Positions 1 to 64,000 of a DNA stretch of 64,000 nucleotides are shown here, one piece after another. The notes below the pieces were generated by a model, which searched no databases, was not told the origin of the DNA, and worked only from the letters and a program-made list of their open reading frames with translations. A program made the translations under genes and the position numbers. This stretch comes from a virus. The stretch covers positions 7,133 through 71,132 of the IMG/VR virus record IMGVR_UViG_3300047548_001818. One strand, written 5' to 3'. The stretch's first letter is position 1. Each line of letters begins with the position of its first letter.

Positions 1-1
1 A

Positions 2-169
2 TTTGATGAAGTTTCACAAAAGTTTTTGGGTGAACAAATCATTGAAGGTAGGGAAATTAAACGTGAGGATGTTCCGGTTTTAATTAACCGTCTTAAAAAT
101 ATTAAAGAAGAATTATGTTGTCACTGGATGGAAGATAAACTAATCCATAAGGTGAATTACGATAAATAA
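2..169 (+). CDS. 3' end of an upstream gene (C-terminal fragment, function unknown)
   Basis: Open frame entering from the window edge, translating ...FDEVSQKFLGEQIIEGREIKREDVPVLINRLKNIKEELCCHWMEDKLIHKVNYDK and stopping at 167-169. Confidence 0.3.
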   Translation, partial: FDEVSQKFLGEQIIEGREIKREDVPVLINRLKNIKEELCCHWMEDKLIHKVNYDK

Positions 170-175
170 AATATT

Positions 176-250
176 CCGGCGTTCGTATAATGGATAATAC
201 AAGGGTCTTCTAAGCCTTGAATATGGGTTCGATTCCTGTACGCCGGACCA
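176..250 (+). tRNA. tRNA-Arg (anticodon TCT)
   Basis: Acceptor ccggcgt/acgccgg. D stem gtat/atac. Anticodon loop cttctaa. T arm tgggttcgattcc. Discriminator A and CCA encoded. Confidence 0.8.
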
Positions 251-271
251 AATTATAACAAAAGGAAATAT

Positions 272-721
272 ATGTCTGTAACATTAAAAAATCTTGAGAG
301 TGCATTGGCTGGTGAATCTATGGCACATATCAAGTATCGTTATTTTGCTAAAATTGCCAGAGAAGAAGGATTCGAAGAAGTTGCAAAACACTTTGAACAT
401 ACTGCTGACCAAGAAATTAAACATGCTTGGGGTCACCTTGAGCTTTTGATTGGTAAACCTTCAACTAAAGAATGCCTTGAGAAAGCTATTGCAGGTGAAA
501 CTTATGAATATACAGAAATGTATCCTCAGTTTCTTTCAGCCGCCGTGACTGAAGGTAATCATAATGCAGCACAGATTGCAAAAGAGCAAATTCAGGAAAG
601 CGAAGAACATGCTCTACAATTTATGGAAGTATTGAAACTGGCTGAAAAACGTTTTGCAGCACTTCAAAAAGTTGAGCAACGTCACGCAGAAGCATATAAA
701 AAAGTATTGGAGAATCTATAA
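272..721 (+). CDS. rubrerythrin/erythrin-like ferritin-fold diiron protein
   Basis: 149 aa with paired E-x-x-H diiron-ligand motifs (EIKHAWGH, EEHALQF) and a four-helix ferritin-like pattern. AGGAAA RBS upstream. Confidence 0.55.
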   Translation: MSVTLKNLESALAGESMAHIKYRYFAKIAREEGFEEVAKHFEHTADQEIKHAWGHLELLIGKPSTKECLEKAIAGETYEYTEMYPQFLSAAVTEGNHNAAQIAKEQIQESEEHALQFMEVLKLAEKRFAALQKVEQRHAEAYKKVLENL

Positions 722-852
722 TGTCTGAAAAAGTTTACGTTTGTGTTGTTTGTGGTCATACACTATCCGAGGCTGATTGGTTAAGCTTACCAGACTCTGC
801 AAATTGTCCGGAGTGTGGTGTTTCTAAAAACGACTACGTTTTGATGGAATGA
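721..852 (+). CDS. rubredoxin-like CxxC-x-CxxC zinc/iron-ribbon mini-protein (44 aa)
   Basis: MSEKVYVCVVCGHTLSEADWLSLPDSANCPECGVSKNDYVLME. Start overlaps the rubrerythrin stop (TAATG) and the stop overlaps the next start (ATGA). Below the 60-aa cutoff of the ORF track. Confidence 0.45.
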   Translation: MSEKVYVCVVCGHTLSEADWLSLPDSANCPECGVSKNDYVLME

Positions 853-1367
853 AACAAAAGTTCATTGATGCATATATGAAAACGGCCGAGATATTCGCAG
901 GACTATCTTCGGCTCGTAGGCTTCATGTTGGTGCGATTATCGTAAAAGATGACCGCATCATTTCTATTGGTTACAATGGAATGCCTTCTGGTTGGGATAA
1001 CAATTGTGAAGATAAAGAATACATGAGTGATAATGCCGGCGCCTGGCTGTCACCTGAAGAAATTGAAGAACGTTGGCCATATAGTGAACAACAGTTACCA
1101 AAAACCGAAAATCTTCCATGGCGCCGTTACAAACTAACAACCAAACCAGAGGTGCTTCATGCTGAAACGAACGCAATCAGTAAACTCGCTAGAAGTAATG
1201 AAGCTGGCGATAATTCTACTATGTTTTGCACTCATGCTCCATGTCTTAATTGTGCAAAGCTAATTTATCAGTCTGGTATCAATTCTGTTTATTATCGTAA
1301 TAGCTATCGAAGTGAAGATGGCATACAATTTTTGGAAAAAGCAGGTGTGACGGTAAAGAAGATTTAA
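849..1367 (+). CDS. cd: dCMP (deoxycytidylate) deaminase
   Basis: Cytidine/dCMP deaminase zinc motifs HAETNAI and CTHAPCLNCAKLI. T4 cd-like size (172 aa). Confidence 0.8.
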   Translation: MKQKFIDAYMKTAEIFAGLSSARRLHVGAIIVKDDRIISIGYNGMPSGWDNNCEDKEYMSDNAGAWLSPEEIEERWPYSEQQLPKTENLPWRRYKLTTKPEVLHAETNAISKLARSNEAGDNSTMFCTHAPCLNCAKLIYQSGINSVYYRNSYRSEDGIQFLEKAGVTVKKI

Positions 1368-1431
1368 TTTCATAAGGTGAAACACCACGGAGTCTAAATA
1401 CAGTATAATAGGTGATTAACTGGAGACTCGT

Positions 1432-1938
1432 ATGAAATTGAGAATAGTTAATTGTCCTGATAAAGATTTCAAACCCTTCGTCGAGAGGGCTGTTCATTTT
1501 TACGGACAAAGCCTGATGAGTAAACGCCTGCTCGACAATATAAACCTCAAGGTCAAATTCAATCCAAAATTGAATGTTTGTGGCTTTGCTTCCGTTGAAG
1601 ATTATAACAACTCCGGAAAACCAAGAGAATTTTTAATTGAGATTCATTCTTGGATTGGTGCAAAAGAAATTTTCAAAACACTTGCACATGAAATGGTGCA
1701 TGTCAAACAGTTTGCATATATGGAGACCAACGATTCTTTGACACGTTGGAAAGGTGCTGTGGTAGATCCTGACAACTTGGATTACTACAAACACCCTTGG
1801 GAAATTGAAGCGTATGGAATGGACACCGGTCTGTTTACAAACTTTGCCATAAAAGAAAAGCTGTGGGAAATTTTTGAAGGCATTCAAGATCCAACAACAC
1901 CAATAGAAAAGAAAAAATTGGGTTGGAAACAAAAATAA
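1432..1938 (+). CDS. putative Zn-metallopeptidase-like protein (HExxH)
   Basis: LAHEMVHVKQ HExxH motif. No other recognisable domain. Confidence 0.3.
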   Translation: MKLRIVNCPDKDFKPFVERAVHFYGQSLMSKRLLDNINLKVKFNPKLNVCGFASVEDYNNSGKPREFLIEIHSWIGAKEIFKTLAHEMVHVKQFAYMETNDSLTRWKGAVVDPDNLDYYKHPWEIEAYGMDTGLFTNFAIKEKLWEIFEGIQDPTTPIEKKKLGWKQK

Positions 1939-1960
1939 TTTTAAAAATTTGAAAAACCAC

Positions 1961-1989
1961 TTGACAAGTTGCCTATATACTGTTAGAAT
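1961..1989 (+). promoter_or_regulatory. sigma70-like early promoter (TTGACA-17-TAGAAT)
   Basis: ttgaca agttgcctatatactgt tagaat, read directly from the sequence. Confidence 0.55.
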
Positions 1990-1995
1990 TTAATT

Positions 1996-2183
1996 TTTAT
2001 TGGAGAAATTCTTTGTTACTCATATCGAAACCCGTTCTGTTAACATGCGAGTATCGCACACCATTTATTGGTAGCGATAATCAGTCATGGGCGAACGGAA
2101 AAGGGGTATGTGGAACCTAAGAACATCTAAAAAGTAAATCAAAAGTTTCACAAACCCCAGACCTAAAAAATCTGGGGTTTTTT
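1996..2183 (+). ncRNA. candidate small non-coding RNA (promoter-to-terminator unit with no credible ORF)
   Basis: Lies between the 1961-1989 promoter and the 2153-2183 intrinsic terminator. Longest in-frame ORF is under 15 codons. The only track ORF here is on the opposite strand. Confidence 0.35.
2153..2183 (+). terminator. rho-independent terminator
   Basis: aaccccaga-cctaaaaaa-tctgggg followed by tttttt. Confidence 0.7.
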
Positions 2184-2206
2184 GTTGTAATCTTACAACA
2201 GATGTG

Positions 2207-2234
2207 TTGACAAAACAGAAAAATCTGATACAAT
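2207..2234 (+). promoter_or_regulatory. sigma70-like promoter (TTGACA-16-TACAAT) heading a tRNA segment
   Basis: ttgaca aaacagaaaaatctga tacaat. Confidence 0.55.
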
Positions 2235-2263
2235 ACACATCTTCGCTTGAGAAATCAGGCACA

Positions 2264-2291
2264 GTTCTTTAAAAAGTTAAGTGTAATTTGA
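2264..2291 (+). repeat. conserved tRNA leader repeat, copy A
   Basis: The 28-29 nt leader gttctttaaaaagttaagtgtaatttga is identical at 3210-3237. Both copies abut a tRNA 5' end and sit downstream of a TTGAGAAATCA motif. Confidence 0.6.
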
Positions 2292-2365
2292 TCCCGGATG
2301 GTGTAGTGGCAGCACAGGAGACTTTGACTCTCTTAGTATAAGTTCGATTCTTATTCCGGGTGCCA
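2292..2365 (+). tRNA. tRNA-Gln (anticodon TTG)
   Basis: Anticodon loop ctttgac flanked by ggaga/tctct. T arm ataag-ttcgatt-cttat. CCA encoded. Position 1-72 is a U-U mismatch. Confidence 0.7.
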
Positions 2366-2559
2366 TAAGTATAACAATTGAGTGTAGATGTTGAGAAAGC
2401 AAGAGCCTCGAAATTCTTGTGAGTTGGGACTAATTATCCTAGTAGCAAACAAGTAACAACTATCACTACGTACCTCTAACCCTGCCGGCTTTATATCAAG
2501 GGTAAAATGCTGTCGAATGAGGGAGGCGACAGACTTAGTTGTTATTCTTATGGCTTATT

Positions 2560-2649
2560 GGAAGCGTGGCAGAGTCCGGTTTATTGCAACAGTCTTGAAA
2601 ACTGTCGGCTCGAAAGGGTCCGTGAGTTCGAATCTCACCGCTTCCACCA
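2560..2649 (+). tRNA. tRNA-Ser (anticodon TGA), class II
   Basis: Acceptor ggaagcg/cgcttcc. Anticodon arm acagt-cttgaaa-actgt. Long variable arm. T arm gtgagttcgaatctcac. CCA encoded. Confidence 0.8.
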
Positions 2650-2654
2650 AACAC

Positions 2655-2746
2655 GGTGAAGTGCCCGAGAGGCCTAAGGGAGCGGTTTGCTAAACCGTCG
2701 ATTCATGAAAATGGGTCCGTGGGTTCGAATCCCACCTTCACCACCA
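2655..2746 (+). tRNA. tRNA-Ser (anticodon GCT), class II
   Basis: Acceptor ggtgaag/cttcacc. Anticodon arm gcggt-ttgctaa-accgt. Long variable arm. T arm gtgggttcgaatcccac. CCA encoded. Confidence 0.8.
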
Positions 2747-2767
2747 ATTGTAAATGAAAGGTAATAA

Positions 2768-2950
2768 ATGAAAACGAACAGTTCTTTCAAAATGTCTAAA
2801 TCGACAAAACGTTTGCTTGCAATGCTTCCTTATGCAGATCAAGAACAACGTATTGCATTTAAACATGCTATGATTGGTGCACAACATTCTCCAAATGTTG
2901 CACCGAAAACAAGCAAAGATAAAATGCTAAAAGAAACAGAAGCAGATTAA
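2768..2950 (+). CDS. small hypothetical protein (60 aa) inside the tRNA array
   Basis: ORF with AAAGG spacer-ATG. Basic. No known motif. Confidence 0.3.
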   Translation: MKTNSSFKMSKSTKRLLAMLPYADQEQRIAFKHAMIGAQHSPNVAPKTSKDKMLKETEAD

Positions 2951-2952
2951 AA

Positions 2953-3042
2953 CCCGCCGTAGCTCAGGGAGAGCAGGGGGTCTTATAAACCCTTAATCTA
3001 GATAAGGTCCAGGATGTGGTTCGACTCCACACGGCGGGACCA
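2953..3042 (+). tRNA. class II (long variable arm) tRNA with a UAU anticodon loop, identity uncertain
   Basis: Acceptor cccgccg/cggcggg perfect. D stem gctc/gagc. Anticodon arm ggggt-cttataa-accct. About 21-nt variable region. T arm tgtggttcgactccaca. A and CCA encoded. Confidence 0.5.
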
Positions 3043-3048
3043 AATAAT

Positions 3049-3126
3049 GTGGGTGTGGCGGAGTGGTCCAACGCAACTGTCTGCAAAACAGTAAAATCGT
3101 CAGTTCAAATCTGACCACCCACTCCA
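3049..3126 (+). tRNA. tRNA-Cys (anticodon GCA)
   Basis: Acceptor gtgggtg/cacccac. Anticodon arm actgt-ctgcaaa-acagt. T arm gtcagttcaaatctgac. U73 and CCA. Confidence 0.8.
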
Positions 3127-3152
3127 AATGTTGTTTTTCTACAACACACTGG

Positions 3153-3180
3153 TTGACAAAAAAGCCAGTTCATGTAGAAT
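3153..3180 (+). promoter_or_regulatory. sigma70-like promoter (TTGACA-16-TAGAAT) heading the next tRNA segment
   Basis: ttgaca aaaaagccagttcatg tagaat. Confidence 0.55.
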
Positions 3181-3209
3181 ACGTTTCATCGATTGAGAAA
3201 TCAATCATT

Positions 3210-3237
3210 GTTCTTTAAAAAGTTAAGTGTAATTTGA
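3210..3237 (+). repeat. conserved tRNA leader repeat, copy B
   Basis: Identical to 2264-2291. Preceded by gattgagaaatca. Confidence 0.6.
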
Positions 3238-3238
3238 T

Positions 3239-3314
3239 GCACCTATCGTCTAACGGTTAGGACGCTGCCCTTTCAAGGCGGAAACGAGGAGTTCGATTCT
3301 CCCTAGGTGTGCCA
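3239..3314 (+). tRNA. tRNA-Glu (anticodon TTC)
   Basis: D arm gtctaacggttaggac closely resembles E. coli tRNA-Glu. Anticodon arm ctgcc-ctttcaa-ggcgg. CCA encoded. Confidence 0.8.
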
Positions 3315-3451
3315 TTTCTTTTGTTGATTGTAAGCCACGGCAGAAACGTTCAATGCTGAGTAACTATGTACATAATTGCGGTAATTCTAGACAAACCCGC
3401 ATGAGCATAGCAAATAGTGCAGTCAACAAAACAAATGGTAAAAAATCAAAT

Positions 3452-3526
3452 GCGGGTGTAACTCAGAGGCAGAGTAACTGGCTTTTAACCAGTAAGTCGA
3501 GATTTCGAAATTCTCCACCCGTACCA
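3452..3526 (+). tRNA. tRNA-Lys (anticodon TTT)
   Basis: Acceptor gcgggtg/cacccgt. Anticodon arm actgg-cttttaa-ccagt. T loop ttcgaaa. CCA encoded. Confidence 0.8.
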
Positions 3527-3532
3527 AATTTT

Positions 3533-3625
3533 GGAGGTCTTGATGCTATGGCGTGTGCATCCCCGGACTGTAAATCCGGTCCCTCGTGGTAAACAATCTT
3601 GGTTCGACTCCAAGGACCTCCACCA
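3533..3625 (+). tRNA. tRNA-Tyr (anticodon GTA), class II
   Basis: Acceptor ggaggtc/gacctcc. D stem gatg/catc. Anticodon arm ccgga-ctgtaaa-tccgg. Long variable arm. T arm cttggttcgactccaag. CCA encoded. Confidence 0.75.
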
Positions 3626-3956
3626 CAAATACTAAGACAACACTTAGTAAGATGAGTAGATGAAAACCGACCCAGGGTGAGATCCTGGGCTTCAGCGGCG
3701 GGACTCTGATCCAAGACCTGACGAACGATAAGCAAAGTCGGTCCAGTAGGGGTAAGAAAAGTGTTGTCAGCGGAAAAAGCTGCCGAAGGACAGAAGTTAC
3801 AAACATACACATTTGATATCTATAGAATCGAGTGGCAATTTGTTTCTAACGCCGTGTATTCCTTCAAGAATTTTGGTCTCAAAGTGTTCATGGACGCACA
3901 TCAGCCTGTCACGCTGAAAGAAGGGGATCGTTACCCCTTGGGACCGCCAAGTTTAT

Positions 3957-4031
3957 TCCGGTGTAGCACAGAGGTAGTGCAGGTGACTGTTAATCACTTG
4001 GTCGTTGGTTCGATCCCAGCCACCGGAGCCA
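3957..4031 (+). tRNA. tRNA-Asn (anticodon GTT)
   Basis: Acceptor tccggtg/caccgga. D arm tagcacagaggtagtgca. Anticodon loop ctgttaa. T arm ttggttcgatcccag. CCA encoded. Confidence 0.85.
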
Positions 4032-4100
4032 CTTTTAGAATGCGTTCAGCAATTAAAAACTTTACTTGGAATAAAGCAAAAAAGCATTCTGTTTTATAAT

Positions 4101-4178
4101 GCCCCGGTGACGGAATTAGGTATACGTGTTGGTCTTAGAAACCAAATTTTAGGAGTTCGAGTCTCCTCTGGGGCACCA
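4101..4178 (+). tRNA. tRNA with anticodon TAG (Leu-type anticodon, A73) but a short class-I variable loop
   Basis: Acceptor gccccgg/ctggggc. Perfect anticodon arm ttggt-cttagaa-accaa. T arm ggagttcgagtctcc. Variable region only about 5-6 nt. CCA encoded. Confidence 0.55.
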
Positions 4179-4328
4179 CTTGACTCGCTTTGATTGATGG
4201 CGTATAATAAGATAAATAATCAATCATTTTTATGAAGCACATTGTTAGTTAAAGGGGTTGGCGTCCTGAAGCAGAAGCGGCCAGCAGCCAATTGGGTTGA
4301 TCTTCTGTCAGTGTGTTTCATAAAGATT

Positions 4329-4403
4329 GGGGGATTAGTGCTAATGGGAACACACTTGTTTTGCAAGCAAGAATTAGGAGTTCGATTCTCCTATCCTCCA
4401 CCA
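4329..4403 (+). tRNA. tRNA-Ala (anticodon TGC)
   Basis: Acceptor gggggat/atcctcc gives the G3-U70 Ala identity pair. Anticodon arm cttgt-tttgcaa-gcaag. T arm aggagttcgattctcct. CCA encoded. Confidence 0.8.
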
Positions 4404-4413
4404 AAAGATTTTT

Positions 4414-4489
4414 GCCCCTGAAGCATTGCTGGCGATGCAACTGATTTGTAACCAGAAGATAGGCGGTTCGATTCCGTCCGGGGGCACCA
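4414..4489 (+). tRNA. tRNA-Thr-like (anticodon TGT) with a weak anticodon stem
   Basis: Acceptor gcccctg/cgggggc. D stem gcat/atgc. Canonical loop tttgtaa but only 3 of 5 anticodon-stem pairs. T arm ggcggttcgattccgtc. CCA encoded. Confidence 0.5.
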
Positions 4490-4569
4490 AGTTTTATGCG
4501 GTCGTTTTAAACAACAATAGGGTCCACCTGTTGTCTACGTGGGAATCGTAGTGACCGCTCCAGTTTTAT

Positions 4570-4646
<77 letters not shown>

Positions 4647-4654
4647 GTTTTTAT

Positions 4655-4730
4655 TGCGGCGTAGGGAAATGGTATCCCACTGGCCTCATAAGCCAGAGGT
4701 AGTTGGTTCGATTCCAACCGTTCGCAACCA
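4655..4730 (+). tRNA. tRNA with CAT anticodon (Met/Ile2-type) and an imperfect acceptor stem
   Basis: Clean D arm ggga-aatggta-tccc. Anticodon arm ctggc-ctcataa-gccag. T arm gttggttcgattccaac. Acceptor pairs only 4-5 bp. Confidence 0.5.
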
Positions 4731-4734
4731 ATAA

Positions 4735-4809
4735 GGTTGTATGACGTAGACGGATGCGTACCGCCCTCATAAGGCTAGGAGGTTGGATCGTTACCAACTA
4801 CAACCACCA
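4735..4809 (+). tRNA. second CAT-anticodon tRNA-like gene with a non-canonical T loop
   Basis: Perfect 7-bp acceptor ggttgta/tacaacc. D stem acgt/gcgt. Loop ctcataa on a 3-bp anticodon stem. T stem gttgg/ccaac encloses atcgtta instead of TTCGAAT. CCA encoded. Confidence 0.45.
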
Positions 4810-4815
4810 AAATAT

Positions 4816-4892
4816 CCGTCCTTAGCTCAATGGATCAGAGCATTTGGCTACGAACCAAAAGGTTGGGGATTCGAATTCCTCAGGGCGGTCCA
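4816..4892 (+). tRNA. tRNA-Arg (anticodon ACG)
   Basis: Acceptor ccgtcct/agggcgg. D arm tagctcaatggatcagagca. Anticodon arm tttgg-ctacgaa-ccaaa. CCA encoded. Confidence 0.85.
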
Positions 4893-4897
4893 TATAT

Positions 4898-4971
4898 ACC
4901 CGGTTAGCTCAAAAGTAGAGCATACGACTGATAATCGTAAGACAGAGGAGCGTTACCTCTACTGGGTACCA
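4898..4971 (+). tRNA. tRNA-Ile (anticodon GAT) with a non-canonical T loop
   Basis: Acceptor acccggt/actgggt. D stem gctc/gagc. Anticodon arm tacga-ctgataa-tcgta. T stem agagg/cctct with loop agcgtta. CCA encoded. Confidence 0.7.
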
Positions 4972-5017
4972 ATTTTAGAATCGTTTCAGCAAACCAATAC
5001 TTGTCTTTGGATGACAA

Positions 5018-5063
5018 TTTGCCTTCTAAGCAAACTAAGTAGGTTCGATTCCTATAGTAAGCG
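5018..5063 (+). pseudogene. tRNA-like fragment (TCT anticodon arm plus canonical T arm, no resolvable acceptor or D arm)
   Basis: tttgc-cttctaa-gcaaa anticodon arm followed by gtagg-ttcgatt-cctat T arm. No complementary 5' acceptor strand found upstream. Confidence 0.3.
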
Positions 5064-5078
5064 ATTCTGTTGTACGTT

Positions 5079-5154
5079 ATCTCGGTAGCTCAACTGGCAG
5101 AGCAGCGGTCTCCAAAACCGAAGGTTGAGGGTTCGATTCCTTCCCGGGGTGCCA
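5079..5154 (+). tRNA. tRNA-Trp (anticodon CCA)
   Basis: Acceptor atctcgg/ccggggt. D arm tagctcaactggcagagca. Anticodon loop ctccaaa. T arm gagggttcgattccttc. CCA encoded. Confidence 0.8.
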
Positions 5155-5176
5155 ATTTTTTAAAAGGAGAAATAAC

Positions 5177-5383
5177 ATGAGTGATGGAGGAAAAGGTTCA
5201 AAGCCACGCCCATTCAGTGTTTCGAATGAAGAATATGCAAAACGTTGGGATGCTATTTTCGGAAAAGATTTAGAAAAGGATCTTCGTGAAAAAGCATTGC
5301 AACAAATGGTCGATGAGAATCAGAGGCTAGGGCTTTATGATGATCTAGACCAACAACTGAAGAGTAGTGGTAACTATAAATAA
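5177..5383 (+). CDS. small hypothetical protein (68 aa)
   Basis: ORF preceded by AAGGAG. No motif recognised. Confidence 0.4.
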   Translation: MSDGGKGSKPRPFSVSNEEYAKRWDAIFGKDLEKDLREKALQQMVDENQRLGLYDDLDQQLKSSGNYK

Positions 5384-5399
5384 CAGAAAGTGAGTTAAT

Positions 5400-5870
5400 A
5401 TGTTCAACAAAAAAATTAACTTGGAAGAAGTTAAAGCCTATGTAGAAAGTTGCGGTCCAGAAACCAAAATTTATCTGGGCTGCGATTCAGAAAAAGTTAA
5501 AGTGAACGGCGTATGGTATGCTGACTATATCATTGCTATTGTTGTTCATATTGACGGTAAGCATGGTTGTAAAATTTTTGGTGAAATTCAGCGTGAGCGA
5601 GATTTCGACCAACAGAAAAATAAACCTCGGATGCGGTTAATGACCGAGGTTTATAAAGTTGCTGAAATGTATGTTGCACTTGCTGCAACTATACCGAACG
5701 ATATTGAAGTACATCTTGACATTAACCCAGATATGATGCATAATTCAAGTATCGTTGTGAATGAAGCAATCGGTTATATCAAAGGTATGTGCAATGTTGT
5801 ACCAATGGTAAAACCAAAAGCTTTTGCAGCCTCTTATGCGGCTGATAGATTGAAAAGTCTTGCAGCTTAA
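5400..5870 (+). CDS. RNase H-like fold protein (YkuK/DUF458-like), embedded in the tRNA array
   Basis: Pattern IYLGCDS...YIIAIVVH...GCKIFGEI...DINPD recalls the DUF458 RNase-H-like family. Assigned from memory of that family, not by a search. Confidence 0.3.
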   Translation: MFNKKINLEEVKAYVESCGPETKIYLGCDSEKVKVNGVWYADYIIAIVVHIDGKHGCKIFGEIQRERDFDQQKNKPRMRLMTEVYKVAEMYVALAATIPNDIEVHLDINPDMMHNSSIVVNEAIGYIKGMCNVVPMVKPKAFAASYAADRLKSLAA

Positions 5871-6081
5871 ACAGACCCCGGTTTACACTTTTACGTTATA
5901 TAAAGTGGGTTATTGCTAAACCATACTGGCACGGTGAGACTATTCATAACCGCAAGTCCGGCGATATCGGAGCCTTGAGATACATAGTCGGGTAGAAGTG
6001 TAACTAACCTATACGTAAATAACAACGGACAGGGTAAAGACTCCTGATTGGGGCGAAAATGGGAACGTGGCCAATCACTTT

Positions 6082-6154
6082 GCGGGTATTCTCCTGGGAG
6101 AGGACTTAGCCTTCCAAGCTAAAGAAGCCGGTTCGAATCCGACTACCCGCTCCA
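6082..6154 (+). tRNA. tRNA-Gly (anticodon TCC)
   Basis: Acceptor gcgggta/tacccgc. Perfect anticodon arm ttagc-cttccaa-gctaa. T arm gccggttcgaatccgac. U73 and CCA. Confidence 0.8.
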
Positions 6155-6253
6155 TATAAAAACACATTACACGCCATGTAACTAGCGGTGGTAGCCTAGT
6201 GAAGGGTGCTTCTCCTACCGAGAAGTTTATAGTGTGTTTCTATATGGTTTAAT

Positions 6254-6327
6254 GCGGGTATGATGTAAAGGTAGCCTGTGACCTTGCCAAGGTTAGTGTG
6301 AGAGTTCGATTCTCTCTACCCGCTCCA
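6254..6327 (+). tRNA. tRNA-Gly (anticodon GCC)
   Basis: Same acceptor as the TCC Gly. Anticodon arm tgacc-ttgccaa-ggtta. T arm gagagttcgattctctc. CCA encoded. Confidence 0.7.
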
Positions 6328-6335
6328 AATTTTAT

Positions 6336-6411
6336 GGAGTTATTAGTGTAGTGGTCTGCACACCATGTTGTGACCGTGGTAGTATGAGTTCAATCCTCAT
6401 ATAACTCCCCA
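6336..6411 (+). tRNA. tRNA-His (anticodon GTG) with encoded G-1
   Basis: Extra 5' G pairs with C73. Acceptor gagttat/ataactc. D stem gtgt/gcac. Anticodon arm ccatg-ttgtgac-cgtgg. T arm atgagttcaatcctcat. CCA encoded. Confidence 0.85.
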
Positions 6412-6426
6412 ACGCAGAAAGAAAAT

Positions 6427-6666
6427 ATGAAATTTGTTCCTTTGAATAACAATGTTATTGTGAAACGTAAAGATCCTATTAAAACAACGTCCTCTGGTAT
6501 TGTTCTACAGACTTCTCTAGAACCTGACCGTGGCATCGTTGTTGCAACTTCCACAAACGATGTGGAAATTGGAAATGAATTGTTACTAAATTGGAACAAA
6601 GCATATAAGATTGACAATGAACACTACAAGATTCATGTCAGTGAAATCATTGCCATCTTCGAATAA
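6427..6666 (+). CDS. GroES-like co-chaperonin (Hsp10 family)
   Basis: MKFVPLNNNVIVKRKDPIKTTSSGIVL closely parallels the bacterial GroES N-terminus (MNIRPLHDRVIVKRKE..AGGIVL). 79 aa. Confidence 0.6.
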   Translation: MKFVPLNNNVIVKRKDPIKTTSSGIVLQTSLEPDRGIVVATSTNDVEIGNELLLNWNKAYKIDNEHYKIHVSEIIAIFE

Positions 6667-6672
6667 TTTTTT

Positions 6673-6748
6673 GCCTCGTTAACTCAGCGGTATGAGTAGC
6701 TCCCTTACAAGGAGAAGGTCGGCGGTTCGATCCCGTCACGAGGTACCA
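6673..6748 (+). tRNA. tRNA-Val (anticodon TAC)
   Basis: Acceptor gcctcgt/acgaggt. D stem actc/gagt. Anticodon loop cttacaa. T arm ggcggttcgatcccgtc. CCA encoded. Confidence 0.85.
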
Positions 6749-6752
6749 ATTT

Positions 6753-6826
6753 GCTCTCATAGGTAAATGGCATACCGCATCCTTGGTAAGGATGTATTCC
6801 AAGTTCGATTCTTGGTGGGAGCACCA
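6753..6826 (+). tRNA. tRNA-Thr (anticodon GGT)
   Basis: Acceptor gctctca/tgggagc. Anticodon arm catcc-ttggtaa-ggatg. T arm ccaagttcgattcttgg. CCA encoded. Confidence 0.85.
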
Positions 6827-6833
6827 AATTAAT

Positions 6834-6909
6834 GCAACTCTAGCTGATGTGGTCATAGCGGCGGTCTGAAGAACCGTTGAAAGAGGTTCGATTCCTCTGG
6901 GTTGCACCA
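6834..6909 (+). tRNA. tRNA-Phe (anticodon GAA)
   Basis: Acceptor gcaactc/gggttgc. Anticodon arm gcggt-ctgaaga-accgt. T arm agaggttcgattcctct. CCA encoded. Confidence 0.85.
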
Positions 6910-6915
6910 AAAAGC

Positions 6916-6943
6916 TTGACAAAAAACAGGAATACGCTATAAT
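6916..6943 (+). promoter_or_regulatory. near-consensus sigma70 promoter (TTGACA-16-TATAAT) inside the tRNA array
   Basis: ttgaca aaaaacaggaatacgc tataat. Confidence 0.65.
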
Positions 6944-6953
6944 ACATGTATTC

Positions 6954-7036
6954 GCGGCTGTGGTGGAACGGTAGACACAGGAGACTTAAAATCTCCCGCC
7001 TTGAGCGTGTGGGTTCGAATCCCACCAGCCGCACCA
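6954..7036 (+). tRNA. tRNA-Leu (anticodon TAA), class II
   Basis: Acceptor gcggctg/cagccgc. Anticodon arm ggaga-cttaaaa-tctcc. Long variable arm gccttgagcgtgt. T arm gtgggttcgaatcccac. A73 and CCA. Confidence 0.85.
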
Positions 7037-7042
7037 AATATT

Positions 7043-7119
7043 GCCCTTGTAACCCAATAGGTAGAGGTGGCAGACTCAAAATCTGTTTAGTGTCGGTTCG
7101 AATCTGACCAAGGGTACCA
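7043..7119 (+). tRNA. tRNA with anticodon CAA (Leu-type, A73) but a class-I short variable loop
   Basis: Acceptor gcccttg/caagggt. Anticodon arm gcaga-ctcaaaa-tctgt. 5-nt variable region. T arm gtcggttcgaatctgac. CCA encoded. Confidence 0.6.
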
Positions 7120-7187
7120 TTAAATTTACGCAGTAGTGGCTATGCGTGTAACAAAACGAAACCTCAGGTACATGAGAGTTGTGCCCA

Positions 7188-7277
7188 GGAAGATGCAGTA
7201 AGATGGGTCTTACGCCCGCCTGGAAAGCGGGAGGTTGGTGTTAGCTGGCCGGGGTTCGATTCCTCCTTCTTCCACCA
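7188..7277 (+). tRNA. tRNA-Ser (anticodon GGA), class II
   Basis: Acceptor ggaagat/ttcttcc. D stem gtaa/ttac. Anticodon arm cccgc-ctggaaa-gcggg. Long variable arm. T arm cggggttcgattcctcc. CCA encoded. Confidence 0.8.
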
Positions 7278-7292
7278 ATGTGATAAAAATAC

Positions 7293-7321
7293 AACAAGAT
7301 GGTTGACAAATTACACTTAAC
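7293..7321 (+). promoter_or_regulatory. sigma70-like promoter (TTGACA-17-TAGAAT) followed by an attgagattgagaaa leader
   Basis: ttgaca aattacacttaacttgt tagaat. The downstream 280 nt have no ORF with an RBS before the CDS at 7611. Confidence 0.55.
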
Positions 7322-7610
7322 TTGTTAGAATCTCTATATTGAGATTGAGAAAGTTTTTAGGCAAGGTGCAGCAATAATCCAAACATGAAACAGTTGGTGT
7401 ACTATGGTAGTTGTCTGGAGTACGGAGTCTTGACCGAGTACATTGAAGGACGCTACTGAAGTAGTCCCAGCAAGGAGAGTTTCGATTTCTCTCTGTAATC
7501 AAAAAGTAGAAAACTTGCCTGTTGTTTTTAGGTTAGGTTCAGCAACCCAATAGCATACAACTTGTAATTGTAAACGCAAAAACTAACCTGTTATTTGAAA
7601 GGAGAATGTT

Positions 7611-9032
7611 ATGAACACTTTTGTAGATGCAGTTATTAATCAAGAAGCCCGTACTGCCAATGGCATGAAGGCTCGCAAATCGACCGCAAATGCGGTCGTA
7701 GACTTGTTCTACAATGCAGGTGCAAGCCGTGGTAAAAATATTGTACCAGCTTTTGCTGCTGCTATGGCTGAAAACCGTGAATTGGCTCTCCGTGTGGCTG
7801 CATGGCTTCGTGATGCACGAGGCGGTGCTGGTGAGCGTCAATTGTTTCGTGACATTCTCCTTCATCTGGAAAAAACCGACACTGAAGCCGCTACGGCTCT
7901 GTTGGCCAAAGTTCCAGAACTTGGTCGTTGGGATGATCTTCTGGTCTTTAAAACTAAAGATATGAAGACCGTTGCATACTCCATGTTGGGTGATGCACTG
8001 CGAGCCAAAAATGGTTTGGCTGCAAAATGGACTCCTCGCCAAGGACCTATTGCGGCAGAAATTCGTGAATTCTTCGGAATGTCACCTAAATTCTACCGTA
8101 AATCTTTGGTCGAAATGACCAAAGTGGTTGAAACACAAATGTGTGCCAAAGATTGGGACAACATTAATTTCAGTCATGTACCTTCTGTGGCAACTGCCCG
8201 TTACAAAAAGGCCTTTAACCGTAATACTCCAAAGTATGCGGAATATGTGCAAGCACTTGTAAAAGGTGACAATCCAGAAGTGAAAGTAAACGCATCTGTG
8301 GCATATCCATATGATGTGTTGAAAGGTCGCATTAACAACTACGGTGTAAAATTTGACAAGACCGAATTGGACTTGATTCAAAAGCAATGGGAAGCCTTGC
8401 CAAACTATGTTGGTGATGCTAACATTCTACCTCTAGTTGACGTTTCTGGTTCTATGACCTGTCCCGCAGGTAAGAACACCAAGCTATCTTGCTTGGAAGT
8501 TGCGGTGTCTCTTGGTTTGTATCTTGCAGACAAGAACAAAGGAAAATTCAAGGATACTTTCTTGACTTTCTCTAGCAAGCCAGAACTGTTGCACCTGGTT
8601 GGCAACATTAACCAAAAGATTGACCAAATGGTTAAATCTAAATGGGAAATGGGTACCAATCTAAATGCAGCATTCAAGAAAATTCTTGATACTGCGGTGA
8701 AAGGTAATGTGCCTCAAGAAGAAATGCCAGCAATGGTATTGATTCTGTCTGATATGCAATTCAACGCTTGTGTTGTGCATGATGACAGTGCAATCCAAAT
8801 GATTGCACGTAAGTACCAAGAAGCAGGATACAAAATGCCAAAAGTAGTATTCTGGAACTTGAATGCTGCATATGGTAACGCACCTGTGAAGTTTGACAAG
8901 TCTGGTACTGCTCTGGTTTCTGGGTTCTCTCCAGCAGTAGTGAAGCCATTGCTGAGTGGAGACCTAGATAGCTTCACACCAGAGTCCGTGATGTTGAAGA
9001 CCATCATGGATGACCGTTATAAAGTGCTTTAA
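7611..9032 (+). CDS. vWA (MIDAS) domain protein with a helical N-terminal domain (DUF2828/TROVE-like)
   Basis: C-terminal half carries the D-x-S-G-S MIDAS motif (LPLVDVSGSMTCP) of von Willebrand A domains. AAAGGAGA RBS upstream. Terminator downstream. Confidence 0.5.
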   Translation: MNTFVDAVINQEARTANGMKARKSTANAVVDLFYNAGASRGKNIVPAFAAAMAENRELALRVAAWLRDARGGAGERQLFRDILLHLEKTDTEAATALLAKVPELGRWDDLLVFKTKDMKTVAYSMLGDALRAKNGLAAKWTPRQGPIAAEIREFFGMSPKFYRKSLVEMTKVVETQMCAKDWDNINFSHVPSVATARYKKAFNRNTPKYAEYVQALVKGDNPEVKVNASVAYPYDVLKGRINNYGVKFDKTELDLIQKQWEALPNYVGDANILPLVDVSGSMTCPAGKNTKLSCLEVAVSLGLYLADKNKGKFKDTFLTFSSKPELLHLVGNINQKIDQMVKSKWEMGTNLNAAFKKILDTAVKGNVPQEEMPAMVLILSDMQFNACVVHDDSAIQMIARKYQEAGYKMPKVVFWNLNAAYGNAPVKFDKSGTALVSGFSPAVVKPLLSGDLDSFTPESVMLKTIMDDRYKVL

Positions 9033-9037
9033 CGGTT

Positions 9038-9064
9038 ATGGAGACTCAATGGGTCTCCATTTTG
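9038..9064 (+). terminator. rho-independent terminator
   Basis: atggagac-tcaatg-ggtctccat followed by tttg. Confidence 0.55.
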
Positions 9065-9149
9065 AAACATATGGCACGACTAGAAGTGGATCCATCGTGG
9101 CTAGGCAGCCTTACTATGCATACCGTGTGTTTCAAAATGGAGATATAAA

Positions 9150-9524
9150 ATGAAAATTACTGAAGATCAGTTTCGATTTGAGTGGTTTTCCGGTACAGGA
9201 AAAGGTGGGCAACATCGGAACAAACATCAAAATTGTTGTCGTTGTATACATGAACCAACCGGAATAACTGCAAATGGAACATCTAGCAGAAGCCGTGATG
9301 ACAATAAAAGAAATGCTTTAATCGTCTGTAAAGCTAGAGTTGAAAGATATTTCCATAAAGACACCGAAAGATTTCTTGCAGGCAAAGAACGAATTAGAAC
9401 CTACCATGAACCAGACAATAGAGTTGTCGATCATGCTAGTGGTTTCTCTGACACATATCAGAATGTGGTAATCAAAGGCTTCATCGATGAAATGATTGAA
9501 GCCCGTGCAAAAGTTAAAAGGTAA
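9150..9524 (+). CDS. release-factor GGQ-domain protein (ArfB/peptidyl-tRNA hydrolase-like)
   Basis: FSGTGKGGQHRNKHQN contains the universally conserved GGQ motif of class I release factors and ArfB in the usual G-x-G-G-Q-H-x-N context. 124 aa. Basic C-terminal tail. Confidence 0.6.
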   Translation: MKITEDQFRFEWFSGTGKGGQHRNKHQNCCRCIHEPTGITANGTSSRSRDDNKRNALIVCKARVERYFHKDTERFLAGKERIRTYHEPDNRVVDHASGFSDTYQNVVIKGFIDEMIEARAKVKR

Positions 9525-9600
9525 GCGCCTGTGGCCAAGCGGTTAAGGCAGTGAACTCATAATTCATTGATCGGGGGTTCGAATCCCTCCGGGCGCACCA
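9525..9600 (+). tRNA. tRNA-Met (anticodon CAT)
   Basis: Starts one nt after the stop of the GGQ gene. Acceptor gcgcctg/cgggcgc. D arm gcc-aagcggttaa-ggc. Anticodon arm gtgaa-ctcataa-ttcat. T arm gggggttcgaatccctc. A73 and CCA. Confidence 0.8.
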
Positions 9601-9601
9601 C

Positions 9602-10069
9602 TCATTTTACGTAAGTTAAAAAACCCCAAATTAATATTGCGGATAAAGAAAGGCCTATCAGTACAGCAGCAATAATTTCAAGTGTCTCCTGTAGTTCTTT
9701 CCTTTTTCTTATTTTTAATTCCTTTTCTCTTCTCACTCTATGAGCCTCTTCGATTTCTAATGATCGTGAGCGTTCTTTAATTTTATTCCAAACATCAATT
9801 TTACCGGCTTGCATAAAGAGAAGTTGTAATTGCTTTTCAAATTCTTCGGCTTGATGTATAGCCATTTCTATTTCAATAGCGATAGACATGGAAGATTTTT
9901 TTTCATCCGCTTTTGATTCAGAAACGGCTTTCGTGGCCACAGATTTTGCATCAAAGTACTTACTTAATACTGGTCCAAGAGATGTAACATCATCGACAGT
10001 TTTTGATACTTTTTTGATTAACGCGACAGCACTCTGAATGCCGGCTAATGCTGTTACTGGATCTATCAT
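9602..10069 (-). CDS. tail-anchored coiled-coil membrane protein (155 aa)
   Basis: Predicted coiled coil with a C-terminal TM helix (IIAAVLIGLSLSAILIWGFLTYV). Start is immediately after the stop of the upstream gene (TAAATG), suggesting translational coupling. Confidence 0.5.
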   Translation of the reverse strand: MIDPVTALAGIQSAVALIKKVSKTVDDVTSLGPVLSKYFDAKSVATKAVSESKADEKKSSMSIAIEIEMAIHQAEEFEKQLQLLFMQAGKIDVWNKIKERSRSLEIEEAHRVRREKELKIRKRKELQETLEIIAAVLIGLSLSAILIWGFLTYVK

Positions 10070-10687
10070 TTACTTTGACAATGGATTATCCATCGCCTTC
10101 TGTATTTTATTATCTACATCTTTCATTAGAGAATCAACATCTTTTTTAACTTCTCTTTTCATCGTATCAACTTCACGGCTTATCTCTCTTCTAGCATCAA
10201 TAAGTTCTTTTCTGATACCATTCACTTCTGCTCTTGCTTTCTCCAAATCTTCACGAATATCTTTTCTAGCTTGACGCATTTCATTTTCTGTTTCACGTTG
10301 AGCTTGTTTAACTGAACGTTCAATTTGTTCTGTTACTGATTCGTTTCTTCGAATATCACTCTTCAAATCGTTTTTGATATCTCTGGTATAGTCTGAAGTT
10401 TTTTGGCTGTTTTCTTCAATCACAGCTAATCTTTTATCAAACTCCGATAAATCGGGTGCAACATATTCAGCAATCTTCTTCTTCATTCCAATATAGTCTT
10501 TGTATACTTCAAACGCACCATAAAGACCACCTAGTATAGAAGAAACAATCGTAAAAGCTACCATTAATTTAGCAGGTGTGAACTCATACCCACCAATGCT
10601 GATTATAGTATCTTTACTTGCATATTTTTTGACGGCGGCTTCCGCTTCGTCAATTTTTTTGTTTACGTCTTTAATTTGTTCTGTCAT
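10070..10687 (-). CDS. N-terminally anchored long coiled-coil membrane protein (205 aa)
   Basis: One TM helix (LMVAFTIVSSILGGLYGAF) followed by about 130 aa of heptad-rich charged sequence. AGGAA RBS. Confidence 0.5.
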   Translation of the reverse strand: MTEQIKDVNKKIDEAEAAVKKYASKDTIISIGGYEFTPAKLMVAFTIVSSILGGLYGAFEVYKDYIGMKKKIAEYVAPDLSEFDKRLAVIEENSQKTSDYTRDIKNDLKSDIRRNESVTEQIERSVKQAQRETENEMRQARKDIREDLEKARAEVNGIRKELIDARREISREVDTMKREVKKDVDSLMKDVDNKIQKAMDNPLSK

Positions 10688-10688
10688 T

Positions 10689-12608
10689 TTAGTTCCTGTA
10701 TTGTTGGTTGACCATTTGTTGATGTAATCTATCAGATGATAGTTGTCTTAATGCTCTAACATTATCTACAGTCACTTGATTTCTATAAATCTCCTCAGAT
10801 TTGTATAACTGACCATCCTTGAGTGCTAAACTGATATAAGCGTTAAATCCTGCTGGATTAACAGCAATAGATGATATGTCAACTCCCCTAGATAATTCAT
10901 TTGGTGTCACATTAGTTTTGACTGAAGAATCTCTTGATGAATTATTCGTTTGCAATTGAGGTATTTGTGTAGCATTGATTGTGTTCATCAGAGGACTCAC
11001 GCCCGTTAATTTTAACCCCTCAGTTTTAGGTAAATCTTCTTGTAATTTACTCACATCAAATTTGGTTTCGACATATGTTGTCTGCTGATTTGTGCTAAAT
11101 GTTGTAGCTTGTTCCGTGTAAGATGGTAAAGACAAAGTGTAAATATTTTCTTGTCTTGTTGATGTTGGTTGTGTAGACACTATTACAAGTTGTTTTGTTG
11201 GTTGCAATCCAAATTCTTGCATCTTATTTGCAGAATTTAAACCTAGATTAGTTGTTGATGCGTTGTTACTTTGAGATGGATTTGTGGCAAACATTGAAGC
11301 AGCTTGTGAAGCAGATTGACTTTGGTTAATTGTTGCCGCACTGATAGAAATACTATCTTTTTGTGTCTTGTCACTTATTGCTTGTGCTTGTTCGACCGCT
11401 TGTTGTACAGTGCTTGTTTCTAGATTACCAATGCGTGTCTGTTCATTTCTTACAATTGACAATATTTGACTCACTGAAGGTCCAGAAGTTTTTGCAGCAC
11501 TTCCAGATACGGTAACTTCACCAACTCTAGGTTGTGGGTTTGTAGCACTAGGTATTGGTGTTGAGCTAGAAGTAGAATTTGTTATAGTTACTGGTGCTGA
11601 AGCACTGGTGGTAGAAGTTGTTTGTGTTGGTTGTGTCTGTGTAACTTCTGTAGGAGTAGATGTAGAAGTGGGTGCTACTGTCGTTGTTGTCGGAGCTGCA
11701 AGAGGTTCTGAGGTTGTAAAAGTGTTGACAGTAGTAACTGTTTCTGTGGGAGTTGGAATTTTAGGCGTAGGTGGTGGAGTAGGTGAACTATTTACACCCA
11801 ATTCACATCTCTTGTACACGCCACCAAGTGGATCTTTACCCCAAGCTCCATTACTACAACTATAGGTACCTGCTTGCAACTCTTTATAATCCCACGTATC
11901 GTTGGCACCATATCGAATGACAGCAGCTTTTGATAATGTGAATTCGCCGTTTTCGTCAGCCACTTTATCCCAAGAAGAGAATGTTGGTAAAGGTGGTGGA
12001 GCTACTGTGTATTGTAATCTTACATCTATATTCCTGATTTGTGGTCCGTAGTATCCTGCCCAAAAACGATCATCTTTACCTGTAAAACTTACATTTAGAT
12101 TGCCTAAATTTGAAGGTGCATATTGTGTGCCAAAATTTTGGGTGCCAGACATTGTTGTCCAACCACTTGTAGTTTGTGGCATATTGTAATTATAGCTTTG
12201 AACAGTTGCACCTAAATTGTTCGTTACACTTATATTTCCAGTCAGTGTACCTCTACTGTAATCTTGATTGAAATATTGCCAAGAATATTTAAAACCAGAT
12301 ACCTGTATGCCTGTTCCCGCATTAGCGAGTGCAAAATTTATAGCAGTGTTGTAAGCCACCGTTTGTTGCGTATAACCAAACACAAAAGTTCCAGTGCTTG
12401 AATTATATGCTGGCATATTGCCACCAGACAAGCCTCCTCCACCAGTATTTAAATTTATAAATCCATTCCAATTGAATGGTGCGCCTGGCGGAGGAGGATT
12501 CAGTGTTGTATATACTATATTGTCAGTAAGTTCTTGACTTTTACTTGAAGAGGTTGTAAACAACCAAGCCAAGCAAACTACCAAGCCCAATATTTTTGTA
12601 AATTTCAT
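10689..12608 (-). CDS. secreted 639-aa protein with a Thr/Pro-rich mucin-like linker
   Basis: N-terminal signal peptide MKFTKILGLVVCLAWLFTTSSS. Gly/Asn/Thr-rich N-domain. About 90-aa T/P/S linker (TPPPTPKIPTPTETVTTV...). Gln/Ser/Thr-rich C-terminal half. Confidence 0.55.
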   Translation of the reverse strand: MKFTKILGLVVCLAWLFTTSSSKSQELTDNIVYTTLNPPPPGAPFNWNGFINLNTGGGGLSGGNMPAYNSSTGTFVFGYTQQTVAYNTAINFALANAGTGIQVSGFKYSWQYFNQDYSRGTLTGNISVTNNLGATVQSYNYNMPQTTSGWTTMSGTQNFGTQYAPSNLGNLNVSFTGKDDRFWAGYYGPQIRNIDVRLQYTVAPPPLPTFSSWDKVADENGEFTLSKAAVIRYGANDTWDYKELQAGTYSCSNGAWGKDPLGGVYKRCELGVNSSPTPPPTPKIPTPTETVTTVNTFTTSEPLAAPTTTTVAPTSTSTPTEVTQTQPTQTTSTTSASAPVTITNSTSSSTPIPSATNPQPRVGEVTVSGSAAKTSGPSVSQILSIVRNEQTRIGNLETSTVQQAVEQAQAISDKTQKDSISISAATINQSQSASQAASMFATNPSQSNNASTTNLGLNSANKMQEFGLQPTKQLVIVSTQPTSTRQENIYTLSLPSYTEQATTFSTNQQTTYVETKFDVSKLQEDLPKTEGLKLTGVSPLMNTINATQIPQLQTNNSSRDSSVKTNVTPNELSRGVDISSIAVNPAGFNAYISLALKDGQLYKSEEIYRNQVTVDNVRALRQLSSDRLHQQMVNQQYRN

Positions 12609-13677
12609 TTTTTACTTCCGGTGCGTGTTTAGGAATTTTGTCTGGATTTTGTTCCCAGAACATTTTCGCTTGTTCTCCTATCTTACCCTCATAAGGGCAA
12701 GGAGTACCAGCGGCCATCATAGCATCAAACACGCGACGATCTTGGCACATGGTTGCAACAGCGGCAACCTTCATACCCATATCGTACAGAGTTTTACTAA
12801 GCTTTAAACGTTCACAGTTTAAATCTCTCACTGTTCCACCAGAACTAACACCAAAAATTTGTGTTTGTACAGCACCACTAGATCCTGTTGTACATAAGTC
12901 ATTGTTTCCACCACTCATCATTGTTGGAGCAATTGCAGTAGGAGGTGGCTGAATAACCTTCTGAGTGATTTCCGAAGTATTCAAATTGTTGTTGGTCATT
13001 GAACCACTTTGAATATTCTGATTCACATTGTTATTTGTTGAAGAACTTGTACTTGTATTATTATTGTTGTTTACATTACTGCTTGTACTTGAACTCACAT
13101 TATTATTATTAAATGTCTGAGTACCAGAATTAATATTTGTATTCACGTTGTTATTGGTGCTGGTACTGGTATTATTTGTATTCAGTGTTTGTGTACCAGA
13201 ATTTACATTATAATTTGTATTACTGTTTGTACTTGTGCTTGTACTATTATTGTTGAATGTTTGAGTGCCCGAATTAATTTGATTCACGGTACTTGTGCTT
13301 GTGTTGACATTATTATTATTAAATGTCTGAGTACCAGAATTCACATTGTTATTGTTATATGTCATGGTACCTGAATTGACATTATTATTATTAAATGTCT
13401 GAGTACCAGAATTCACATTATTGTTATTGTTTGTATAAGTTACGGAACCACTCATAACATTATTGTTGTTATTTGTTATAGTTCCATTTGTTGTAACCGT
13501 ACTTGTACTAGTGCTAGTACTGTTAGTTGTGCTGGAGTTTGTAGTGTTTACTGTGCTGGTGCTAGTGGAATTATTATTAGTATCCACCAAAGTTGTCGAG
13601 TCATAGGTTGTTTGAGCAACACTAATTGATGTAATCATAGCAAAAAGCACCAAAAGCGGTGTCTTTTTGAATGACAT
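12541..13677 (-). CDS. secreted Asn/Ser/Thr-repeat protein with a Cys-containing C-terminal domain
   Basis: Start moved to MSFKKTPLLVLFAMITSISVA (signal peptide, AAGAGG RBS) rather than the longer track ORF. About 200 aa of degenerate NNNNVNSGTQTF repeats. Globular C-domain has 5 Cys. Confidence 0.5.
   Translation of the reverse strand: MSFKKTPLLVLFAMITSISVAQTTYDSTTLVDTNNNSTSTSTVNTTNSSTTNSTSTSTSTVTTNGTITNNNNNVMSGSVTYTNNNNNVNSGTQTFNNNNVNSGTMTYNNNNVNSGTQTFNNNNVNTSTSTVNQINSGTQTFNNNSTSTSTNSNTNYNVNSGTQTLNTNNTSTSTNNNVNTNINSGTQTFNNNNVSSSTSSNVNNNNNTSTSSSTNNNVNQNIQSGSMTNNNLNTSEITQKVIQPPPTAIAPTMMSGGNNDLCTTGSSGAVQTQIFGVSSGGTVRDLNCERLKLSKTLYDMGMKVAAVATMCQDRRVFDAMMAAGTPCPYEGKIGEQAKMFWEQNPDKIPKHAPEVKNEIYKNIGLGSLLGLVVYNLFK
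12990..13560 (-). repeat. degenerate DNA-level tandem repeats encoding the N/S/T repeat region
   Basis: Motif aatgtctgagtaccagaattcacattgtt recurs at about 60-75-bp spacing (for example 13111, 13321, 13381). Confidence 0.5.
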
Positions 13678-13704
13678 TTTTACCTCTTTCTTGCTATTTT
13701 TAGG

Positions 13705-13732
13705 TTGATATTTTCTTGGTTTATGATATAAT
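13705..13732 (+). promoter_or_regulatory. sigma70-like promoter (TTGATA-16-TATAAT) in the divergent intergenic region
   Basis: ttgata ttttcttggtttatga tataat. Lies between the minus-strand operon start (13677) and the plus-strand replication genes. Confidence 0.55.
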
Positions 13733-13765
13733 GGAGTCTTATTATTTATGTCCTGGAGAAATAAA

Positions 13766-14077
13766 ATGGCAAATATTAGAGGAATTAAATTGGTAACGGG
13801 TGAGGAAGTTATTTCCGAGGTAATCATCCAGCCAGATGGTAGATTCTTACTCAAGAATCCTGTGCAGCTAAGGATGGTTCCACCACAGATTGCAGGTAGC
13901 CAGCCATCTATGGGCTTTGTTCCTTTCCCAGCCTTCGGCAGTCAAGGTGAAAATATATTTGTAGAACCACTACATATAGTGTACAATTACACTCCTGACG
14001 AACAAATCGTTTCAAATTACAACCAAATGTTCGGTGCAGGCATCATCACCCCATCTAAACAAATTATAACTGGATAA
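13766..14077 (+). CDS. hypothetical protein (104 aa) upstream of DNA polymerase
   Basis: GGAG RBS 6 nt before ATG at 13766. The track ORF begins at 13748 without an RBS. Confidence 0.45.
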   Translation: MANIRGIKLVTGEEVISEVIIQPDGRFLLKNPVQLRMVPPQIAGSQPSMGFVPFPAFGSQGENIFVEPLHIVYNYTPDEQIVSNYNQMFGAGIITPSKQIITG

Positions 14078-16608
14078 TGAATTTTTACACAAACGTACAA
14101 TGTATTGGCAACAACATCTTTTACCGTGGTGTTCTCGACGGTAAAAGAATCAAAACTAAGATACCTTATCAGCCAACACTTTATGAAAAATCGAGAAGTG
14201 TGAAAAACTTCACATCACTTGAGGGCGACTATCTTATGCCCATCAAGTTTGGTTCAATTCGTGAAGCAAAAGAATACCTGAGACAGTTTGAAAATGTCTC
14301 GGGTAAAACCATTTATGGTCAAAACAGATTCGAATATGCATTTATCGGTGAACAACATAAAGGTATGGTTGAATGGGATTTCGATCAAGTAATGATTGGC
14401 GTACTTGATATTGAGGTCGGCTCAGAAAATGGTTTCCCTGATCCTTATGAAGCAAATGAACCAATTACAGCCATTGCATTGAAATATGTTGGCGGTCACA
14501 TGTTTGTTTGGGGTTGCGGAGACTATAACACAAAAGGTGATGAAAGATATCTGAAGTGTAAAGATGAATATCAACTGTTGAAGCTTTTCTTGAAATTCTG
14601 GCAAGAAAAATGTCCAGATGCACTGACTGGTTGGAACACGAAGTTCTTCGACGTGCCTTATTTGGTGAACCGCATTCGTAAAATTCTCGGTGAAGATGAA
14701 GCTAAAAAGCTTTCTCCTTGGAATATGATATCTCAAAGAGAAGCCTTTGTTATGAACCGAAAACTTGTGGTTTACGACTTGGTTGGTATCGGTGATTTTG
14801 ACTACATGGAACTATACAAGTGGTATGCTCCTGGTGGTAAATCACAAGAATCGTATCGACTAGACAACATCGCAAATGTTGAAATTGGTGAAAAGAAACT
14901 CGACTATTCTGAATATGATTCTCTACATCAACTTTACAAACTAGACTATCAAAAGTTTATTGAATATAACATCAAAGACGTTGAACTGATTCTTCGACTT
15001 GATGATAAACTGAAGTTGCTGGAACTTGGTTTGACTCTTGCTTATGATACCAAAACAAATTACGATGATGTATTTGCACAAACACGCATGTGGGATGCAC
15101 TGACATACAATCATTTGATGGAGCGTAAAATTGTTGTTCCACCAAGAATCATTAAAGAGAAAGATGCCGCTTTCGAAGGTGCTTACGTTAAAGAACCTCA
15201 AGTTGGTCAACACGAATGGGTTGCAAGTTTTGACTTGAATTCTCTGTATCCTCACTTGATGATGCAATACAATATTTCACCAGAAACGTTGATTGAACCT
15301 GAAGATTATAATGAAGCAATGAGAGAAGTTCTTTCACAAGGTGTTTCTGTTGAAAAACTCTTGAACTGTCAAGTTGACACCTCAAGTTTGGTCAATGTAA
15401 CTCTCACACCGAACGGTCAATTTTTCCGCACAGATATTCAAGGCTTTCTTCCGAAGATGATGGAAGAAATGTATGAAGATCGTAAGAAATTTAAAAAGTT
15501 GATGATTCAGGCTAAGAAAGAATACGAGGTAGAAAAAGATGCATCGAAAAAATACGAAATTGAAAAGCGTATTGCCAGATACAACAATCTGCAACTCGCA
15601 AAAAAGGTCTCTCTCAATTCTGCTTATGGCGCTTTGGGTTCTCAGTATTTTAGATTTTACGACCTACGGATGGCTTTGGGTGTCACTACTGCTGGCCAGT
15701 TATCTATTCGTTGGATTGAAAATGCTCTCAACAAATACATGAACGGTCTTTTGAAGACTGAAACTGATTATGTGATTGCATCGGATACTGATTCGATTTA
15801 CTTGCGCCTTGGTGAATTGGTTAAAAAAGTGTATGGTACAAAAGATGGTATCTCTTTACCGAAAGAGAAAATTATCGACTTCATGGACAAAGTTTGTGAA
15901 GATAAAATTCAACCATTCATTGATAAGTCTTATAAAGAGTTGGCTGATTATGTACATGCATTTGCACAAAAGATGCAAATGAAACGTGAAGCTTTGGCCG
16001 ACAAAGGTATTTGGACTGCCAAAAAGCGTTACATCATGCATGTGTATGACAATGAGGGTGTTCGTTACTCTGAACCTGAAATGAAAGTCATGGGTTTGGA
16101 AATGATTAAGTCATCCACTCCTGCACCCGTGCGCGAGAAGATGAAAGATGCACTTCAAATTATGATGAAAGGTACAGAAAGTGATATTCACAATTTCATA
16201 TCTTCATTCAAGGATGAATTTAAAAATCTTGCTGTCGAAGATATTTCTTTCCCGAGAGGTATCAACGGATTGAAAGAGTATGGTGATCGAACCACAATTT
16301 ACAAAAAAGGTACACCAATTCATGTGAAAGGTGCATTACTATATAATTATTATCTACTTGAAAAAGATTTGTCAAAAAAATATCCACTGATCCAAGAAGG
16401 TGAGAAAATCAAATTTACCTATTTGAAGAAACCCAACCCCTTCAAAGATACCGTAATCTCATTTCCTGGTAGACTTCCTCCGGAATTTGACATTCAAGAA
16501 TTTATCGATTATGATATGCAATTCGAAAAAACTTTCCTTGATCCGATTAAGGTTATTTTGGATTGTATGAATTGGACAACAGAGAGAAAAAATACTCTCT
16601 TCGATTGA
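14077..16608 (+). CDS. 43: T4-type family B DNA polymerase (gp43 homologue)
   Basis: Direct colinear matches to T4 gp43. [23 protein letters not shown] vs T4 [40 protein letters not shown] and the YVIASDTDS polymerase motif C. 843 aa. Confidence 0.95.
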   Translation: [843 protein letters not shown]

Positions 16609-16619
16609 AAAGGAATAAT

Positions 16620-17672
16620 ATGAGCATACTTGAGAAAATCAAAAAAAATAGCAGCATCAAAGATTCAGCCATTCTGGCTAAATCTAAATTTTTCACTGAT
16701 AAAGATATGATTCCCACTGCCGTGCCGGCGGTAAACATTGCTTTGTCTGGACGCCTAGATGGGGGTCTAACTCCAGGTCTAACAATGTGGGCGGGACCTT
16801 CAAAGCATTTCAAAACCGCATTTTCGCTTTTGATGGCTAAATCCTATCTAGACAAATATCCAGAATCCGCACTTTTGTTTTATGATTCTGAGTTTGGTAC
16901 ACCACAAGCGTATTTCGATACGTTTGGCATTGATGCAAATCGTGTGTTACATACTCCTATCATGGATATTGAACAACTAAAATTTGACATTATGAATCAA
17001 TTAACAAATCTAGAACGGGGTGATCGTCTAATCATTGTTATTGATTCTATTGGTAACTTGGCTTCGAAAAAGGAAGTTGAAGATGCTTTGGATCAAAAAT
17101 CTGTGGCAGATATGAGTCGAGCAAAACAAGTCAAGAGTTTGTTCCGAATGGTTACACCACACTTGACAATGAAAGACATTCCAATGGTTGTTGTCAATCA
17201 TACGTATAAAGAAATTGGAATGTTCCCGAAAGATATCGTCGGTGGTGGAACCGGTTCTTATTATTCCGCCGATAACATTTTTATTCTTGGTCGTCAGCAA
17301 GAAAAAGATGGTACAGAAATTACTGGCTACAATTTTATAATCAATGTAGAAAAGTCACGCTATGTCAAAGAAAAATCTAAAATACCTGTTAATGTATCTT
17401 TTGGTGGTGGCATTAACAAGTGGTCTGGTCTACTTGATATTGCACTTGAATCTGGGCATGTTATTAAACCTAGCAATGGTTGGTATTCAAAAGTAAACAT
17501 GGAAACAGGTGAAGTTGAAGATAAAAAATATAGAGAAAAAGATACAAATACTTCCGAATTTTGGTTGCCTATCTTGAAGCAAAAATCCTTCAGAGATTTT
17601 GTTGAAACGAAATATCGTGTTACCAATTCCGAAATTATTCAAGAACAGGATGAAGAAGATGAAACCGTTTAA
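16620..17672 (+). CDS. uvsX: UvsX recombinase (RecA-like)
   Basis: Near colinear with T4 UvsX. AKSKFFTDKDMIPTAVPAVNIALSGRLDGGLTPGLTMWAGPSKHFKT vs T4 TASKFFNEKDVVRTKIPMMNIALSGEITGGMQSGLLILAGPSKSFKS. Start set at MSILEKIKK, not the longer track ORF. Confidence 0.9.
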   Translation: MSILEKIKKNSSIKDSAILAKSKFFTDKDMIPTAVPAVNIALSGRLDGGLTPGLTMWAGPSKHFKTAFSLLMAKSYLDKYPESALLFYDSEFGTPQAYFDTFGIDANRVLHTPIMDIEQLKFDIMNQLTNLERGDRLIIVIDSIGNLASKKEVEDALDQKSVADMSRAKQVKSLFRMVTPHLTMKDIPMVVVNHTYKEIGMFPKDIVGGGTGSYYSADNIFILGRQQEKDGTEITGYNFIINVEKSRYVKEKSKIPVNVSFGGGINKWSGLLDIALESGHVIKPSNGWYSKVNMETGEVEDKKYREKDTNTSEFWLPILKQKSFRDFVETKYRVTNSEIIQEQDEEDETV

Positions 17673-17991
17673 GGAAGGTGTTGACTTTGTTTACGAAATT
17701 CCAAAGACAGAAGATACAACAGTTGGAATTAAAATTATCAGAGGAGAATATTCTGATACCATTTACCAATATGGTAAAGTGAAATTTGAAGAAGAGTCTG
17801 ATGGTGCCATTTATCTGAGATTCGTTTATAATGTCTTAGAATCTCCTTTAGATAAGGAGGAACTAGAAAAGAGTTCGCAGTTCAAAGACTATATCGGCGA
17901 TATTCTAGTTAATATTATCTCAGCAAATTTGGACAAAGGATTGATTGATGAGGCTGGAACAGACTATTCTGAAGAACCTGATTCACAATGA
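17650..17991 (+). CDS. hypothetical acidic protein between uvsX and the helicase gene
   Basis: ORF with internal start candidates at 17650 and 17659. Overlaps the gp41 start by about 47 nt. No motif recognised. Confidence 0.35.
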   Translation: MKKMKPFKEGVDFVYEIPKTEDTTVGIKIIRGEYSDTIYQYGKVKFEEESDGAIYLRFVYNVLESPLDKEELEKSSQFKDYIGDILVNIISANLDKGLIDEAGTDYSEEPDSQ

Positions 17992-19348
17992 GGAATTTTT
18001 GAGGAAAGTTTTACCTTTCCTCAAAGAGGATTATTTCAATGATCGAACAGAAAAAGTTATTTTTAAAGAAATAACTGAGTTCACAAATCAATATAATAAT
18101 TCACCAACAACGGAAGCTTTGGGTTTATCTCTGAAAGATAAGCGCAATCTAACAAGCGATGAGGTTGAAAAATGTGATGCCGTTCTAAAAGATTTGGCAA
18201 TTGCACCGGTCGAAAAAACACAAATTCAATGGTTGATTGATAAGACGGAAAAATTTTGCCAAGAAAAGGCAATTTACAATGCAGTTCTGGGTTCAATTTC
18301 TATTCTAGACGGTAAAGATAAAAGTCAAGACAAAGGTTCTATTCCTAAAATTTTGTCAGATGCACTTGCTGTCAGTTTCGATTCGTCGGTCGGTCATGAT
18401 TATTTGGAAGATTATGATGAGCGTTATGATTTTTATCATCGAAAAGAGGAAAGAATTCCTTTTGATTTGGAATACTTCAATAAGATAACCAAGGGTGGAT
18501 TGCCTGCGAAGACTTTGAATATTGCTCTTGCTGGTACTGGTGTTGGTAAATCTCTTTTCATGTGTCATGTTGCCGCAGGTTGTATGACACAAGGTAAAAA
18601 TGTATTGTATATTACACTTGAAATGGCTGAAGAGAAAATTGCCGAGAGGATTGATGCGAACCTACTGAATGTTTCCGTCGATGATCTTATGCAATTGACT
18701 AAAGATATGTATGATAAAAAAGTCAAGCGTGTCAAAGAAATGACGACAGGTAAACTTATTATCAAAGAGTATCCAACAGCCTCGGCTTCGTCCATACATT
18801 TTAGGACACTTTTAAATGAACTCAACCTCAAAAGGAACTTTGTTCCGGACATTATTTTCATTGACTATCTTAATATTTGTTGTAGTGCAAGAATCAAAGC
18901 CGGAGCAAACGTTAATTCTTACACCTACGTTAAAGCCATCGCCGAAGAATTGCGAGGTCTTGCGGTTGAATTCGGAGTACCAATTGTTTCTGCGACACAA
19001 ACAACAAGAAGTGGTTATACTTCTTCAGACCCAGGATTGGAAGACACAAGTGAATCTTTTGGTTTGCCAGCAACCGCAGATTTGATGTTTGCACTCATTT
19101 CTTCCGAAGAAATGGAAGCACTCAATCAAATTATGGTCAAGCAGTTGAAGAATCGTTATTCTGATCCAACACAATACAAAAGATTCGTCTTGGGTATTGA
19201 CAGGTCGAAAATGAGACTATATGATGTTGAACAGGATGCACAATATGGTATTGCGGATTCTGGTAAACAAGTGCAGGACAAACCTTTAAACACATTTGGA
19301 ATGAGGGAAATGAAGCCGAAAAATAAATTTGCAGGAATTAAAGTATAA
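17945..19348 (+). CDS. 41: DnaB-like replicative helicase (T4 gp41 homologue)
   Basis: N-terminus and Walker region align with T4 gp41. NKITKGGLPAKTLNIALAGTGVGKSL vs T4 NKITKGGAETGTLNVLMAGVNVGKSL. YITLEMAEEKIAERIDANLL vs YISMEMAEEVCAKRIDANML. Confidence 0.9.
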   Translation: MMRLEQTILKNLIHNEEFLRKVLPFLKEDYFNDRTEKVIFKEITEFTNQYNNSPTTEALGLSLKDKRNLTSDEVEKCDAVLKDLAIAPVEKTQIQWLIDKTEKFCQEKAIYNAVLGSISILDGKDKSQDKGSIPKILSDALAVSFDSSVGHDYLEDYDERYDFYHRKEERIPFDLEYFNKITKGGLPAKTLNIALAGTGVGKSLFMCHVAAGCMTQGKNVLYITLEMAEEKIAERIDANLLNVSVDDLMQLTKDMYDKKVKRVKEMTTGKLIIKEYPTASASSIHFRTLLNELNLKRNFVPDIIFIDYLNICCSARIKAGANVNSYTYVKAIAEELRGLAVEFGVPIVSATQTTRSGYTSSDPGLEDTSESFGLPATADLMFALISSEEMEALNQIMVKQLKNRYSDPTQYKRFVLGIDRSKMRLYDVEQDAQYGIADSGKQVQDKPLNTFGMREMKPKNKFAGIKV

Positions 19349-19369
19349 ATACTTTAATTTAGGGGTATT

Positions 19370-20119
19370 ATGGCTGCACAACAAGGTTTTCAATATGAAG
19401 TGAACGCCGCCAATGTTTTGAAACCTTTAGGATTGGTACCAAAAACATTTGTGCCAGCCGGTGCGGGCCACGATCAACCCGATTTAATGCTGGAATATAA
19501 AAAAATTAAGGCAGGTTGTGAATTAAAAATTACAGCAGCATCAGCCGGTTCTTTGGTTTTAAAATATGATTCGAAGGACAAAAAGAACCCCTGGAAATTT
19601 GGTGACATAAAGAAAGATGATGATGAAAAAATATTCATAAAGGAATTGGCAGAAGAAGTTGGCCTTTTTGATATTATCAAAAAGGAATGGAAAGAAATAC
19701 CCTTTAAAAGAGATAAAGACCTTTTATGGGAATCGACAGCAGGAAAACTAACTAATCAACAAAGATACGAAAGAGATAGGGACACATTTCCTGATATACG
19801 CGGTGAAATAAAAGCAGAAAAAATTGAACAATATTACAACAAAAAAGACACATATTATGTAAATGTGGGTACACACGGCTTTTACATGATGGGAAAAAAG
19901 AATCCATTAAAATTGAAGAATGTACCTACATTCGCATCAGCAGCAAAAGCCACATATCGAGCGAGAGTTCAATATAAAGGAGGAGGTAATTATCAATTTA
20001 CTTTTGAGATGCAATTTTCTATTCCTGCTGCCAAAAAATCAAAATTTAATATTGCACCAGTTGACGGTAAAACCGTCAACATAAAAAAAGATCAATTAAA
20101 TTTAACCTGTTTCATTTAA
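19370..20119 (+). CDS. hypothetical protein (249 aa)
   Basis: ORF with an AGGGG RBS. Lys-rich. No recognisable motif. Not ThyA/gp42-like. Confidence 0.45.
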   Translation: MAAQQGFQYEVNAANVLKPLGLVPKTFVPAGAGHDQPDLMLEYKKIKAGCELKITAASAGSLVLKYDSKDKKNPWKFGDIKKDDDEKIFIKELAEEVGLFDIIKKEWKEIPFKRDKDLLWESTAGKLTNQQRYERDRDTFPDIRGEIKAEKIEQYYNKKDTYYVNVGTHGFYMMGKKNPLKLKNVPTFASAAKATYRARVQYKGGGNYQFTFEMQFSIPAAKKSKFNIAPVDGKTVNIKKDQLNLTCFI

Positions 20120-20120
20120 T

Positions 20121-20402
20121 ATGCCATTAGACCTAAACATAGAAAAAATTCTCAAAGAATTTGATGAAGACGACGACTTCGGTTTTTCTGCCGTTTCTGA
20201 AGTTGAGTACAATAAAGTTATTAATGAATCTGCCGAAACGGCAGAAGCATACAAAGCTAAATTGGCTGAAGTTGAAAAACTTATCATACCCTTCTTAACC
20301 AAACTTTTGAAGACAGCCGACAAAGAATATATATACTGGCCAAATAGAAAACCAGCAATCGAAAAACAAATTGAAAAGATATTGAAACTGACTCGGAGTT
20401 AA
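20121..20402 (+). CDS. small acidic hypothetical protein (93 aa)
   Basis: ORF tightly packed between neighbours. Confidence 0.4.
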   Translation: MPLDLNIEKILKEFDEDDDFGFSAVSEVEYNKVINESAETAEAYKAKLAEVEKLIIPFLTKLLKTADKEYIYWPNRKPAIEKQIEKILKLTRS

Positions 20403-20403
20403 T

Positions 20404-21135
20404 ATGAATCCTTTGGTGACGGTCATAACGCCAACTACGGCAAGTGACCAATTGCATGATGTATTGAAATCAATAGATAAACAAACATATCAAAACATTC
20501 AACACTTGGTTGTTGTAGATGGTTTTGACAAGTATGGCGTAAAAGCCACACAAATAATGGAAGGCGCAAAACGATCCACTGCTTTTGCACTTCCTCACAA
20601 TACCGGTTATGACCAATACAACGGTCATAGAATATATGGTGCAATGTCATATATTGCAGAAGGTGAGTTCCTCTGCTTTCTGGATCAAGACAACTGGTAC
20701 GAAGATACACACATAGAGTCTCTGGTTGAAGTAATTCGCCAAGGAAATCAATGGGCATATTCTCTAAGAAAAATTGTTTCACAAGAAGGAACATTCATTT
20801 GTAATGATGATTGTGAATCTCTTGGTAAATGGAAATCTATTCTAAATGACAATTTTGTGGACGTTAATTGTTTCATGATTCCTAAAATGGCAGCAATTGC
20901 ATTTTCACCATACTGGTATCGTAGAGCTAGACACCCACAAGAACAACCAGAAGTTGATAGAATTTTATCGGCATTTATGATGCAAAATTTTAAAAAATTT
21001 GACACAAATGGTCAATATAGTGTAAACTATCGTGTAGCAAGTAGAGCAGATTCTGTACAAGATGTATTCTTCATTAAAGGTAATGAAGTGATGAAACAAA
21101 ATATGAATGGAGAATTTCCGTGGCGAAAGACTTAA
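20404..21135 (+). CDS. family 2 (GT-A fold) glycosyltransferase
   Basis: N-terminal VTVITPTTASDQL...SIDKQTY..VVVDG and the DxD-type LDQDN motif are typical of GT2 enzymes. Confidence 0.6.
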   Translation: MNPLVTVITPTTASDQLHDVLKSIDKQTYQNIQHLVVVDGFDKYGVKATQIMEGAKRSTAFALPHNTGYDQYNGHRIYGAMSYIAEGEFLCFLDQDNWYEDTHIESLVEVIRQGNQWAYSLRKIVSQEGTFICNDDCESLGKWKSILNDNFVDVNCFMIPKMAAIAFSPYWYRRARHPQEQPEVDRILSAFMMQNFKKFDTNGQYSVNYRVASRADSVQDVFFIKGNEVMKQNMNGEFPWRKT

Positions 21136-21998
21136 TTATAGGTGCATATACAAATTATGAATTCAATTTATTGAAACCTTGGATTTATTCCATCAAACAA
21201 ACCGACTTCGATGGTGATATTGTTTTAATTGCCATTGATCCAGACGAAAACACCGTAAAACAAATAGAAGATGCTGGTGTAATAGTAGTTAAGGCTAGAA
21301 ACGAACAAAAAATGAGAATTCATATGTTGCGTTTCTTGTACATATACAATTATCTAAAACACACAGATTATCGTTTCGTTATCACGACAGATGTTCGTGA
21401 TGTTATCTTTCAGAACAATCCGACAAAATATCTTTACACAACATTTGGTAGCAAATCAAAAGGTATCATTGCACAATCTGAGGCAATTAAAATTAAAGAT
21501 GAAGCCTGGAATCGTGATAATATCATTAAAAATTTTGGAGAATATTTTTACAATGATGTAAAGGACAATGAAGTATATAATGTTGGTCTGCTTGCTGGAA
21601 CTGCCGAATATGTTAAAGATTTATGTTTTGCTTTGTTTCAAATGTCAAGCAATCGTCCAGATTGGGTCGCCGACCAGGCAGCATACAATATGTTATTGAG
21701 TTATAAACCCTGGTCCGATATTGCAATAAAACTAAAGCTTGAAGATGGTTGGGCTTTGAATGCACACGTAACAAACAAGCCAGATCAAATGCAAGAATTT
21801 GGTCCTTATTTGTTGGAAGAAAGACCGTATATGAAAGATGGTGTGGTTTTTAATGCACAAGGAAAACCATTTACGATTGTACACCAGTATGATAGGGTTC
21901 CAGAGTGGACTATTTATTATATGGAAAAATTTCAATTTTCTATCAAATCGGACACCAATACCGGCAGTTCACCTAAATACTTCATCTACAATACATAA
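21120..21998 (+). CDS. putative nucleotide-sugar-dependent glycosyltransferase (292 aa)
   Basis: Placement in the glycan cluster. No firm motif match. Assignment is tentative. Confidence 0.3.
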   Translation: MAKDLIIGAYTNYEFNLLKPWIYSIKQTDFDGDIVLIAIDPDENTVKQIEDAGVIVVKARNEQKMRIHMLRFLYIYNYLKHTDYRFVITTDVRDVIFQNNPTKYLYTTFGSKSKGIIAQSEAIKIKDEAWNRDNIIKNFGEYFYNDVKDNEVYNVGLLAGTAEYVKDLCFALFQMSSNRPDWVADQAAYNMLLSYKPWSDIAIKLKLEDGWALNAHVTNKPDQMQEFGPYLLEERPYMKDGVVFNAQGKPFTIVHQYDRVPEWTIYYMEKFQFSIKSDTNTGSSPKYFIYNT

Positions 21999-22016
21999 TT
22001 TTATAAATATGAGGCT

Positions 22017-22853
22017 TTGAATATGAGCAAAATTTCTATCGTAACCGCTTTCTATGACATTGGCCGAAGTGATTGGTCGATGGATGTACACAAAAATGGT
22101 GGTCCACTTCCACACTATTTACAAAGATCGACAGAAAAATATATCGAGCATTTCAAACGAATGTGCGAGATTGATACTGAAATCATTGTTTACACATCCT
22201 CTGATCTAGCATCAAAACTCGGTGAGATTTCACCGAATGTTAAAGTTGTCGAATATGACTACTTTAATATACATAAAGAACTCCGTGACAAGATTGAAGA
22301 AATACAAACATCACCTGAGTTCATAAAAAGAATAAATCCATATCAAGTAAGAAATCCCGAATACTGGTCAAAAGACTATGTTGGTGTAACATCACTAAAG
22401 GCTTTCTATGTGAGTGATGCTTTTGAGCGTGGGTTAATCACCAATGAATGGGCTGCCTGGGTTGACTTTGGTTATTGTCGTGATGCAGAACATATTCCAA
22501 AAACCAAAAAATGGGAATATGATTTCACACCAGGTAAAATGCACTTCTTTAACTATCGTGATCCGGACATTAATAAGAAACTTGAACAAATCCAGCTTGC
22601 GGTATTAAACAATATCGTCTATATCATCGGCGGTGTTTTTGTTGGTGAAAAAACACAATGGAAGATGCTTGAAGATAGTATGAGCAAATCAATGGAATTT
22701 TTAATGTACAACAAGCTCGTTGATGATGACCAAGGTCTTCTATTGAGTTCATATTTTATGAATCCAGAAATGTATGAATTGCATAAAATGCCATTAGTTG
22801 CTCCAATTGAAGATGTTAGATCCATAATTAAGAAGTTTAATAATCATGAATAA
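22017..22853 (+). CDS. HtrL/YibB-like putative polysaccharide-biosynthesis glycosyltransferase
   Basis: N-terminal SIVTAFYDIGRSDW is the hallmark of the HtrL/YibB family as I recall it. Confidence 0.4.
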   Translation: MNMSKISIVTAFYDIGRSDWSMDVHKNGGPLPHYLQRSTEKYIEHFKRMCEIDTEIIVYTSSDLASKLGEISPNVKVVEYDYFNIHKELRDKIEEIQTSPEFIKRINPYQVRNPEYWSKDYVGVTSLKAFYVSDAFERGLITNEWAAWVDFGYCRDAEHIPKTKKWEYDFTPGKMHFFNYRDPDINKKLEQIQLAVLNNIVYIIGGVFVGEKTQWKMLEDSMSKSMEFLMYNKLVDDDQGLLLSSYFMNPEMYELHKMPLVAPIEDVRSIIKKFNNHE

Positions 22854-24231
22854 ATTAGTAATTTTTGACCTTGATGGTGTATTAATTGATTCTAGAGAAA
22901 TACACTATGATGCATTAAATGATGCTCTGAGAAAAGTGGGTGAACAATATGTCATTTCTAGAGAAGAACATTTAAGCTTATACGATGGTTTAAATACGAC
23001 TAGAAAACTTAAGATGTTGACCGAAAAAAAAGGTTTACCTGTTTCTGAATATGATAAGATTTGGTCTGACAAGCAAGAAGCAACATTCACTATTGTTAGA
23101 GGTTTCAATAAAGAATATTGGTTACAAACCATGTTCAGAAAAATAAAAGCAAGAGGATATAAAATTGCTGTTGCTTCGAATTCAATTCGTGAGACAGTAA
23201 AATTGTCTCTTATAAGTATTGGGCTAATTGAAGAAGTTGATTATTTTGTTAGCAATGAGGATGTAAGTAGAGCAAAGCCATATCCCGAAATGTATTGGAA
23301 ATGCATGACAGCTTTGAATGCTTTACCCAAAAATACTATCATTGTCGAAGATAGTCACATCGGCCGACAAGGTGCTTTAGATTCTGGCGCACATTTATTA
23401 CCAGTTGAAAACGCACAAGAAGTTAACAGTGAAAATATGATGCAAAGGATTTATGACCTTATGAATACAATTGAAGGAACAAGTAAAAAATCTCTACCTT
23501 GGAGAGATAACAAACTAAACGTTTTGATTCCAATGGCTGGCGCAGGCTCACGTTTTTCTACTGCCGGTTATACTTTTCCAAAACCACTTATTGAAGTTCG
23601 CGGTAAACCAATGATTCAAGTTGTTGTCGAAAACTTGAATATTGAAGCTAACTACATTTTCTTAGTACAAAAAGAACACTATGAAAAATATAACTTGAAG
23701 TATCTTCTGAATCTAATTGCTCCAAATTGTAAGATTGTGCAAGTAGATGGTCTAACAGAAGGTGCAGCTTGTACGACTTTATTGGCAAAAGAATATATTG
23801 ATAATGATGCGCCTCTAGTCATGGCAAATTCGGATCAATACGTTGATTGGAATTCTAATGAATGCATGTACGCTTTCTCAGCAGATTCTATTGATGGTGG
23901 CATTCTAACATTTGAAGCAACGCATCCGAAATGGTCTTATGCAAAACTTGATGAGAATGGATTTGTTTCTGAAGTTGCAGAGAAGAAAGTTATTTCCAAT
24001 AATGCAACAGTTGGCATTTATTACTGGCGTCACGGTTCAGACTATGTTAAATATGCTGAACAGATGATTAAAAAAGATATTCGCGTTAACAATGAATTTT
24101 ATGTTTGTCCCGTTTTCAATGAAGCGATTGGTGACGGTAAAAAAATTCGTGTTAAAAATGTTGAAGCTATGTGGGGTATTGGAACCCCAGAAGATTTAAA
24201 TTATTTTTTGAGCAATCACAAGGAAGATTAA
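22846..24231 (+). CDS. bifunctional HAD-superfamily phosphatase/phosphomutase plus sugar-1-phosphate nucleotidyltransferase
   Basis: N-terminus LVIFDLDGVLIDS is HAD motif I. C-terminal half VLIPMAGAGSRFSTAGYTFPKPLIEVRGKPMI matches the G-x-G-x-R...K-P-x-I signature of RmlA/GlmU-type NTP transferases. Confidence 0.65.
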   Translation: MNKLVIFDLDGVLIDSREIHYDALNDALRKVGEQYVISREEHLSLYDGLNTTRKLKMLTEKKGLPVSEYDKIWSDKQEATFTIVRGFNKEYWLQTMFRKIKARGYKIAVASNSIRETVKLSLISIGLIEEVDYFVSNEDVSRAKPYPEMYWKCMTALNALPKNTIIVEDSHIGRQGALDSGAHLLPVENAQEVNSENMMQRIYDLMNTIEGTSKKSLPWRDNKLNVLIPMAGAGSRFSTAGYTFPKPLIEVRGKPMIQVVVENLNIEANYIFLVQKEHYEKYNLKYLLNLIAPNCKIVQVDGLTEGAACTTLLAKEYIDNDAPLVMANSDQYVDWNSNECMYAFSADSIDGGILTFEATHPKWSYAKLDENGFVSEVAEKKVISNNATVGIYYWRHGSDYVKYAEQMIKKDIRVNNEFYVCPVFNEAIGDGKKIRVKNVEAMWGIGTPEDLNYFLSNHKED

Positions 24232-24232
24232 A

Positions 24233-24847
24233 ATGAAATATTTTTTTGATGTTGGAGCACACTGGGGACAAGACTCTCTACATATTGCAAAAGATGACCC
24301 AGATACTACAGTTATTGCTTTTGAGCCAACGCCGGAGTTAGCTTCTAGATTGAGGTGGATTGCCAAAGAAGGGAAATTTGAAAGCCGCTATAAAGTATAT
24401 CAGCAAGCAATTTCAGATTTTGATGGTGAATCAGATTTTCATCTTGTTGTCGGTGATACCGGTTCGGCCTCTCTTAACGAATTCAATGACAATCTACATC
24501 AAACTTGGCCAGGTAGAACAGACTTTGTTGTTAGAGGCTCAATCAAAGTAAATGTATACAGACTCGAAACGTGGCTGCCTTTGTTTGCACCGGAAGTAAC
24601 AGAAATTGAACATTTACATATTGATGCTCAAGGCTCCGATTTAGCAGTTTTAAGAGGTCTAGGTTCCAAACTCTCGATGGTGAAATCTGGTGTCGTTGAA
24701 GTGCCACAAGCTGCTGCTTTACGACTGTATAAGGGTCAACACACGAAAGAAGAAACTCTCCAATTTTTGGAAGAGAATGGTTTCGAAGTTACAAATGTGA
24801 CTTCACAGGTTAATGAGGATAATATTTTCTTTCAGAGAAAAAAATGA
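24233..24847 (+). CDS. FkbM-family SAM-dependent methyltransferase
   Basis: FDVGAHWGQDSL...VIAFEP resembles the FkbM family glycine-rich SAM-binding start. Confidence 0.5.
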   Translation: MKYFFDVGAHWGQDSLHIAKDDPDTTVIAFEPTPELASRLRWIAKEGKFESRYKVYQQAISDFDGESDFHLVVGDTGSASLNEFNDNLHQTWPGRTDFVVRGSIKVNVYRLETWLPLFAPEVTEIEHLHIDAQGSDLAVLRGLGSKLSMVKSGVVEVPQAAALRLYKGQHTKEETLQFLEENGFEVTNVTSQVNEDNIFFQRKK

Positions 24848-25557
24848 AAGTTGCATTGTTATTAACAGGTCATATGCGGTGTTGGAATCAAGTATTTCCA
24901 AATACCAAAAACCATATCATGGACAAATATAATCCAGATGTTTTCATCGAGACATGGGATTCTGAAGCATACTGGGATCCACATTCTTCAAAGGGTATAA
25001 CCGAAGGTGGTCCCAATTTGAATGTTGATGCGATTCAACGTACTTACAAACCAGTATACATGAATGTGGAAAAATACGAAGAATTTGAAGAAAATTTTTC
25101 TCAACGAGCTAAGGAATTTACTAATTTCTATCATGTACCGAAAAACCAAATTTCCATGTGGTTTAAAGTAGGTCGTGGTATGCTCGCTGTTGAAGAGCAT
25201 ATGATGTTGACAGGCAAAACATATGATGTTATAATTCGTATGCGTCCAGATTTGTACTTCAATGAACCTTTACCAGATTTTGATCCGAACAAATTTTATA
25301 CCTTGGGATTTAGAAATCATATGGGTCAAGGAACCTCCGATATGATTCAAGTTGGAAACTTCTTTACCATGAGCTTATTCTGTAAAGTTCTTTATCATTT
25401 ACCACATCTTTATAAGGAAACCGGTCTTTTGTGTCCGCATGTTATTTCAGAACACTTCATTAAAAGATTGGGATTACCCTGGCAAGAATTTATGGTTAAC
25501 AAAACAATAATGCACACACCTCTAGGCGAATATAAACACAAGAGTCTGTACCAATGA
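24844..25557 (+). CDS. putative sugar-modifying enzyme, paralogue A
   Basis: N-terminus MKVALLLTGHMR...DVFIETW parallels that of 26005-26712 (MRLALCLSGQPR...DVFFHTW). Confidence 0.4.
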   Translation: MKVALLLTGHMRCWNQVFPNTKNHIMDKYNPDVFIETWDSEAYWDPHSSKGITEGGPNLNVDAIQRTYKPVYMNVEKYEEFEENFSQRAKEFTNFYHVPKNQISMWFKVGRGMLAVEEHMMLTGKTYDVIIRMRPDLYFNEPLPDFDPNKFYTLGFRNHMGQGTSDMIQVGNFFTMSLFCKVLYHLPHLYKETGLLCPHVISEHFIKRLGLPWQEFMVNKTIMHTPLGEYKHKSLYQ

Positions 25558-26048
25558 TACTAATTGCACACAGAGGTCTTTTCAGTGGGCCTGATATCGA
25601 AAAAGAGAATACACCAAAACAAATCGAACTTGCATTGGAAAAAAATTACGATTGTGAAGTTGATGTTTGGTACGTTAAAAATGAATGGTGGCTAGGTCAT
25701 GACAAACCACAATATAAAGTTGATTGGAACTTTATTGGAAAGGAAGGTTTGTGGCTGCACTGTAAGAATCTAGATGCTTTATATGAACTGACTTACAGCC
25801 CATTCAAGTACACTTATTTCTGGCATCAGGAAGACGATTTTACTTTAACTTCGAATCATTACATCTGGACTTATCCTGGAAAATCTCTAACCAGAAATTC
25901 AATTTCTGTGCAACCAGAAAGAACGGAAGAAATGTGGACATGGACCAAAAGTTGTTCACTAGGTATAGCTGGTGTTTGTACAAAATATGTTGAAAGATTT
26001 GTGAATGAGATTAGCACTTTGTCTATCGGGACAACCGAGAAGCTATAA
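25554..26048 (+). CDS. glycerophosphodiester phosphodiesterase (GDPD)-like protein
   Basis: LIAHRG...EKENT and the CEVDVW acidic motif match the GDPD H-R-x...E-N-T / E-x-D signature. Shorter (164 aa) than typical GDPDs. Confidence 0.5.
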   Translation: MILIAHRGLFSGPDIEKENTPKQIELALEKNYDCEVDVWYVKNEWWLGHDKPQYKVDWNFIGKEGLWLHCKNLDALYELTYSPFKYTYFWHQEDDFTLTSNHYIWTYPGKSLTRNSISVQPERTEEMWTWTKSCSLGIAGVCTKYVERFVNEISTLSIGTTEKL

Positions 26049-26712
26049 AAAAGCTTTTGAATTTATAAGTAGAAATTTACTTGAAAAATATACTGTTGAC
26101 GTTTTCTTTCATACGTGGGTGAACGTACCGGAGAATAGTTATATTTTTGACGAACTGCAACAACTTTATAGACCTGTTATTGCTTCTTATGACTATTCTT
26201 TACCGTCAAATGTAAATTCACACATGTTGGTTCCAAATGGCTCACATCCAGCCAATTTTTGCACATCAATGTTTTACTCTATTAATGTTGCAAATGAATA
26301 TAGGGTCAAGCATGAAGTTTTTGGTGCATTTCGTTATGATTTTGTTATACGAAGTAGATTTGATTTTGCGCTAAACAAAGTGATTGATTTTGGTTCTCTG
26401 GAAACAAATAAACTCTATGTTCCAAAAGATGTTGAAGGACCGGCACTTTTAAATGACCAGTTTGCCATAGCTGATTCTGATACGATGAATGTCTATGCGT
26501 CAACGTTCTTATATCTGCAAAAATTGTATAATTCTGGAGTTCCACTTTGTGGGCATGAAATGTTGCAGGAACAACTGACAAGAAATTCTACGCCAGTTGA
26601 ACGTATCGACCTTGACCATCCTTTCGTTGATGGTGATTTTAATAGAGGAAGACACTCTCTGATACGTGAAGATATGTCAAAATGGGTCGATATTAAAATT
26701 TGGGGCTACTAA
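26005..26712 (+). CDS. putative sugar-modifying enzyme, paralogue B
   Basis: Paralogue of 24844-25557. Start overlaps the GDPD gene by 44 nt. Confidence 0.4.
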   Translation: MRLALCLSGQPRSYKKAFEFISRNLLEKYTVDVFFHTWVNVPENSYIFDELQQLYRPVIASYDYSLPSNVNSHMLVPNGSHPANFCTSMFYSINVANEYRVKHEVFGAFRYDFVIRSRFDFALNKVIDFGSLETNKLYVPKDVEGPALLNDQFAIADSDTMNVYASTFLYLQKLYNSGVPLCGHEMLQEQLTRNSTPVERIDLDHPFVDGDFNRGRHSLIREDMSKWVDIKIWGY

Positions 26713-26748
26713 ATAATCCATAGTCACAGTGTACTATCAGAGGATTTA

Positions 26749-27942
26749 ATGAAACAATTTTTGCAGTATTTGCAGGAAGAACTGGACCCGGAAGAGGGTG
26801 CCAGTAGGCAAATAAAACACCTAACACATATCGAAGATCGTATTTTGCAAACCGGAGACAAAGGTGCAAAACACGCAATTTCGTCATTGGAAACTGCGGC
26901 TGAACACATCAGTCAAGGTAAAAAGTCATCGCAACTGACAACAAAATATGACGGTTCACCAGCAATCGTTTACGGTCATCACCCAGAAAACGGTAAGTTT
27001 TTTGTTGCTTCCAAGTCAGCTTTCAACAAAACACCAAAAATCAACTATACGCCTGCCGATATAGAAAAAAACCATGGCCATGCTCCTGGCTTGGTTGAGA
27101 AGTTGAAAGCAGCACTGAAACATTTACCGAAAGTTGCACCAGAAAAAGGTGTTTACCAGGGTGATATGATGTTCTCGGATGTAGACAAGAAACACTCAAA
27201 AGATGCCGTTTCTTTCAGACCAAATCCCTCTGGTATAACTTACACTGCACACGGTCAACATGCAACAAAAGCTAAAAAGGCCAAAATTGGTGTAGTAACT
27301 CATTTATCATATGAAGGCAAAAATTCTGCTAGTTTAAATGCATCGCACGAAGTTGACCATGAAAATTTCGGGCAACATTCTGATGTATTCTCGGTTGACC
27401 CAAGAATGGACACTTCTAAAGTACATTTCGGTCCAAAAGACAGAGCAGAATTCAAAAAACACATTGCCGCAGCTAGATCAGTTCACGATACGCACGGTGA
27501 CGACATGTATGCAGGAACAAAAGCACATCAAGGTATAGGTGGTCATTTAGAGACTTACATCAATCACACTGTTAGGAGTGATGAAGAACCTAATCATGAA
27601 AATTTTAAAAAGTGGTTGGAAAATAAGAAAAATAAAGAAATTGAAAAATTGAAGGTTGAAAAAAATAAAAAGTCCAAACAGCAAGAGTTATCAGCGGAAT
27701 TAGATAAGATTGAAAGAAATAAAAAGCACTATAATAATGTTTTCAAAATGCATGGTCATTTACAAAAAGCAAAAAATGTGCTGATTAATGTTCTAAATCA
27801 ACATCAAGAATTTCAACATGAACACGCTGGTGAACCAGCAAATCCTGAAGGATACGTTTTCCATCACGGAAAAGAATCGGATAAATTTGTAAACAGAAGC
27901 GAATTCTCAAAAAGAAATTTTGCCGGAATAAGAAACATATGA
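26749..27942 (+). CDS. RNA ligase 1 (RnlA)-like nucleotidyltransferase with a Lys-rich insertion
   Basis: Motif I LTTKYDGSPAIVYG...FFVASKSAF aligns with T4 Rnl1 LTKEDGSLVSTYLDG..ILFKSKGS. Downstream EGYVFHHGKESDKFVNRSEF aligns with T4 [20 protein letters not shown] (motifs IV/V). Confidence 0.5.
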   Translation: MKQFLQYLQEELDPEEGASRQIKHLTHIEDRILQTGDKGAKHAISSLETAAEHISQGKKSSQLTTKYDGSPAIVYGHHPENGKFFVASKSAFNKTPKINYTPADIEKNHGHAPGLVEKLKAALKHLPKVAPEKGVYQGDMMFSDVDKKHSKDAVSFRPNPSGITYTAHGQHATKAKKAKIGVVTHLSYEGKNSASLNASHEVDHENFGQHSDVFSVDPRMDTSKVHFGPKDRAEFKKHIAAARSVHDTHGDDMYAGTKAHQGIGGHLETYINHTVRSDEEPNHENFKKWLENKKNKEIEKLKVEKNKKSKQQELSAELDKIERNKKHYNNVFKMHGHLQKAKNVLINVLNQHQEFQHEHAGEPANPEGYVFHHGKESDKFVNRSEFSKRNFAGIRNI

Positions 27943-29840
27943 AAAAATTTCTAGAAAAAGTGGAAGACGATTTGCAAACCAAAAGCCCAGTCGTAATGGC
28001 TTTTGGTAGAATGAATCCGCCCACAGTTGGGCATGAGAAACTTGTAAACAGAGTTAAAGAAATAGCTAAAGACTATAATGCTCCACACCATGTTATAATT
28101 TCACATTCTGTTGATGCAAACAAAAATCCACTTGATGCTAAAGCAAAACTGAAACACGCCCAGAGATTTTTTCCTGGCACAAATTTATCAACTTCCAGTA
28201 AAGAACTTCCAACTTTCTTGCAACACGCTGCAAAGTTAAATGCAGCAGGACATGACCATTTAATTATGGTTGCAGGCTCGGATAGAATTCCAGAATATGA
28301 AAAGAAGTTGCATGATTATAATGGACCAAAAGATAAAAATCCAAAAGCACTTTTCAATTTCAAAAAAATTGAGTTGAAATCTGCGGGGCATCGTGATCCT
28401 GACTCTGAAGGTGTTGAAGGTATGTCTGCCTCAAAAATGAGGGAACATGCAAAAAATAATGATTTTCATAGCTTCAAGATGGGTGTACCTGAGCATGTGC
28501 CCGAGAAACACGCCAGAGAACTTTTCAGAGATGTTAGAAAAGGTATGGGTATACATGAAGATTCTAGTCATGGTTTGTTCAAAGCACTCTTCATTTGTGG
28601 TGGTCCCGGTTCCGGTAAAGATATCATCATACGTGAAGCAATTGCTGAAAGAAACGCGGTCGAACTGAATTCAACTCTTGCAATTAATATTCTCAACGAC
28701 AAACATAAGTTACATGAACAGTCTAAAGATTTCAGAAGAGAAGCTATTCGCAAAAGAATGCCGTTGATTGTAAATGGCACAACGAATGAACAATTCAATA
28801 TTATTGAAATTAAAAATGAGTTGGAAGAACTCGGTTACGAAACAATGATGATTTTCGTAAACACGACAAACGAAGCTTCGAAAAAAAGAAACAATGGACA
28901 TGAAAGAGTTATGTCCGAATCTGTTCGTCAAGAAAGATGGGATAAGACTCAACTTGTAGCTGAAAAAATGAATCAAATTTTTACAAAATATCTGGAATTT
29001 GATAACTCTTTGGACTTGAATGAAGCTACAATTTTCGAAATGTCGGAGAAAGAAGAAGATATAGCAATCATTTATGAAATGTCCAACTGGTTTTTCGACA
29101 CTCAAGTAAACAACGAAATTGCAGAAACTTGGTTAGAAAAAAATAGAAAAAAGGATATAAACCAAGTATTCGAATCCTTTATTAAAAATCCTTTGAAAGG
29201 TAGAAAAAATGTTTCAGAAATTAAAGCAAATCGCAAGACTATTTTTGCCGAAAGTGGATGCAAATGCAAAACATCCTTTGGATATTCAGAAGTATCAGGT
29301 AGAGGAAAACAAAAGCTCACAGACAACATCTGCCCAAGTTGCGAGCTTACTAGAAAAGCCGGTAGAGAAGACGATGTTAGAGACGGAGACACCAAATCAA
29401 ACATTAGTTACACATTCAGAACCTACCACGAAGGAACAACCCCAACCATCCAAGTCAACCCAGAGCCCAAAGAAACGCGCTTCCAGCAAGACAACGACAA
29501 GCAAAAAAACAGGAAACAAAAAGCCGCACCAAGCCAAAGCGGCAAAGTAATGAACACTGCTGGTGTTAGCCCAGAATATGATACACGCGCTCAAGGTTCT
29601 GTTTACCCAATGTCTGGTCTTGGAAATGTTACATATAGAGAACAGAAAGAGAATAAATATACCAGTACCGCAGAGGTAACACGCAAATCGTTTGTAAAAT
29701 TCAGAAAAGAATCTATTGATTCTCCAAGTGTCGAAATGGGAGTTACTGGCGGAGAATATGGTCCTTCAAACAAAGAACCGTTGGAAACTCCAGGCGATAA
29801 AGTATTGAATCAAAATTCAAATAAAAAGAAGAAAAAATGA
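27939..29840 (+). CDS. fused HxGH-type nucleotidyltransferase (NMNAT/cytidylyltransferase-like) plus P-loop kinase, with a long disordered C-terminus
   Basis: VVMAFGRMNPPTVGHEKL (T/HxGH motif) and GMSASKMRE (ISSTxxR-like motif) define a nucleotidyltransferase alpha/beta fold. LFICGGPGSGKDIII is a Walker A kinase motif. A NadR-like arrangement. Confidence 0.5.
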   Translation: MKKFLEKVEDDLQTKSPVVMAFGRMNPPTVGHEKLVNRVKEIAKDYNAPHHVIISHSVDANKNPLDAKAKLKHAQRFFPGTNLSTSSKELPTFLQHAAKLNAAGHDHLIMVAGSDRIPEYEKKLHDYNGPKDKNPKALFNFKKIELKSAGHRDPDSEGVEGMSASKMREHAKNNDFHSFKMGVPEHVPEKHARELFRDVRKGMGIHEDSSHGLFKALFICGGPGSGKDIIIREAIAERNAVELNSTLAINILNDKHKLHEQSKDFRREAIRKRMPLIVNGTTNEQFNIIEIKNELEELGYETMMIFVNTTNEASKKRNNGHERVMSESVRQERWDKTQLVAEKMNQIFTKYLEFDNSLDLNEATIFEMSEKEEDIAIIYEMSNWFFDTQVNNEIAETWLEKNRKKDINQVFESFIKNPLKGRKNVSEIKANRKTIFAESGCKCKTSFGYSEVSGRGKQKLTDNICPSCELTRKAGREDDVRDGDTKSNISYTFRTYHEGTTPTIQVNPEPKETRFQQDNDKQKNRKQKAAPSQSGKVMNTAGVSPEYDTRAQGSVYPMSGLGNVTYREQKENKYTSTAEVTRKSFVKFRKESIDSPSVEMGVTGGEYGPSNKEPLETPGDKVLNQNSNKKKKK

Positions 29841-30310
29841 AAACGTTTCTACAATATTCAAAAGAGCGAGACAAGGAAGAGCTTGAAAGACAAATGCGCC
29901 ATCATTTCGAAATGGCTCAAAGAAGTCTTGACACGGCTCAAGAATTGCAAAGTAAAGGTGACATGGATGGTTTTCACACATTTATGGCAAAGCACCACCA
30001 TTTTCAAACTCAAGGTGAGTATTTAAAAACTCACTTGAATGAGGCTTCTCCAGCGTGGCAAAGAAAAGCTGGTAAAAGCCCAACTGGCGGTCTGAATCGC
30101 AAAGGTATTGCTTCTTATCGTCGTGAAAATCCTGGTTCAAAACTGTCAATGGCAGTGACAACACCTCCTTCAAAGTTGAAGCCAGGAAGCAAAGCTGCAA
30201 AAAGAAGAAAATCCTTCTGTGCAAGAATGGGTGGTATGCCTGGTCCAATGAAGGATGAAAAGGGTCGCCCAACTAGAAAAGCTTTATCGTTACGTAAATG
30301 GAACTGCTAA
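29837..30310 (+). CDS. basic hypothetical protein (157 aa)
   Basis: Lys/Arg/His-rich ORF, translationally coupled to the upstream gene. Confidence 0.45.
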   Translation: MKTFLQYSKERDKEELERQMRHHFEMAQRSLDTAQELQSKGDMDGFHTFMAKHHHFQTQGEYLKTHLNEASPAWQRKAGKSPTGGLNRKGIASYRRENPGSKLSMAVTTPPSKLKPGSKAAKRRKSFCARMGGMPGPMKDEKGRPTRKALSLRKWNC

Positions 30311-30325
30311 TAAACGGAGAAAAAA

Positions 30326-31117
30326 ATGTTCAATAATATTTTCAAGAAAAATGATCCTGTTGCTGATATGATCGCTCAAATTGCTGAAGCCGATTACAAA
30401 GCAAAAATGGAAGAGCTTAAAGGTCAACAGCATAAGATTGACAAAAACAAGAACAACAAGATTGATGCACACGACTTTGCAATTCTTCGTGGCGAAAAGA
30501 AAGCCATGAAAAAAGAAGAAGTTGATAGTGTTGAAGAAGCTAACAATCCATTTGATGTTAAGAACTACAAGAGTCAATTGAAATCAAAACCAGGTGAAAA
30601 AGCTGGCTTTGACTCCAAGAAAACATCTACTGGTACTGTTTATTCAAGAAAGCCAGTCAAAGATGAGCCAATGAAAAAGGAAGAAATTGACCCGAACAAG
30701 ACAACAGTTGACACGTTAAATGGTCGTGAAAAAGATTCTAAGAATCCTTTTCTTTCGAAGAAAGTGTTCATGGATGTACCAGATAATGTAAAAGAAGAAA
30801 CTGAACAAATTGATGAGTTGAAAAAAACGACTGTCAAATCTTATCTAAAGAAAAAAGTTGATACTCTCCCAGGAAAAGATCCAAAGAAAGACCAGGAAAG
30901 CATGATGAGAGCGCATCATCGTGTTACTGGTGTTAAACCAACTTCTGAAGAAGTTGAAAAAATCGACGAGCGTGAACTTACTAAAGGTGAAACCGCAGAA
31001 AAAGAACGTATCGTTAAAGGAATGAAAAAGAGTTTTGCTGGTTTCAAACAGCGTTACGGTGATAAAGCAAAATCAGTTATGTATGCTACCGCTACAAAGG
31101 CAGCTAAAAAGGATTGA
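30326..31117 (+). CDS. highly charged Lys/Glu-rich protein with an EVEQIDEL motif
   Basis: Low-complexity K/E/D composition. Shares the EETEQIDELKK motif with the next gene. Confidence 0.5.
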   Translation: MFNNIFKKNDPVADMIAQIAEADYKAKMEELKGQQHKIDKNKNNKIDAHDFAILRGEKKAMKKEEVDSVEEANNPFDVKNYKSQLKSKPGEKAGFDSKKTSTGTVYSRKPVKDEPMKKEEIDPNKTTVDTLNGREKDSKNPFLSKKVFMDVPDNVKEETEQIDELKKTTVKSYLKKKVDTLPGKDPKKDQESMMRAHHRVTGVKPTSEEVEKIDERELTKGETAEKERIVKGMKKSFAGFKQRYGDKAKSVMYATATKAAKKD

Positions 31118-32976
31118 TAATGAGTAAAGCAGGCAATCTCATTAAAAACATGGTGAAAGCGAAAAAAGAATCTGTCATGGGTAAATTGGCCAACGGTGAC
31201 GATCCGATGGAACCATGGTCGAAAAGATTCGATGCTCCAATCAAAGAAGAAGAATTGAACGAAGATACCTGGTTATATCGTTACATACGTTCTCTTGGTT
31301 GGGACCCGGAACACATGACATTTGCAGAACGTTCAAAATACGCTCGTTCGAATGCATTTAAACACTGGAAACAGTCACACATGAATCGTAGACCGGGTGA
31401 AACTGCCACAATGGAGAAACCAGTTCAGGAAGAAATTCTCGACGAAGCTGGAACTGGCTTGCTCATGTCATATATTAAATCCAAGGGTCTTGATCCAAGA
31501 ACAATGGACGGAAATCAAAAAGCCGCATATTCTAAATCCAGTGAATTTAGAATGTTTAAAATGCGTCATATGAAAGAAGTTTCGGGGATGGGTGAACGTG
31601 GTGATGATTGGAATGAAGAAAAGAAACCTGTGAAAGAGGCTGTCGATAAAGCAGACACTGTTACAGTAGACATTCCATTGATGATTCGTCTTCTTGAATA
31701 TGCTCGTGAAGATGCCAAAACCGATATGGATCTACACAAAGTTGTGGAAAATTTAATCAATATGCGTTCAGAAGGAACACTTTCAATGGATCATTACGAT
31801 TCTATCGTAAATGTTAAGTCCATGAAAGAAGAGGTTGAACAAATTGATGAACTTGATAAAGCGACACTGACCAGCTATGCAACGAAAGCGAGAGCAGATG
31901 CTGAAAAGCTAACTAAGCAAGGTGATGCTGCATCAAAAAGAAGTTCCACGAAATCTTTACAGACTGCTTATGACAAATATAAAAAAGCAGCAAAACGCAC
32001 GATGGGTGCCGGTAGTGCAGAGTCGAAAGCTCGTCTAAAAGAAGACGAGCAATTAGACGAACTAAAAAAGATTCCTGATAATATGGATGCTGACGACCAT
32101 ATTACCCGTGAAGATTTGCGTCAGTGGTTTAGTAAAACACACCCAGAGGGTGATTGGAAAAGAATCAATTCAAAAGGTGAAGTTGCAGGTCCTTGTGCCA
32201 GAGAGCCTGGTGAACCAAAACCTAAGTGCATGTCAAAAGAGAAACGCGCACAATTGAGCAAGAGTGAACGTGCGGCCGCAGTTGCAGCAAAACGTAAACA
32301 TGATCCTGTTGCTGATAGACCAGGTAAAGGCGGTAAGCCTATTAACGTTTCAAATTACGGTAAAGGTAAACTGAGTGAAGAAGGTGTCGATGAAGCATGT
32401 TGGGATACACACAAACAAGAGGGAATGAAAAAGAAGGGCGATAGAATGGTCCCAAATTGTGTTCCTAAAAATGAATCTGTCGAACAAATTGATGAAAAAA
32501 ACAAACCAACAAATCCAGGTTTGTGGTCTAGAGCAAAAGCAATGGCTCGTTCCAAGTTTGATGTTTACCCATCAGCTTATGCAAATGGTTGGGCAGCAAA
32601 ATGGTACAAATCCAAAGGCGGCGGATGGAAGTCGGTGAAAGAAGATATTGTTCAAGAAGGTATTTACGGTATCGAGGATTCACCTTTGTCTGCGACAAAT
32701 TCTGTTAAAGCTATGGAATCTTCTAACAGAAAAAAAGAAATGTCGAAATCTGCTAGAATGATTAAATCAATCTACAAAAAGAAAAATGTCAAAGAGACAA
32801 TGTACGATTGGGAAAAGACTGAAAAGGGTGGTAAAGTTGTTGATGAGCCAACCGCAAAAGTTATTATGAAAGGTGGTACAACTATGACTGGAAAACCACG
32901 AGACACTATCGAAATAGAGCCTGTCTTAAAAACAAAACTTAACAGTCCGGCTGGTATGAAATCTAGCTTGCAATAA
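31114..32976 (+). CDS. 620-aa Lys/Glu-rich protein with internal EVEQIDEL / EDEQLDEL / ESVEQIDE repeats
   Basis: Three to four copies of the acidic octad. A conserved-looking block YPSAYANGWAAKWYKSKGGGWKS near the C-terminus. Confidence 0.5.
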   Translation: MIMSKAGNLIKNMVKAKKESVMGKLANGDDPMEPWSKRFDAPIKEEELNEDTWLYRYIRSLGWDPEHMTFAERSKYARSNAFKHWKQSHMNRRPGETATMEKPVQEEILDEAGTGLLMSYIKSKGLDPRTMDGNQKAAYSKSSEFRMFKMRHMKEVSGMGERGDDWNEEKKPVKEAVDKADTVTVDIPLMIRLLEYAREDAKTDMDLHKVVENLINMRSEGTLSMDHYDSIVNVKSMKEEVEQIDELDKATLTSYATKARADAEKLTKQGDAASKRSSTKSLQTAYDKYKKAAKRTMGAGSAESKARLKEDEQLDELKKIPDNMDADDHITREDLRQWFSKTHPEGDWKRINSKGEVAGPCAREPGEPKPKCMSKEKRAQLSKSERAAAVAAKRKHDPVADRPGKGGKPINVSNYGKGKLSEEGVDEACWDTHKQEGMKKKGDRMVPNCVPKNESVEQIDEKNKPTNPGLWSRAKAMARSKFDVYPSAYANGWAAKWYKSKGGGWKSVKEDIVQEGIYGIEDSPLSATNSVKAMESSNRKKEMSKSARMIKSIYKKKNVKETMYDWEKTEKGGKVVDEPTAKVIMKGGTTMTGKPRDTIEIEPVLKTKLNSPAGMKSSLQ

Positions 32977-33008
32977 ATAACAGTATATTCTTTTAAGGAG
33001 AAACAGTA

Positions 33009-33563
33009 ATGTCAACAGCTTTTTGGACAATGACGGACGCTAACACTGGTGTTCCGCTTTTCGCACCAACAGCACTAAAACTTGCACCAACCCGTGCAAA
33101 CGCAAATGTAATCTATGCTAACTCAAATACCGCACAAGCTTTTAGTGCAGCCGTTGGTGTTTGGGGTGTAGATACACAGGAAGCAACAAACACCCAAGTT
33201 ACGCCAGCCGCAACAAAAATGGCTCACGCTGGTTGGGTTCAAAGAACCGCAGGTATGGGTGGTATTGTTACAATTTCTGCTAACACCAATGCTTATAGCC
33301 CAGACGGTAATATTTTTGTTACTTTCGCAAATGGTGGTACAGGTGCAACACCTGCAAACGCTACAGTTGTTACCAATGGTGCAAAACTAATCACAGGTAT
33401 CACTTTGAATGAACCAGGTTTGTATCTAACAACACCAACCGCCACAGTTGTAAATAGTAACGTTGCTATCACAATCACTATGGGTGGTCGTGCTGGTAGA
33501 ACACAATACGAAACTCTTGTTGCAACTGGTAGCATCACCGGCAACGGCGCAGTTATTATCTAA
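33009..33563 (+). CDS. Ala/Thr/Gly-rich probable structural (virion surface) protein
   Basis: Beta-rich low-charge composition. Strong GC hairpin immediately downstream. Confidence 0.4.
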   Translation: MSTAFWTMTDANTGVPLFAPTALKLAPTRANANVIYANSNTAQAFSAAVGVWGVDTQEATNTQVTPAATKMAHAGWVQRTAGMGGIVTISANTNAYSPDGNIFVTFANGGTGATPANATVVTNGAKLITGITLNEPGLYLTTPTATVVNSNVAITITMGGRAGRTQYETLVATGSITGNGAVII

Positions 33564-33568
33564 TAAAA

Positions 33569-33590
33569 GGGCGGATTTTCCGCCCTATCA
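33569..33590 (+). terminator. GC-rich hairpin (probable terminator, weak U-tract)
   Basis: gggcgga-ttt-tccgccc followed by tatcattatg. Confidence 0.4.
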
Positions 33591-33592
33591 TT

Positions 33593-33979
33593 ATGTTTGA
33601 TGATTTGACTGAAGACAATTTTATTATGTATGCTATGAAGGCATACTATTCGCCACACTGTATAATGAGTGAATTTGAGAGCGACCTAAAAAGAACAAAA
33701 TATCTAAAAAGACTTTTCAGGCGCTACAAAATAACGAAAGCATTAAAAGAAAGATTAATCTTAAACCACATAATACTTCTTTATAATGTTTTTGGAGTCG
33801 AGGCGGCAACAAGAATATTGTTCTTCAGAATTGATGAAAAAGATTATGATGTTCTTAAAACTTTTTTGATTTATCTAAATTATATGCCAGATAAAATAAA
33901 AGGTATAGGTGGAAAAGATATTTTATCTTCTGATATACTAATTGATATGCATGTTGCAGATATACTAAGAAAAATATGA
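33593..33979 (+). CDS. hypothetical protein (128 aa)
   Basis: ORF in the operon preceding the lysis genes. Confidence 0.4.
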   Translation: MFDDLTEDNFIMYAMKAYYSPHCIMSEFESDLKRTKYLKRLFRRYKITKALKERLILNHIILLYNVFGVEAATRILFFRIDEKDYDVLKTFLIYLNYMPDKIKGIGGKDILSSDILIDMHVADILRKI

Positions 33980-34161
33980 AATCATTCAAACAATTTATTT
34001 TAGAAGATGGTATGGTGGGTTCTTCCGGACCAACAAATGTTGTAAGCACTGGTGCGATTGCTGGAACGGGGGAAAAAGGTGGTGAACCAGGTGTGCGTTT
34101 AAAACGTAAGCGTGCTGTTATAGTTCAACCAATGCAAAAACGAAAACCACCAAAGATGTAA
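33976..34161 (+). CDS. small hypothetical protein (61 aa)
   Basis: Overlapping-stop ORF. Basic C-terminus. Confidence 0.35.
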   Translation: MKSFKQFILEDGMVGSSGPTNVVSTGAIAGTGEKGGEPGVRLKRKRAVIVQPMQKRKPPKM

Positions 34162-34162
34162 A

Positions 34163-34585
34163 ATGTGGATATTACAGTGGTTACCTGACTGGTTTTTTTA
34201 TGCTCTATTTTTCGTGGGCTTGTTGGGAATCGCTACTACATTTTTATTGAGATTCATACCTTTCTTTTATTTGTATAAGAATACAATTCAAGCTTTTTCT
34301 TTGTTATTGATTGTTATTGGTGTTTATATGTCAGGAGCAATCAGAGAAAAAGCTGCTTGGGAAATGAGAGTGAAAGAAATGGAGATAAAGCTTGCTGAAG
34401 CTCAAGCAGAATCTTCGAAAGTTAATACTGAGATAATTGAAAAAACTATAACAAAAACACAAATCGTTAAAGAGAGAGGTAACGATATTGTTAAATATAT
34501 TGATCGTGAAGTGGTGAAATATGATAATGAATGTAAGATACCAAAAGAGTTCATTGAAGCACATAACAAAGCGACAACACGATGA
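34163..34585 (+). CDS. i-spanin (Rz-like inner-membrane spanin)
   Basis: N-terminal TM helix followed by a periplasmic coiled-coil domain. Sits directly upstream of a lipoprotein gene and the endolysin. Confidence 0.55.
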   Translation: MWILQWLPDWFFYALFFVGLLGIATTFLLRFIPFFYLYKNTIQAFSLLLIVIGVYMSGAIREKAAWEMRVKEMEIKLAEAQAESSKVNTEIIEKTITKTQIVKERGNDIVKYIDREVVKYDNECKIPKEFIEAHNKATTR

Positions 34586-34848
34586 AATATTTGTTGATTA
34601 TTCTTACATTATTAACGGTGGGTTGTTCTACCACCGTGCCGGTCAAAGCAAAATTTCCTGACCCTCCAGGAAAATTGATGACCGAAAGATGCCCACAATT
34701 AAAAACGTTGGCTGATGATTCGAAGTTAAGTGATGTTTCTAAAACAATCACGATGAATTACACCGAATATTATATCTGTGCTGTCAAAGTGGATTCCTGG
34801 ATCGAATGGTATGACAGTCAGAAAAAAATATTCGAAAGTGTAAAATAA
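34582..34848 (+). CDS. o-spanin (Rz1-like outer-membrane lipoprotein)
   Basis: Signal peptide ending in the lipobox LLTVGC. Pro-rich mature region. 88 aa. Confidence 0.55.
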   Translation: MKYLLIILTLLTVGCSTTVPVKAKFPDPPGKLMTERCPQLKTLADDSKLSDVSKTITMNYTEYYICAVKVDSWIEWYDSQKKIFESVK

Positions 34849-35471
34849 TGGAATTAACAAAAGAACAACTAAAACAATTACTTCCAAAGAATCCATATAT
34901 TGATTACTGGCACAATGCATTGTCGCAACTATTGCCAGATTATGAAATCAATACACCACAGAGAATAGCTGCATTTGTTGCACAATGTTCACATGAGTCT
35001 GGTGGATTCATGGTACTTAAAGAGAACTTGAACTATCGCTGGCAATCTTTGAGAAAGTTATTTCCAAAATACTTCCCAACAGATGAATTGGCACAAAAAT
35101 ATGCATCAATGCCAAACAAACAGGAAGCAATAGCCAATAGAATTTATGCAAATAGAATGGGAAATGGTCCAGAAGAATCTGGCGATGGTTACAGATATTG
35201 TGGTCGCGGTCTTATTCAACTAACAGGTCGTCAAAACTATACCTGGTTTGCAGCATCACTTGAAATTACACCTGAAGAAGCAACCGAATATCTTGGAACA
35301 TTTGAAGGTGCAGCACAATCTGCATGTTGGTTTTGGGAAACAAATAAATTAAATCAATGGGCAGATAAAGGTGATATTGTTACACTAACGAAAAGAATCA
35401 ATGGTGGAACAATAGGTCTAGAAGATCGTATTAAACATTACGAACATGCTCTACACGTTTTAGGTGTATAA
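34848..35471 (+). CDS. endolysin, glycoside hydrolase family 19 (chitinase-like)
   Basis: GH19 signature CSHESGGF...KEN (catalytic Glu pair) and YCGRGLIQLTGRQNY. Confidence 0.8.
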   Translation: MELTKEQLKQLLPKNPYIDYWHNALSQLLPDYEINTPQRIAAFVAQCSHESGGFMVLKENLNYRWQSLRKLFPKYFPTDELAQKYASMPNKQEAIANRIYANRMGNGPEESGDGYRYCGRGLIQLTGRQNYTWFAASLEITPEEATEYLGTFEGAAQSACWFWETNKLNQWADKGDIVTLTKRINGGTIGLEDRIKHYEHALHVLGV

Positions 35472-35757
35472 AATGAATGATAAAAAATTATTCATAGCAC
35501 TACTAGTACTCATTTCTTTACCAATTGCATTGGCTTTCTTTGGTAAAGATCGCTTTAGATATCCATGTCAAGATCCTGAAAATTGGGATAAAGATTTCTG
35601 TAAAATGCCTTTGTGCGATGTAACACGTACATGCCCGGAACATATTTTCAAAGGTCAACGTGATCCAAGATTGGGTCCACCAGAAACAAGAAATCAACCA
35701 ATCGGTCAAGCTCAGTCTTGTCAAGCACAACCACAAGGAGGTAGCTGTGGAAAATAA
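35464..35757 (+). CDS. small secreted Cys-rich protein
   Basis: Signal-anchor LFIALLVLISLPIALAF. Six Cys in 60 aa. Confidence 0.4.
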   Translation: MYKMNDKKLFIALLVLISLPIALAFFGKDRFRYPCQDPENWDKDFCKMPLCDVTRTCPEHIFKGQRDPRLGPPETRNQPIGQAQSCQAQPQGGSCGK

Positions 35758-35764
35758 TTTTATG

Positions 35765-36187
35765 TATACAGAAGAACAATTGATGGCGCGATTGAAATTT
35801 TTCATTGGCGTCTGCTTGGCACTGACATTAACAGGTATCGTTTTTGTTGTACTTTATTCAATTATATTTGTTACGCAGCCTCTGAATGCAATAAGCCCAA
35901 TCGATCAGAAATTTTTTGAGTTGATTGTTCCTATTGCAACATTTTTAACAGGCACACTTTCCGGCATCATGTTAGCGGGAAATGATAAAGATTTGAGAGC
36001 AAAAGCTTTAGAGTCGGCGACAAAACCTCCGCCACCGCCTGCGCCAGTCCCAGTGCAACCAGTAAACACAATGAAGCGTGAGCCAGTTTTCACTGAAACG
36101 TTTGCACCAACAAATACTCAACCACAAATTGTTACCGGTTTCGGTGGAAAACCTGCGCCGGCTCCAGCATTCCAACCGGAAATTTAA
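35765..36187 (+). CDS. two-TM membrane protein with a Pro-rich tail (holin/antiholin candidate)
   Basis: GGAGG RBS before ATG at 35765. Two predicted TM helices. Next to the endolysin. Confidence 0.35.
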   Translation, partial: YTEEQLMARLKFFIGVCLALTLTGIVFVVLYSIIFVTQPLNAISPIDQKFFELIVPIATFLTGTLSGIMLAGNDKDLRAKALESATKPPPPPAPVPVQPVNTMKREPVFTETFAPTNTQPQIVTGFGGKPAPAPAFQPEI

Positions 36188-36188
36188 T

Positions 36189-36428
36189 ATGTTAAAAACA
36201 CTTTTATTGGATAGTCATGATGGATCGCTGAGTAGTAAAAGAGTCATAACTTTTTTCGCTTTCATTCTCTGCGGTATTGCATTCATTTCAAACTTGTTTT
36301 GGGGTTATAAGATTGATTCCGTTTTATTTGAAGGCATGATGTATATTGCAATGGTAGGTCTTGGAGTGACCGCTTCAGAAAAATTCGCACCAAAATCCAA
36401 AACAATAAATACAGACACGGAGAAATAA
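36189..36428 (+). CDS. small two-TM membrane protein (class II holin candidate)
   Basis: 79 aa. Two hydrophobic helices. Charged C-terminus. Confidence 0.35.
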   Translation: MLKTLLLDSHDGSLSSKRVITFFAFILCGIAFISNLFWGYKIDSVLFEGMMYIAMVGLGVTASEKFAPKSKTINTDTEK

Positions 36429-36429
36429 A

Positions 36430-36630
36430 ATGAAAAAATTAATTACACTCTTTCTATTAGTATCTTCTTCACTAGTTTTTTCAGCCGAGACAAAAAAAGT
36501 ATGCGTCGATGCTATAACTAATGATGGAAAACCAATCATCGATAAAAAAACAGGCAAACCAAAACAGGAATGCAAAGAAATGAAAGTTCACAAGAAATTG
36601 GAAGGAACAAAAGTTCCCGATAAAAAATGA
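36430..36630 (+). CDS. small secreted Lys-rich protein
   Basis: Signal peptide LITLFLLVSSSLVFSA. Confidence 0.4.
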   Translation: MKKLITLFLLVSSSLVFSAETKKVCVDAITNDGKPIIDKKTGKPKQECKEMKVHKKLEGTKVPDKK

Positions 36631-37067
36631 GCGCAGATAACACCGAGTACACTCAACTTAAAGTTGATGTTGGTGTGCTTAAAACTCAAATATCGATGAT
36701 AACCCAACTTTGTAATAAAATGGATACAGTTATCGAAAAACTGGCGGATAATCATGACCGTATGGTCAATCAAATTTACAATGATATGGATAAAACAGAA
36801 GACGACACGAATGCGAACATAAAAGAACTGCATTCCAGAATCACAACAGTAGATAGAAATTTGTGTGATAAGCTTGAGCTAACCGAACGTAGAATTATGG
36901 ATGAGATTAAAAGCTTAAGACAACAAATCACAGAGCACAACAAAAAAGAAGATACCGAAATAAAAAAAATCCTAGAGTGGAAATGGATGGCTGCCGGTGG
37001 TATAGTAGTCATCATATGGTTGATTTCTAACATAAAATTTGATATGATACTGAAGCTGTTCGGTTAA
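36627..37067 (+). CDS. coiled-coil protein with a C-terminal TM anchor
   Basis: Heptad-rich 146-aa ORF ending in a hydrophobic helix. Confidence 0.4.
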   Translation: MSADNTEYTQLKVDVGVLKTQISMITQLCNKMDTVIEKLADNHDRMVNQIYNDMDKTEDDTNANIKELHSRITTVDRNLCDKLELTERRIMDEIKSLRQQITEHNKKEDTEIKKILEWKWMAAGGIVVIIWLISNIKFDMILKLFG

Positions 37068-37087
37068 TTTTCCCCTCTTCTTTTGTT

Positions 37088-38110
37088 ATGTCCATTTTTA
37101 TTGATCGTAAATACCTAAACCTCCTTTCGCCAAAATTAAACAGGTTCTCTCAGAAAAAAGAGGACCTGTACAATTTCAGGTGCCCTTTCTGCGGCGACTC
37201 CCAAAAAAATAAATTCAAAGCACGCGGTTACATTTACCGCAAAAAGAATGACTATTACTACAAGTGTCAAAATTGTGGTGTTGGTCATACAATGTATAAT
37301 TTTATCAATTTTTTGGACCCCAATCTTGTTAAAGAGTACGCATTAGAGCGTTACAGGAACGGTGAAACCGGAAACCAAAATTATCCAAAAAAGGAAATAC
37401 AAGAACCAAAATTTGAAAAACCGGTTTTCAAGAAAAAACAAAAAATTAATTTACCAAAAATTAGTGATTTGCCACAAGACCACTATGCACACAATTATTG
37501 CATAGGACGAAAAATTCCATCGGATACATATGGTAATCTATATTATGCAAATGATTTCAAAGCCTTCATCGATGAAATTTTACCAGATCATGAAAAAGAC
37601 TTGAAATTAGATGATCCTCGTCTTATTATTCCCTTCTATGATGAAGATGGAACGTTACTTGCTGTACAAGGGCGTTCGTTGCGAGATTCCAAAATCAGAT
37701 ATATAACAATCAAACTTACCGAAGAGAGTATAAAAATATTTGGTTTGGATAGAGTGAACAAAGAAGAAAAGGTGTATGTTACAGAAGGACCAATTGATTC
37801 CTTTTTTCTACCAAACTCGGTAGCAACTGCGGATGCCAACTTATCTAATGCGGTAAATTTTGTACCAAAAGATAAATTGGTTTTAGTTTTCGACAATGAA
37901 CCCAGAAATAAAGATATTTGCCGTCTAATGGACAAAGCAATTGAGGAACATTTTCAAATTTGCATTTGGCCAGAGATGATTCAGGAAAAAGACATAAATG
38001 ATATGATTCTTTCAGGATTTACTTCTGAAGAAATTTGTGATATAATAGATAAAAACACTTTCGTTAATTTAAGAGCAAAAATGGAATTTATAGGATGGAA
38101 AAAAGTATGA
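37088..38110 (+). CDS. 61: DNA primase (T4 gp61 / T7 primase-type zinc-ribbon plus TOPRIM)
   Basis: N-terminal CPFCGDSQKNKFKARGYIY...CQNCG zinc ribbon. Acidic TOPRIM-like segment (YVTEGPIDSFFLPNSVA). Located in the replication gene set. Confidence 0.65.
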   Translation: MSIFIDRKYLNLLSPKLNRFSQKKEDLYNFRCPFCGDSQKNKFKARGYIYRKKNDYYYKCQNCGVGHTMYNFINFLDPNLVKEYALERYRNGETGNQNYPKKEIQEPKFEKPVFKKKQKINLPKISDLPQDHYAHNYCIGRKIPSDTYGNLYYANDFKAFIDEILPDHEKDLKLDDPRLIIPFYDEDGTLLAVQGRSLRDSKIRYITIKLTEESIKIFGLDRVNKEEKVYVTEGPIDSFFLPNSVATADANLSNAVNFVPKDKLVLVFDNEPRNKDICRLMDKAIEEHFQICIWPEMIQEKDINDMILSGFTSEEICDIIDKNTFVNLRAKMEFIGWKKV

Positions 38111-38769
38111 ATGTAAAATTAATTAATTATTCAAGAAGCGATGACAACAAAAATTTGTTGGAACAAATTGCCTATGTTGCGCGTGTATCGAATCCAGCTA
38201 ATCAAGATAATGATGCTACAGCCGAAAAGCTTGTTCGTTATTTGATTAAGAATAACCACTGGTCTCCTTTGGAGATGGTGAGTGTTTGTTTGGAAATCAA
38301 TACAACTAGAGATATTGCACGACAAATTTTGAGACACCGCTCTTTCAGTTTCCAAGAATTCAGTCAACGTTATGCCGTAGCAGACTTGGGTTGGACTTTT
38401 AAAGAAGCAAGATTGCAAGATCAGAAAAATCGTCAAAATAGTACCTCTCTTGATGTGATTAACAACGACGAAGATCGCAAGTTAGCCTATCAATGGGAAA
38501 TGATGCAAAAAAATCTGGTCGATAGAGTAATTGAAACATATGATTGGGCAATTGATAAAGGTATTGCCAAAGAGCAAGCACGGGCTGTTTTACCTGAAGG
38601 TATTACAAGGTCGAGAATGTATATGAATGGAACTCTACGTTCGTGGGTACACTATATACAACTCCGTTCCGCCAACGGAACACAAAAAGAACACCAAGAA
38701 ATTGCAATTGCATGTGCAGAAGCAATCAAACCTATTTTTCCTATGATTGAGGAGTTTGTAAGTGTATAA
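38095..38769 (+). CDS. thyX: flavin-dependent thymidylate synthase ThyX
   Basis: ThyX signature RHRSFSFQEFSQRY (RHR-x7-S-x-R-Y). Confidence 0.85.
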   Translation: MEKSMNVKLINYSRSDDNKNLLEQIAYVARVSNPANQDNDATAEKLVRYLIKNNHWSPLEMVSVCLEINTTRDIARQILRHRSFSFQEFSQRYAVADLGWTFKEARLQDQKNRQNSTSLDVINNDEDRKLAYQWEMMQKNLVDRVIETYDWAIDKGIAKEQARAVLPEGITRSRMYMNGTLRSWVHYIQLRSANGTQKEHQEIAIACAEAIKPIFPMIEEFVSV

Positions 38770-39112
38770 TGATGTAAAAACTTTTATTGAGGCTTGTGAA
38801 CAAGAGCGCAACGAAAAAAATGTTGTTCTATATAAGTCTCTAATCAGAGAAGAATTTGATGAATTCATTAAAGCGTTTATTCAAAACGATGAAGAAGGAC
38901 AACTTGATGGTTGTATGGATTTGATTTGGGTAATATTGGGTTATTGTTATATGAAAGATTATGATGTGCAAGGTGCATGGGATGAAGTTGCACGTTCCAA
39001 TCTTTCGAAAATTGATTCGGTGACCGGTAAAGTTATTAAAAATAGCAACGGAAAAGTTATGAAGCCTGAAGGTTGGACACCACCTAATCTAAAACCATTT
39101 ACAAAAAAATAA
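38762..39112 (+). CDS. MazG-like all-alpha NTP pyrophosphohydrolase
   Basis: EExxE/D acidic helix pattern EEFDEFIKAF...DGCMDLIWVILG typical of small MazG/HisE-like domains. Confidence 0.4.
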   Translation: MYNDVKTFIEACEQERNEKNVVLYKSLIREEFDEFIKAFIQNDEEGQLDGCMDLIWVILGYCYMKDYDVQGAWDEVARSNLSKIDSVTGKVIKNSNGKVMKPEGWTPPNLKPFTKK

Positions 39113-39123
39113 TAAGGAAGAAT

Positions 39124-40914
39124 ATGGAATACATGGGTATTAAAATAGACTTAGAACGAGATAACTTGTTTGATGAACTTGGTATCAGACGTTTGAAAGA
39201 GTCTTACATGAGGGAGGAAGAAAAATCACCTCAAGAAAGATTTGCATTCGTTTCTGCAAAGTTTGGTTCGAATCCCGAACATGCACAAAGACTGTATGAT
39301 TATTCGTCTAAACATTGGCTATCATATTCAACTCCTATTTTATCTTTCGGACGTTCGAAAAAAGGTATGCCCATTTCCTGTTTTTTAAATTACATTGAAG
39401 ATACTGCGGAGGGTCTAGTTGATAATCTTTCTGAAACTAATTGGCTTTCTATGCTTGGTGGTGGCGTTGGTATCGGTTTCGGTATTCGTTCGTCGGATGA
39501 TAAGAGCACAGGCGTCATGCCACACCTCAAAATTTACGATGCATCGTCTTTGGCCTATCGTCAAGGCCGTACTCGCCGTGGAAGTTACGCTGCTTACCTT
39601 GATATTAGTCATCCTGATGTTGTCGCATTCTTAGAAATGCGTAAGCCAACCGGCGATCCAAACGTTCGTTGTTTGAATTTGCATCACGGTATCAATATCA
39701 CCGACGACTTCATGCAAATCATTGAAAAATGCATGATTGATCCTAATGCCTCTGATGATTGGCAATTAAAAGATCCACACACAGGTGAGATTCGTGAAGT
39801 TGTTTCCGCTAAACATTTGTGGCAACAAATTCTTGAACTTCGTATGCATACAGGTGAACCATACATTCACTTTATTGATACAAGCAATCGTCACCTTCCG
39901 GATTTCCTGAAAAACAAAGGATTGAAAATACACCAGTCAAATCTATGTTCTGAAATTATTCTGCCAACGAATGAAGAAAGAACTGCTGTATGTTGCCTAT
40001 CTTCTTTAAACTTGGAGTACTATGATGCTTGGAAAAATGACAAACTTTTTCTACGGGACGTGGCTGAGATGCTTGATAACGTTCTACAGTATTTCATTGA
40101 CAATGCTCCTGACAGCATATCACGCGCAAGATATTCTGCTTCTATGGAACGCTCTATTGGTGTTGGTGCCCTCGGTTTTCATGCATTACTTCAAAAGAAC
40201 GGAGTTGCATTCGAAGGTGTCATGGCAAAAGTACTAAACAATAAAATTTTCAAATACATTAAGGAAAGTTTAGATGAAGCGAACCTTCAACTTGGTAAAG
40301 AACGTGGTGAAGCACCCGATGCTGTGGGCACTGGTAAGCGTTTTAGTCATGTTATGGCTATTGCTCCAAATGCTTCTTCGTCTATCATCATGGGAAATAC
40401 TAGCCCTAGTATTGAGCCTTATCGTGCTAATGCGTACCGTCAGGACACTTTATCGGGATCATTTCTAAACAAGAATAGATATTTGGATGAAATCATCAAA
40501 AAAGAATCCGAAAAACACAAAGAAGGATGGTATGAAGATACGTGGTCATCTATCATTGCAAATGATGGTTCATGCCAGCACTTGGAATTTTTAGACGATA
40601 ATCAGAAAGCAACATTTAAAACATCTATGGAGATTGACCAGCGTTGGGTTATTGAACACGCTGCTGATCGCCAACAATATATCGATCAAGCACAATCTCT
40701 GAATGTTTTCTTTAGACCTGATTCTCATATCAAATATATACATGCTATACACTTTATGGCATGGAAAAAGGGACTAAAAACACTTTACTATTGCCGTTCG
40801 GAGAAACTAGCGAAAGCAGATAAAGTTTCGAAGAAAATTGAAAGAAAAGTTATTGAAGAAATAGATATGTCACAAATTGCCCAAGGTAACGATTGTATTG
40901 CTTGCGAAGGATAA
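39124..40914 (+). CDS. nrdA: ribonucleotide reductase large subunit (NrdA-like, no ATP-cone)
   Basis: Active-site block SNLCSEIILPTNEER...CCLSSLNL parallels T4 NrdA SNLCCEIAIPTN...CTLSAF. C-terminal redox pair CIACEG. Confidence 0.9.
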   Translation: MEYMGIKIDLERDNLFDELGIRRLKESYMREEEKSPQERFAFVSAKFGSNPEHAQRLYDYSSKHWLSYSTPILSFGRSKKGMPISCFLNYIEDTAEGLVDNLSETNWLSMLGGGVGIGFGIRSSDDKSTGVMPHLKIYDASSLAYRQGRTRRGSYAAYLDISHPDVVAFLEMRKPTGDPNVRCLNLHHGINITDDFMQIIEKCMIDPNASDDWQLKDPHTGEIREVVSAKHLWQQILELRMHTGEPYIHFIDTSNRHLPDFLKNKGLKIHQSNLCSEIILPTNEERTAVCCLSSLNLEYYDAWKNDKLFLRDVAEMLDNVLQYFIDNAPDSISRARYSASMERSIGVGALGFHALLQKNGVAFEGVMAKVLNNKIFKYIKESLDEANLQLGKERGEAPDAVGTGKRFSHVMAIAPNASSSIIMGNTSPSIEPYRANAYRQDTLSGSFLNKNRYLDEIIKKESEKHKEGWYEDTWSSIIANDGSCQHLEFLDDNQKATFKTSMEIDQRWVIEHAADRQQYIDQAQSLNVFFRPDSHIKYIHAIHFMAWKKGLKTLYYCRSEKLAKADKVSKKIERKVIEEIDMSQIAQGNDCIACEG

Positions 40915-40917
40915 AAA

Positions 40918-41163
40918 ATGAAAAAAGTTCTTAGATTTACTGCATCATGGTGTGGACCATGTAAAGCCTTAAGTAGTGTTCTAAATGAGGTTGAAACGGA
41001 TCTTCCGTTTGAAGTTATTGATATTGATGTTCACCCAGAACTTGCAATTGAATTTGGTGTTCGTTCTGTGCCAACTCTTGTAATGATGGATGAAACTATT
41101 GAAATGAAAAGAACCACTGGAATGAAAACCAAAGAACAACTAACGGAGTGGTTGAATGCTTAA
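40918..41163 (+). CDS. thioredoxin/glutaredoxin-like reductant for RNR
   Basis: WCGPC active-site motif. 81 aa. Sits between nrdA and nrdB. Confidence 0.7.
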   Translation: MKKVLRFTASWCGPCKALSSVLNEVETDLPFEVIDIDVHPELAIEFGVRSVPTLVMMDETIEMKRTTGMKTKEQLTEWLNA

Positions 41164-42139
41164 GAAAACACAATTCAAATTAACGGATGAAAGAAACAGT
41201 TTCAAACCTTTCAATTATCCGTGGGCTTATGATGCGTGGTTGAAACATGAGCAAAGTCATTGGCTTCATACGGAAGTTCCTATGGCAGAAGATGTTAAAG
41301 ATTGGAAAAAACACCTAACAAATGAAGAGAAACAATTTCTCACACATATTTTCCGCTTTTTTACACAGGGAGATATCGACGTTGCTGGTGGTTACGTTCG
41401 TAATTACTTGCCTTATTTTCCTCAACCTGAAGTACGCATGATGTTGGCAGGATTTGCCGCAAGAGAGGCACTTCATGTTGCAGCATACAGTCATTTGATT
41501 GAAACTCTTGGATTACCAGAAACAACATATAATCAGTTTCTTGATTATCAAGAAATGAGAGATAAACATGATTATGTCATGGACATATCTTCTAAAAATG
41601 GAACAGCCGAATCTACTGCAACACACATTGCAGTTTTCTCAGCATTTACAGAAGGTATGCAGTTGTTCAGTTCTTTCATAATGTTGTTGAATTTCCCTCG
41701 CCACGGAAAAATGAAAGGTATGGGTCAGATTGTTACATGGTCGATTGTTGATGAAACGATGCATGCCGAATCAATGATTAAATTGTTCAGAACATACATT
41801 GAAGAAAATAAAGAAATTTGGAACGATGAACTTAAATCAAAAATTTATACAATTGCTGAACGAATGGTGCAACTTGAAGACAAGTTTATTGACCTCGCTT
41901 TCTCTATGGGAGCAATGCACGGTTTGTCTAGCGATGATGTTAAGCATTACATCCGTTATATTGCTGATCGTCGTCTTATTTCTTTGGGTCTGAAGGGTAT
42001 TTACAAAGTTAAGAAAAATCCATTGCCTTGGGTCGAAGAGATGATTAACGCACCAACACACACAAATTTCTTTGAAAATCGTGCAACAGATTATGCAAAA
42101 GGTGCAACAAAAGGTTCATGGGAGGAAGTTTGGGCATGA
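41156..42139 (+). CDS. nrdB: ribonucleotide reductase small subunit (NrdB)
   Basis: Diiron ligand helices (EALHVAAYSHLIETLG, FSAFTEGMQLFSSF, ETMHAES) of class I R2. Confidence 0.9.
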   Translation: MLKKTQFKLTDERNSFKPFNYPWAYDAWLKHEQSHWLHTEVPMAEDVKDWKKHLTNEEKQFLTHIFRFFTQGDIDVAGGYVRNYLPYFPQPEVRMMLAGFAAREALHVAAYSHLIETLGLPETTYNQFLDYQEMRDKHDYVMDISSKNGTAESTATHIAVFSAFTEGMQLFSSFIMLLNFPRHGKMKGMGQIVTWSIVDETMHAESMIKLFRTYIEENKEIWNDELKSKIYTIAERMVQLEDKFIDLAFSMGAMHGLSSDDVKHYIRYIADRRLISLGLKGIYKVKKNPLPWVEEMINAPTHTNFFENRATDYAKGATKGSWEEVWA

Positions 42140-42360
42140 AAACACTTAGAGAGATGATAGAGAGAAAATATCCAGACGGAACAAAAATTTCATCTAAATT
42201 GCCACCGAAATATGGTCCAGCAAAAGGATCGGAGAACTGTGCAAATTGTGGATATTTCGTTTCAGCAACAAAACATTGTAAAAAATGGGATGCCAAAGTT
42301 AGACCAACTTATTGGTGTGCAAAATGGGAACCCAAGGGACATGAAGGGAAACATAAATGA
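42136..42360 (+). CDS. small Cys-rich zinc-ribbon protein
   Basis: CANCG...CKKW...WC pattern. ATG overlaps the nrdB stop (ATGA). Confidence 0.4.
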   Translation: MKTLREMIERKYPDGTKISSKLPPKYGPAKGSENCANCGYFVSATKHCKKWDAKVRPTYWCAKWEPKGHEGKHK

Positions 42361-42542
42361 CAAATAGAATAATTACAGGAGAATGTGATAATTGCGAATC
42401 ATCTTTTGAAGTTGCTTATTCAGAAGAAATGGTTTCAGAAGATATGCCAAATTTCTGCCCATTCTGCGGTGAGGTCATCGAAAATATTGAAGAAGAATAT
42501 ATAGATGATGATGACTTCGATGAGAATGAGGAATGGAAATAA
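42357..42542 (+). CDS. small acidic zinc-ribbon protein
   Basis: CDNCESSF...CPFCGEV with an acidic tail. Confidence 0.4.
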   Translation: MTNRIITGECDNCESSFEVAYSEEMVSEDMPNFCPFCGEVIENIEEEYIDDDDFDENEEWK

Positions 42543-42964
42543 ATTGGAAATATAACGGAAAAGATTTTACCGAAGAAGATATAGCCGACAACTACGGTTT
42601 CGTGTACCTTATTACAAATTTGGTTACAGGTAAAAAATACATAGGAAAAAAACTATTTTATTCTACCAAAACAAAAGTAATAAAAGGTAAAAAGAAAAGG
42701 TATAAAACATTTTCGGATTGGCAAACTTACTACGGATCCAACACCGAGTTGCAAAATGATGTTACAATATTGACTGAAGCCCTCTTCAGCCGGGAAATAT
42801 TACATCTATGCAAAACAAAGGGTGAATGTAGTTATTTGGAAGCCAAAGAGCAATTCGATAGGGCAGTTTTGGAATCCAACGAATACTACAACTCATGGAT
42901 AATGGTTAAAGTTAGAAAATCACATATAAAGGCCTTCAATGAACGAATTCTTACGAAAATTTGA
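42533..42964 (+). CDS. GIY-YIG nuclease-domain protein (free-standing homing-endonuclease-like)
   Basis: N-terminal GFVYLITNLVTGKKYIGK matches the GIY-x10-YIG motif. Located immediately after the nrd genes. Confidence 0.55.
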   Translation: MEINWKYNGKDFTEEDIADNYGFVYLITNLVTGKKYIGKKLFYSTKTKVIKGKKKRYKTFSDWQTYYGSNTELQNDVTILTEALFSREILHLCKTKGECSYLEAKEQFDRAVLESNEYYNSWIMVKVRKSHIKAFNERILTKI

Positions 42965-43319
42965 AAATAGAGACTTCGATGGTTTAAATTTTTATAGAAA
43001 TGAAAATGGTGATCTTGCCGTTGATGGTTTCGAATTTAAAAATTTCGGAGAAAAACTTCCAGGTTCTGAAATCGGTGATTTATATGATATAATCATTTTC
43101 CCTGAAGAACCACCGAAAGCCCCTGAAAGGTTTAAAGCAATCTTAACTTCTCCAATACATTATGTTTCGAGGATGATAGATGATGGTTTCTTAGGTGTTG
43201 TTGCAAAAGCGACAACAACCTCAGAAAAATTTATGAGTGACATTTTTGATGAAATGCACAATATGGTGCTAGACTATATTGATGAATATGAGGAGAAAAA
43301 TAATGATCGAAAAATATGA
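42939..43319 (+). CDS. hypothetical protein (126 aa)
   Basis: ORF only. Confidence 0.4.
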   Translation: MNEFLRKFENRDFDGLNFYRNENGDLAVDGFEFKNFGEKLPGSEIGDLYDIIIFPEEPPKAPERFKAILTSPIHYVSRMIDDGFLGVVAKATTTSEKFMSDIFDEMHNMVLDYIDEYEEKNNDRKI

Positions 43320-43569
43320 ATTGAAAGAAATGCTGCAAAACTCGGTATCTACCGTTGTATTTACTAAAGTTGATGGAACAGAACGTGAAATGAATTGTAC
43401 ACTTTTGTCCGAATACTTACCTGAGCCTGTTGCGGATAAACAACAACTCCTAACAGAAAATTTGACAAGACGAGAAAATCCTAATACAATATCTGTATGG
43501 GACTTGGATAATAACGGCTGGCGTTCTTTCCGAGTTGATTCGGTCAAATCTATTACTAGAAAGTCATGA
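43303..43569 (+). CDS. small hypothetical protein (88 aa)
   Basis: AGGAGA RBS before ATG at 43303. The track ORF starts earlier without an RBS. Confidence 0.4.
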   Translation: MIEKYELKEMLQNSVSTVVFTKVDGTEREMNCTLLSEYLPEPVADKQQLLTENLTRRENPNTISVWDLDNNGWRSFRVDSVKSITRKS

Positions 43570-44645
43570 GACATTCTTCTTTAAAAGAATATGAAAAATC
43601 TCTTTCAGGTGGTGAACCCACCTGGAAAAACGGAAACGAATCCATAACCAGAGCACTAAACTGGTACAACTATCATTCCGACACCAAAGAGAGTAAAAAA
43701 TTCACAATCTCTTATCTGAAAGAAATAAAAGCAGATAAGAAGGATATTGAAATTCTCGAAAAGGTATCGGATGAATATTTCAAAAATCTGGGATTCGTTT
43801 GCCGAATGAAACTTCGTGGTGCACCTTTCTCCAAAAAAGAAGAGATGTGGATCCAAGATTCTATTGAAAATCTAAAAAAGAAAAATACACAATCTTCGGT
43901 TACTGTCGAATCGACACCAACAGTATCCATACAAGAACGTGTTGCAGAAAAAACAAAATATTTTATTGCTGAAATTGAAGGTGCAATAGATGACTGTCTT
44001 TTTGTTAAAGATTTCACTCTGTTTGATCCTTACGAACAAATGCAAGCTTTGGGTATGAAGGCTGCACATTCAAATGCTTTGGTAAAATTTTTCGATAAAC
44101 GTCGAGAAGAAATTTCCCTTGCTCTTAAGGATAAAGAATTGGCCGAGGGCTATTCAAACTTCAAAAAAACAGAACTAAAAGAGTATTTGAAACTGCTGGA
44201 AAAAATTATTGCTGATGCAAAAAAACTTGCACACAATGCAAAGCTTTCTAGGGCTCCAAGGAAGAAAAAAGCTAAACCTGTTGATAAGGTTGTTGCCAAA
44301 ATGCAGTATAAGAAAGAAGACAATGGGTATAAGATTGTTTCTATTAATCCTGTTGACCTTGTGGGTTGTACTCAACTTTGGGTATTTAATACCAAAACAA
44401 GGAAACTCGGAGTCTATAATTCCGTCGATGCGGATGGTTTGAATGTGAAAGGTACAACAATAGTTAATTTTAATGAAGAAACTTCAATACAGAAAACCTT
44501 GAGGAAACCAGAAGTTACTTTACCTGAGGTAATTAAATCCGGTAAAGTTGCAATTAGAAAGTTGCTTCCTAACATCAATGCAGTTGAGCAAAAGTTGACA
44601 GGAAGAATAAATGCTGATACAATTCTTCTCAGAGCTATTAAATAA
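43566..44645 (+). CDS. hypothetical protein (359 aa), Lys-rich
   Basis: ORF in the replication/repair neighbourhood. No motif recognised. Confidence 0.45.
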   Translation: MRHSSLKEYEKSLSGGEPTWKNGNESITRALNWYNYHSDTKESKKFTISYLKEIKADKKDIEILEKVSDEYFKNLGFVCRMKLRGAPFSKKEEMWIQDSIENLKKKNTQSSVTVESTPTVSIQERVAEKTKYFIAEIEGAIDDCLFVKDFTLFDPYEQMQALGMKAAHSNALVKFFDKRREEISLALKDKELAEGYSNFKKTELKEYLKLLEKIIADAKKLAHNAKLSRAPRKKKAKPVDKVVAKMQYKKEDNGYKIVSINPVDLVGCTQLWVFNTKTRKLGVYNSVDADGLNVKGTTIVNFNEETSIQKTLRKPEVTLPEVIKSGKVAIRKLLPNINAVEQKLTGRINADTILLRAIK

Positions 44646-44653
44646 AGGTTTTT

Positions 44654-45502
44654 ATGATTCTCATTGATTTGAACCAAGTTTTGCTGTCCGGTTTGATGGC
44701 ACAAATTGGTGGTCAAAAAAATATCAAGCTTGAAGAAGGCTTGGTGCGTCACATGGTTTTGAACATTCTCCGTTCACACGTAAAACAATTTCGCAACGAA
44801 TATGGTGAAGTTGTTCTCTGCTGCGACAATAAAAAATATTGGCGTAAAGAGTTTTTCCCGTTCTATAAAGCTGGTCGTAAGAAAACCCGTGAAAAATCGG
44901 AACTTGATTGGCATTTGATTTTCGATATCCTCGGTAATCTTAAAAATGAACTTAGGGAAAATTTCCCGTACAAAGTTATTGATGTTGAAGGTGCTGAGGC
45001 TGATGATATCATTGGCACACTGACTCCTCTTTTTTCGAATAGCGAAAAGATCCTGATTCTGTCCAGTGATGGCGACTTTCTGCAATTGCAACAATATAAG
45101 AACGTCAAACAATATAATCCAACACAGAAAAAATTTATTAAATCGGTTGATCCTCTTTTGGAACTAAAAGAGAAGATTATCACTGGCGATAAAGGTGACG
45201 GTATTCCGAACGTACTTTCTCCTTCAGATTGTTTCGTGCGTGAAATGCGCCAGAAACCTATCACCAAGAATAAAATGCAGCAAATGCTTTCAGAAAGCTT
45301 TTCTGACTGGCAAGATGAAGAAGCCAAAGTTGGTTTTTCTAGGAATCAAGTTTTGATTGATTTGCGTAATATTCCTGAAGAAATTAAAAAATCGATTATT
45401 GATACATATAATAATACAAAGCCGTGCCCACGTTCCAAGCTTATTAATTATTTTATGGATAAAAAGCTTAAGAACCTTATGGACGTTATAGAGGAATTTT
45501 AA
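44654..45502 (+). CDS. rnh: RNase H / 5'-3' flap exonuclease (T4 rnh homologue)
   Basis: Colinear with T4 RNase H. KILILSSDGDFLQLQQYKNVKQYNP vs T4 KILIISSDGDFTQLHKYPNVKQWSP. EGAEADDIIG vs DKYEADDHIA. ITGDKGDGIPNV vs ILKGDKKDNVASV. Confidence 0.85.
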   Translation: MILIDLNQVLLSGLMAQIGGQKNIKLEEGLVRHMVLNILRSHVKQFRNEYGEVVLCCDNKKYWRKEFFPFYKAGRKKTREKSELDWHLIFDILGNLKNELRENFPYKVIDVEGAEADDIIGTLTPLFSNSEKILILSSDGDFLQLQQYKNVKQYNPTQKKFIKSVDPLLELKEKIITGDKGDGIPNVLSPSDCFVREMRQKPITKNKMQQMLSESFSDWQDEEAKVGFSRNQVLIDLRNIPEEIKKSIIDTYNNTKPCPRSKLINYFMDKKLKNLMDVIEEF

Positions 45503-45927
45503 TGAGAAAAAACATTTATGAAATTTTTGACGAATTTGCTGCGGTAAGTTCCAAAAAAGAAAAGATTGAAGTATTAGCTAAAAACTGGAATCCAACACTT
45601 AGATTGGTGTTGCAGCTTGCTTATGATCCTAATATTAATTGGATCGTTAAGGAGAAACCGGCCAACTATAAAAAGCCTGATACTGCACCGGGTATTTCTT
45701 TTAGCACATTGAATACGGAATTACGCAGATTGTATCTTTTTCAATCTGGAAATCCAAGTGCCGAAAAACTCACACCAAAAAGGCGCGAGGAACTTTTGTT
45801 GATTTTGCTAGAATCTCTTGAGCCAAGAGAAGCAGACGTAATAATTGGTATTTTCAAAAAAGATTTGGGTGTCAAAGGATTGACATATAAGTTTATCCGA
45901 GACAACATTCCTGGAGTTCTACAATAA
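45502..45927 (+). CDS. hypothetical protein at the dsbA-syntenic position downstream of rnh
   Basis: ORF only. T4 has dsbA next to rnh but no sequence match was established here. Confidence 0.35.
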   Translation: MRKNIYEIFDEFAAVSSKKEKIEVLAKNWNPTLRLVLQLAYDPNINWIVKEKPANYKKPDTAPGISFSTLNTELRRLYLFQSGNPSAEKLTPKRREELLLILLESLEPREADVIIGIFKKDLGVKGLTYKFIRDNIPGVLQ

Positions 45928-45964
45928 GTAGAATAATTTTTAACTAAGACTAATGGAGTTTTAA

Positions 45965-46150
45965 GTGGGTAAAACTTTTAATAAATCTCGTCAAGGCCGT
46001 GATTACTACGAAGACGAATTTATTTACGAAAAAATTGATAATAAGAAGCGTAAAAAACAAAACGCTGAATTGAGGAAAATGAGAATGCGTCAGTTTGACG
46101 ATGATAATTATGGATACGAAAGTAATTCCAAAACATATCGTTATCGTTGA
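45965..46150 (+). CDS. small basic hypothetical protein
   Basis: GTG/ATG region ORF rich in R/K/Y. Confidence 0.3.
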   Translation: MGKTFNKSRQGRDYYEDEFIYEKIDNKKRKKQNAELRKMRMRQFDDDNYGYESNSKTYRYR

Positions 46151-46225
46151 GTTGTAATCCTACAACACAAAGCTTGATTTTAACCTAACAGCATTGTATA
46201 ATGTAAGCTTGTTAGGAGATTTGTT

Positions 46226-46555
46226 ATGATGATCTATGCTAGGATTAAAAAGTCCAAACCGAAACTTCGCCCCAAAAAAGAACGTGAAGAATATGAGGCT
46301 TGGCTTCAAAAACACAAAGTCGGTGTTAAGGTGAAATCGTCTTATCAACCACTGTCTTATAGTCTATCTACGCCAGCAGGTAGAGAAACGAATCGTATTC
46401 CTTCGTTGAATACGGGAAATTCTCCTGCTCTTGCTAAGGACAAAAAAACGTACACTGGCACAAAAATGCTTGGTATCGGAACTCTGCATAAATCAAATGC
46501 AGTTCCGGTCTTTTCCGAAGAAGAAGCACAAGATATGGCCAAAATGAGGCGATAA
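46226..46555 (+). CDS. basic hypothetical protein (109 aa)
   Basis: AGGAG RBS. Lys/Arg-rich. Confidence 0.4.
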   Translation: MMIYARIKKSKPKLRPKKEREEYEAWLQKHKVGVKVKSSYQPLSYSLSTPAGRETNRIPSLNTGNSPALAKDKKTYTGTKMLGIGTLHKSNAVPVFSEEEAQDMAKMRR

Positions 46556-46683
46556 AATGGATAAGATACAAATTAAAATCAAGACACCTAAACCTTTTTG
46601 TCGAACACCGATCAAGCCGGTGCAAGCACACAAAAATAGTGTAAAATATTCTCGTCAACCCAAACACCGTAATAAGGAAAATT

Positions 46684-46833
46684 ATGCTCACTGAAAGTGA
46701 AATCAAAGAAATTGAAGACCGTCTGTATAGTATGTCTTGGGAAGAGTTGCAGGAAACACTGATGCATGTTGAAATGCTCGCTGCAATGAAGGCTAATAAG
46801 ATTGTTTTCTCTGAATTTGATAAGGTGCAGTAA
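46684..46833 (+). CDS. small hypothetical protein (49 aa)
   Basis: AAGGAAA RBS then MLTESEIKEIEDRLYSMSWEEL... Below the ORF-track cutoff. Confidence 0.3.
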   Translation: MLTESEIKEIEDRLYSMSWEELQETLMHVEMLAAMKANKIVFSEFDKVQ

Positions 46834-47216
46834 TGATTGACGACAGAAGTGATAAATTTTGGCACTCTTTTCATCTTTTTGAAGAAATTCTTGATGATAC
46901 ACAAATTGATTGTTTAGTTTATGAACTTATTAAGTTCAGACCCAACTTGGCCAACGATCTTTATTTTGAATTAGATAAAAATTTAGTAAAAAAGACGCCT
47001 TGGCACGAAGAATTGACTAAAGTTGTGCATGAATGGGTCAATCCAACACAAAAAACTTACGGTCCAATTACAATTGAAGATGCCAATGACGGGTCTGGCG
47101 ACGGAATTCTCACTTTTCCGCCGGAATTTCTTGAGGAAACAGGCTGGAAAGAAGGAGACACGATTTCCATGGAAGTTTCCGACGACGGAAAACTAATTTT
47201 GCGAAAAAAAGACTAA
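46833..47216 (+). CDS. hypothetical protein (127 aa)
   Basis: ORF only. Confidence 0.4.
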   Translation: MIDDRSDKFWHSFHLFEEILDDTQIDCLVYELIKFRPNLANDLYFELDKNLVKKTPWHEELTKVVHEWVNPTQKTYGPITIEDANDGSGDGILTFPPEFLEETGWKEGDTISMEVSDDGKLILRKKD

Positions 47217-47230
47217 TTTTTTCAAAAAAC

Positions 47231-47258
47231 TTGACTTTTTTTGTGATTTTGCTAAAAT
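47231..47258 (+). promoter_or_regulatory. sigma70-like promoter (TTGACT-16-TAAAAT)
   Basis: ttgact ttttttgtgattttgc taaaat followed by an AGGAGA RBS for the vWA gene. Confidence 0.5.
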
Positions 47259-47286
47259 ACATACACAAAATCACTTAGGAGAAATC

Positions 47287-49509
47287 ATGCTTATCGAAGC
47301 CAAATCGAATCTTGCTCGTCTGATGGCTACGGAAAATCTGGTTGTCGAAGAACGAAACGTACAAACAGCTTATTTTGATCCGAAAAATCGAATTTTGACG
47401 GTCCCAATTCTTAACGGCGACCTTTCTTCTGAACTTTATGACCTCCTTCTTGGTCATGAAGTTGGTCATGCTTTGGAAACTCCACCTGAAGGTTGGCATG
47501 ATTCTCTAGTCAAGCACAAAGTAAATAAAAGCATTCTGAATGTGTGTGAGGATGCACGTATTGAGAAAAAAATTAAACGCCGTTTTCCTGGTTTGAAACC
47601 GTCTTTTGCCAAGGGTTACCGAGAACTCTTGGAGATGGACTTCTTTGGCATTAAAGGTGTTGATGTAAATACACTCAATTTTATTGACCGAGTGAATCTG
47701 CACACAAAAGGCGGCGCATATCATGTTATTTCATTTTCCGACGAAGAAAAAGAATTGCTGCGGGAAATTGAAAACACCGAATCCTTCGAAGAGGTTGTTG
47801 AAGTTGCATTGAAAGTGCAACAATATATGAAAGACCTGAAAGATATGGAACAAAAAGAAAAACAAGATAGCAAAAAAGGTCAAAAATCCGATTCAGCCGA
47901 AGAAGGTGAAGAGGAAGAATCTGAATCCTCAGATAAATCTTCCACCGGAAGTGGAGAAGATGACTCAGAAAATAAGATTAAACCGGATGAACTGGACGAT
48001 GACTCATTGGAAATGAAAGAAGTCAACAAAGATGGATCTTCCGAGATTGATGAAAAGGGTAAAGGAAACAAAACCAAGAAATCGATGGAAGGTGGTGATG
48101 GTCCAGAATCCGACATTTCTTCGGTGACCGATCAAAAGTTCCGCGAAAAAGAAAAATCCCTTTACAACAACACAAATAAATCCGATATCATCTATTCTAA
48201 CATTCCCGAGTATGATTCGGAAAAATGCATCTTTTCATATAAAGAGATTTTGCAAATTGTCGAGGAAGAAAACAAAAACTTTGTGGACAACTATACCAGG
48301 GAAAAATGTTATCGTCCCGAAGAAATGATGCAAAGTTTTGTGAAGTATAAAAACCAATCGAATAAAGTGGTTTCGTACCTCGTCAAAGAATTTGAAATGC
48401 GTAAAAACGCAGAAAAACAAAACCGTGCTAGGACTTCCAAGACCGGTGAATTGAACATGGATAAAATCTATGAATACAAATTAACCGATGACATTTTCAA
48501 ACGTATGACTAATGTGCCCAATGGTAAATCTCATGGGCTTGTCATGTTCGTTGACTGGTCCGGTTCTATGGACGAACACCTTGGTCCGACCGTTAAACAG
48601 CTTTTTAACTTGGTCATGTTTTGCAAGAAGGTTAACATTCCGTATGAGGTATATGCTTTCACCTCAAATGGTATGGAAAATGTTCCACAAAGCAAACGAG
48701 TGCGTCAAAAACAAAAAGTTGGTGACCTTCAAGTGAATTTTCAATTCAATTTGCTGAATATTCTTTCCAGTAAAATGACGAATAAGGAATTCATGAAAAT
48801 GGCTTCCATTCTATATTACATTGGTTGTGAAAAGCCGAGGTATGGTGGAATCATGATTGTTCCCGAAATTCTTCGTTTGAGTGGTACTCCTCTGAATTCT
48901 GCAATTGTTGCAGCATTTGATATTGTTCCGAAGTTCAAAAAGAATAACAGACTTCAAATTGTGAATACTCTGTTTCTAACCGACGGTGAAAGCTCCATGC
49001 TTGAGGGTCGAATTAGTTTCCAAGAACGTGAAAGCAAACGTTTTGTTGTGTTGAATGAGAATGTTCCGACGACCAGACGCCGTTGTTTCTACCGTGATCC
49101 GGTAACAAAAGCAACCGTAGAGGTTACATATCGTAATTATTCTATTTCTGGTGCAGAAACGGAAACTTTGCTGAAACTGCTGAAACAGCGTGTAGACTCC
49201 AATCTAATTGGTTTCTATGTGGCCCGTCGAAGAGACATTAACAATGCAATTAGTATGTTTTGTTCCGATGAAAAAGAAGCTAATAAGCTTAAGCTTGAAT
49301 TTCAGAAAAATGACAATACTGTCATCACAACATATGGATATGATGAATATTATATGTTGCGTTCTGAGAGTCTGAACACCGAAGATGATGAAGATTTTGA
49401 GGTGAACAGTACAACGACACGGGGGCTTGTTAGTGCTTTTTCTAAATACACGGGTGGTAAAACATCGTCCCGTGTCATTTTGAACCGGTTCATCAAACTT
49501 ATTGCATAA
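47287..49509 (+). CDS. CobT-like vWA-domain protein with an HExxH motif and an acidic low-complexity insert
   Basis: MIDAS motif VMFVDWSGSMDEH. N-terminal LLGHEVGHAL. About 90-aa D/E/S-rich region (47860-48130). Resembles phage CobT/vWA proteins that usually pair with a CobS AAA+ ATPase, which is not in this window. Confidence 0.5.
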   Translation: MLIEAKSNLARLMATENLVVEERNVQTAYFDPKNRILTVPILNGDLSSELYDLLLGHEVGHALETPPEGWHDSLVKHKVNKSILNVCEDARIEKKIKRRFPGLKPSFAKGYRELLEMDFFGIKGVDVNTLNFIDRVNLHTKGGAYHVISFSDEEKELLREIENTESFEEVVEVALKVQQYMKDLKDMEQKEKQDSKKGQKSDSAEEGEEEESESSDKSSTGSGEDDSENKIKPDELDDDSLEMKEVNKDGSSEIDEKGKGNKTKKSMEGGDGPESDISSVTDQKFREKEKSLYNNTNKSDIIYSNIPEYDSEKCIFSYKEILQIVEEENKNFVDNYTREKCYRPEEMMQSFVKYKNQSNKVVSYLVKEFEMRKNAEKQNRARTSKTGELNMDKIYEYKLTDDIFKRMTNVPNGKSHGLVMFVDWSGSMDEHLGPTVKQLFNLVMFCKKVNIPYEVYAFTSNGMENVPQSKRVRQKQKVGDLQVNFQFNLLNILSSKMTNKEFMKMASILYYIGCEKPRYGGIMIVPEILRLSGTPLNSAIVAAFDIVPKFKKNNRLQIVNTLFLTDGESSMLEGRISFQERESKRFVVLNENVPTTRRRCFYRDPVTKATVEVTYRNYSISGAETETLLKLLKQRVDSNLIGFYVARRRDINNAISMFCSDEKEANKLKLEFQKNDNTVITTYGYDEYYMLRSESLNTEDDEDFEVNSTTTRGLVSAFSKYTGGKTSSRVILNRFIKLIA

Positions 49510-49515
49510 TATGGA

Positions 49516-49911
49516 ATGACGACAAAGAAAAAGCAGTTTAAGGCTCACCTTATCAAGTATCGAACAAAAGATAATTCAAAGTTCCTGTGGTTCTGGGTCA
49601 ACCCAGAATCCGGGTCCACTTTGTCTCCGTTTTTTCAAACACAGGAATTAGCCGAGGCTTGGTTCGATGAGATTCTTATGGTGCATAACGAAACATACAA
49701 TTTAATTGATAGGGTCAAGAACGGTAAGTTTTATATGATTCGTGCAAGGGTCGATGTGGAAGAAATGTTAACAACACCTAAAACGTTTGAGTGCCCGTTT
49801 ACAATTCATCTAGAAGATGATATAATTGATGTAGAAGTTCTCGGAGTCTCTTTAGAGGACGCCAAATCGAGAGTCGAAGAATATTTTGATATTATAGAAT
49901 GGATTGAATAA
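49516..49911 (+). CDS. hypothetical protein (131 aa)
   Basis: ORF only. Confidence 0.4.
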   Translation: MTTKKKQFKAHLIKYRTKDNSKFLWFWVNPESGSTLSPFFQTQELAEAWFDEILMVHNETYNLIDRVKNGKFYMIRARVDVEEMLTTPKTFECPFTIHLEDDIIDVEVLGVSLEDAKSRVEEYFDIIEWIE

Positions 49912-50207
49912 TGTTTGATGATATTGAATTTGAAATTAAGGAATACCCCATACAGGGTAAGATGGTCATTGGAACATATACATTATCCATGGCTGAGGCA
50001 ATAAAACTTAACAACCAAATGACGGGCATGGTTGTCAAAGAAAACCTAACCCAAAAGATGGTTAATTTTATTTTGGAAAACAAGCTGGCCGAATTCACGA
50101 TGCAAGAAAGCCCCGTGGATATAACCAAAACATATCGAATCCGTTGTTTCCTCACACCAGACGATCAGGTGCGAGTGATACGTAAACTACATGATGTAAA
50201 TGTATGA
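49911..50207 (+). CDS. hypothetical protein (98 aa)
   Basis: ORF with overlapping stop/start. Confidence 0.4.
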   Translation: MFDDIEFEIKEYPIQGKMVIGTYTLSMAEAIKLNNQMTGMVVKENLTQKMVNFILENKLAEFTMQESPVDITKTYRIRCFLTPDDQVRVIRKLHDVNV

Positions 50208-50333
50208 CTGAGGAAGAATCCAGTGAGGTCCTAGCGCGCCTCCTGCAAAAGTATGGTGAAGACTTACCGGACCCAGAACACTATCCACAGATTTTTAGTT
50301 ATTTGGTAAAACTATACCTCCGTGAATTGAGAC

Positions 50334-50915
50334 TTGAAAATGCAAACCCAATTTGACCCCTCCGCCGTATCATTTACAGTTGCTGGTAAAGCAATCAAAC
50401 ACCTAGCAAAACTACACCTAAACGAAAAGCTCAAGAACGTTCCATACAAACTCCGAGAATTCACAATAGCCAATTGTGTTCTTTCCGGTGGTTGTTTTGC
50501 GTCCCTTTTCCACAACGAAAAGGTCAACGACTTTGACCTCTACCTCAAAAACATTTCCATGATAGTGGAATTAAACAACCTCCTTAAAGAATACAAAGGT
50601 TTGAATAAAGAATTGGTAGAAGAAGCTTATGCTGATGTTTTCGTAGACGGTAAACTCACAACCATAAAAGCAGTCACCTTAGACAATAGACTACAGTATA
50701 TCACTATGGTGGACTTCCAAACCGCAAAGCAAAACATGGATTATGTCCATTGTACGGTGAGCTATGATCCGTCTAAGGATACTCTATGGCTCTCAGAACT
50801 CCAATTTGATTGCATTCAAAACAAAAAATTGGTTGCTAATAACCTAACATCAATCACTGCTAAAAGGGGAGAAAAATTCCGTAGTAGGGGTTGGGTTTCA
50901 TCATTTAGACCATGA
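50334..50915 (+). CDS. hypothetical protein (193 aa)
   Basis: ORF only. Confidence 0.4.
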   Translation: MKMQTQFDPSAVSFTVAGKAIKHLAKLHLNEKLKNVPYKLREFTIANCVLSGGCFASLFHNEKVNDFDLYLKNISMIVELNNLLKEYKGLNKELVEEAYADVFVDGKLTTIKAVTLDNRLQYITMVDFQTAKQNMDYVHCTVSYDPSKDTLWLSELQFDCIQNKKLVANNLTSITAKRGEKFRSRGWVSSFRP

Positions 50916-51334
50916 AAACGATTATTGCGGGTTCCAGAGACTTCAATGATTTCGATTACATGAAAGCATACCTTGCTACGATACCACCATGGATAGAAAT
51001 CACTGAGGTCGTTTCCGGATGCGCCCAAGGTGCAGATACGCTAGGAGAGAAATGGGCAGAACTCAAAAGAATTCCAGTAAAACGCTTTCCAGCAGAATGG
51101 GAAAGACTAGGTAAGAGAGCAGGTCCAATAAGAAACGCAGAGATGGGAATCTATGCAGAAGGGCTCATTGCTTTTTGGGACGGTAAATCCAGAGGTACAC
51201 AACACATGATACTGTTCATGCAGCAGAATAATAAGTGGACCTATGTGGTACGTACAGATATACCCTGGTGTGGTAAGTATGAAAACCGAAGCCCCGTGTT
51301 AAACAATGTAGAGTATACACAAGAGAGATTATGA
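50912..51334 (+). CDS. SLOG/DUF2493-like Rossmann-fold protein (DprA/LOG-related nucleotide-binding fold)
   Basis: IIAGSRDF...VVSGCAQGADTLGEKWA...GPIRNAEM...FWDGKSRGTQHMI follows the G-x-R / G-A-D / G-T pattern of SLOG-family proteins, from memory. Confidence 0.4.
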   Translation: MKTIIAGSRDFNDFDYMKAYLATIPPWIEITEVVSGCAQGADTLGEKWAELKRIPVKRFPAEWERLGKRAGPIRNAEMGIYAEGLIAFWDGKSRGTQHMILFMQQNNKWTYVVRTDIPWCGKYENRSPVLNNVEYTQERL

Positions 51335-51519
51335 ACTACGTAGAATCATTCTTAACCATATCAATATACCAACTGAACCTATTCTCATTTATGTTAGGTA
51401 TGGTATATACCCTATGTAATGTGCGCTGGGGTAACCAGTCAAAACTCTGGATGCATGTAGTGATTTACACTATGTTCGTAGCATTGTATTATTTTGCGAA
51501 GAGTAATGGTTACGTATAA
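51331..51519 (+). CDS. small membrane protein (62 aa)
   Basis: Two hydrophobic segments. Confidence 0.35.
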   Translation: MNYVESFLTISIYQLNLFSFMLGMVYTLCNVRWGNQSKLWMHVVIYTMFVALYYFAKSNGYV

Positions 51520-51693
51520 ATTTCGAAACTCCTCTGGAACCTCCTGGAAAAAATTTTGAGGATGTGCTAGATAGAAAACTCGAAAATGTGCTGGGGCCTC
51601 CAGAAAATAAATTTTAGAAAAAAAGAGTTTGGGCCATAGGCGAAAATTACTTACATAGCGTTATTTTTAGCACACTGCTGCCATATTTTTAGA

Positions 51694-51720
51694 GCCAAAA
51701 AAGGGCGCCGAAGCGCCCCT
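51694..51720 (-). terminator. rho-independent terminator closing the minus-strand mini-gene cassette array
   Basis: On the minus strand: ggggcgc-ttcg-gcgccc followed by ttttttgg. Confidence 0.7.
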
Positions 51721-51740
51721 AAATCACTGCCAGCCCCAAC

Positions 51741-51839
51741 TTAAACCACTGCCCTCCACACCATCAGGTCCAGAGCAAGCACAACAGCCGCAGCCATACC
51801 AACCACCACGAAACCGATCATTTCTGCTTTAGTATACAT
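51741..51839 (-). CDS. 32-aa hydrophobic peptide
   Basis: MYTKAEMIGFVVVGMAAAVVLALDLMVWRAVV with an AAGGAG RBS. High GC. Confidence 0.4.
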   Translation of the reverse strand: MYTKAEMIGFVVVGMAAAVVLALDLMVWRAVV

Positions 51840-51850
51840 TTGTTTACTCC

Positions 51851-52072
51851 TTAGGCGATTTCTTTACGAATTTGGGACTCTTGCAATTCAGCCTGACGCT
51901 TGGCTGCGGTGCTGAGGTCTTCAGCGAGGAAAACGAGGTCATCAAAGGCCTCGCGGGCAATCTGGCGGTCGTGGGCGTGTTCAGACTTTTCCAGATCACG
52001 GGTGGCATGGAACTTGACCAGAGCCTCGGCGTAACGGATAGCGGCTTGCTCAACGGTGTGGTTCAGAATCAT
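51851..52072 (-). CDS. hypothetical protein (73 aa), island gene
   Basis: AAGGAG RBS. Preceded (upstream on the minus strand) by degenerate module copy R1. Confidence 0.5.
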   Translation of the reverse strand: MILNHTVEQAAIRYAEALVKFHATRDLEKSEHAHDRQIAREAFDDLVFLAEDLSTAAKRQAELQESQIRKEIA

Positions 52073-52095
52073 TTGGTGCTCCTTTGTTTCAGTGG

Positions 52096-52127
52096 TTGGA
52101 TTATGGCGGATCTGGTAGGAATGGCAA
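52096..52127 (-). repeat. promoter-module repeat R1 (degenerate)
   Basis: ggattatggcggatctggtaggaatggcaact, a diverged copy of the ggattatgacagaatccgtggatttggcaacca core. Confidence 0.45.
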
Positions 52128-52163
52128 CTGTATACTTTAGTATTCCACCGGAGTGGTCAACCA

Positions 52164-52343
52164 TTACTTTTCAATACGGACGCACATGGGTTTTTTAGTG
52201 GTCATTGCCGGGCGGGCATCATCCACGGCCTTGTAGAGGGCTACGGCAGCCACCTCACACTTTTCCTTGGAGGAAAACTCCGGTCCCACGCTCCAAGTGC
52301 TGGCGTGACCAAGAACAACCAAAACCCAAACAATCGTGTTCAT
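52164..52343 (-). CDS. 59-aa secreted/signal-peptide mini-protein
   Basis: MNTIVWVLVVLGHASTW... with an AAGGAAACGAA RBS. One codon under the ORF-track cutoff. Confidence 0.45.
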   Translation of the reverse strand: MNTIVWVLVVLGHASTWSVGPEFSSKEKCEVAAVALYKAVDDARPAMTTKKPMCVRIEK

Positions 52344-52378
52344 TTCGTTTCCTTATCTACTATGGAATGGATTATGAC

Positions 52379-52443
52379 AGGATCCGTGGATTTGGCAACC
52401 ACTCCGGTATTGTTGACCGGAGTGGTGGATTACTTGCCATCCT
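52379..52443 (-). promoter_or_regulatory. PeSL-like cassette R2: stem-loop plus sigma70-like promoter (minus-strand TTGCCA-17-CATAAT)
   Basis: Plus strand reads ggattatgacaggatccgtggatttggcaacca then cactccggt-attgttg-accggagtg hairpin. Read on the minus strand this is hairpin, TTGCCA, 17 nt, CATAAT, ccattccatagtag, RBS. Confidence 0.6.
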
Positions 52444-52636
52444 CCCATGTGCCTGTAGTATAATCCACGGCTTCCGCCACCACCTCACCATCCGGACCAA
52501 ACTTGGTGTAAGAATAAAAGTTTACACCAACCACCTGAGTGTAATAACCTTTGGTTTCTTCCACCACTGACATTTCCACATCATATTCCCGGAGAAGGGC
52601 ATGGAGCTTTTGTTTGAATTCTTCGGTTCTGGTCAT
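52430..52636 (-). CDS. hypothetical protein (68 aa), island gene
   Basis: AAGGAGCACACGATG. Immediately downstream of module R3. Confidence 0.5.
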   Translation of the reverse strand: MTRTEEFKQKLHALLREYDVEMSVVEETKGYYTQVVGVNFYSYTKFGPDGEVVAEAVDYTTGTWEDGK

Positions 52637-52660
52637 CGTGTGCTCCTTCGAATCAATGGT

Positions 52661-52693
52661 TGGATTATGACAGAATCCGTGGATTTGGCAACC
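52661..52693 (-). promoter_or_regulatory. PeSL-like promoter module R3
   Basis: ggattatgacagaatccgtggatttggcaacca (core consensus copy). Confidence 0.6.
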
Positions 52694-52699
52694 AGTGGG

Positions 52700-53059
52700 T
52701 TACAGAAGAACCTCTAGGTCCGAGTGGTCCAGGCGGTCCTCAGCCTCAAAGGTCTCCGGTTCAAACTCCATGAGCTTGGGAGCCTTGGGTTCAGCCTTAG
52801 GCTTCGCCGCCTTCACCACCTTGGCTGGCTTGACCTCCTTACGGAGCACCACGGTATGCGGCACCGGTTCTTGAACCACCTTCACACTCTCCAGCACCTG
52901 GCCAGGCTGGCCATACTTTTTATGGAAGAATGCATCCACCTTCTGCCAGGTCTTACGGAAGGCCTCAGCCTTACCACCATACCAGCCTTCGAAACCATTC
53001 CGATCCTTGCGGAAAACAATGGTAAAATCGGGATAACGGACTTGGGCTTTACGTGCCAT
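52700..53059 (-). CDS. 119-aa protein with a Lys/Ala/Pro-rich histone-H1-like segment (possible DNA binder)
   Basis: KVVKAAKPKAEPKAPK tail after a globular N-domain. AAGGAACAAAAATG RBS. Confidence 0.5.
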   Translation of the reverse strand: MARKAQVRYPDFTIVFRKDRNGFEGWYGGKAEAFRKTWQKVDAFFHKKYGQPGQVLESVKVVQEPVPHTVVLRKEVKPAKVVKAAKPKAEPKAPKLMEFEPETFEAEDRLDHSDLEVLL

Positions 53060-53088
53060 TTTTGTTCCTTTAGTGTATAATTAAGAGT

Positions 53089-53175
53089 TTAACGGAGAGC
53101 CATGGCTAGAGCCAAACCCATGGCAATGCCGGACAGGTAGGTTGTAATGAAAATGAGATTTTGAATTTTTTCCAT
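53089..53175 (-). CDS. 28-aa hydrophobic peptide
   Basis: MEKIQNLIFITTYLSGIAMGLALAMALR directly downstream of module R4. Confidence 0.35.
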   Translation of the reverse strand: MEKIQNLIFITTYLSGIAMGLALAMALR

Positions 53176-53204
53176 TTGGTTTCCTTTCTGATTTACTATG
53201 GAAT

Positions 53205-53275
53205 GGATTCTACAGGTTCTGGAAGGTTTGGCAACCACGGTTGGAATAGTTGACCAATCCGGTGGATTATGCGGC
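53205..53275 (-). promoter_or_regulatory. PeSL-like cassette R4 (variant core plus imperfect hairpin)
   Basis: ggattctacaggttctggaaggtttggcaacca followed by ccacggttgg-aatagttgacc-aatccggtgg. Confidence 0.5.
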
Positions 53276-53977
53276 CACTGCCAAGCGGATGACCTTCGCC
53301 ATTTTCCGACCGTGGGCGGGGTAGCCGACCACTGCCACGGACTTATCGTAGCAGGCGCGGCAGCCGTTACACTTTCCACCATGATTGTAAGCACCGCAAA
53401 CCGTAACGCCAGCGGGGACCGTATCGGCATCCGGCAGGATGGTGGAGCCATGCACACCAGCGGTGAAGGTACCATCCACGGCATCGGAAGAAAACCGAAC
53501 CATTACATTGTCCAGCCTTTGCATGGCGGCGATGATGGGCTGGAATTTAGGGAATTTTGCCATGCGGGTCGGCAACCAATGCTTAACGTGAGGAGTGCCA
53601 GCCATAACCTGGTAGATTTTCTCAGCCAGCCCCAGGCTGTACATATCGCCGGAATCAAACCAGCGGAAATACTTGGCTTTTTTGAGGGCTTGGATCATAT
53701 CAGCCACCCAGCCATCCCGCTGCCAGTCTTCCTTATTGAAGGCGCGGGGAGCCTTGACCGTGGAGAATGCATACATTCCCGTGGTGGCGTAGCATCCAGA
53801 GCAGGCGGAGACCAGTTTACCATCGGAACCAACCGAACCAGGGCATGTCTCCAAGGCTTCCAGGGACCAGGATTGGATGCCGTCAAGCTTAGAGGTTTTG
53901 GAGAGCTTTACCATTTGGTGTCCTTGTTGCGTTACGATGGAATGGATTATGACAGAACCGGAGGTTTTGGCAACCAT
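53267..53977 (-). CDS. Cys-rich 236-aa phage protein (possibly gp88-like family), high GC
   Basis: CPGS...CSGCYATTGMYAF...CGAYNHGGKCNGCRACY suggests Zn-binding clusters. Family recollection only. Confidence 0.45.
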   Translation of the reverse strand: MVAKTSGSVIIHSIVTQQGHQMVKLSKTSKLDGIQSWSLEALETCPGSVGSDGKLVSACSGCYATTGMYAFSTVKAPRAFNKEDWQRDGWVADMIQALKKAKYFRWFDSGDMYSLGLAEKIYQVMAGTPHVKHWLPTRMAKFPKFQPIIAAMQRLDNVMVRFSSDAVDGTFTAGVHGSTILPDADTVPAGVTVCGAYNHGGKCNGCRACYDKSVAVVGYPAHGRKMAKVIRLAVAA

Positions 53978-54004
53978 CCTAGGATAGTTGACCGGAAAAG
54001 GAGG
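53944..54004 (-). promoter_or_regulatory. PeSL-like cassette R5
   Basis: ggattatgacagaaccggaggttttggcaacca then tcctaggatagttgaccggaaaaggagg. Confidence 0.55.
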
Positions 54005-54229
54005 TTATTCCTCCTCAGCCTCTTCCTCTTCCTCAAAGTGTTCCAGAAGTTGGTCCCAATCCACGGCGGAGAGGTTGACCATGTCCTTCAGGGGACCATC
54101 CGGCATATCGTCATATTGTTCCTCCAGCATGTAGCGGATGGACTCTACATCCTCACGGGATTCCGGATTGCACCAGACATTGACCAACCAGGTTTCGCGG
54201 TTGGTCCAGCCATTGTAACCTTGAGACAT
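54005..54229 (-). CDS. acidic 74-aa protein with a poly-Glu C-terminus
   Basis: ...HFEEEEEAEEE. AAGGAAACGAAAATG RBS. Downstream of R6. Confidence 0.5.
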   Translation of the reverse strand: MSQGYNGWTNRETWLVNVWCNPESREDVESIRYMLEEQYDDMPDGPLKDMVNLSAVDWDQLLEHFEEEEEAEEE

Positions 54230-54254
54230 TTTCGTTTCCTTTCAAACTATGGAA

Positions 54255-54286
54255 TGGATTATGACAGAATCCGTGGAGATGGCAAC
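54255..54286 (-). promoter_or_regulatory. PeSL-like promoter module R6
   Basis: ggattatgacagaatccgtggagatggcaaca. Confidence 0.55.
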
Positions 54287-54288
54287 AA

Positions 54289-54471
54289 TTATTTGGTTCT
54301 GATTTTAAGATAGAACCGTCCATTGTGGACGTATCCGCGGAGGAGACCAGGCAGCCCGTATTCCTTAGCCATGGCTCGCATGGCTTGGTAGTGGTTGGTT
54401 TTGTGTTTTTTCATCATGGAATGAAGTGTAGCAGAGCCAGAGGATTTGGCAACCATCTGGAAATGACCCAC
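54289..54471 (-). CDS. basic 60-aa protein, first gene of the minus-strand cassette array
   Basis: Follows partial module copy R7 (54436-54455, gccagaggatttggcaacca). Confidence 0.45.
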   Translation of the reverse strand: MGHFQMVAKSSGSATLHSMMKKHKTNHYQAMRAMAKEYGLPGLLRGYVHNGRFYLKIRTK

Positions 54472-54679
54472 CGGATCGGTCGGGTACTGGTTGCCGGGGG
54501 TTCGGATTGTGGTATAATAGACTCATTCGAAAGCGGGACTGGGGTGGACACGGAGGCTGCGCGTCATTCCGCACTGTAATACTTCCGTACTACCGCCGGC
54601 GGAAGACGTTTGGACCATTATAACATGCGGAGCAAAGCTTTGGCAACCAGTCTCAAAAATACTTGACCGGAACACTGTA

Positions 54680-54713
54680 ATACTTTTTGAATACTTGCCA
54701 TTCTCGCTGATTG
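54680..54713 (+). promoter_or_regulatory. plus-strand copy of the same promoter type (TTGCCA-16-CATAAT) at the divergence point
   Basis: ttgcca ttctcgctgattgtgt cataat. Also an extended -10 TGgTATAAT at about 54511-54520. Confidence 0.5.
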
Positions 54714-54755
54714 TGTCATAATAGCATTATTGAAACAACGAATGAAAGTAAAAGC

Positions 54756-54998
54756 ATGAAAGTAGTACAATCGTATTCATCTAAAGAATGTAACGAATTT
54801 GATATTGTCGTCAATGATGTTAAAATTGCATATTATATTGAACATTTCAAAGATGAAAATTGTAATGTTCTAGAAAAAACATTATATGAAATTTATTATG
54901 ATTATAATGAAGAAGATGACGATTATACATCATCTTTTGCAACTGATGATTATAATGAATTGCAAGACGTTATAGATTCAATTTACGAAAATCTGTAA
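54756..54998 (+). CDS. small acidic hypothetical protein
   Basis: Start moved to MKVVQSY, downstream of the promoter -10. The track ORF begins inside the -10. Confidence 0.4.
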   Translation: MKVVQSYSSKECNEFDIVVNDVKIAYYIEHFKDENCNVLEKTLYEIYYDYNEEDDDYTSSFATDDYNELQDVIDSIYENL

Positions 54999-55032
54999 TA
55001 CTTTAGTAATCCAGCACTGTGCTGGGTTAATA

Positions 55033-55064
55033 CTTGTCGGTGGCGGTCGGTGTGTTATAATGGC
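55033..55064 (+). promoter_or_regulatory. hairpin plus sigma70-like promoter (TTGTCG-16-TATAAT, TG-extended -10)
   Basis: cccagcac-agtgctggg hairpin at 55011-55027, then ttgtcg gtggcggtcggtgtgt tataat. Confidence 0.5.
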
Positions 55065-55250
55065 ATTTTCAACAATGAAAGGCACTGTATGAAAACACTG
55101 TATGAAATTACAGTAAAACTAACGGTCTACGCTGAGAATGAGCAAGCCGCTTATGATATTATTGAGAATGATATAGATTCTCTGGTGTCAGAGTCGGAAC
55201 AATTGCAGAATTATGCAATTGATAATGTTGTCACGGTTGAAACGGAGTAA
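55050..55250 (+). CDS. small hypothetical protein (66 aa)
   Basis: ORF only. Confidence 0.35.
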   Translation: MCYNGIFNNERHCMKTLYEITVKLTVYAENEQAAYDIIENDIDSLVSESEQLQNYAIDNVVTVETE

Positions 55251-55254
55251 AAGT

Positions 55255-55431
55255 ATGTTCAAAATTGAATATGATATTGAGAATGAAGTTTATAACGTCA
55301 CGGAATCTGGCGTTATCGTAGAGTCCTTTGCAACCCTCTGGGATGCTATGGATTATCGCGCCTCTATGATCTGGGAGCGGGATATGGCTTTCAACGATTA
55401 TGGATGTGAGTTCGATATTGAGGAATACTGA
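55255..55431 (+). CDS. small hypothetical protein (58 aa)
   Basis: GGAG RBS then MFKIEYDIENEVYNV. Confidence 0.4.
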   Translation: MFKIEYDIENEVYNVTESGVIVESFATLWDAMDYRASMIWERDMAFNDYGCEFDIEEY

Positions 55432-55652
55432 GTCTCGGTGGCGTTTTTTTCGAAATAATATGCTGAATTTTCTGGAAATTCGCTGAGAATATGTCACTAA
55501 GTCCAGCACATTCCAGCACATTCTCTATATTAATCGCACAAAAACCATACACCGCGACAGGCTTAGCGATATCTGCGAGGCGTGCGATAATCGCGCATTT
55601 TTCCCATACTAAATACAATCTTTTTTGGAATTTACTCTCTCGGTGGTGTTTT

Positions 55653-55856
55653 ATGAACGAACGAATTAAAAAACTGGCTGAACAATCTGGATTCATTGGG
55701 CAAAGTATGAATCCTATTATTGGTACTAGCCAAGAAACGGCATTGAAAAATTTCGCTGAATTACTTATTCGGGAATGTATATGTCAATGTGATGACCTCA
55801 ATAGTATGAAATACATTGCCGATCATTTTGGTATTCAAATTGAAGGTTTGGAATAA
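55653..55856 (+). CDS. MNERIKKLAE-family small protein, paralogue 1
   Basis: MNERIKKLAEQSGF...FAELLIRECI...HFGIQIEG. Homologous to 56894-57130 and 60721-61023. Confidence 0.5.
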   Translation: MNERIKKLAEQSGFIGQSMNPIIGTSQETALKNFAELLIRECICQCDDLNSMKYIADHFGIQIEGLE

Positions 55857-55902
55857 GTCGGTCGGTGGTGTTTTTTTACTAAGTTTCTAACGGAGTTTTC
55901 TC

Positions 55903-56202
55903 ATGGCTAAATTGCTGATTTCCACCCAGGTTTATGAAAACTATGGCGATGCGATTAAACCCTATTTCAAACCCAAGGGTGGTTCGGATTATGTGGTGAA
56001 AAACTTTAATCATAAGAGTTTCCTTGATACCACGGAGATTGTAATGGCTCTCCGTTCTCAGGTTGAATGTGATAATGATTATTACCATGAGTATATCGTG
56101 GATTGGATTATCGAGGAAGATGATTATCTCACACCCTTTGAACGGGATCAGTTGGAATTTGAAGGTGTGATTCGGTTTTCTCCCAAGGAACTTTTCATTT
56201 AA
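55903..56202 (+). CDS. hypothetical protein (99 aa)
   Basis: ORF with a GGAG-type RBS. Confidence 0.4.
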   Translation: MAKLLISTQVYENYGDAIKPYFKPKGGSDYVVKNFNHKSFLDTTEIVMALRSQVECDNDYYHEYIVDWIIEEDDYLTPFERDQLEFEGVIRFSPKELFI

Positions 56203-56203
56203 T

Positions 56204-56422
56204 ATGGAGGCTATTATGGACTACGGAATGTTCACTGATGCTGGCAATGCAATGATCCACGGTATCGTTGTCACCTCTAAAATGGCAGGTCTTGATTGGG
56301 ACCAAGTGCTTGAAATTCTGCATGACATTAGCACCCTTGATGGTGTTGAAGAAGCCACCGATACTGCGGTACGGGAATGTGTGTACGATGCACTTGGTTT
56401 TAAATCTGGCTTTTATTGCTGA
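56204..56422 (+). CDS. small hypothetical protein (72 aa)
   Basis: ORF only. Confidence 0.35.
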   Translation: MEAIMDYGMFTDAGNAMIHGIVVTSKMAGLDWDQVLEILHDISTLDGVEEATDTAVRECVYDALGFKSGFYC

Positions 56423-56446
56423 ATTCAAATTAAAGGAGTCTTTAAT

Positions 56447-56719
56447 ATGTCAACCCTCACCCAATACACCCTGGAAATCTATAAATCCGATAAACGCACC
56501 AAAGAAGGGCGCCGGCTGTATGCTGTCCAGGACTTTGCACATTGCACCCAAGATTATATTAATATTGTGGCTGAAAGTAAACGCAAACTTGGTTTTATCG
56601 TTGAAATCCACGAAACCTATGTGATTCGTAAAAATGCATTGGATGGGCGTGAGTTTGAGGAACGGTATGATACACCATATTATGCATCCCCCCGTTCTGA
56701 AACATATTGGAGCACTTAA
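56447..56719 (+). CDS. hypothetical protein (90 aa)
   Basis: AAGGAG RBS. Confidence 0.4.
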   Translation: MSTLTQYTLEIYKSDKRTKEGRRLYAVQDFAHCTQDYINIVAESKRKLGFIVEIHETYVIRKNALDGREFEERYDTPYYASPRSETYWST

Positions 56720-56720
56720 A

Positions 56721-56897
56721 ATGAATTTTCTAATTATAGCAGAAAAATATGCGGAAGCCCATGATGATGAAATGTGGTTCAAAAACCTATACACTGGCTT
56801 CCGTGAGTATAACGATGTAAACGATTCGGTTTGGAAAACCCTGTCTTATCTTTATGGTAACCGAGTTGCCAATATGTTGTCGGAGTTTAAATTATGA
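56721..56897 (+). CDS. small hypothetical protein (58 aa)
   Basis: Start at MNFLIIAEKY immediately after the upstream stop. Confidence 0.35.
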   Translation: MNFLIIAEKYAEAHDDEMWFKNLYTGFREYNDVNDSVWKTLSYLYGNRVANMLSEFKL

Positions 56898-57130
56898 ACG
56901 AACGAATTAAAGAACTTGCTTTAAAGGCTGGACTAGGTGACCACTTATGGTTGGACATTTCCGATTCAGAAGATGTTAAAGTAACAGAAAAGTTCGCCGA
57001 GTTATTGATTCGGGAATGTGTCACATCCATTGAAAAGACTATTGACACTAACTGCGATACCGACAGTGAAAAGATAGGGTGTGAATTTGCTATTACAGAT
57101 TTGTTGAAACATTTTGGAATTGAAGAATGA
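56894..57130 (+). CDS. MNERIKKLAE-family small protein, paralogue 2
   Basis: MNERIKELALKAGL...FAELLIRECV...HFGIEE. Confidence 0.5.
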   Translation: MNERIKELALKAGLGDHLWLDISDSEDVKVTEKFAELLIRECVTSIEKTIDTNCDTDSEKIGCEFAITDLLKHFGIEE

Positions 57131-57408
57131 AAACACGTAATTTCCATGTATATTCTGATCCTGGGCACGGCTGGTGCAAGGTTCATAAGAAACTGTTGGT
57201 TAAACTTGGTATCGAAAATAAAATTACCACTTATAGCTATATGCGTGGTGATTATGCTTATCTAGAGGAAGATTGTGATCTTTCTACTCTGATAAATGCA
57301 CTGAAAGCAAATGGTTGTATGAATATTTCTTTTAAAGAATTTAACACTAACCGCACCAGTAAAATTCGTGGTTATTCTCATTATTCGGTTAAAGTGAATA
57401 ACCACTAA
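57127..57408 (+). CDS. hypothetical protein (93 aa)
   Basis: ORF only. Confidence 0.4.
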   Translation: MKTRNFHVYSDPGHGWCKVHKKLLVKLGIENKITTYSYMRGDYAYLEEDCDLSTLINALKANGCMNISFKEFNTNRTSKIRGYSHYSVKVNNH

Positions 57409-57563
57409 CCCTATTGCCATCCTCACCGGTTCTGGTATAATCCACGTCACACCAACCAAGGAAACGACATGAATTCGATAAAATACCGTATCTATTATTT
57501 CAAGAGAATGGTACATTCTTTTAAAGCCGGATTCATTTTCCTTTGGTATGTTATTCGGGGTAA

Positions 57564-57770
57564 TTGATTATGTTCTATAAATCCAATCTGGTCTATGTGG
57601 CTGAAGATTTTCGGCTGCCCATTGGTCCATTTATCGACTATTGCCAACATAATTTCTCGGAATATGTCTGGGAAGTATTTGATGGCGTAGTTTATTGCCA
57701 TTCCAATGATGCTGGCTTTTTAGCCGGCGAATATCGTGAGTTTCTTGAAAAGGTGAGCCGTTATGTATGA
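57564..57770 (+). CDS. small hypothetical protein (68 aa)
   Basis: ORF only. Confidence 0.35.
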   Translation: MIMFYKSNLVYVAEDFRLPIGPFIDYCQHNFSEYVWEVFDGVVYCHSNDAGFLAGEYREFLEKVSRYV

Positions 57771-57969
57771 AGAATATCAAATTCATGTGCATCACAATGA
57801 TGCTTACTCTTACAAAGTAATTGTAAGTGAATCTATTTTTGAAGTTTCTTATTTTGAATACCATAATGAATCAAAAGAACCGCGACAAACCCTGAGTTTC
57901 GGTTCTATTCAGGAAATGGAGGCTGTGGCTAATGCTATGCTGAAAACCATTAAAATGCTCAAAGGTTGA
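57763..57969 (+). CDS. small hypothetical protein (68 aa)
   Basis: ORF only. Confidence 0.35.
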   Translation: MYEEYQIHVHHNDAYSYKVIVSESIFEVSYFEYHNESKEPRQTLSFGSIQEMEAVANAMLKTIKMLKG

Positions 57970-57972
57970 AGA

Positions 57973-58209
57973 ATGATTCATTTTGACTTTATTGTTTCTG
58001 ATGCTGAAGCTGAAGATATATTCAACATTCTCAATAACCAAATTCACCGTAATCGTGAAGAAATGTGTGGTATTTCTGGCGGTTTGCTTGAAATTGCAGA
58101 ACAAATGCAAAAAGAATATGATGAAGATAATCTGTCGGCTATGCAACGAATTGCATTCCGTGTTTTTATGCGTGAAATGGGTAAACTGTTTGCGCCTGCT
58201 GTGAGTTAA
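57973..58209 (+). CDS. small hypothetical protein (78 aa)
   Basis: ORF only. Confidence 0.35.
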   Translation: MIHFDFIVSDAEAEDIFNILNNQIHRNREEMCGISGGLLEIAEQMQKEYDEDNLSAMQRIAFRVFMREMGKLFAPAVS

Positions 58210-58213
58210 TGAT

Positions 58214-58459
58214 ATGATAAAAAATCGTTATGGCGATGAATATGAGTTTGTTCACCTTGGTGAAAATATGTACACCATTAAAGGTGAACTAAACCATTGG
58301 CGCATGGGTGCTAAAGAAGGATGCACCGATTGGACCGACCTAGATTTTGTGGATCCAAGTGGTGGTCCATTTATTCGTGTTGGTCATTATGAGATTGAAG
58401 GGCGTAAGGTGAAAAGTATCACCTCCTTTGGTTCTTCTTTTGTTTTTGAGGTGGAATAA
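58214..58459 (+). CDS. small hypothetical protein (81 aa)
   Basis: ORF only. Confidence 0.35.
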   Translation: MIKNRYGDEYEFVHLGENMYTIKGELNHWRMGAKEGCTDWTDLDFVDPSGGPFIRVGHYEIEGRKVKSITSFGSSFVFEVE

Positions 58460-58642
58460 TGTTGCGAATGGTTTATATTTGGTTGGTTCTTTCAACTCTT
58501 ATTTTCGGAGGAATCTATACTTGGCGAGAATTGAGTAACCGTGAAAAGTGGCAGTTGACAAAGATTGCCGCTTATGCTACAATCTGCTCTCTGTTGTCGG
58601 TTTTGATTCTTTCTTTTATTGTTGTTCTTTTCTGAGGATTAT

Positions 58643-59437
58643 ATGAAACGTTTTGCTCTCTCTGCTCTTGTTGCTGCTTCGGTTCTTGCCACGGGTTGCA
58701 CCCGAATTGAGACTGGTGAGGTTGGTGTCCGCGTTGGTTTTGACAAGCAGGTCAAACCTGGTGAACTCCTGCCTGGCTCTTTTAACCAGGTTCTGGTTGG
58801 TGACGTTCTGACGTTCCCCGTCAAGGACGTTAACGTGGTGCTGGAGAATATGACGCCAGTGGCTAAGGACAATTCCACGATGGCTGACCTTGATGCCGTG
58901 GTTGTTTATAATATTAACCAAAATCAAGTTGCGGAACTTTATAGTTCCAAGAATAAGAGTTTTCATGCTGAAAGCAAAGGTGATGTTTATCTGATGTACA
59001 ATTACATTGTGCAAAATGCACGTAATGCAATTTACAAGGCTGCACGTAAATACGAAGCCCTTGATATGGCAGATAATCGTACTGAAATGGAAAACTTCAT
59101 TAAAGATGAAATTATCCGTAATCTTGCCGAGGAGAAGCTTGACGGTAGTTTGAATATTACTCAAGTTATGATTCGTAATGTAGTTCCCGCACCAAGTGTT
59201 GTAGCATCGGCCAATGAATTGGTGCGTTCTAAGAATGAACTGAAACAAAAAGAAGTTGAAGTTAAAACGGCTGAAGCTGAATCTCGGCGTATGGCTGCAC
59301 TAGCCAATAACTCTGCTAGTTCTATTGCATTTATGAATGCACAGGCTGCACTGAATATCTCCGAAGGTATTAAGAATGGTAAGGTACAAACGATTGTCGT
59401 TCCAAGTAATATGACCAGTCTGATGCTGCCGAAGTAA
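58643..59437 (+). CDS. SPFH/band-7 (stomatin/prohibitin-like) lipoprotein
   Basis: Signal peptide with lipobox LATGC. IETGEVGVRVGFDKQV...VVYNI SPFH-domain start. C-terminal coiled coil. Start moved to MKRFALS. Confidence 0.55.
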   Translation: MKRFALSALVAASVLATGCTRIETGEVGVRVGFDKQVKPGELLPGSFNQVLVGDVLTFPVKDVNVVLENMTPVAKDNSTMADLDAVVVYNINQNQVAELYSSKNKSFHAESKGDVYLMYNYIVQNARNAIYKAARKYEALDMADNRTEMENFIKDEIIRNLAEEKLDGSLNITQVMIRNVVPAPSVVASANELVRSKNELKQKEVEVKTAEAESRRMAALANNSASSIAFMNAQAALNISEGIKNGKVQTIVVPSNMTSLMLPK

Positions 59438-59442
59438 TTATA

Positions 59443-59464
59443 GGGACCGAAAGGTCCCTTTTTT
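59443..59464 (+). terminator. rho-independent terminator
   Basis: gggaccg-aaa-ggtccc followed by tttttt. Confidence 0.75.
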
Positions 59465-59802
59465 GGAGTTTAATAATGAATAAAGAACATTATTTTGTAT
59501 ATCTCGACAATCTCCGAGAATCTGGTGAAACCAATATGTTTGGTGCTGCACCATATCTTGCTGATGTTTTTGAATTAACAAAGCAAGAGGCTCATGATAT
59601 TCTATTGCAATGGATGCAAACATTTGATGAGCGACACAAGACAAAACATTAATGAAAACACTGAGACATTGTTGGTGGGCTATTCGTTACGGTGAATGGC
59701 ATTGTGGTTGGGAAATGTATAAAGATAAACCCAAGTTCGGCTTCTATCATTTTTATTATGATGGTAATTGTGCAGGGTTTCATTTATATAAGTTTTGGTT
59801 AA

Positions 59803-60300
59803 GTGTACGATACTGATTGGAATAATATGACAGATAAACCTAAATGCTATCAACTCATTGGTATACCTGGCTCAGGTAAATCTACATGGGCAGAAAAAAT
59901 GGGGCAAGTTATGCATTATACCTCAATAGTTTCAACCGATATGTGGGTTGAAATGGAGGCTGAGCGTGTTGGTAAAACATACACTGAAGTTTTCCAAGAT
60001 TATATGCCCAAGGCTGTAGAATTGATGGCTAATCAGGTTGGCCTGTTGCGTGATATTAAGAGTAATATTATCTGGGATCAAACCTCCACGACCATTGCAA
60101 GTCGCAAAAAGAAATTCAATATGTTGCCCAATTATGAGCATATTGCTGTAGTGTTTAAAACACCATCTGAAGATGAATTGAAGAAACGATTGGCTTCACG
60201 ACCAGGTAAAGAAATACCATGGGAAGTGGTGCAGAGTATGATTAACCGGTTTGAAGAACCAACTATTGAAGAGGGCTTCAAAGAGATTTGGAGAGTTTAA
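59803..60300 (+). CDS. P-loop kinase resembling the kinase domain of T4 polynucleotide kinase (no phosphatase domain)
   Basis: LIGIPGSGKSTWAEKM vs T4 Pnk ILTIGCPGSGKSTWAREF. 165 aa. Confidence 0.5.
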   Translation: MYDTDWNNMTDKPKCYQLIGIPGSGKSTWAEKMGQVMHYTSIVSTDMWVEMEAERVGKTYTEVFQDYMPKAVELMANQVGLLRDIKSNIIWDQTSTTIASRKKKFNMLPNYEHIAVVFKTPSEDELKKRLASRPGKEIPWEVVQSMINRFEEPTIEEGFKEIWRV

Positions 60301-60761
60301 GAATGAGAGATTATGAAAAATACCAGGCTTTTGAAAAAGAAATGCACGAAAAGTATCCGAAAATCTTTTCGCAACCTTATGGTGGGTTTGCCATTGGTGA
60401 AGGCTGGTATCAAATTATCCGATCCTTGTGTGAGAATATCCAATCGAGAATTGATTCGGTTGAATGTTATAGAAACCAATTGATTCTGCGGAATCCACAT
60501 AATAACCCACTGCCCGAACCTATCGAACAGGTTGTGGTTGAACAAATTAAAGAAAAATTTGGTGGGCTACGGTTTTACTACCAAGGTGGTGATGAGAAAA
60601 TCTCTGGCATGGTACATATGGCGGAATCGTGGGCGGAACATACTTGCGAAACTTGTGGTAGTGTAGGCTCAAACCGTAGCATTGGGGGTTGGTTGACAAC
60701 TCTATGCGATACCCATTATAATGAACGACTTGAACAATTTAAGGAACGCAATCGTGCATGA
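60288..60761 (+). CDS. hypothetical protein (157 aa)
   Basis: ORF only. Cys/His scattered. Confidence 0.4.
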   Translation: MESLRMRDYEKYQAFEKEMHEKYPKIFSQPYGGFAIGEGWYQIIRSLCENIQSRIDSVECYRNQLILRNPHNNPLPEPIEQVVVEQIKEKFGGLRFYYQGGDEKISGMVHMAESWAEHTCETCGSVGSNRSIGGWLTTLCDTHYNERLEQFKERNRA

Positions 60762-61023
60762 GAAAACCAAGAAACTAGCCGAAGAGTCTGGCTTTATATT
60801 TTGGGCAGATGAAGATTGGAAACCAGAAGGTGAAGTAATCGACTGGTCTTCCAATTATGATAATGAATTGGAAAATCTAGTTGAATTGGTTGTGCAAGAA
60901 TGCATATCACAAATTGCATTAGTTGGTATTTCCAATTTTGAAAATGATGACCATGGTGATATTTCTTGGACCGTATCAAAGTGTATTGAAATGATTCAGA
61001 AAAAATTTGGAGTAAAAGAATGA
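60721..61023 (+). CDS. MNERIKKLAE-family small protein, paralogue 3 (true start probably GTG near 60751)
   Basis: ...HEKTKKLAEESGF...LVELVVQECI...KKFGVKE. Homology begins at a GTG that overlaps the upstream stop. Confidence 0.45.
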   Translation: MNDLNNLRNAIVHEKTKKLAEESGFIFWADEDWKPEGEVIDWSSNYDNELENLVELVVQECISQIALVGISNFENDDHGDISWTVSKCIEMIQKKFGVKE

Positions 61024-61406
61024 CAGCTTGGAAAGTAACCCCACAAATTAAGAAATCCATCATCGAATATAATCATATGTCGAAAGATGGTAACACATTC
61101 ATTATTGAAACTGGTTGGCGAGGCGGTGAGTTTATTGTTTACACTGAAGATGATAATCCACCTGATTTGAAACCTGGCGTTGATATTATGAATTGTGGTT
61201 ATGAATCAGAAATGGTCGAAACATTTGATGGCTGTTGGGAAGAGCACCATTATGATGATTGTGATGATGAGGCACAAGAATTTATTGAAAACTTTCTAGA
61301 AGAAGGTAATTCTTATTTTGATCTAGAAGAACACGGTTGGGTTTTCACCGATTGTGAATTTATTATCGACTGTGAAATGAATATTGAAAAGATGGAAAAT
61401 GAATGA
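61020..61406 (+). CDS. acidic hypothetical protein (128 aa)
   Basis: ORF only. Confidence 0.4.
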   Translation: MTAWKVTPQIKKSIIEYNHMSKDGNTFIIETGWRGGEFIVYTEDDNPPDLKPGVDIMNCGYESEMVETFDGCWEEHHYDDCDDEAQEFIENFLEEGNSYFDLEEHGWVFTDCEFIIDCEMNIEKMENE

Positions 61407-61596
61407 TAATGATGAATTGATTTACCGCGCATGGCGTGACTCCGAATCGTATCAAATACCAGTGACCGAAGAAGGTCAAAAGTTGGCAGATATTCGTTAC
61501 CGTGCATTTAAGAAAGGTTGGGCATATGCACAATTCTATGCAAAACATGGTGACATTTATATGAAAGATTATCTGGAATATGGTGAGGAAGAATAA
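61384..61596 (+). CDS. small hypothetical protein (70 aa)
   Basis: ORF only. Confidence 0.35.
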   Translation: MKRWKMNDNDELIYRAWRDSESYQIPVTEEGQKLADIRYRAFKKGWAYAQFYAKHGDIYMKDYLEYGEEE

Positions 61597-61901
61597 TGGA
61601 AGTTTTAATCATAGCCATCTATAATCTATTTCTAGTTGGCGGTACCGCATATCTAGTGGCATTATATGACTGGAGCCCATGGTGGTTTATTCTCACATTT
61701 CTGCTATTAGCAAACACGAGGTCAAATAATGAACGATGAAAAAAGTATTTTTCTTATTATGATTGCTCTACTAATGGCATTTATGTTGTTTTATTTCTTT
61801 GGAGTATATCGAGAAAATAAAAGAATCTATGATAATTGTTTGCTGAATAATGGTGAATTAGTTCATAATGAGGCAAAGAAAATTTGTTATGAGGTCATAA
61901 A

Positions 61902-62105
61902 ATGAGTGAAGAAGAATATGATGTTGTTACTGATGTGCTGACAAAACACAGAGATAAACTACAAGAAATGACCAATGCAAATCTAAAGTCTGAATATATC
62001 GGTTGGAATATTATGGACGATATTCGTGAGAAACAAATCTATCAAATCAACCAATGCCTCACAATGTGGAAAGAATGGAACAGAATTAATTTGGATGACG
62101 AATAG
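61902..62105 (+). CDS. small hypothetical protein (67 aa)
   Basis: ORF only. Confidence 0.35.
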   Translation: MSEEEYDVVTDVLTKHRDKLQEMTNANLKSEYIGWNIMDDIREKQIYQINQCLTMWKEWNRINLDDE

Positions 62106-62107
62106 AA

Positions 62108-62317
62108 ATGAACGTATCAACAACTCAACTATATGAAGAAAATCTGAAGCTCAAAGAAGAACTAAAACAATATCAAAAAGATATTCAGGTTTTTATTCCC
62201 AAAGAACAATTTGATGCAGTATTGGTAAAAACTAATATCGAACTAATTCAACGTGTCAATCGTTTAATTGAACTGCTAGAATCTAAAGAAGATAGCATAA
62301 CACAAATTAAATTATGA
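62108..62317 (+). CDS. small coiled-coil hypothetical protein (69 aa)
   Basis: ORF only. Confidence 0.35.
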   Translation: MNVSTTQLYEENLKLKEELKQYQKDIQVFIPKEQFDAVLVKTNIELIQRVNRLIELLESKEDSITQIKL

Positions 62318-62544
62318 GATATTTCAGTTACAATGAATATGATCCTGAAAGCCCGAAGGCTGATGAAACCGGAGGATATGTTGTAACTTTATCCGAGGAA
62401 GATATTCGCAAGGAATACTGGCCATATTGGTACGGTAAAATGTGTGAGAAGTTTGACAAAAAAACCGTGGATCAAAATTATTCTTTTGAGGATTGTCTAG
62501 ATGATTGGTGTGTAGTTCATTGGGCATGGGAAGTAAAAAGTTAG
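62314..62544 (+). CDS. small hypothetical protein (76 aa)
   Basis: ORF only. Confidence 0.35.
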   Translation: MRYFSYNEYDPESPKADETGGYVVTLSEEDIRKEYWPYWYGKMCEKFDKKTVDQNYSFEDCLDDWCVVHWAWEVKS

Positions 62545-62615
62545 AACTTTCTACTGACTTGCCATTTTCTCCAGAAGTGGTAGAATACGTACATCAAATT
62601 TTGAAAGGAAGAAAA

Positions 62616-62852
62616 ATGCCTTATGTGACCGTCGATGTGGATGTTGATTATTATGAAGTTCTGGATCAAATGAATGACGATGATCTTATTGATGAATTGA
62701 AACGTCGAGGTGTGGATTATAACACCAAGTATGTTGGCGGTGATGCAATGCGTGAATTGCTGGAAACTATTTGGCTCAATCGCCGTAACGGTAAACCGTT
62801 TGATGCTGAACTTGATAAACTCATTTATGGTGTTCTTGGTAAGGTGATTTAA
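62616..62852 (+). CDS. small hypothetical protein (78 aa)
   Basis: AGGAAG RBS then MPYVTVDVDVDYYEV. The track ORF starts earlier, overlapping the upstream gene. Confidence 0.35.
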   Translation: MPYVTVDVDVDYYEVLDQMNDDDLIDELKRRGVDYNTKYVGGDAMRELLETIWLNRRNGKPFDAELDKLIYGVLGKVI

Positions 62853-62853
62853 A

Positions 62854-63081
62854 ATGAAACGATTCGGTCAAAATCAAAAGTTTCGCATTGTAATTAACGA
62901 GGTGCATTTCTATACTAACGCCAAAACTATTCGTGATGGTGTTGGTGATAATATGTTTGTGAATATGTCAATTCAAAAAGCACTCGAAGCACTTGAAGCA
63001 TATCGTGCCGCAAACAAAATTAAAACTGTTGGTCTTGCCGGTTTCTGGGAAGGTCGTAATGTTCAAATTGATATTATTTAA
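62854..63081 (+). CDS. small hypothetical protein (75 aa)
   Basis: ORF only. Confidence 0.35.
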   Translation: MKRFGQNQKFRIVINEVHFYTNAKTIRDGVGDNMFVNMSIQKALEALEAYRAANKIKTVGLAGFWEGRNVQIDII

Positions 63082-63090
63082 GGAATTAAA

Positions 63091-63489
63091 ATGGGAACTC
63101 GCTCACTCACTCTGGTTTATGATGAAGCCCGGCAGCCTATTATCAATATGTACGCGCAATGGGACGGTTATCCGTCTGGGCATGGTTTAGAATTGGCAGA
63201 ATTTTTGAATTCTATCGAAGCCGTTACAAACGGTATTCTTGTCGGTGAAAAACGCAAAACTGCAAATGGTATGGGCTGTCTTGCGGCTCAAATGGTTGCA
63301 CATTTCAAAACCGATGTTGGTTCTTTTTATTTGTATCCTGTTACTGCAAAAGATTGTGGGCAAGAATATGAATATCACATTTATCATGACCGTGTAACCA
63401 TTCGTTTTGGTAATGGAGAACAATTTTTCACAGGCCCTTGGTCAGAGTTTCTAAATTTCTGTAAAAATCCTGTAGTAACTGAAGAATGA
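63091..63489 (+). CDS. hypothetical protein (132 aa)
   Basis: AGGAAT RBS region. ORF only. Confidence 0.4.
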   Translation: MGTRSLTLVYDEARQPIINMYAQWDGYPSGHGLELAEFLNSIEAVTNGILVGEKRKTANGMGCLAAQMVAHFKTDVGSFYLYPVTAKDCGQEYEYHIYHDRVTIRFGNGEQFFTGPWSEFLNFCKNPVVTEE

Positions 63490-63797
63490 AAATTGTAATT
63501 AATGTTTGTTATGGTGGCTTCGGGCTTTCGAGAGAAGCCGTAGACCGCTATTGTGCCGAAAAAAGAATAGAACCTGGCGAATGGAATAAGACTTGGCATT
63601 TTTATTCCAATTTCCATTGCCGAGATATTCCTCGTGATGATGAATTGCTGGTTCGCCTTGTTGAGGAACTTGGTGACAAAGCCAATGGGCAATGCGCTGA
63701 ATTGAAAATCGTAGAAATTCTTGAAGGTGTAGATTGGTACATCCAAGAATATGATGGCTTAGAATGGGTTGCGGAACACCACCGCACTTGGAGTTAA
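63486..63797 (+). CDS. hypothetical protein (103 aa)
   Basis: ORF only. Confidence 0.4.
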   Translation: MKIVINVCYGGFGLSREAVDRYCAEKRIEPGEWNKTWHFYSNFHCRDIPRDDELLVRLVEELGDKANGQCAELKIVEILEGVDWYIQEYDGLEWVAEHHRTWS

Positions 63798-63798
63798 G

Positions 63799-63996
63799 AT
63801 GATAATTGTTAAGGTTAATCTAAACAAGTATCTTTATACTTTACTTGGCCGCCAAGAGTTAATAGATTCTTGGTGGCATTCTCCCAATAAAGCATTTGAA
63901 AATAAAACTCCTGATGAAGTATATCAATCAGGCGAAGAAGGTCGGGAAAAAGTTGCAAAATATATCCTAGGATTTATTGGCGCCGGCTATAGTTGA
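63799..63996 (+). CDS. small hypothetical protein (65 aa)
   Basis: GGAG RBS then MIIVKVNLNK. Confidence 0.35.
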   Translation: MIIVKVNLNKYLYTLLGRQELIDSWWHSPNKAFENKTPDEVYQSGEEGREKVAKYILGFIGAGYS

Positions 63997-64000
63997 CCGG

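Follow-up and report, generated by a model that had tools for sequence, protein, structure and literature searches.

This work reports that a four-gene cassette, here termed A-B-C-D, is a widespread and horizontally shared phage module, which the initial annotation of the DNA had not noticed, and that it probably forms an undescribed accessory part of host-envelope handling at the end of infection. The accessory envelope role is proposed because the cassette proteins travel together, usually beside lysis genes, in very many unrelated ocean phages. Taken as a whole, the cassette is tentatively read as encoding an accessory complex for lysis or egress that is made late and located in the periplasm, a reading to which we give somewhat less than an even chance.

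Architecture of the cassette and its control region

The analysed window is a 64,000-nucleotide stretch of viral DNA (IMG/VR record IMGVR_UViG_3300047548_001818, positions 7,133 to 71,132). The four co-oriented minus-strand genes described earlier are present, with open reading frames confirmed at these positions:

9602-13677 (-), four-gene cassette A-B-C-D
12541-13677 (-), gene A, 378 aa, from the ATG at 13677
13612-13677 (-), signal peptide of A, assigned by eye and hydrophobicity only
12946-13611 (-), N/S/T-rich repeat linker of A
12622-12945 (-), 4-Cys domain of A
12547-12594 (-), short hydrophobic GxGxxxG tail of A
10689-12608 (-), gene B, 639 aa
12537-12608 (-), signal peptide of B, assigned by eye and hydrophobicity only
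11994-12521 (-), FBA/CBM-like beta-sandwich head of B
11799-11963 (-), small 2-Cys domain of B
11514-11795 (-), T/P/S linker of B
10692-10886 (-), conserved C-terminal region of B, with QQYRN at its end
10070-10687 (-), gene C, 205 aa
10511-10567 (-), single TM of C, a hydrophobic 19-mer (residues 41-59)
after this TM (-), long K/E/D/R-rich coiled-coil-type region of C, giving coiled-coil-type noise matches
10073-10090 (-), conserved C-terminal DNPLSK of C
9602-10069 (-), gene D, 155 aa
9605-9688 (-), C-terminal TM (tail anchor) of D, hydrophobic residues 128-155, with a helical domain N-terminal to it
13743..13749 (-), candidate T4-type late promoter core ATAAATA, 66 nt 5' of the A start codon, read from the sequence

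Genes A and B overlap by 68 nt. The divergent promoter region claimed for the cassette was recovered as a 70-nt gap (13678-13747), which holds an 11/12 sigma-70 match for the plus-strand DNA polymerase operon and also the minus-strand ATAAATA. This heptamer occurs only 10 times in the window, both strands together, with five plus-strand copies placed 21-36 nt ahead of a gene start. Across 75 related loci, TAAATA was found upstream of A (-110 to -15) in 41 vs 6 in antisense, and shuffling gave a mean of 10.2 and a maximum of 21. We infer from this motif that TAAATA/ATAAATA upstream of A is a putative late promoter.

Products A, C and D

The N-termini of A and B show the n-region, h-region and small-residue layout of signal peptides (by eye and hydrophobicity only), in agreement with their earlier description as signal-peptide proteins of unusual composition. 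A is composed of 20.6% N, 16.9% T and 12.7% S, with four tandem units of 12-13 aa (NNNN(N)V[NM]SG[TS]xT[FY]) and four further, spaced units of the SGTQT[FL] type; DNA tandem repeats with periods of 36 and 72 nt occupy 13085-13464. Its C-terminal domain, first credited with five cysteines, has four (262, 288, 311 and 327), all invariant among homologues, and computation identifies it as a disulfide-type domain with a fold absent from solved structures. The likeness to TraN-type domains suggested for it was not borne out, as neither a TraN family match nor a shared fold was found.

C has 43% identity to HTVC115P gp49, and searches of Pfam, NCBIfam and PADLOC returned only coiled-coil-type noise matches for it. 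NP[LIM] occurs within the last 8 residues in 64/64 members of the C family, and the extramembrane coiled coil is very variable in length (107-222 aa). Around the TM, lysine and arginine residues number on average 1.5 N-terminally and 2.8 C-terminally, similar, by our own count, to the bias in lambda Rz, a known N-in protein. D matches PHROG 32327, of unknown function (E 3e-11), and has no Pfam match, DUF4337 (PF14235) included; its family aligned with DUF4337 neighbours at a probability of 0.8% (hhalign). In 10 related loci DUF4337 is encoded apart from D, by a fifth gene. Of the two TM-anchored coiled coils proposed initially, C combines a TM with a coiled-coil-type region as described, and D is a tail-anchored protein with a helical N-terminal domain. 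The initial view of the products as exported or membrane-anchored envelope proteins of unusual composition is supported.

Distribution and inheritance

In a tblastn search of 50,697 phage records, all homologues came from marine or freshwater phages and one Ralstonia phage, with none in T4 or any coliphage, as the statement that nothing like this exists in T4 had anticipated. No curated family covers the products of A-D, and no cellular homologues of the cassette were found. Sequence comparison shows that A, B and C are passed on together; a same-strand C-family gene lies about 2.4 kb downstream of A in 63/90 loci, and D follows C in 19 related loci. The flanking genes vary greatly from locus to locus. 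The cassette is accessory and patchily distributed, and it is missing from HTVC027P, a close relative of HTVC023P with the same host, and is therefore dispensable. The DNA polymerase gene is the direct neighbour of the cassette in this window and in 13 related loci, and podophage cassettes come after the tail-fibre genes. The phage bearing this window is itself a marine T4-like phage.

The variable lectin-like head of B

B is, as described before, a 639-aa protein with a Thr/Pro linker, its T/P/S-rich stretch lying at about residues 272-365. Its beta-sandwich head is superimposable on the sugar-binding domain of Fbs1/Fbs2, and B gave a phmmer match to FBXO6 (E 1.3e-3, 58 residues) and no Pfam match at E<=0.1, FBA included. 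Computationally, the head is a sugar-binding-type beta-sandwich on a long disordered linker, with a putative carbohydrate ligand. It is comparable to the FBA domain of Fbs1/Fbs2 and to bacterial carbohydrate-binding modules, lacks the F-box and falls below Pfam detection; unlike the FBA of Fbs1/Fbs2, it belongs to a secreted phage protein.

The structural neighbours of the head include receptor-binding modules of tailspikes and tail fibres, and one segment of B matches Lactococcus phage adhesins. This resemblance, and the position of podophage cassettes behind tail-fibre genes, would suit virion fibres, another structural component or a TraN-like conjugation-type adhesin, which we regard as very improbable. 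B has only the lectin-type fold and one 55-aa stretch in common with tail-fibre/adhesin proteins, C and D are membrane-anchored, and no TraN or gp37/38 match was found. Tailed-phage virions assemble in the cytoplasm, whereas the Sec signal peptides and the disulfide-type domain would put A and B outside it. The unusual virion fibres once considered are thus disfavoured.

The head is the fastest-evolving part of the cassette, with a median identity to the window of 34%, vs 74% for the A Cys domain and 56% for C, and even where two cassettes have A and C that are 80-90% identical, the head often can no longer be recognised. In close relatives whose flanks are the same, long B is replaced by a short B and three small secreted proteins. 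Such variability favours glycan masking or exclusion, wherein the B head would bind a strain-specific polysaccharide of the host envelope or surface, of the kind recognised by tail fibres, with A, C and D holding or delivering B, either to block adsorption of rival phages or to coat receptors on debris after lysis and so spare the progeny. The kinship of the head with receptor-binding modules and phage adhesins, and the accessory, patchy distribution usual for exclusion genes, also speak for it. The T4 exclusion gene imm adjoins gene 43, and the T4 Imm/Sp system resembles the cassette in pairing a membrane and a periplasmic protein and in adjoining the DNA polymerase gene; however, the cassette is much larger, has a putative late-type promoter and is linked to lysis genes in other phages, and no similarity to Imm/Sp was noticed. 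A late-type promoter means the wrong timing against competitors, though acceptable timing for debris masking, and surface glycans would be out of reach of a periplasmic protein before lysis. Neither the 10 kb flanking each locus nor the rest of the window yielded a B-head paralogue, and this reading does not account for the association of D and of A-B-C with lysis genes, which is seen repeatedly. The superinfection exclusion proposed earlier is weakened by the conserved late-type motif upstream of A, and glycan masking or exclusion is still a live alternative, although in our estimate a rather unlikely one.

Linkage to lysis genes in other phages

Endolysins of four families (GH19, M15, amidase_2 and GH24) recur as neighbours of the module or of D alone, as do PF11351 holins and Rz/Rz1 spanins, a pattern that the initial annotation had also missed. 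The gene order is A, B, gp47, C, then peptidase M15 in HTVC023P, and a tail-anchored protein, amidase_2, a TM protein, then A-B-C three genes on in HTVC033P. In the freshwater podophage MW202481, A, B and C are followed by an SprT-like gene, a holin-like 165-aa TM protein (Mosig_203-like by eye and with no Pfam match of its own) and a GH24 lysozyme. A GH19 endolysin lies 0-4 genes from the cassette in 14 metagenomic loci with at least four different arrangements, two of them being i-spanin, o-spanin, GH19, A-B-C and B-C-D, i-spanin, o-spanin, GH19; these 14 loci are not independent, since many come from related phages. D homologues lie 0-3 genes upstream of a holin and/or endolysin in MW202879, MW202710 and SAR116 phage HMO-2011, where lone D homologues stand just upstream of a holin plus M15, or of a lysozyme.

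In Pelagibacter phage Mosig, the gene immediately 5' of A-B-C encodes a PF11351 holin, and such holins lie directly downstream of D homologues, which could point to control of lysis timing. T4 lysis inhibition employs holin T with the antiholins RI in the periplasm and RIII in the cytoplasm; by analogy, C would be holin-like or holin-binding, with A and B as periplasmic and D as cytoplasmic-side regulators. The layout is T4-like, namely a bitopic inner-membrane protein of about 200 aa with secreted and cytoplasmic-side partners in a T4-like phage. However, the cassette has no homology to any holin or antiholin family, neither C nor D having a holin-family Pfam or PHROG match and the D family aligning with PF11351-type holins at a probability of 0.2% (hhalign). 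The partners are unrelated to RI and RIII in size and fold, known timing systems offer no parallel to a lectin-headed protein of 640 aa with a long linker, and the coiled coil of C is very variable in length. A timing role is, therefore, improbable.

Unrelated accessory genes are known to insert beside lysis genes, and lysis proximity could thus reflect an insertion hot spot for an unrelated late, moron-type envelope function such as adhesion, aggregation or remodelling, as the variable flanking genes would allow; adhesion would suit the N/S/T-rich repeats of A and the lectin head of B. A precedent is the multigene curli/T8SS module of pelagiphages, which derives from Alphaproteobacteria and is exchanged between SAR11 podophages and myophages and found in ocean viromes (Wittmers et al., 2022; PMC9599517). 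It resembles the cassette in being an envelope-directed multigene module common to SAR11 podophages and myophages and abundant in viromes, but the cassette proteins are entirely different and without cellular homologues, and A-D have no Pfam match to curlin repeats, CsgG, CsgF or other Csg proteins. Since curli or secretion-system similarity is absent, the cassette encodes no route across the outer membrane, and the enriched neighbours include holins, spanins and endolysins of four families across unrelated types of phage, we consider a moron-type function quite improbable.

The lysis cluster of the window phage

The window also contains a canonical spanin-endolysin cluster, which had been missed earlier and was identified from open reading frames and PHROG Rz-like spanin and endolysin matches:

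34163..35471 (+), canonical lysis cluster, outside the cassette
34163-34585 (+), Rz-like i-spanin
34582-34848 (+), lipoprotein o-spanin, lipobox LTVGC
34848-35471 (+), GH19 endolysin
36627..37067 (+), 146-aa tail-anchored coiled-coil protein at the end of the lysis cluster, with weak PHROG matches of unknown function only

The GH19 endolysin lies 21 kb from the cassette and has 52% identity to the GH19 gene abutting the cassette in the 14 related loci. The architecture and C-terminal TM segment of the 146-aa protein resemble those of Mosig_199, the fourth cassette gene in Mosig (by eye only, no alignment). With a canonical Rz/Rz1-like pair of its own, this phage does not need the cassette for textbook three-step lysis.

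A proposed accessory lysis or egress complex

Based on these findings, we propose that the four proteins would be produced late in infection from the putative T4-type late promoter and form a complex anchored in the inner membrane through C, D and the short hydrophobic tail of A, with the A Cys domain and B located in the periplasm. At the tip of its long linker, the fast-evolving lectin head of B could grip an envelope glycan, either the cell wall or a strain-specific polysaccharide, and the conserved C-termini of B and C could serve as docking points. As the head evolves much faster than A and C, a variable ligand fits better than invariant peptidoglycan. Once the endolysin acts, the complex may assist in detaching or breaking the layer formed by wall and outer membrane, working alongside the holin, endolysin and canonical spanins and replacing none of them. 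In this specific bridging form, spanin-like with a glycan-binding arm, the mechanism is possible, though more doubtful than not by a wide measure.

The accessory lysis or egress reading rests on the gene neighbourhood in independent phage lineages with four unrelated endolysin families, the TAAATA core upstream of A (present in the window), the export signals, TM, tail anchor and invariant cysteines, the i-spanin-type size and layout of C with its invariant C-terminal motif, the A/B gene overlap, and the Mosig_199-like gene (by eye) inside the phage's own lysis cluster. Against it stand the 21-kb distance to the endolysin, the separate Rz/Rz1-like pair, the lack of spanin, holin or endolysin homology in A-D, the non-lipoprotein nature of A and B, the dispensability seen in HTVC027P, the fast divergence of the B head, the relatedness of many of the phages behind the 14 GH19 loci and the insertion-spot character of lysis flanks.

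Two-component spanins such as lambda Rz/Rz1 have a layout similar to that of C, a membrane-anchored coiled coil of 100-200 aa with a conserved C-terminal end, and they share with the cassette signal-peptide-exported partners and overlapping partner genes, often beside an endolysin; many spanin gene pairs overlap, as A and B do. Unlike them, the cassette has no lipobox lipoprotein, the lipobox Cys being absent from the A and B signal peptides and from homologues in eight phages, and shows no sequence or profile similarity, with no Rz-like PHROG or Pfam match for A-D and a probability of 0.4% between the C family and the phage's own i-spanin family (hhalign). It also has two large secreted partners, one lectin-headed, in a phage with a separate canonical pair.

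The module has no name, Pfam family or solved fold. If the lysis or egress reading is true, it would extend the holin-endolysin-spanin scheme and bear on the bursting of the ocean's dominant heterotrophs and the release of their carbon. The surface-glycan diversity of SAR11 is thought to be phage-shaped, and masking or exclusion, if true, would give the cassette a large and so far overlooked part in SAR11 specificity, both phage-phage and phage-host. On both readings the cassette provides a small set of four proteins open to testing, a new protein fold and a marker gene for many marine phages.

More broadly, A-B-C(-D) might represent an unrecognised class of envelope machinery, a horizontally spread fourth lysis/egress component beyond holin, endolysin and spanin, which we hold to be possible but unlikely. 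Such a component would be built from A, with a disulfide-bonded fold found only in viruses, C, an inner-membrane coiled-coil protein with an invariant NPL docking motif at its C-terminus, and B, a fast-evolving lectin on a long arm. Its spread would take in the most abundant of the ocean's phages, namely those of SAR11 and Roseobacter and the marine T4-like myophages.

Organization of the four-gene cassette

The four co-oriented minus-strand ORFs described in the initial annotation were all found exactly as described when the ORFs were checked, and they constitute the cassette considered here.

12541-13677, minus strand, gene A, 378 aa
10689-12608, minus strand, gene B, 639 aa
10070-10687, minus strand, gene C, 205 aa
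9602-10069, minus strand, gene D, 155 aa

A is rich in Asn (20.6%), Thr (16.9%) and Ser (12.7%), and carries eight NSG[TS]xT[FYL]-type units, tandem in four, which are underlain by DNA tandem repeats with periods of 36 and 72 nt. A's C-terminal Cys domain contains four cysteines, rather than the five first counted, and a hydrophobic GxGxxxG tail ends the protein in 52 of 83 homologues. B opens with a signal-peptide-like sequence and a beta-rich N-terminal part, from which a T/P/S-rich linker leads to a long C-terminal half rich in S, T, Q and N; neither A nor B has a lipobox, and they are thus not lipoproteins. In C, residues 41-59 form the one hydrophobic segment, and the K/E/D/R-rich region behind it gave coiled-coil matches at noise level only; the sole hydrophobic segment of D lies at its extreme C-terminus.

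A and B share 68 nt (window 12541-12608), read in different frames, and this one DNA stretch encodes both the signal peptide of B and the hydrophobic C-terminal tail of A. The possibility that this GIGxxLG tail is a melittin-like amphipathic lytic peptide was rejected, because its hydrophobic moment was not above that of shuffled sequences, a control in which melittin itself scored p=0.0015; the tail is predicted to be a short, uniformly hydrophobic anchor and not an amphipathic one. At the other end of the cassette, the stop codon of D adjoins the 3′ end of a separate, opposite-strand tRNA-Met gene (window 9525-9600).

Family membership and distribution

None of the curated families in Pfam, NCBIfam and PADLOC covers A, B, C or D, and only two PHROG matches were obtained, one to A and one to D, both of unknown function. 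The only family relationship recovered was the fold of the B head, the lectin-like N-terminal beta-sandwich of B; because all other tests of family membership failed, the cassette is provisionally regarded as a new kind of system. No description of the module was found in the searchable literature. The TraN likeness and the virion fibre role suggested at first both went without support, as did the reading of the A repeats as curli subunits, for which no Csg matches were found. Nor does the cassette correspond to the published pelagiphage T8SS, which consists of another gene set; the nearest precedent is the exchange of that curli module between SAR11 myophages and podophages (PMC9599517).

The window derives from a marine T4-like myophage, whose DNA polymerase is ~50% identical to cyanomyophage polymerases. 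The A Cys domain also occurs in the Pelagibacter podophages HTVC115P, HTVC023P, HTVC202P, HTVC033P and Baldr, in the Pelagibacter myophage Mosig, in Roseobacter phages, in freshwater viral genomes and in Ralstonia phage RSP15. The domain is very abundant: clustering at 90% identity gave at least 8000 clusters, and at 50% identity 1187. Among cellular genomes (one for each of 185,579 species), homologues were found on 31 contigs only, all of them from MAGs or SAGs, including Pelagibacteraceae and Alphaproteobacteria single-cell genomes, with mutually inconsistent taxonomy and no isolates; the domain thus appears to be virus-only. Pfam searches of 150 A-domain representatives revealed no informative domain fusions. 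The cassette is missing from HTVC027P, a near relative of HTVC023P with the same host, and is therefore accessory; for the same reason the HTVC027P transcriptome (PMC12753301) is of no use for the timing of its expression.

Conserved gene order

In nearly all A-carrying phage groups, the A homologue is followed by a secreted B-type protein and then by a small C-type protein. In the B-type proteins (260-690 aa), a jelly-roll-like head is joined to a related C-terminus by a long linker that is acidic or P/T-rich, and the C-type proteins combine an N-terminal TM segment, a coiled-coil region and an NPL motif at the C-terminus. Of 90 loci, namely 80 fetched A-carrying viral contigs, subjected to our own ORF calling and clustering, and 10 reference loci, 63 had a same-strand C-family gene ~2.4 kb downstream of A. 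NP[LIM] occurs within 8 residues of the C-terminus in all 64 C-family members (64/64), most commonly as DNPLA[NG]K, and the B proteins end in ..QY[KR]. The C of the window is linked to the short podophage versions transitively, via HTVC115P gp49, and not directly. In 19 loci C is followed by a D of the window type, and in 10 by a DUF4337 protein.

In Roseobacter phage CRP-810 (L005; 4669-4929 and 6273-6695), gp51, labelled 'lysozyme', is a C-family TM and coiled-coil protein with the C-terminus KNPLGR, and shortly before the A homologue an 86-aa lipoprotein ORF without annotation contains a stretch that by eye resembles half of A's Cys-domain motif.

Rapid evolution of the B head

The B heads could be joined in one family in 76 of 81 cases, and the head is the fast-evolving part of B. 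Measured against the window, the median identity over the loci falls from 74% for the A Cys domain through 56% for C and 47% for the B C-terminus to 34% for the B head, and the head could be detected in just 32 of 63 loci. In near-syntenic relatives whose DNA polymerases are 79-81% identical, the long B has been swapped for a short B and three small secreted proteins. This variant of the cassette is carried by L050, L055, L059, L061, L063, L067, L069 and L086; the short B has ~290 aa and the small proteins, which gave no Pfam or PDB match, ~165, 126 and 137 aa. The fast evolution of the head, together with the dispensability of the module, would fit a role in glycan masking or exclusion, the latter having been among the initial suggestions, and such a role is a live, if less probable, alternative to the reading favoured below.

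A search of nearby genes and of the rest of the window for a paralogue of the B head found none. The B C-terminus gave only 9 close matches as query in a large protein search, and the only PDB match of B's small 2-Cys domain was Sushi/CCP-like and non-significant (E 0.2).

Putative late promoter motifs upstream of the cassette

ATAAATA, the T4-type late promoter consensus, is rare in the window despite its AT-rich DNA: the two strands together contain 10 copies. Five plus-strand copies (window 5376, 19345, 22003, 32973 and 36405) precede gene starts by 21-36 nt, the spacing expected for such promoters, and are likely to be T4-type late promoters; the 70-nt gap before A contains another copy. 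Of 75 related loci, 41 have TAAATA between -110 and -15 upstream of A, as do 40 of the 52 where the upstream sequence is AT-rich, against a background at the same position of 6 on the antisense strand and of 10.2 on average (maximum 21) in shuffles. From this enrichment we infer that the cassette is transcribed late.

Association with lysis genes

The recurrent neighbours of the cassette are lysis genes, which belong to differing enzyme families in differing phage lineages.

HTVC023P: peptidase M15 directly after C
HTVC033P: amidase_2 enzyme and membrane proteins just upstream of the cassette
MW202481: holin-like 165-aa TM protein and GH24 lysozyme just downstream of the cassette
Mosig: PF11351 holin directly upstream of the cassette

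The 165-aa protein of MW202481 has no Pfam match of its own and by eye is like Mosig_203. A GH19 endolysin (Pfam, 38.4 bits) lies 0-4 genes from the cassette in 14 metagenomic loci, which show several arrangements and are partly non-independent, many being from related phages; in some, an Rz/Rz1-like spanin pair stands between or beside the endolysin and the cassette. Most loci, including the window, have no endolysin within the flanks, and the borders of lysis cassettes are known to be hot spots where accessory genes insert. D homologues without A-C keep similar company: in MW202879 the homologue lies just upstream of a holin and M15, and in MW202710 and SAR116 phage HMO-2011 a lysozyme follows it 2-3 genes further on.

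The best-supported reading of these sequences is that the cassette would be a late-expressed, virus-specific envelope module, functionally grouped with lysis or egress genes. The mechanism that we tentatively favour is one of accessory lysis, in which an inner-membrane-anchored complex would sit in the periplasm, the long-armed lectin head of B would engage an envelope glycan, and the complex so engaged could help the canonical lysis proteins to dismantle the envelope. Control of lysis timing by the cassette seems improbable. That the cassette serves some unrelated accessory purpose late in infection is judged quite improbable.

The phage has a canonical lysis cluster elsewhere in the window.

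34163-35471: lysis cluster, with PHROG matches to Rz-like spanins and endolysin
Rz-like i-spanin: TM and coiled-coil protein
o-spanin: lipoprotein (88 aa; lipobox LTVGC; Pro-rich region)
GH19 endolysin

This Rz/Rz1-like pair and GH19 at 34.2-35.5 kb weaken the proposal that the cassette is the phage's spanin equivalent, and the cassette is not the only spanin candidate in the window. In profile comparisons, C was unrelated to the phage's own i-spanin, and D to the PF11351 holin, DUF4337 and Mosig_199, the fourth cassette gene of Mosig (hhalign probabilities all <7%), and none of A-D showed homology to known lysis proteins. Beyond GH19 the cluster, taken as window 34163-37067, continues with small proteins, secreted or TM, and with a tail-anchored coiled-coil protein of 146 aa, which by eye resembles Mosig_199.

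Other features of the neighbourhood and the window

In related myophage contigs (L003, L004, L021, L026, L030, L077, L079 and others), a fatty-acid desaturase and the DUF4337 protein recurrently adjoin the cassette, as does a Peptidase_S11 D-Ala-D-Ala carboxypeptidase in 8 loci; ClpX, ClpS, HSP20 and Clp protease genes are close by in related myophages. Between the tRNA array and the cassette (window 7611-9524), a vWA/DUF7788/DUF2828 (Ro60-type vWA-like) protein and a 124-aa RF-1-domain protein are encoded, a pair that flanks the cassette in related contigs too.

A GC island at about 51500-54500 (GC ~0.51, genome ~0.36) gave no Rfam match even at E<=1, and its ORFs no Pfam match; it may be an insert of foreign origin or encode a large RNA of no known class. 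The very large tRNA array (window 176-7277, all plus strand) contains 28 genes by ARAGORN and 29 by Rfam; the extra calls, three in number, are at 4656-4726, 4735-4806 and 4998-5060. Window 58643-59437 encodes a member of the SPFH/Band 7 family whose N-terminus (MKRFALSALVAASVLATGC) is lipoprotein-like.

Follow-up and report, generated by a model that had tools for sequence, protein, structure and literature searches.

A sugar-activation and glycosyltransferase island between the helicase and primase genes of an uncultured T4-like phage

Glycan gene clusters of this kind are already known in aquatic T4-like phages. The islands of cyanomyoviruses (S-CAM9, S-PRM1, S-SM2, Bellamy and B3; P-SSM2-type) and of pelagimyophages likewise group glycosyltransferases with nucleotide-sugar enzymes, and such clusters have been assigned, putatively, to modification of the host O-chain/LPS (PMC7029224, PMC12801897); function is putative there as it is here. 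Glycosyltransferases also lie near replication genes in the lytic phages that glycosylate their DNA (T4 alpha/beta-gt with gp42, RB69/DLP3 with arabinosyl-5hoC and the MT/5mYOX-GT systems). Waa-type LPS core loci share with the present locus an HtrL/YibB member and soluble glycosyltransferases, for which lipid A-core at the inner leaflet would be a possible substrate, no dedicated exporter being needed. Chloroviruses and mimiviruses themselves encode the GT-A transferases, FkbM-like methyltransferases and nucleotide-sugar enzymes that glycosylate their virions, and the capsid and tail proteins of mycobacteriophages are glycosylated.

The window (the whole 64,000-nucleotide stretch analysed) derives from an uncultured T4-like phage and contains eight adjacent, tightly packed ORFs on the + strand, filling positions 20404-26712 exactly (Table 1). 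JGI gene calls for the source contig agree, bearing out the eight consecutive genes of an earlier sequence-only reading. Most of the families it named also stand (GT2, HtrL/YibB, HAD–nucleotidyltransferase fusion, FkbM and GDPD), the second glycosyltransferase on weak evidence. Profile searches (Pfam, phrog, NCBIfam) returned glycosyltransferase and nucleotidyltransferase homology, supporting its view of a sugar-activation and glycosyltransferase cluster. It had, however, listed the GDPD ahead of two paralogous enzymes, whereas the 3′ end runs FkbM, paralog a, GDPD, paralog b. It had also set the cluster in the position of T4 beta-gt, which is mistaken. The T4 order is 43-imm-42-bgt-segA-uvsX-40-41-dmd...61, with beta-gt and gene 42 between 43 and uvsX; in the present phage 43 directly adjoins uvsX, and it is the gap between 41 and 61, downstream of 41, that holds the island. 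Two further ORFs separate the gp41 helicase gene from the island. This pair found no match in Pfam, matches phrog_26930 (2.5e-17) and has homologs in many related loci. The two ORFs may be co-transcribed with the island; their membership of it is uncertain.

Table 1. Coordinates of the island genes and associated features in the window
Feature	Position	Strand	Details
TATAAATA, T4 late-promoter-like	19344..19351	+	19 nt upstream of first ORF of the unit holding the first two island genes
Two ORFs upstream of island	19370..20402	+	249 aa (pI 9.4) and 93 aa; between gp41 helicase and island
GT2-family glycosyltransferase	20404..21135	+	243 aa; Pfam Glycos_transf_2, 1.9e-8
ORF2, probable GT-A-type nucleotide-sugar transferase	21120..21998	+	292 aa; phrog_1579 glycosyltransferase family, 4e-7
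TATAAATA, second late-promoter-like site	22002..22009	+	in 18-24 nt gap upstream of HtrL gene
HtrL/YibB-family protein	22017..22853	+	Pfam HtrL_YibB, 1.9e-44, 152.7 bits
Fusion: N-terminal HAD-IA (beta-phosphoglucomutase/sugar-phosphatase subfamily), C-terminal sugar-1-phosphate nucleotidyltransferase	22846..24231	+	HAD_2, 8.7e-26; rmlA_long, 2.9e-14
FkbM-family SAM-dependent methyltransferase	24233..24847	+	Methyltransf_21, 1e-15; TIGR01444, 3.6e-19, over cutoff
DUF7796-like GT-A-fold transferase, paralog a	24844..25557	+	phrog_13607, 2e-15
Minimal glycerophosphodiester-phosphodiesterase-fold enzyme (mini-GDPD)	25554..26048	+	164 aa
DUF7796 GT-A-fold transferase, paralog b	26005..26712	+	
ThyX	38095..38769		

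The GT2 protein scores 34.9 bits against a Pfam cutoff of 23.3, and its weak NCBIfam matches are TuaG, AglG, PglI, HpsN and AglJ. ORF2 itself has no match in Pfam or, by sequence, among solved structures; its phrog match and the weak matches of 9 of its 37 homologs to PF03407 (Nucleotid_trans, best 1.1e-3) point weakly to a glycosyltransferase, probably a GT-A-type nucleotide-sugar transferase. Its TDVRD motif (T90 D91 V92 R93 D94) is invariant. The HtrL gene likely starts at the ATG at 22023, giving 276 aa; the protein matches NCBIfam YibB at 3.9e-66, under the equivalog cutoff, and has a 35% identical homolog in Campylobacter phages A11a and A18a. The two paralogs align with each other in BLASTP (5e-12, 21% identity) and carry the motif already noticed in them, DVF(I/F)xTW, as DVFIETW in a and DVFFHTW in b. 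Paralog a has the invariant residues common to the DUF7796 family of paralog b, and both adopt the GT-A glycosyltransferase fold. None of the island proteins contains a transmembrane-like segment.

The HAD domain of the fusion protein matches PGMB-YQAB (4.9e-24) and bPGM (1.3e-20), in both cases under the equivalog cutoffs, thus either a mutase or a phosphatase is possible. The nucleotidyltransferase is RmlA-long-like, with PDB 4evw as its nearest solved structure (1.5e-15). The fusion gene is the most conserved of the island (87-95% among type A relatives), and its product is 66-67% identical to proteins of S-CAM9, S-PRM1 and B3. The mini-GDPD is obligately paired with the nucleotidyltransferase.

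Seen across its relatives, the island occupies a hypervariable slot, between gp41 and DUF6267, in a phage lineage that is abundant and uncultured. More than 595 related IMG/VR loci together show at least four different cassettes at this slot (types A-D), with GT2 and ORF2 constant throughout. Island proteins of type A relatives are conserved like the flanking genes (55-95% identity). The type B cassette combines an APH kinase, a nucleotidyltransferase-HAD fusion and a methyltransferase, which could reach a comparable product by a different route; in types B and C a Methyltransf_24/TylF-like methyltransferase replaces FkbM. Among isolates, only Synechococcus phages have the core module: the triad of nucleotidyltransferase, DUF7796 and mini-GDPD recurs within the large carbohydrate islands of their myoviruses. 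Related modules also hold a RuBisCO-like protein. Beyond the fusion, the homologs shared with the cyanomyovirus islands are more distant (mini-GDPD 37-47%, DUF7796 22-27%), and the polymerase of the present phage shares no more than about 50% identity with those of cyanophages. Unlike the cyanophage islands, the present one is compact (6.3 kb), belongs to the replication module, with gp41 on one side and primase on the other, and not to an AMG/host-recognition region, and has HtrL and FkbM but no epimerases, dehydratases or heptose enzymes.

From these family assignments we tentatively favour a self-sufficient set of soluble cytoplasmic enzymes that would serve to activate a sugar and to assemble a short O-methylated oligosaccharide on an acceptor other than DNA, possibly a glycolipid of lipid A-core/LPS type in the infected Gram-negative host. 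The HAD domain, as a beta-phosphoglucomutase-like mutase, would convert host hexose-6-phosphate to the 1-phosphate, from which the fused nucleotidyltransferase would produce an NDP-sugar. In relatives with a different cassette, an APH-type anomeric kinase, together with a HAD phosphatase and a nucleotidyltransferase, might lead to the same result. Residues would be added sequentially by as many as five GT-A-type transferases (GT2, ORF2, HtrL and the two DUF7796 proteins), the FkbM enzyme would methylate a sugar hydroxyl, and the mini-GDPD could supply or trim a phosphodiester-linked component. Export of the altered glycolipid by host MsbA/Lpt would then change the cell surface during infection.

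The acceptor is proposed from family associations only. Membership of HtrL_YibB is clear, and the known setting of this family is LPS/LOS core loci (PMC4172580). Polyprenol-linked surface glycans are the substrates of the enzymes that the GT2 matches best, if weakly, in NCBIfam. In an alphaproteobacterial MAG, a glycan island on the chromosome has DUF7796 paralogs interspersed among GT2 and GT4 genes. The recurrence of the triad in Synechococcus myoviruses argues in the same direction, as does the variety of the slot, which is like that of O-antigen or core loci. The lack of transmembrane-like segments is compatible with Waa-type peripheral enzymes, which would make a phage-encoded exporter unnecessary. 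In contrast to Waa-type loci, the island is phage-encoded, brings its own sugar activation and GDPD and lacks heptosyl/Kdo transferases, kinases and ligase. It also counts against an LPS acceptor that DNA glycosyltransferases have known origins among LPS or teichoic-acid enzymes (bioRxiv 10.1101/2023.12.21.572611), and that DUF7796 has relatives in eukaryotic giant viruses, whose hosts have no LPS.

Less probable, but still a serious possibility, is that the same enzymes act in the cytoplasm at a late stage of infection and place the methylated oligosaccharide on structural proteins of the phage. The 64 kb contain three TATAAATA sites, all intergenic and 14-19 nt ahead of a start codon; two are within or just upstream of the island, directly ahead of both its transcription units. 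The upstream site is kept exactly in four diverged relatives, and relatives have AATAAATA at the position equivalent to the second, whereas the neighbouring replication genes are without either motif. By their match to the consensus, which is no proof of timing, these sites are candidate late promoters; late expression would suit virion glycosylation better than early surface remodelling and so counts against the LPS-type acceptor. All the enzymes are soluble and would need neither lipid carrier nor exporter. In structure, the viral proteins nearest to the DUF7796 protein include those of Catovirus, Fadolivirus, Tupanvirus, Sylvanvirus, chlorovirus MT325 and CroV (E 1e-11 to 1e-18), although GT-A matches are generic to the fold. 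Soluble GT-A transferases, an FkbM-type methyltransferase and nucleotide-sugar supply are common to the present island and the chlorovirus/mimivirus systems (e.g. PBCV-1 A064R); here, however, the host is bacterial, the enzymes are separate and not multidomain, and there are genes alone where those viruses have a known glycosylated structural protein. Furthermore, the island sits within the replication module with no structural genes adjacent, HtrL is otherwise linked with LPS core loci, and glycosylated virions are, to our knowledge, unreported for aquatic T4-like phages. The host LPS core is slightly favoured over virion proteins as acceptor.

It is improbable that the pathway makes a soluble product (a methylated oligosaccharide, a glycosyl-glycerol/glycerate-type solute or a shifted NDP-sugar pool) or glycosylates non-structural proteins, with no surface, virion or DNA glycan. 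Mannosylglycerate synthases and glucosyl-3-phosphoglycerate synthases are indeed among the GT-A matches, small phospho-metabolites are substrates of HAD phosphatases and GDPD enzymes, and the obligate nucleotidyltransferase-GDPD pairing, with the RuBisCO-like protein of related modules, hints at upstream small-molecule chemistry. Five transferases and cassette-type diversity nevertheless exceed the needs of a single solute, and the family contexts of HtrL and GT2 are polymer or glycolipid loci.

Least likely of all is the reading first preferred, DNA sugar hypermodification, in which a complex, possibly methylated glycan on a modified phage base would block restriction and CRISPR; the host-surface, virion or teichoic-like glycans then named as alternatives fit better. 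The island does lie among replication genes, the contig has a further glycosyltransferase-like gene with a gp1-like dNMP kinase beside it, and ThyX is followed by a MazG-like NTP pyrophosphohydrolase. LPS/teichoic-acid-related phage GT-A and GT-B enzymes attach mono- to trisaccharides to 5hmC (bioRxiv 10.1101/2023.12.21.572611), and in RB69 and DLP3 a HAD phosphatase, a nucleotidyltransferase-kinase and glycosyltransferases polyarabinosylate 5hoC (PMC13326640). This activation logic, including the kinase in type B relatives, and possibly late expression resemble the present case; neither report lists a methyltransferase and a GDPD, as the island has, among the components of its systems. ThyX is present and a gp42-like gene absent from the window, as first noted, and about 83 kb of contig (the window, the 10 kb ahead of it and the remaining 9.5 kb up to the end of the contig), replication and nucleotide-metabolism genes included, yielded no ThyA-homolog, TET/5mYOX or C5-methyltransferase; characterised systems cluster that enzyme with the glycosyltransferases. 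The dCMP deaminase and ThyX indicate a canonical dTMP supply. Homologs of T4 gp42 are scarce or lacking in Synechococcus phages, the sole isolates with the core module, and DUF7796 paralogs belong to a glycan island on a bacterial chromosome. The five candidate transferases all have acidic pI values, 5.5-6.9, whereas that of T4 beta-gt is 9.05. Finally, 6-bp palindromes are strongly depleted (mean O/E 0.72, p 1.7e-9), with nine sites absent where 8-36 occurrences are expected, both strands counted. Such avoidance of restriction-type palindromes is unlike T4, where 66 kb gave an O/E of 0.97 (p 0.18) and every site is present.

On sequence grounds the window is assigned to a T4-like myovirus. 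Its DNA polymerase is ~50% identical at most to that of any isolate, cyanomyoviruses being the best matches, and a megablast search with the sugar island at 20404-26712 against 50,697 phage records gave no match. The exact sequence was located on a 179,337-bp JGI metagenome contig, where the window corresponds approximately to positions 106,084-170,083. The island is flanked on one side by gp41 and two uncharacterised ORFs and on the other by a gene for a DUF6267 protein. The sequence-only reading had put the island at the position equivalent to that of T4 beta-gt. The T4 record has the gene order 43-imm-42-bgt-segA-uvsX-40-41-dmd...61, which puts T4 beta-gt and 42 in the interval from 43 to uvsX. 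In the window 43 and uvsX are directly adjacent and the island sits in the 41-61 gap, so the two positions differ.

Recognised genes of the window and genes of the sugar island (window coordinates)
Gene or product	Position	Strand	Match or motif
DNA polymerase gp43	14077-16608		recognised gene
UvsX	16563-17672		recognised gene
Helicase gp41	17945-19348		recognised gene
GT2 glycosyltransferase	20404-21135	+	Pfam 1.9e-8, above cutoff
ORF2, putative glycosyltransferase	21120-21998	+	glycosyltransferase PHROG 4e-7; no Pfam match
HtrL_YibB	22017/22023-22853	+	1.9e-44
Fusion, HAD-IA (beta-phosphoglucomutase/sugar-phosphatase subfamily) and RmlA-like sugar-1-phosphate nucleotidyltransferase	22846-24231	+	
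FkbM methyltransferase	24233-24847	+	
DUF7796 paralog a	24844-25557	+	DVFIETW
Mini-GDPD	25554-26048	+	no sequence-family match
DUF7796 paralog b	26005-26712	+	DVFFHTW; passes Pfam DUF7796 threshold
Primase	37088-38110		recognised gene
ThyX	38095-38769		recognised gene
NrdA/NrdB	39124-42139		recognised genes
RNase H	44654-45502		recognised gene

Elsewhere in the window, a large + strand tRNA array (176-9600; 28 genes by ARAGORN, 29 by Rfam) covers most amino acids and has rubrerythrin-like, dCMP deaminase and RNaseH-like genes scattered through it. Interspersed with the replication genes are those for a protein with a MazE-antitoxin-like C-terminus (46833-47216, 1.1e-7) and a SLOG-family YspA-related protein (50912-51334, 1.9e-12). 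A 2-kb patch (52000-54000) has a GC content of 0.51 over a background of ~0.36; the 371-aa ORF within it (53198-54313) has no Pfam match and is weakly similar to freshwater-spring phage contigs. Upstream of the window on the same contig (locus L098, 857-2179) a 440-aa protein matches Pfam DruA (Druantia defence protein A, 3.3e-22), and its gene adjoins one for peptide deformylase.

The eight ORFs of the island overlap or are separated by no more than 18 nt. Family searches and structure prediction bear out the gene list of the sequence-only reading, which had however placed the GDPD gene before both paralogs with the DVF motif; it sits between them. ORF2 is without a Pfam assignment, but 9 of its 37 homologs weakly match Nucleotid_trans and a TDVRD motif is invariant across the family. 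Neither single-sequence nor profile searches of the PDB with ORF2 gave anything useful, and hhalign found no relation to DUF7796. The HtrL_YibB protein scores 152.7 bits against a Pfam gathering cutoff of 24.1. It does not reach the NCBIfam equivalog cutoffs and is therefore regarded as a family member, not a YibB ortholog. Single-sequence PDB searches with this protein and with that of ORF 19370 gave nothing useful, and our literature search found no functional study of HtrL/YibB. For the fusion protein 4evw is the nearest solved structure. The HAD domain scores 74.2 against a cutoff of 189.4 bits for bPGM and 85.5 against 153.35 for PGMB-YQAB; since these values fall below the beta-PGM equivalog cutoffs, the domain could be either a mutase or a phosphatase.

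The two DUF7796 proteins are paralogous (BLASTP 5e-12). Structure prediction indicated a GT-A Rossmann-like fold for this family, and both proteins are predicted from it to be further transferases. Single-sequence PDB searches with DUF7796 gave nothing useful and profile searches gave nothing, as did the literature search. The 164-aa mini-GDPD has no Pfam or NCBIfam match, single-sequence PDB searching gave nothing useful and the best PDB profile hit had an E-value of 0.51. The predicted structure is a GDPD TIM-barrel, shorter than the matched chains (218-330 aa) and than a full GDPD barrel (about 220-250 aa). Residues H6, R7, E35, D37 and H49 do not vary among 52 homologs and, when aligned to 7e0v, correspond to the His-Arg...Glu-x-Asp...His catalytic motif. 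We file the protein as a GDPD-fold relative and not as a member of Pfam GDPD. Clustered at 90%, the family exceeds 1100 members; none of the 120 listed carries a Pfam domain. A nucleotidyltransferase homolog is found at most 4 kb upstream of mini-GDPD in 67 of 72 IMG/VR loci, and the remaining five loci end upstream.

Some large (100-275 kb) phage contigs (L011 7121-10456; L014 7187-10462; L144, L147 and L164) carry a conserved module closed by mini-GDPD, in which a ~109-aa protein, a RuBisCO-large-subunit-like protein (397 aa) and a ~215-aa protein follow the nucleotidyltransferase. From its gene content the module may serve an unusual pathway of sugar or alditol phosphates.

The same eight genes occupy the same slot in diverged relatives, where the island proteins are 55-95% identical, like those of the flanking genes. 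With the constant downstream gene DUF6267 as anchor, more than 595 loci were collected in IMG/VR, and the best 80 of these revealed at least four cassette types between gp41 and DUF6267. Type A is the eight genes of this island. Type B comprises GT2, ORF2, Methyltransf_24, an unknown, a DUF7796-like protein, an APH-type kinase, a nucleotidyltransferase-HAD fusion and a further unknown; type C has GT2, ORF2, HtrL, Methyltransf_24 and an unknown; type D has GT2, ORF2, HtrL, two unknowns, HAD-nucleotidyltransferase and mini-GDPD. GT2 and ORF2 are constant, and a recognisable methyltransferase is present in A, B and C. None was detected in D, whose two extra ORFs have no Pfam match.

The only isolated phages in which the nucleotidyltransferase, DUF7796 and mini-GDPD families are found together are Synechococcus myoviruses (S-CAM9, S-PRM1, S-8S53/55/56, DSL-LC03, B3/B23, SynMITS9220M01, Bellamy and S-SM2), where they form part of larger carbohydrate islands that also encode epimerases, glycosyltransferases and heptose-type enzymes. 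With cyanophage proteins the fusion protein shares 66-67% identity, more than the polymerase does (~50%), which suggests exchange of the module. Like the carbohydrate/LPS-type islands of aquatic T4-like phages, this T4-like locus combines several clustered glycosyltransferase genes with genes for nucleotide-sugar synthesis, and homologs of the fusion, mini-GDPD and DUF7796 proteins occur in such islands (S-CAM9, S-PRM1, S-SM2, Bellamy, B3 and others). Judged by its genes, the locus belongs with these already-known carbohydrate/'LPS' islands. Within the stretch L098 2627-4107, on the same contig ~7 kb upstream of the window, lies a further glycosyltransferase-like gene; its 272-aa product has a weak Pfam Anp1 match (6.5e-5), a FIDSD motif and homologs (32-57% identical) in T4-like phages of Stenotrophomonas, Caulobacter and Sinorhizobium and in pelagiphage HTVC023P. 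It is directly followed by a T4 gp1-like dNMP kinase gene (DNMK, 6.2e-11) and then by gp45/44/62.

In the simplest reading, cassettes A and B would both make an NDP-sugar from a sugar phosphate of the host. Type A, which lacks a kinase and in which the nucleotidyltransferase carries a fused beta-PGM-like HAD domain, would proceed through a mutase step. Type B pairs an APH-type kinase with a nucleotidyltransferase-HAD fusion, which agrees with the phosphatase/anomeric-kinase/pyrophosphorylase logic that RB69-type phages are described as using for UDP-arabinose (PMC13326640). Later steps would be the addition of residues by the transferases and the capping or decoration of a sugar by the methyltransferase. 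The pairing of mini-GDPD with the nucleotidyltransferase would place it in the precursor branch; there it may cleave a glycerophosphodiester to supply a phosphorylated substrate, or act on a group in phosphodiester linkage.

As acceptor of the sugars we tentatively favour the host envelope, at somewhat less than even odds. For HtrL/YibB the only known context is LPS/LOS core loci (PMC4172580). The nearest curated families of the GT2 protein, all weak matches, act on polyprenol-linked surface glycans. One alphaproteobacterial MAG has a chromosomal glycosyltransferase island in which four DUF7796 paralogs are interspersed among GT2 and GT4 genes; it was the one bacterial locus found in a pattern-based GTDB scan, which under-samples the cellular distribution of the family. 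The diversity of cassettes likewise resembles that of surface-glycan loci. Similar clusters in pelagimyophages and cyanomyophages have been assigned to host LPS/O-chain by assumption (PMC7029224, PMC12801897). The island proteins have no transmembrane-like segment, the highest 19-residue hydropathy being 1.79 (HtrL, borderline) and the others not exceeding 1.23; this is consistent with soluble Waa-type enzymes, which need no phage-encoded exporter. The island shows none of the Pfam families expected of a Wzx/Wzy- or ABC-dependent O-antigen/capsule locus or of a Gtr seroconversion cluster (initiating phosphoglycosyltransferase, flippase/polymerase/ABC transporter, GtrA/GtrC membrane proteins), and for lack of membrane proteins we rejected a Gtr-type or Wzy-type surface-glycan system.

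That virion proteins are the acceptor is possible, though somewhat less likely. The motif TATAAATA is the T4 late-promoter consensus. It has only three sites in the window, all intergenic and 14-19 nt before a start codon, and is not found there before pol, uvsX, gp41, primase or nrdA. The site at 19344 precedes the unit with GT2 and ORF2, that at 22002 precedes HtrL, and relatives keep TATAAATA/AATAAATA at both places; as consensus matches, however, these are predicted promoters. The DUF7796 family also occurs in giant viruses (Catovirus, Fadolivirus, Tupanvirus, Sylvanvirus, chlorovirus MT325 and CroV), and the glycosyltransferase sets of chloroviruses and mimiviruses glycosylate capsids and fibrils. 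The host-surface or virion glycan, which the sequence-only reading had as its alternatives, is better supported than DNA. A soluble or other product is improbable, and part of the probability is given to none of these readings.

Glycosylation of phage DNA, the interpretation preferred at first, is very unlikely. Phage GT-A/GT-B enzymes related to LPS or teichoic-acid enzymes do place mono- to trisaccharides on 5hmC, and the genes of such pathways normally sit together with those for a ThyA-homolog or an MT/5mYOX pair (bioRxiv 10.1101/2023.12.21.572611). In RB69 and DLP3 the glycosyltransferases are clustered with a ThyA-homolog and in T4 42 is next to bgt, whereas no such enzyme was found next to the island glycosyltransferases. 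Thymidylat_synt, TET_JBP and DNA-methylase matched none of the scanned window ORFs and are absent from precomputed Pfam lists for contig positions 96355-116804, 122088-142795 and 159569-179337. In the ~83 kb covered (the window with 10 kb before it and the last 9.5 kb of the contig) no hydroxymethylase or other base-modifying enzyme of these kinds was found, only dCMP deaminase, ThyX, a MazG-like pyrophosphohydrolase and the gp1-like dNMP kinase. The five candidate transferases all have an acidic pI (5.5-6.9, compared to 9.05 for T4 beta-gt).

Restriction sites provide an indirect test. In the 83 kb, 6-bp palindromes are depleted (mean O/E 0.72 versus 1.00 for other hexamers, p 1.7e-9), and TGATCA, CTGCAG, GTCGAC, AGATCT, TGCGCA, CACGTG, CAGCTG, CGATCG and GCTAGC are each absent where 8-36 are expected (both strands counted). 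In 66 kb of T4 such palindromes show no depletion (0.97, p 0.18), and every one of them occurs. Blanket glycan protection should make such purging needless, so the result counts against DNA glycans: unlike T4, this genome appears not to be relieved of selection against restriction sites. Only the 6-bp result was used because 4-bp depletion (0.87 in T4, 0.88 here) fails to discriminate the two phages. Some small weight is kept for DNA since the palindrome argument is indirect and ~96 kb of the contig lie outside the scan. Slightly less likely again is the specific version in which a methylated, possibly phosphodiester-containing oligosaccharide would be put on DNA, with the gp1-like dNMP kinase and MazG-like pyrophosphohydrolase feeding the pathway and the base handle coming from an enzyme outside the ThyA-homolog/MT/TET routes or from the other ~96 kb. 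The small MazG/PRA-PH-like NTP pyrophosphohydrolase gene (38762-39112) directly follows ThyX and precedes NrdA. GGCC (O/E 0.56) and GATC (0.58) are strongly avoided in the window and flanks (83 kb).

Few 'auxiliary' gene sets are commoner in aquatic T4-like phages than glycosyltransferase/sugar-activation islands, and we know of no such island with a demonstrated acceptor. This locus is a compact, well-delimited test case (6.3 kb, eight genes, its own late-type promoter motifs as consensus matches) from an abundant uncultured lineage, with several alternative cassettes in one slot. Were the acceptor a virion protein or DNA, the 'LPS genes' of marine and freshwater viromes would be read differently; host LPS would be an ordinary finding. 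Three of the island's families, DUF7796, mini-GDPD and ORF2, are poorly described. Worth recording are the defined hypervariable slot with its constant GT2 and ORF2 pair, DUF7796 as a predicted GT-A family that also occurs in giant viruses, and the large unannotated family with a minimal GDPD fold tied to the nucleotidyltransferase.

Downstream of the island, 26749-29840 encodes two proteins: the DUF6267 protein has a KYDG motif resembling ligase/capping motif I, and is followed by a cytidylyltransferase-like and P-loop-kinase-like protein with a long low-complexity tail. These two may form an RNA-repair-like system. We considered 26749-29840 as an extension of the sugar cluster and rejected it: DUF6267 is constant while the island varies, and the ligase-like KYDG motif and the nucleotidyltransferase and P-loop kinase-like partner also speak against it. 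Relatives carry TATAAATA and a conserved hairpin (GGCAACCAAAGTGTGTTGC) ahead of DUF6267. The stretch 27939-32976, with an unusually high AT skew (0.17-0.32), encodes four basic (pI 9.0-10.3), Lys/Glu-rich proteins in a row.

What the first reader, a model, noticed from the sequence alone, without database searches (positions are those of the whole stretch)
26749..29840. RNA ligase 1-like gene next to a fused HxGH nucleotidyltransferase/P-loop kinase: RNA-repair or NAD-salvage module
26749-27942 aligns with T4 Rnl1 at motif I (KxDGS) and motifs IV/V (EGYV...K) but replaces the C-terminal tRNA-binding region with a Lys-rich insert. The next gene combines an NMNAT/cytidylyltransferase-type fold (FGRMNPPTVGH, MSASKMR) with a Walker A kinase (GGPGSGKD), a NadR-like architecture. 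A separate Pnk-like kinase is at 59803-60300. Either a variant tRNA-repair toolkit countering host anticodon nucleases, or phage NAD+ salvage as in KVP40-type phages.
Basis: partly seen in the sequence, partly recalled or inferred. Interest (0 to 1): 0.65.

Follow-up and report, generated by a model that had tools for sequence, protein, structure and literature searches.

The report
Cryptic ligase-like enzyme with NMNAT-like partner
Two overlapping genes of a marine T4-like phage encode a very diverged ligase-type enzyme (until now a "domain of unknown function") and an NAD-synthesis-type nucleotidyltransferase fused to a kinase; the pair is always linked or fused in related phages and probably travels inside the virus particle, but its real substrate is still unknown.

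Summary

New findings:
- The pair is a unit. The nucleotidyltransferase lies downstream of DUF6267 in 54 of 54 informative related loci, and 39 of 150 family representatives are fusions, in both orders.
- It sits in the gp43-UvsX-gp41…gp61 block of cyanophage- and pelagiphage-type myophages, which lack known DNA and RNA ligases.
- Stenotrophomonas phage DLP6 has the pair plus a full gp30 ligase, so it is not simply the replicative ligase.
- ORFs A, B, the next ORF and a small basic ORF start with decapeptides like the T4 capsid-targeting sequence. Orthologues of ORF B were found in virions by mass spectrometry.

Best reading: a coupled, probably capsid-delivered module that heals and seals nucleic-acid ends. 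Function is inferred, not shown. It is a new variant of a known kind.

The parts
26749..27942 (+). ORF A, 397 aa: DUF6267, a diverged member of the lysine-nucleotidyltransferase (polynucleotide ligase) superfamily
26749..26778 (+). N-terminal decapeptide MKQFLQYLQE, resembling the T4 capsid-targeting sequence; followed by a disordered acidic linker (aa 8-19)
   Evidence: T4 IPII and IPIII start MKTYQEFIAE. Motif scan of the window. pLDDT <50 for aa 8-19. 47 of 113 family N-termini match M..[FYWLIM]...[LIVMF].[ED].
26818..26838 (+). Conserved H24-x-x-H27-x-E29-D30 motif just before the long N-terminal helix; role unknown
   Evidence: 90-100% conserved in 132 diverse members.
26944..26961 (+). 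Motif I, K66-Y-D-G-S-P: predicted nucleotidyl-accepting lysine
   Evidence: K66 98-100%, D68 98%, G69 99% conserved.
27433..27795 (+). Helical, Lys-rich insertion (aa ~229-349) between the front half of the nucleotidyltransferase core and motif IV
   Evidence: DSSP of the AF2 model: helices 229-256, 266-277, 283-299, 304-323, 325-349.
27847..27897 (+). Motif IV (E367-G-Y-V-F) and motif V (K379-F-V-N-R383) on a beta hairpin
   Evidence: E367, G368 and R383 invariant; K379 90-100%. Strands 369-373 and 376-380. hhalign places T4 Rnl2 EGYVL on this site, not significantly.
27939..28568 (+). ORF B aa 1-210: HxGH (here TxGH) nucleotidyltransferase of the NMNAT/PPAT class; FGRMNPPTVGH at 28002-28034, MSASKMR at 28422-28442
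28569..29186 (+). ORF B aa 211-416: divergent P-loop kinase-fold domain; Walker A GGPGSGKD at 28599-28622
29187..29840 (+). ORF B aa 417-633: Cys4 zinc-ribbon-like cluster (C441, C443, C465, C468; 29259-29342) and a disordered but sequence-conserved basic tail ending in poly-Lys
   Evidence: pLDDT <50. Conserved columns, including the four Cys, in 38 homologues.
29837..30310 (+). ORF C, 157 aa, DUF6321 protein, ATGA-coupled to ORF B, with leader MKTFLQYSKE
   Evidence: Pfam DUF6321 E 5e-23. Overlap. Co-located with the pair in many related loci.
30326..32976 (+). Two highly charged low-complexity ORFs (263 and 620 aa) that travel with the module in related loci
   Evidence: Homologues lie downstream of the nucleotidyltransferase-kinase gene in IMG/VR loci. 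Only unknown-function PHROGs match.
33976..34161 (+). Small basic ORF (61 aa) with leader MKSFKQFILE, resembling a T4 internal protein
   Evidence: Motif scan: 4 matches in the window against 0.17 expected. Translation.
45502..45927 (+). Context: stand-alone homologue of the N-terminal DNA-binding domain of ATP-dependent DNA ligases, directly after T4-type RNase H (44654-45502)
   Evidence: Pfam DUF6433 plus weak DNA_ligase_A_N. tblastn to N-termini of annotated phage ligases. Match to T4 gp30 aa 2-56, E 1e-3.
59803..60300 (+). Context: separate kinase-only homologue of the T4 Pnk kinase domain
   Evidence: AAA_33 E 1e-18. PSTK and bacterial Pnkp are the best NCBIfam matches, below cut-off. 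T4 Pnk aa 6-142, E 3e-4.

Best explanation
ORF A and ORF B form one functional unit that is a hallmark of marine T4-like (Kyanoviridae-type) myophages.

ORF A (DUF6267) is a strongly diverged polynucleotide-ligase-type enzyme. It has a nucleotidyltransferase core with the catalytic lysine K66 and motifs IV and V. It has no OB domain and no appended C-terminal domain, but it carries a 120-aa Lys-rich helical insertion.

ORF B is an NMNAT/PPAT-class HxGH nucleotidyltransferase. In this lineage it is fused to a P-loop kinase, a zinc ribbon and a basic disordered tail.

Most likely mechanism (inferred, not shown):
1. The ligase-like enzyme charges K66 with AMP and joins or modifies 5'-phosphate and 3'-OH nucleic-acid ends. 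RNA is somewhat more likely than DNA.
2. The kinase supplies 5'-phosphates.
3. The HxGH enzyme performs the one reaction that chemically links it to a ligase: it makes an A(5')pp(5')N bond. It would either regenerate an NAD+-type adenylyl donor from NMN plus ATP, or adenylylate a 5'-phosphate directly.

The T4 capsid-targeting-like leaders suggest that the proteins are loaded into the prohead and ejected with the DNA. They could then act in the first minutes of infection as repair or counter-defence enzymes.
For: Fold and catalytic motifs of ORF A. Fold and motifs of ORF B.

Coupling of the two genes:
- ATGA overlaps.
- The nucleotidyltransferase is downstream of DUF6267 in 54 of 54 IMG/VR loci with enough sequence, and in 27 of them the gap is under 100 nt.
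- 39 of 150 50%-identity representatives are DUF6267 + nucleotidyltransferase fusions, 2 of them in reverse order (Pfam confirmation).
- S-PM2d138 is such a fusion.
- In HTVC008M the kinase is a separate gene placed before the nucleotidyltransferase.

Fit to a healing-and-sealing role:
- Cyanomyophages lack recognisable gp30, rnlA and pseT (PMC2984593 and PMC1079782).
- The window has a kinase-only T4 Pnk homologue.
- The window also has about 30 tRNAs, a gene that PHROGs (phrog_850) names 'RNA-binding protein' and an RF-1-domain gene.

Capsid delivery:
- Leaders compared with T4 IPII/IPIII.
- The leader motif is found on 0.5% of unclassified ORFs but on 26-44% of module ORFs.
- The cytidylyltransferase orthologues of S-SZBM1 and S-CREM2 were detected in purified virions and carry the same kind of leader (PMC9146016 and PMC10665884).
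- The role of the T4 capsid-targeting sequence is from PMC3012670.
Against: - No activity has been measured for any family member.
- The putative motif III has Asp, not the usual Glu.
- No 3'-end-healing phosphoesterase was found next to the module or among the window ORFs scanned.
- The kinase is absent from cyanophage orthologues. Its Walker A has Asp where Ser or Thr is usual.
- The role proposed for the HxGH enzyme is chemical reasoning only.
- Cyanophage DUF6267 proteins (S-SZBM1_141, S-PM2d138, HTVC008M gp127) lack the leader, and S-SZBM1_141 was not among the virion proteins reported.
- Virion detections rest on 2-3 peptides, and the authors themselves allow for contamination.
Confidence: 0.4

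Rival explanations
1. NAD+ salvage. ORF B works like NadR (NMN adenylyltransferase plus ribosylnicotinamide kinase) to keep NAD+ up during infection. ORF A is either an NAD+-consuming ligase fed by it or is functionally unrelated.
Against: No NadV/Nampt, Nudix or other NAD gene was found among the scanned window ORFs. The family is not orthologous to characterised phage NMNATs. PPAT scores as well as NMNAT. The kinase is missing in cyanophage orthologues, and its best fold matches are not NadR. Salvage alone does not explain the obligate fusion with a ligase-like enzyme.
Confidence: 0.15
2. The missing replicative DNA ligase. DUF6267 seals Okazaki fragments in phages that lack gp30, possibly together with the stand-alone ligase DNA-binding domain encoded next to RNase H.
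For: The gene lies in the gp43-UvsX-gp41…gp61 block. Cyanomyophages lack gp30, and Synechococcus phages are absent from the main gp30 hit groups. A stand-alone DNA-binding-domain homologue follows rnh (noted by PMC7824862). DNA ligases are among the fold hits.
Against: Phage DLP6 has a full-length DUF6267 (E 3e-104) and the nucleotidyltransferase, and also a full-length gp30-type ligase (28% identity over the whole length, E 2e-47). ORF A has no OB domain. Capsid-targeting-like leaders and virion association are not expected for a replisome enzyme. Caulobacter phage Cr30 has the stand-alone domain but does not appear among the organisms listed for DUF6267.
Confidence: 0.12
3. Not a polynucleotide ligase. 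The pair nucleotidylates a protein or small molecule. For example, it could be an injected host-takeover effector analogous to T4 Alt, or an enzyme that makes an unusual dinucleotide.
For: Capsid-targeting-like leaders and virion detection resemble T4 Alt and the internal proteins. The family is also fused to a RimK-type ATP-grasp domain, a Pol-beta nucleotidyltransferase or LysM in single representatives. There is an extra conserved HxxHxED motif of unknown role.
Against: The best fold matches are all polynucleotide ligases. The zinc ribbon and basic tail suggest nucleic-acid binding. No member of the superfamily is known to act on non-nucleic-acid acceptors (own knowledge).
Confidence: 0.15
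4. Mainly structural or scaffolding head proteins whose enzyme folds are vestigial.
For: Virion association of orthologues. Neighbouring low-complexity proteins.
Against: Catalytic-type residues of all three domains are near-invariant across very divergent sequences.
Confidence: 0.05

Closest known systems
Minimal ATP-dependent RNA ligases: T4 Rnl2 / trypanosome REL1 and Rnl5 (Naegleria NgrRnl, Deinococcus DraRnl)
   Different: There is no detectable sequence similarity. The helical module is inserted inside the nucleotidyltransferase domain rather than appended. ORF A has an extra N-terminal HxxHxED motif and Asp at the putative motif III. It has an obligate HxGH partner.
T4 Rnl1 with T4 Pnk
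   Different: Rnl1 is not the nearest ligase. ORF A has no C-terminal tRNA-binding domain. No 3'-phosphatase or cyclic phosphodiesterase was found. ORF B's kinase does not match T4 Pnk.
NadR and NadM-type NMN adenylyltransferases (for example Francisella NadM-Nudix, KVP40 NatV)
   Different: It is a separate phage family, mostly annotated only as 'cytidyltransferase'. It scores below Pfam's CTP_transf_like cut-off. It has no HTH or Nudix domain. The kinase is optional. It is always tied to DUF6267.
T4 gp30-type ATP-dependent DNA ligase
   Same: Same nucleotidyltransferase superfamily. The gene sits in the replication block of phages that lack gp30. A stand-alone copy of the gp30-type DNA-binding domain is encoded in the window.
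   Different: ORF A has no OB domain and no DNA-binding domain in the polypeptide. DUF6267 coexists with a true gp30 homologue in phage DLP6.
T4 internal proteins and Alt (capsid-targeted, ejected proteins)
   Same: The N-terminal decapeptides resemble MKTYQEFIAE and end in Glu or Asp. Orthologues of ORF B were detected in virions.
   Different: Packaging and cleavage have not been shown for this phage. Cargoes of this enzyme type (ligase-like, NMNAT-like, kinase) are, to my knowledge, not described for phage heads.

Membership tests
Covalent (lysine) nucleotidyltransferase superfamily: polynucleotide ligases and capping enzymes | Motif I KxDG with the nucleophilic lysine | tested here: met
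   K66-Y-D68-G69. K66 is 98-100%, D68 98% and G69 99% conserved in 132 and 74 diverse members.
Covalent (lysine) nucleotidyltransferase superfamily: polynucleotide ligases and capping enzymes | Adenylyltransferase-domain fold | tested here: met
Covalent (lysine) nucleotidyltransferase superfamily: polynucleotide ligases and capping enzymes | Collinear motifs III, IIIa, IV and V | tested here: inconclusive
   Motif IV (E367-G368, invariant) and motif V (K379…R383) lie on a hairpin. Candidate motif III is Q137-G-D139 (Asp, not Glu). No residue-level superposition was available. hhalign aligned only motif IV, not significantly.
Covalent (lysine) nucleotidyltransferase superfamily: polynucleotide ligases and capping enzymes | Formation of a covalent enzyme-NMP intermediate | not testable with these tools
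   Needs a labelled ATP, NAD+ or GTP adenylylation assay with a K66A control.
T4 Rnl1 family | Sequence membership and a C-terminal tRNA-binding domain | tested here: not met
ATP-dependent DNA ligase (gp30 type) | OB-fold domain with motif VI after the nucleotidyltransferase domain | tested here: not met
   There is no sequence or predicted structure after aa 391.
ATP-dependent DNA ligase (gp30 type) | Acts as the phage's only DNA ligase (complementary distribution with gp30) | tested here: not met
   DLP6 has DUF6267 and a full gp30 homologue. Cyanomyophages have DUF6267 and no gp30.
HxGH nucleotidyltransferases of the NMNAT/PPAT class | (H/T)xGH and ISxxxxR-type motifs on a Rossmann-like fold | tested here: met
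HxGH nucleotidyltransferases of the NMNAT/PPAT class | Curated family score (Pfam CTP_transf_like, NCBIfam cyt_tran_rel) | tested here: not met
   13.5 bits against a cut-off of 21. 22.5 bits against 27.7. PHROG 'cytidyltransferase' families match strongly.
HxGH nucleotidyltransferases of the NMNAT/PPAT class | NMN or NaMN as substrate | not testable with these tools
   Needs an enzyme assay.
NadR | NMNAT domain followed by a ribosylnicotinamide kinase, with an N-terminal HTH | tested here: inconclusive
Polynucleotide 5'-kinase (T4 Pnk / bacterial Pnkp kinase domain) for ORF B aa 211-416 | Sequence membership, and a Walker A GxxxxGK(S/T) | tested here: not met
   AAA_33 scores 19.3 bits against a cut-off of 27. 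T4 Pnk does not match ORF B. Walker A is GGPGSGKD. The fold is a generic P-loop kinase.
T4-type capsid-targeted internal proteins | N-terminal ~10-residue targeting peptide ending in Glu | tested here: met
   MKQFLQYLQE, MKTFLQYSKE and MKSFKQFILE compared with T4 MKTYQEFIAE; ORF B has MKKFLEKVED. The motif is enriched on module ORFs in 80 loci.
T4-type capsid-targeted internal proteins | Presence in virions and cleavage by the prohead protease | not testable with these tools
   Published mass spectrometry exists only for orthologues of ORF B in S-SZBM1 and S-CREM2. Nothing exists for this phage or for DUF6267.

The most novel reading that the evidence does not exclude
DUF6267 plus its HxGH partner is a new two-component ligase system. 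The ligase-like enzyme would take its AMP from an NAD+-type dinucleotide that the fused or adjacent NMNAT-like enzyme regenerates in place from NMN and ATP. In this reading the pair is the long-sought ligase of cyanophage- and pelagiphage-type myophages. It would either seal DNA with the stand-alone ligase DNA-binding domain encoded next to RNase H, or be packaged in the capsid and injected to repair the incoming genome or host-cleaved RNAs.
Probability: 0.15. Interest if true: 0.9.

Novelty: new variant of a known kind. Interest (0 to 1): 0.68.

Why it matters
The gene pair is a core feature of the T4-like myophages that infect Prochlorococcus, Synechococcus, SAR11 and OM43. About 470 phage records, more than 5,500 protein clusters at 90% identity and 2,402 representatives at 50% identity carry DUF6267. 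Even so, ORF A is filed as a domain of unknown function, and ORF B is usually treated as a cell-wall or metabolic "cytidylyltransferase".

Recognising ORF A as a ligase-type enzyme gives a concrete candidate for the DNA and RNA ligase functions that reviews have listed as missing from these phages since 2005-2010.

If active, it would define a new ligase family with an unusual architecture and an obligate nucleotidyltransferase partner. That is of interest both for phage-host conflict biology (possible injected repair enzymes) and as a source of new molecular-biology enzymes.

Tried and rejected
- **Sequence routes to a ligase assignment all failed.** phmmer and two profile searches against PDB sequences found nothing. 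Pfam and NCBIfam gave nothing beyond DUF6267. hhalign of the family profile against T4 Rnl2 aligned only motif IV, with probability 0.2%.
- **DNA-level search.** A megablast search of the phage collection found nothing.
- **Literature.** Searches for DUF6267 and 'cytitidyltransferase' returned no paper. The Doron et al. transcriptome paper is not held, so expression timing could not be checked.
- **Cellular genomes.** A distant-profile scan could not be run because no conserved stretch was available. The closer profile found a single locus, a T4-like phage contig binned as a Bacteroidetes MAG.
- **'Simple replacement of gp30' rejected as the main reading.** DLP6 has both genes.
- **'KVP40-type NAD salvage' rejected as sufficient.** No partner genes were found, and the nucleotidyltransferase family is distinct.
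- **RlaP link not supported.** The Pol-beta nucleotidyltransferase fused to one family member is PF01909, not the RlaP family, so I did not use it as evidence for RNA repair.
- **CTAAATA as a late promoter not confirmed.** The published cyanophage motif is NATAAATA, so CTAAATA is only noted in passing.
Full report
**What the window is.** It comes from a marine T4-like myophage.
- It encodes gp43 polymerase (14077-16608), UvsX (16563-17672) and gp41 helicase (17945-19348).
- Further along are ThyX, NrdA and NrdB, T4-type RNase H and 28-31 tRNAs.
- There is no DNA-level match in the phage collection.
- The closest cultured relatives at protein level are Pelagibacter phage HTVC008M, Methylophilales phage Melnitz and the cyanomyophages.
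- Between gp41 and the finding lies an island of glycosyltransferase, FkbM-methyltransferase and HAD genes. This matches the hypervariable island described for pelagimyophages (PMC7029224).

**The observation.** Both ORFs are real.
- ORF A has a GAGGA Shine-Dalgarno sequence.
- ORFs A and B, and B and C, overlap by ATGA.

**ORF A.**
- It is Pfam DUF6267 (E 1e-93) and phrog_455.
- The family is large. The search found 5,563 clusters at 90% identity and 2,402 representatives at 50% identity.
- No sequence method links it to anything solved, and no paper mentions the family.
- An AlphaFold model built from 32 homologues is confident (pLDDT 87, pTM 0.84).
- Foldseek independently ranks DNA ligases, NgrRnl, tRNA ligase and REL1 first, but with weak statistics (best E 0.012).
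- In 132 members only 29-53% identical to the window protein, the conserved positions are the ones a ligase needs. They are K66, D68 and G69 (motif I), Q137-G-D139, E367-G368-x-V370 (motif IV) and K379-x-V-x-R383 (motif V). K89, G181, H185 and an N-terminal H24-x-x-H27-x-E-D are also conserved.
- The model has no OB domain.
- A Lys-rich five-helix module (aa ~229-349) is inserted before motif IV.
- I conclude that ORF A belongs to the ligase superfamily. Its architecture is closest to minimal RNA ligases, not specifically to Rnl1. Whether it acts on RNA or DNA cannot be told from the fold.

**ORF B.**
- Aa 1-210 match PHROG 'cytidyltransferase' families (E 2e-61).
- The kinase is only weakly recognisable by sequence (AAA_33 and Zeta_toxin, E about 1e-3). 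Its Walker A, GGPGSGKD, is invariant but unusual.
- The C-terminal third is disordered yet conserved. It includes four Cys and a poly-Lys end.

**The two genes are one unit.**
- I scanned 80 related IMG/VR loci (47-82% identity) with profiles built from the window proteins.
- All 54 loci with at least 1.5 kb downstream of DUF6267 carry the HxGH domain there. In 27 the gap is under 100 nt. In the rest an insert of about 0.2-1.6 kb intervenes.
- Of 150 family representatives, 39 are fusions of DUF6267 with the nucleotidyltransferase, 2 of them in the reverse order (Pfam confirmation).
- S-PM2d138 is such a fusion. So is the only hit in 185,579 species genomes, a T4-like phage contig binned as a Bacteroidetes MAG.
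- The kinase and tail occur in 28 of the 54 loci. Cyanophage orthologues lack the kinase.
- In HTVC008M the kinase is a separate gene placed before the nucleotidyltransferase.
- A DUF6321 protein and charged low-complexity proteins travel with the pair.

**Genomic setting and the missing ligases.**
- In S-PM2, S-SZBM1, HTVC008M and the window, the pair lies between gp41 and the primase/Nrd genes.
- Reviews state that cyanomyophages have no recognisable gp30 DNA ligase, rnlA or pseT (PMC2984593, PMC1079782).
- A tblastn search with T4 gp30 hits 2,645 phage records, and Synechococcus phages are not among the ten largest host groups.
- The window also encodes a 141-aa stand-alone homologue of the ligase N-terminal DNA-binding domain, directly after RNase H. 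Iyer et al. noted this domain and suggested that it recruits a host ligase (PMC7824862).
- This makes 'DUF6267 is the missing DNA ligase' tempting.
- However, Stenotrophomonas phage DLP6 has a full-length DUF6267 (E 3e-104), the nucleotidyltransferase, and also a full-length gp30 homologue (E 2e-47).
- The pair therefore has a function that gp30 does not make redundant.

**Capsid delivery (new lead).**
- ORFs A, B and C begin MKQFLQYLQE, MKKFLEKVED and MKTFLQYSKE. A 61-aa basic ORF at 33976 begins MKSFKQFILE.
- These are the only four matches to the derived pattern in the six-frame translation of the window, against 0.17 expected. The pattern was built from the first three, so only the fourth is an independent match.
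- They resemble the T4 capsid-targeting sequence MKTYQEFIAE of IPII and IPIII. That sequence directs otherwise unrelated internal proteins into the prohead (PMC3012670).
- Across the 80 loci the pattern occurs in 0.5% of unclassified ORFs but in 29% of DUF6267 ORFs, 26% of nucleotidyltransferase-kinase ORFs and 44% of DUF6321 ORFs.
- The cytidylyltransferase orthologues of S-SZBM1 and S-CREM2 were detected in CsCl-purified virions (PMC9146016, PMC10665884). They begin MRFRQFIIEA and MKNFSSFLTE.
- DLP6 DUF6267 begins MMKFTQFLAE.
- Caveats: cyanophage DUF6267 proteins lack the leader, S-SZBM1_141 was not among the reported virion proteins, and the peptide counts are low.

**Mechanism.**
- Shown here: the folds, the conserved catalytic-type residues, the linkage and fusions, the synteny and the leader similarity.
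- Inferred:
  - ORF A self-adenylylates at K66 and joins or adenylylates nucleic-acid ends.
  - The kinase provides 5'-phosphates.
  - The HxGH enzyme makes the same kind of A(5')pp(5')N bond that ligases use. It would either regenerate an NAD+-like donor or adenylylate a 5'-phosphate.
  - The proteins are ejected with the DNA.
- A kinase-only T4 Pnk homologue, the large tRNA set, a gene that PHROGs names 'RNA-binding protein' and an RF-1-domain gene make an RNA-maintenance role plausible.
- No 3'-end-healing enzyme was found.
- I rate this combined explanation at about 0.4. The rivals are NAD+ salvage 0.15, replicative DNA ligase 0.12, a non-nucleic-acid nucleotidylation effector 0.15 and a vestigial structural role 0.05.

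**Verdict.**
Its two functional alternatives are each only part of the picture.
- The finding is a new variant of a known kind: an unrecognised, very widespread ligase-superfamily family with an inserted helical module, an obligate NMNAT-class partner and probable capsid targeting.
- Interest is fairly high because simple assays can now test a long-noted gap in cyanophage and pelagiphage biology. No function has yet been demonstrated.

Noticed in passing
window 45502-45927 (with 44654-45502): A 141-aa ORF (Pfam DUF6433, weak DNA_ligase_A_N) lies directly after T4-type RNase H. It is a stand-alone homologue of the N-terminal DNA-binding domain of phage ATP-dependent DNA ligases: it matches T4 gp30 aa 2-56 and the N-termini of annotated ligases of Aeromonas, Ochrobactrum and Vibrio phages. 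The same rnh-adjacent gene is present in cyanomyophages and Melnitz.
   Followed up: partly
window 33976-34161: Small basic ORF (61 aa, ending RLKRKR…KRKPPKM) whose first ten residues, MKSFKQFILE, closely resemble the T4 capsid-targeting sequence. It is a candidate internal (ejected) head protein.
   Followed up: partly
window 29837-32976: A DUF6321 protein and two highly charged low-complexity proteins (263 and 620 aa, with repeated EEVEQIDEL-like segments and a YPSAYANGWAAKWYK motif) are co-conserved downstream of the pair in related loci. Their function is unknown.
   Followed up: partly
window 176-9600: Dense tRNA array: 28 genes by ARAGORN, plus three extra Rfam tRNA matches at 4656-4726, 4735-4806 and 4998-5060. 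This is far more than the 0-2 tRNAs shown for the first pelagimyophages in that paper's Table 1 (only partly seen). Embedded in the array are an RNaseH_like ORF (5400-5870), a gene that PHROGs (phrog_850) names 'RNA-binding protein' (7611-9032; Pfam DUF2828 + DUF7788) and an RF-1-domain (ArfB-like) ORF (9150-9524).
   Followed up: partly
window 19370-26712: An island of glycosyltransferase (GT2), HtrL_YibB, HAD-phosphatase + NTP-transferase fusion, FkbM methyltransferase and two DUF7796 genes is inserted between gp41 and DUF6267. This block is absent at this position in S-PM2, S-SZBM1 and HTVC008M. It probably corresponds to the hypervariable host-recognition island of pelagimyophages.
   Followed up: partly
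window 1394, 21973, 26709, 49442, 55609: CTAAATA occurs only 5 times (11.2 expected), always on the + strand. Four of the five lie 38-74 nt upstream of an ORF start, including 40 nt before ORF A. This is promoter-like behaviour, but it differs from the published cyanophage late motif NATAAATA.
   Followed up: partly
window 52000-54000: GC content jumps to 0.51 against about 0.37 elsewhere. The two ORFs there that were scanned (52205-52570 and 53198-54313) have no Pfam match. The region may be foreign DNA.
   Followed up: no
L005 5600-6750 (and about 20 other IMG/VR loci): An insert of about 1 kb between DUF6267 and the nucleotidyltransferase gene carries two His/Lys-rich ORFs (215 and 201 aa) of unknown nature. 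It may be a mobile or split gene.
   Followed up: no
window 50912-51334, 46833-47216, 58619-59437, 42533-42964: Other accessory genes: a YAcAr SLOG-family protein, an ORF with a MazE/AbrB-like domain, an SPFH/Band 7 protein and a SegE-type GIY-YIG homing endonuclease.
   Followed up: no
P0378, P0268, P0293 (family representatives): Single DUF6267 + nucleotidyltransferase proteins carry further domains: a RimK-type ATP-grasp plus a Zn_protease domain, a Pol-beta-type nucleotidyltransferase (PF01909), or LysM.
   Followed up: no
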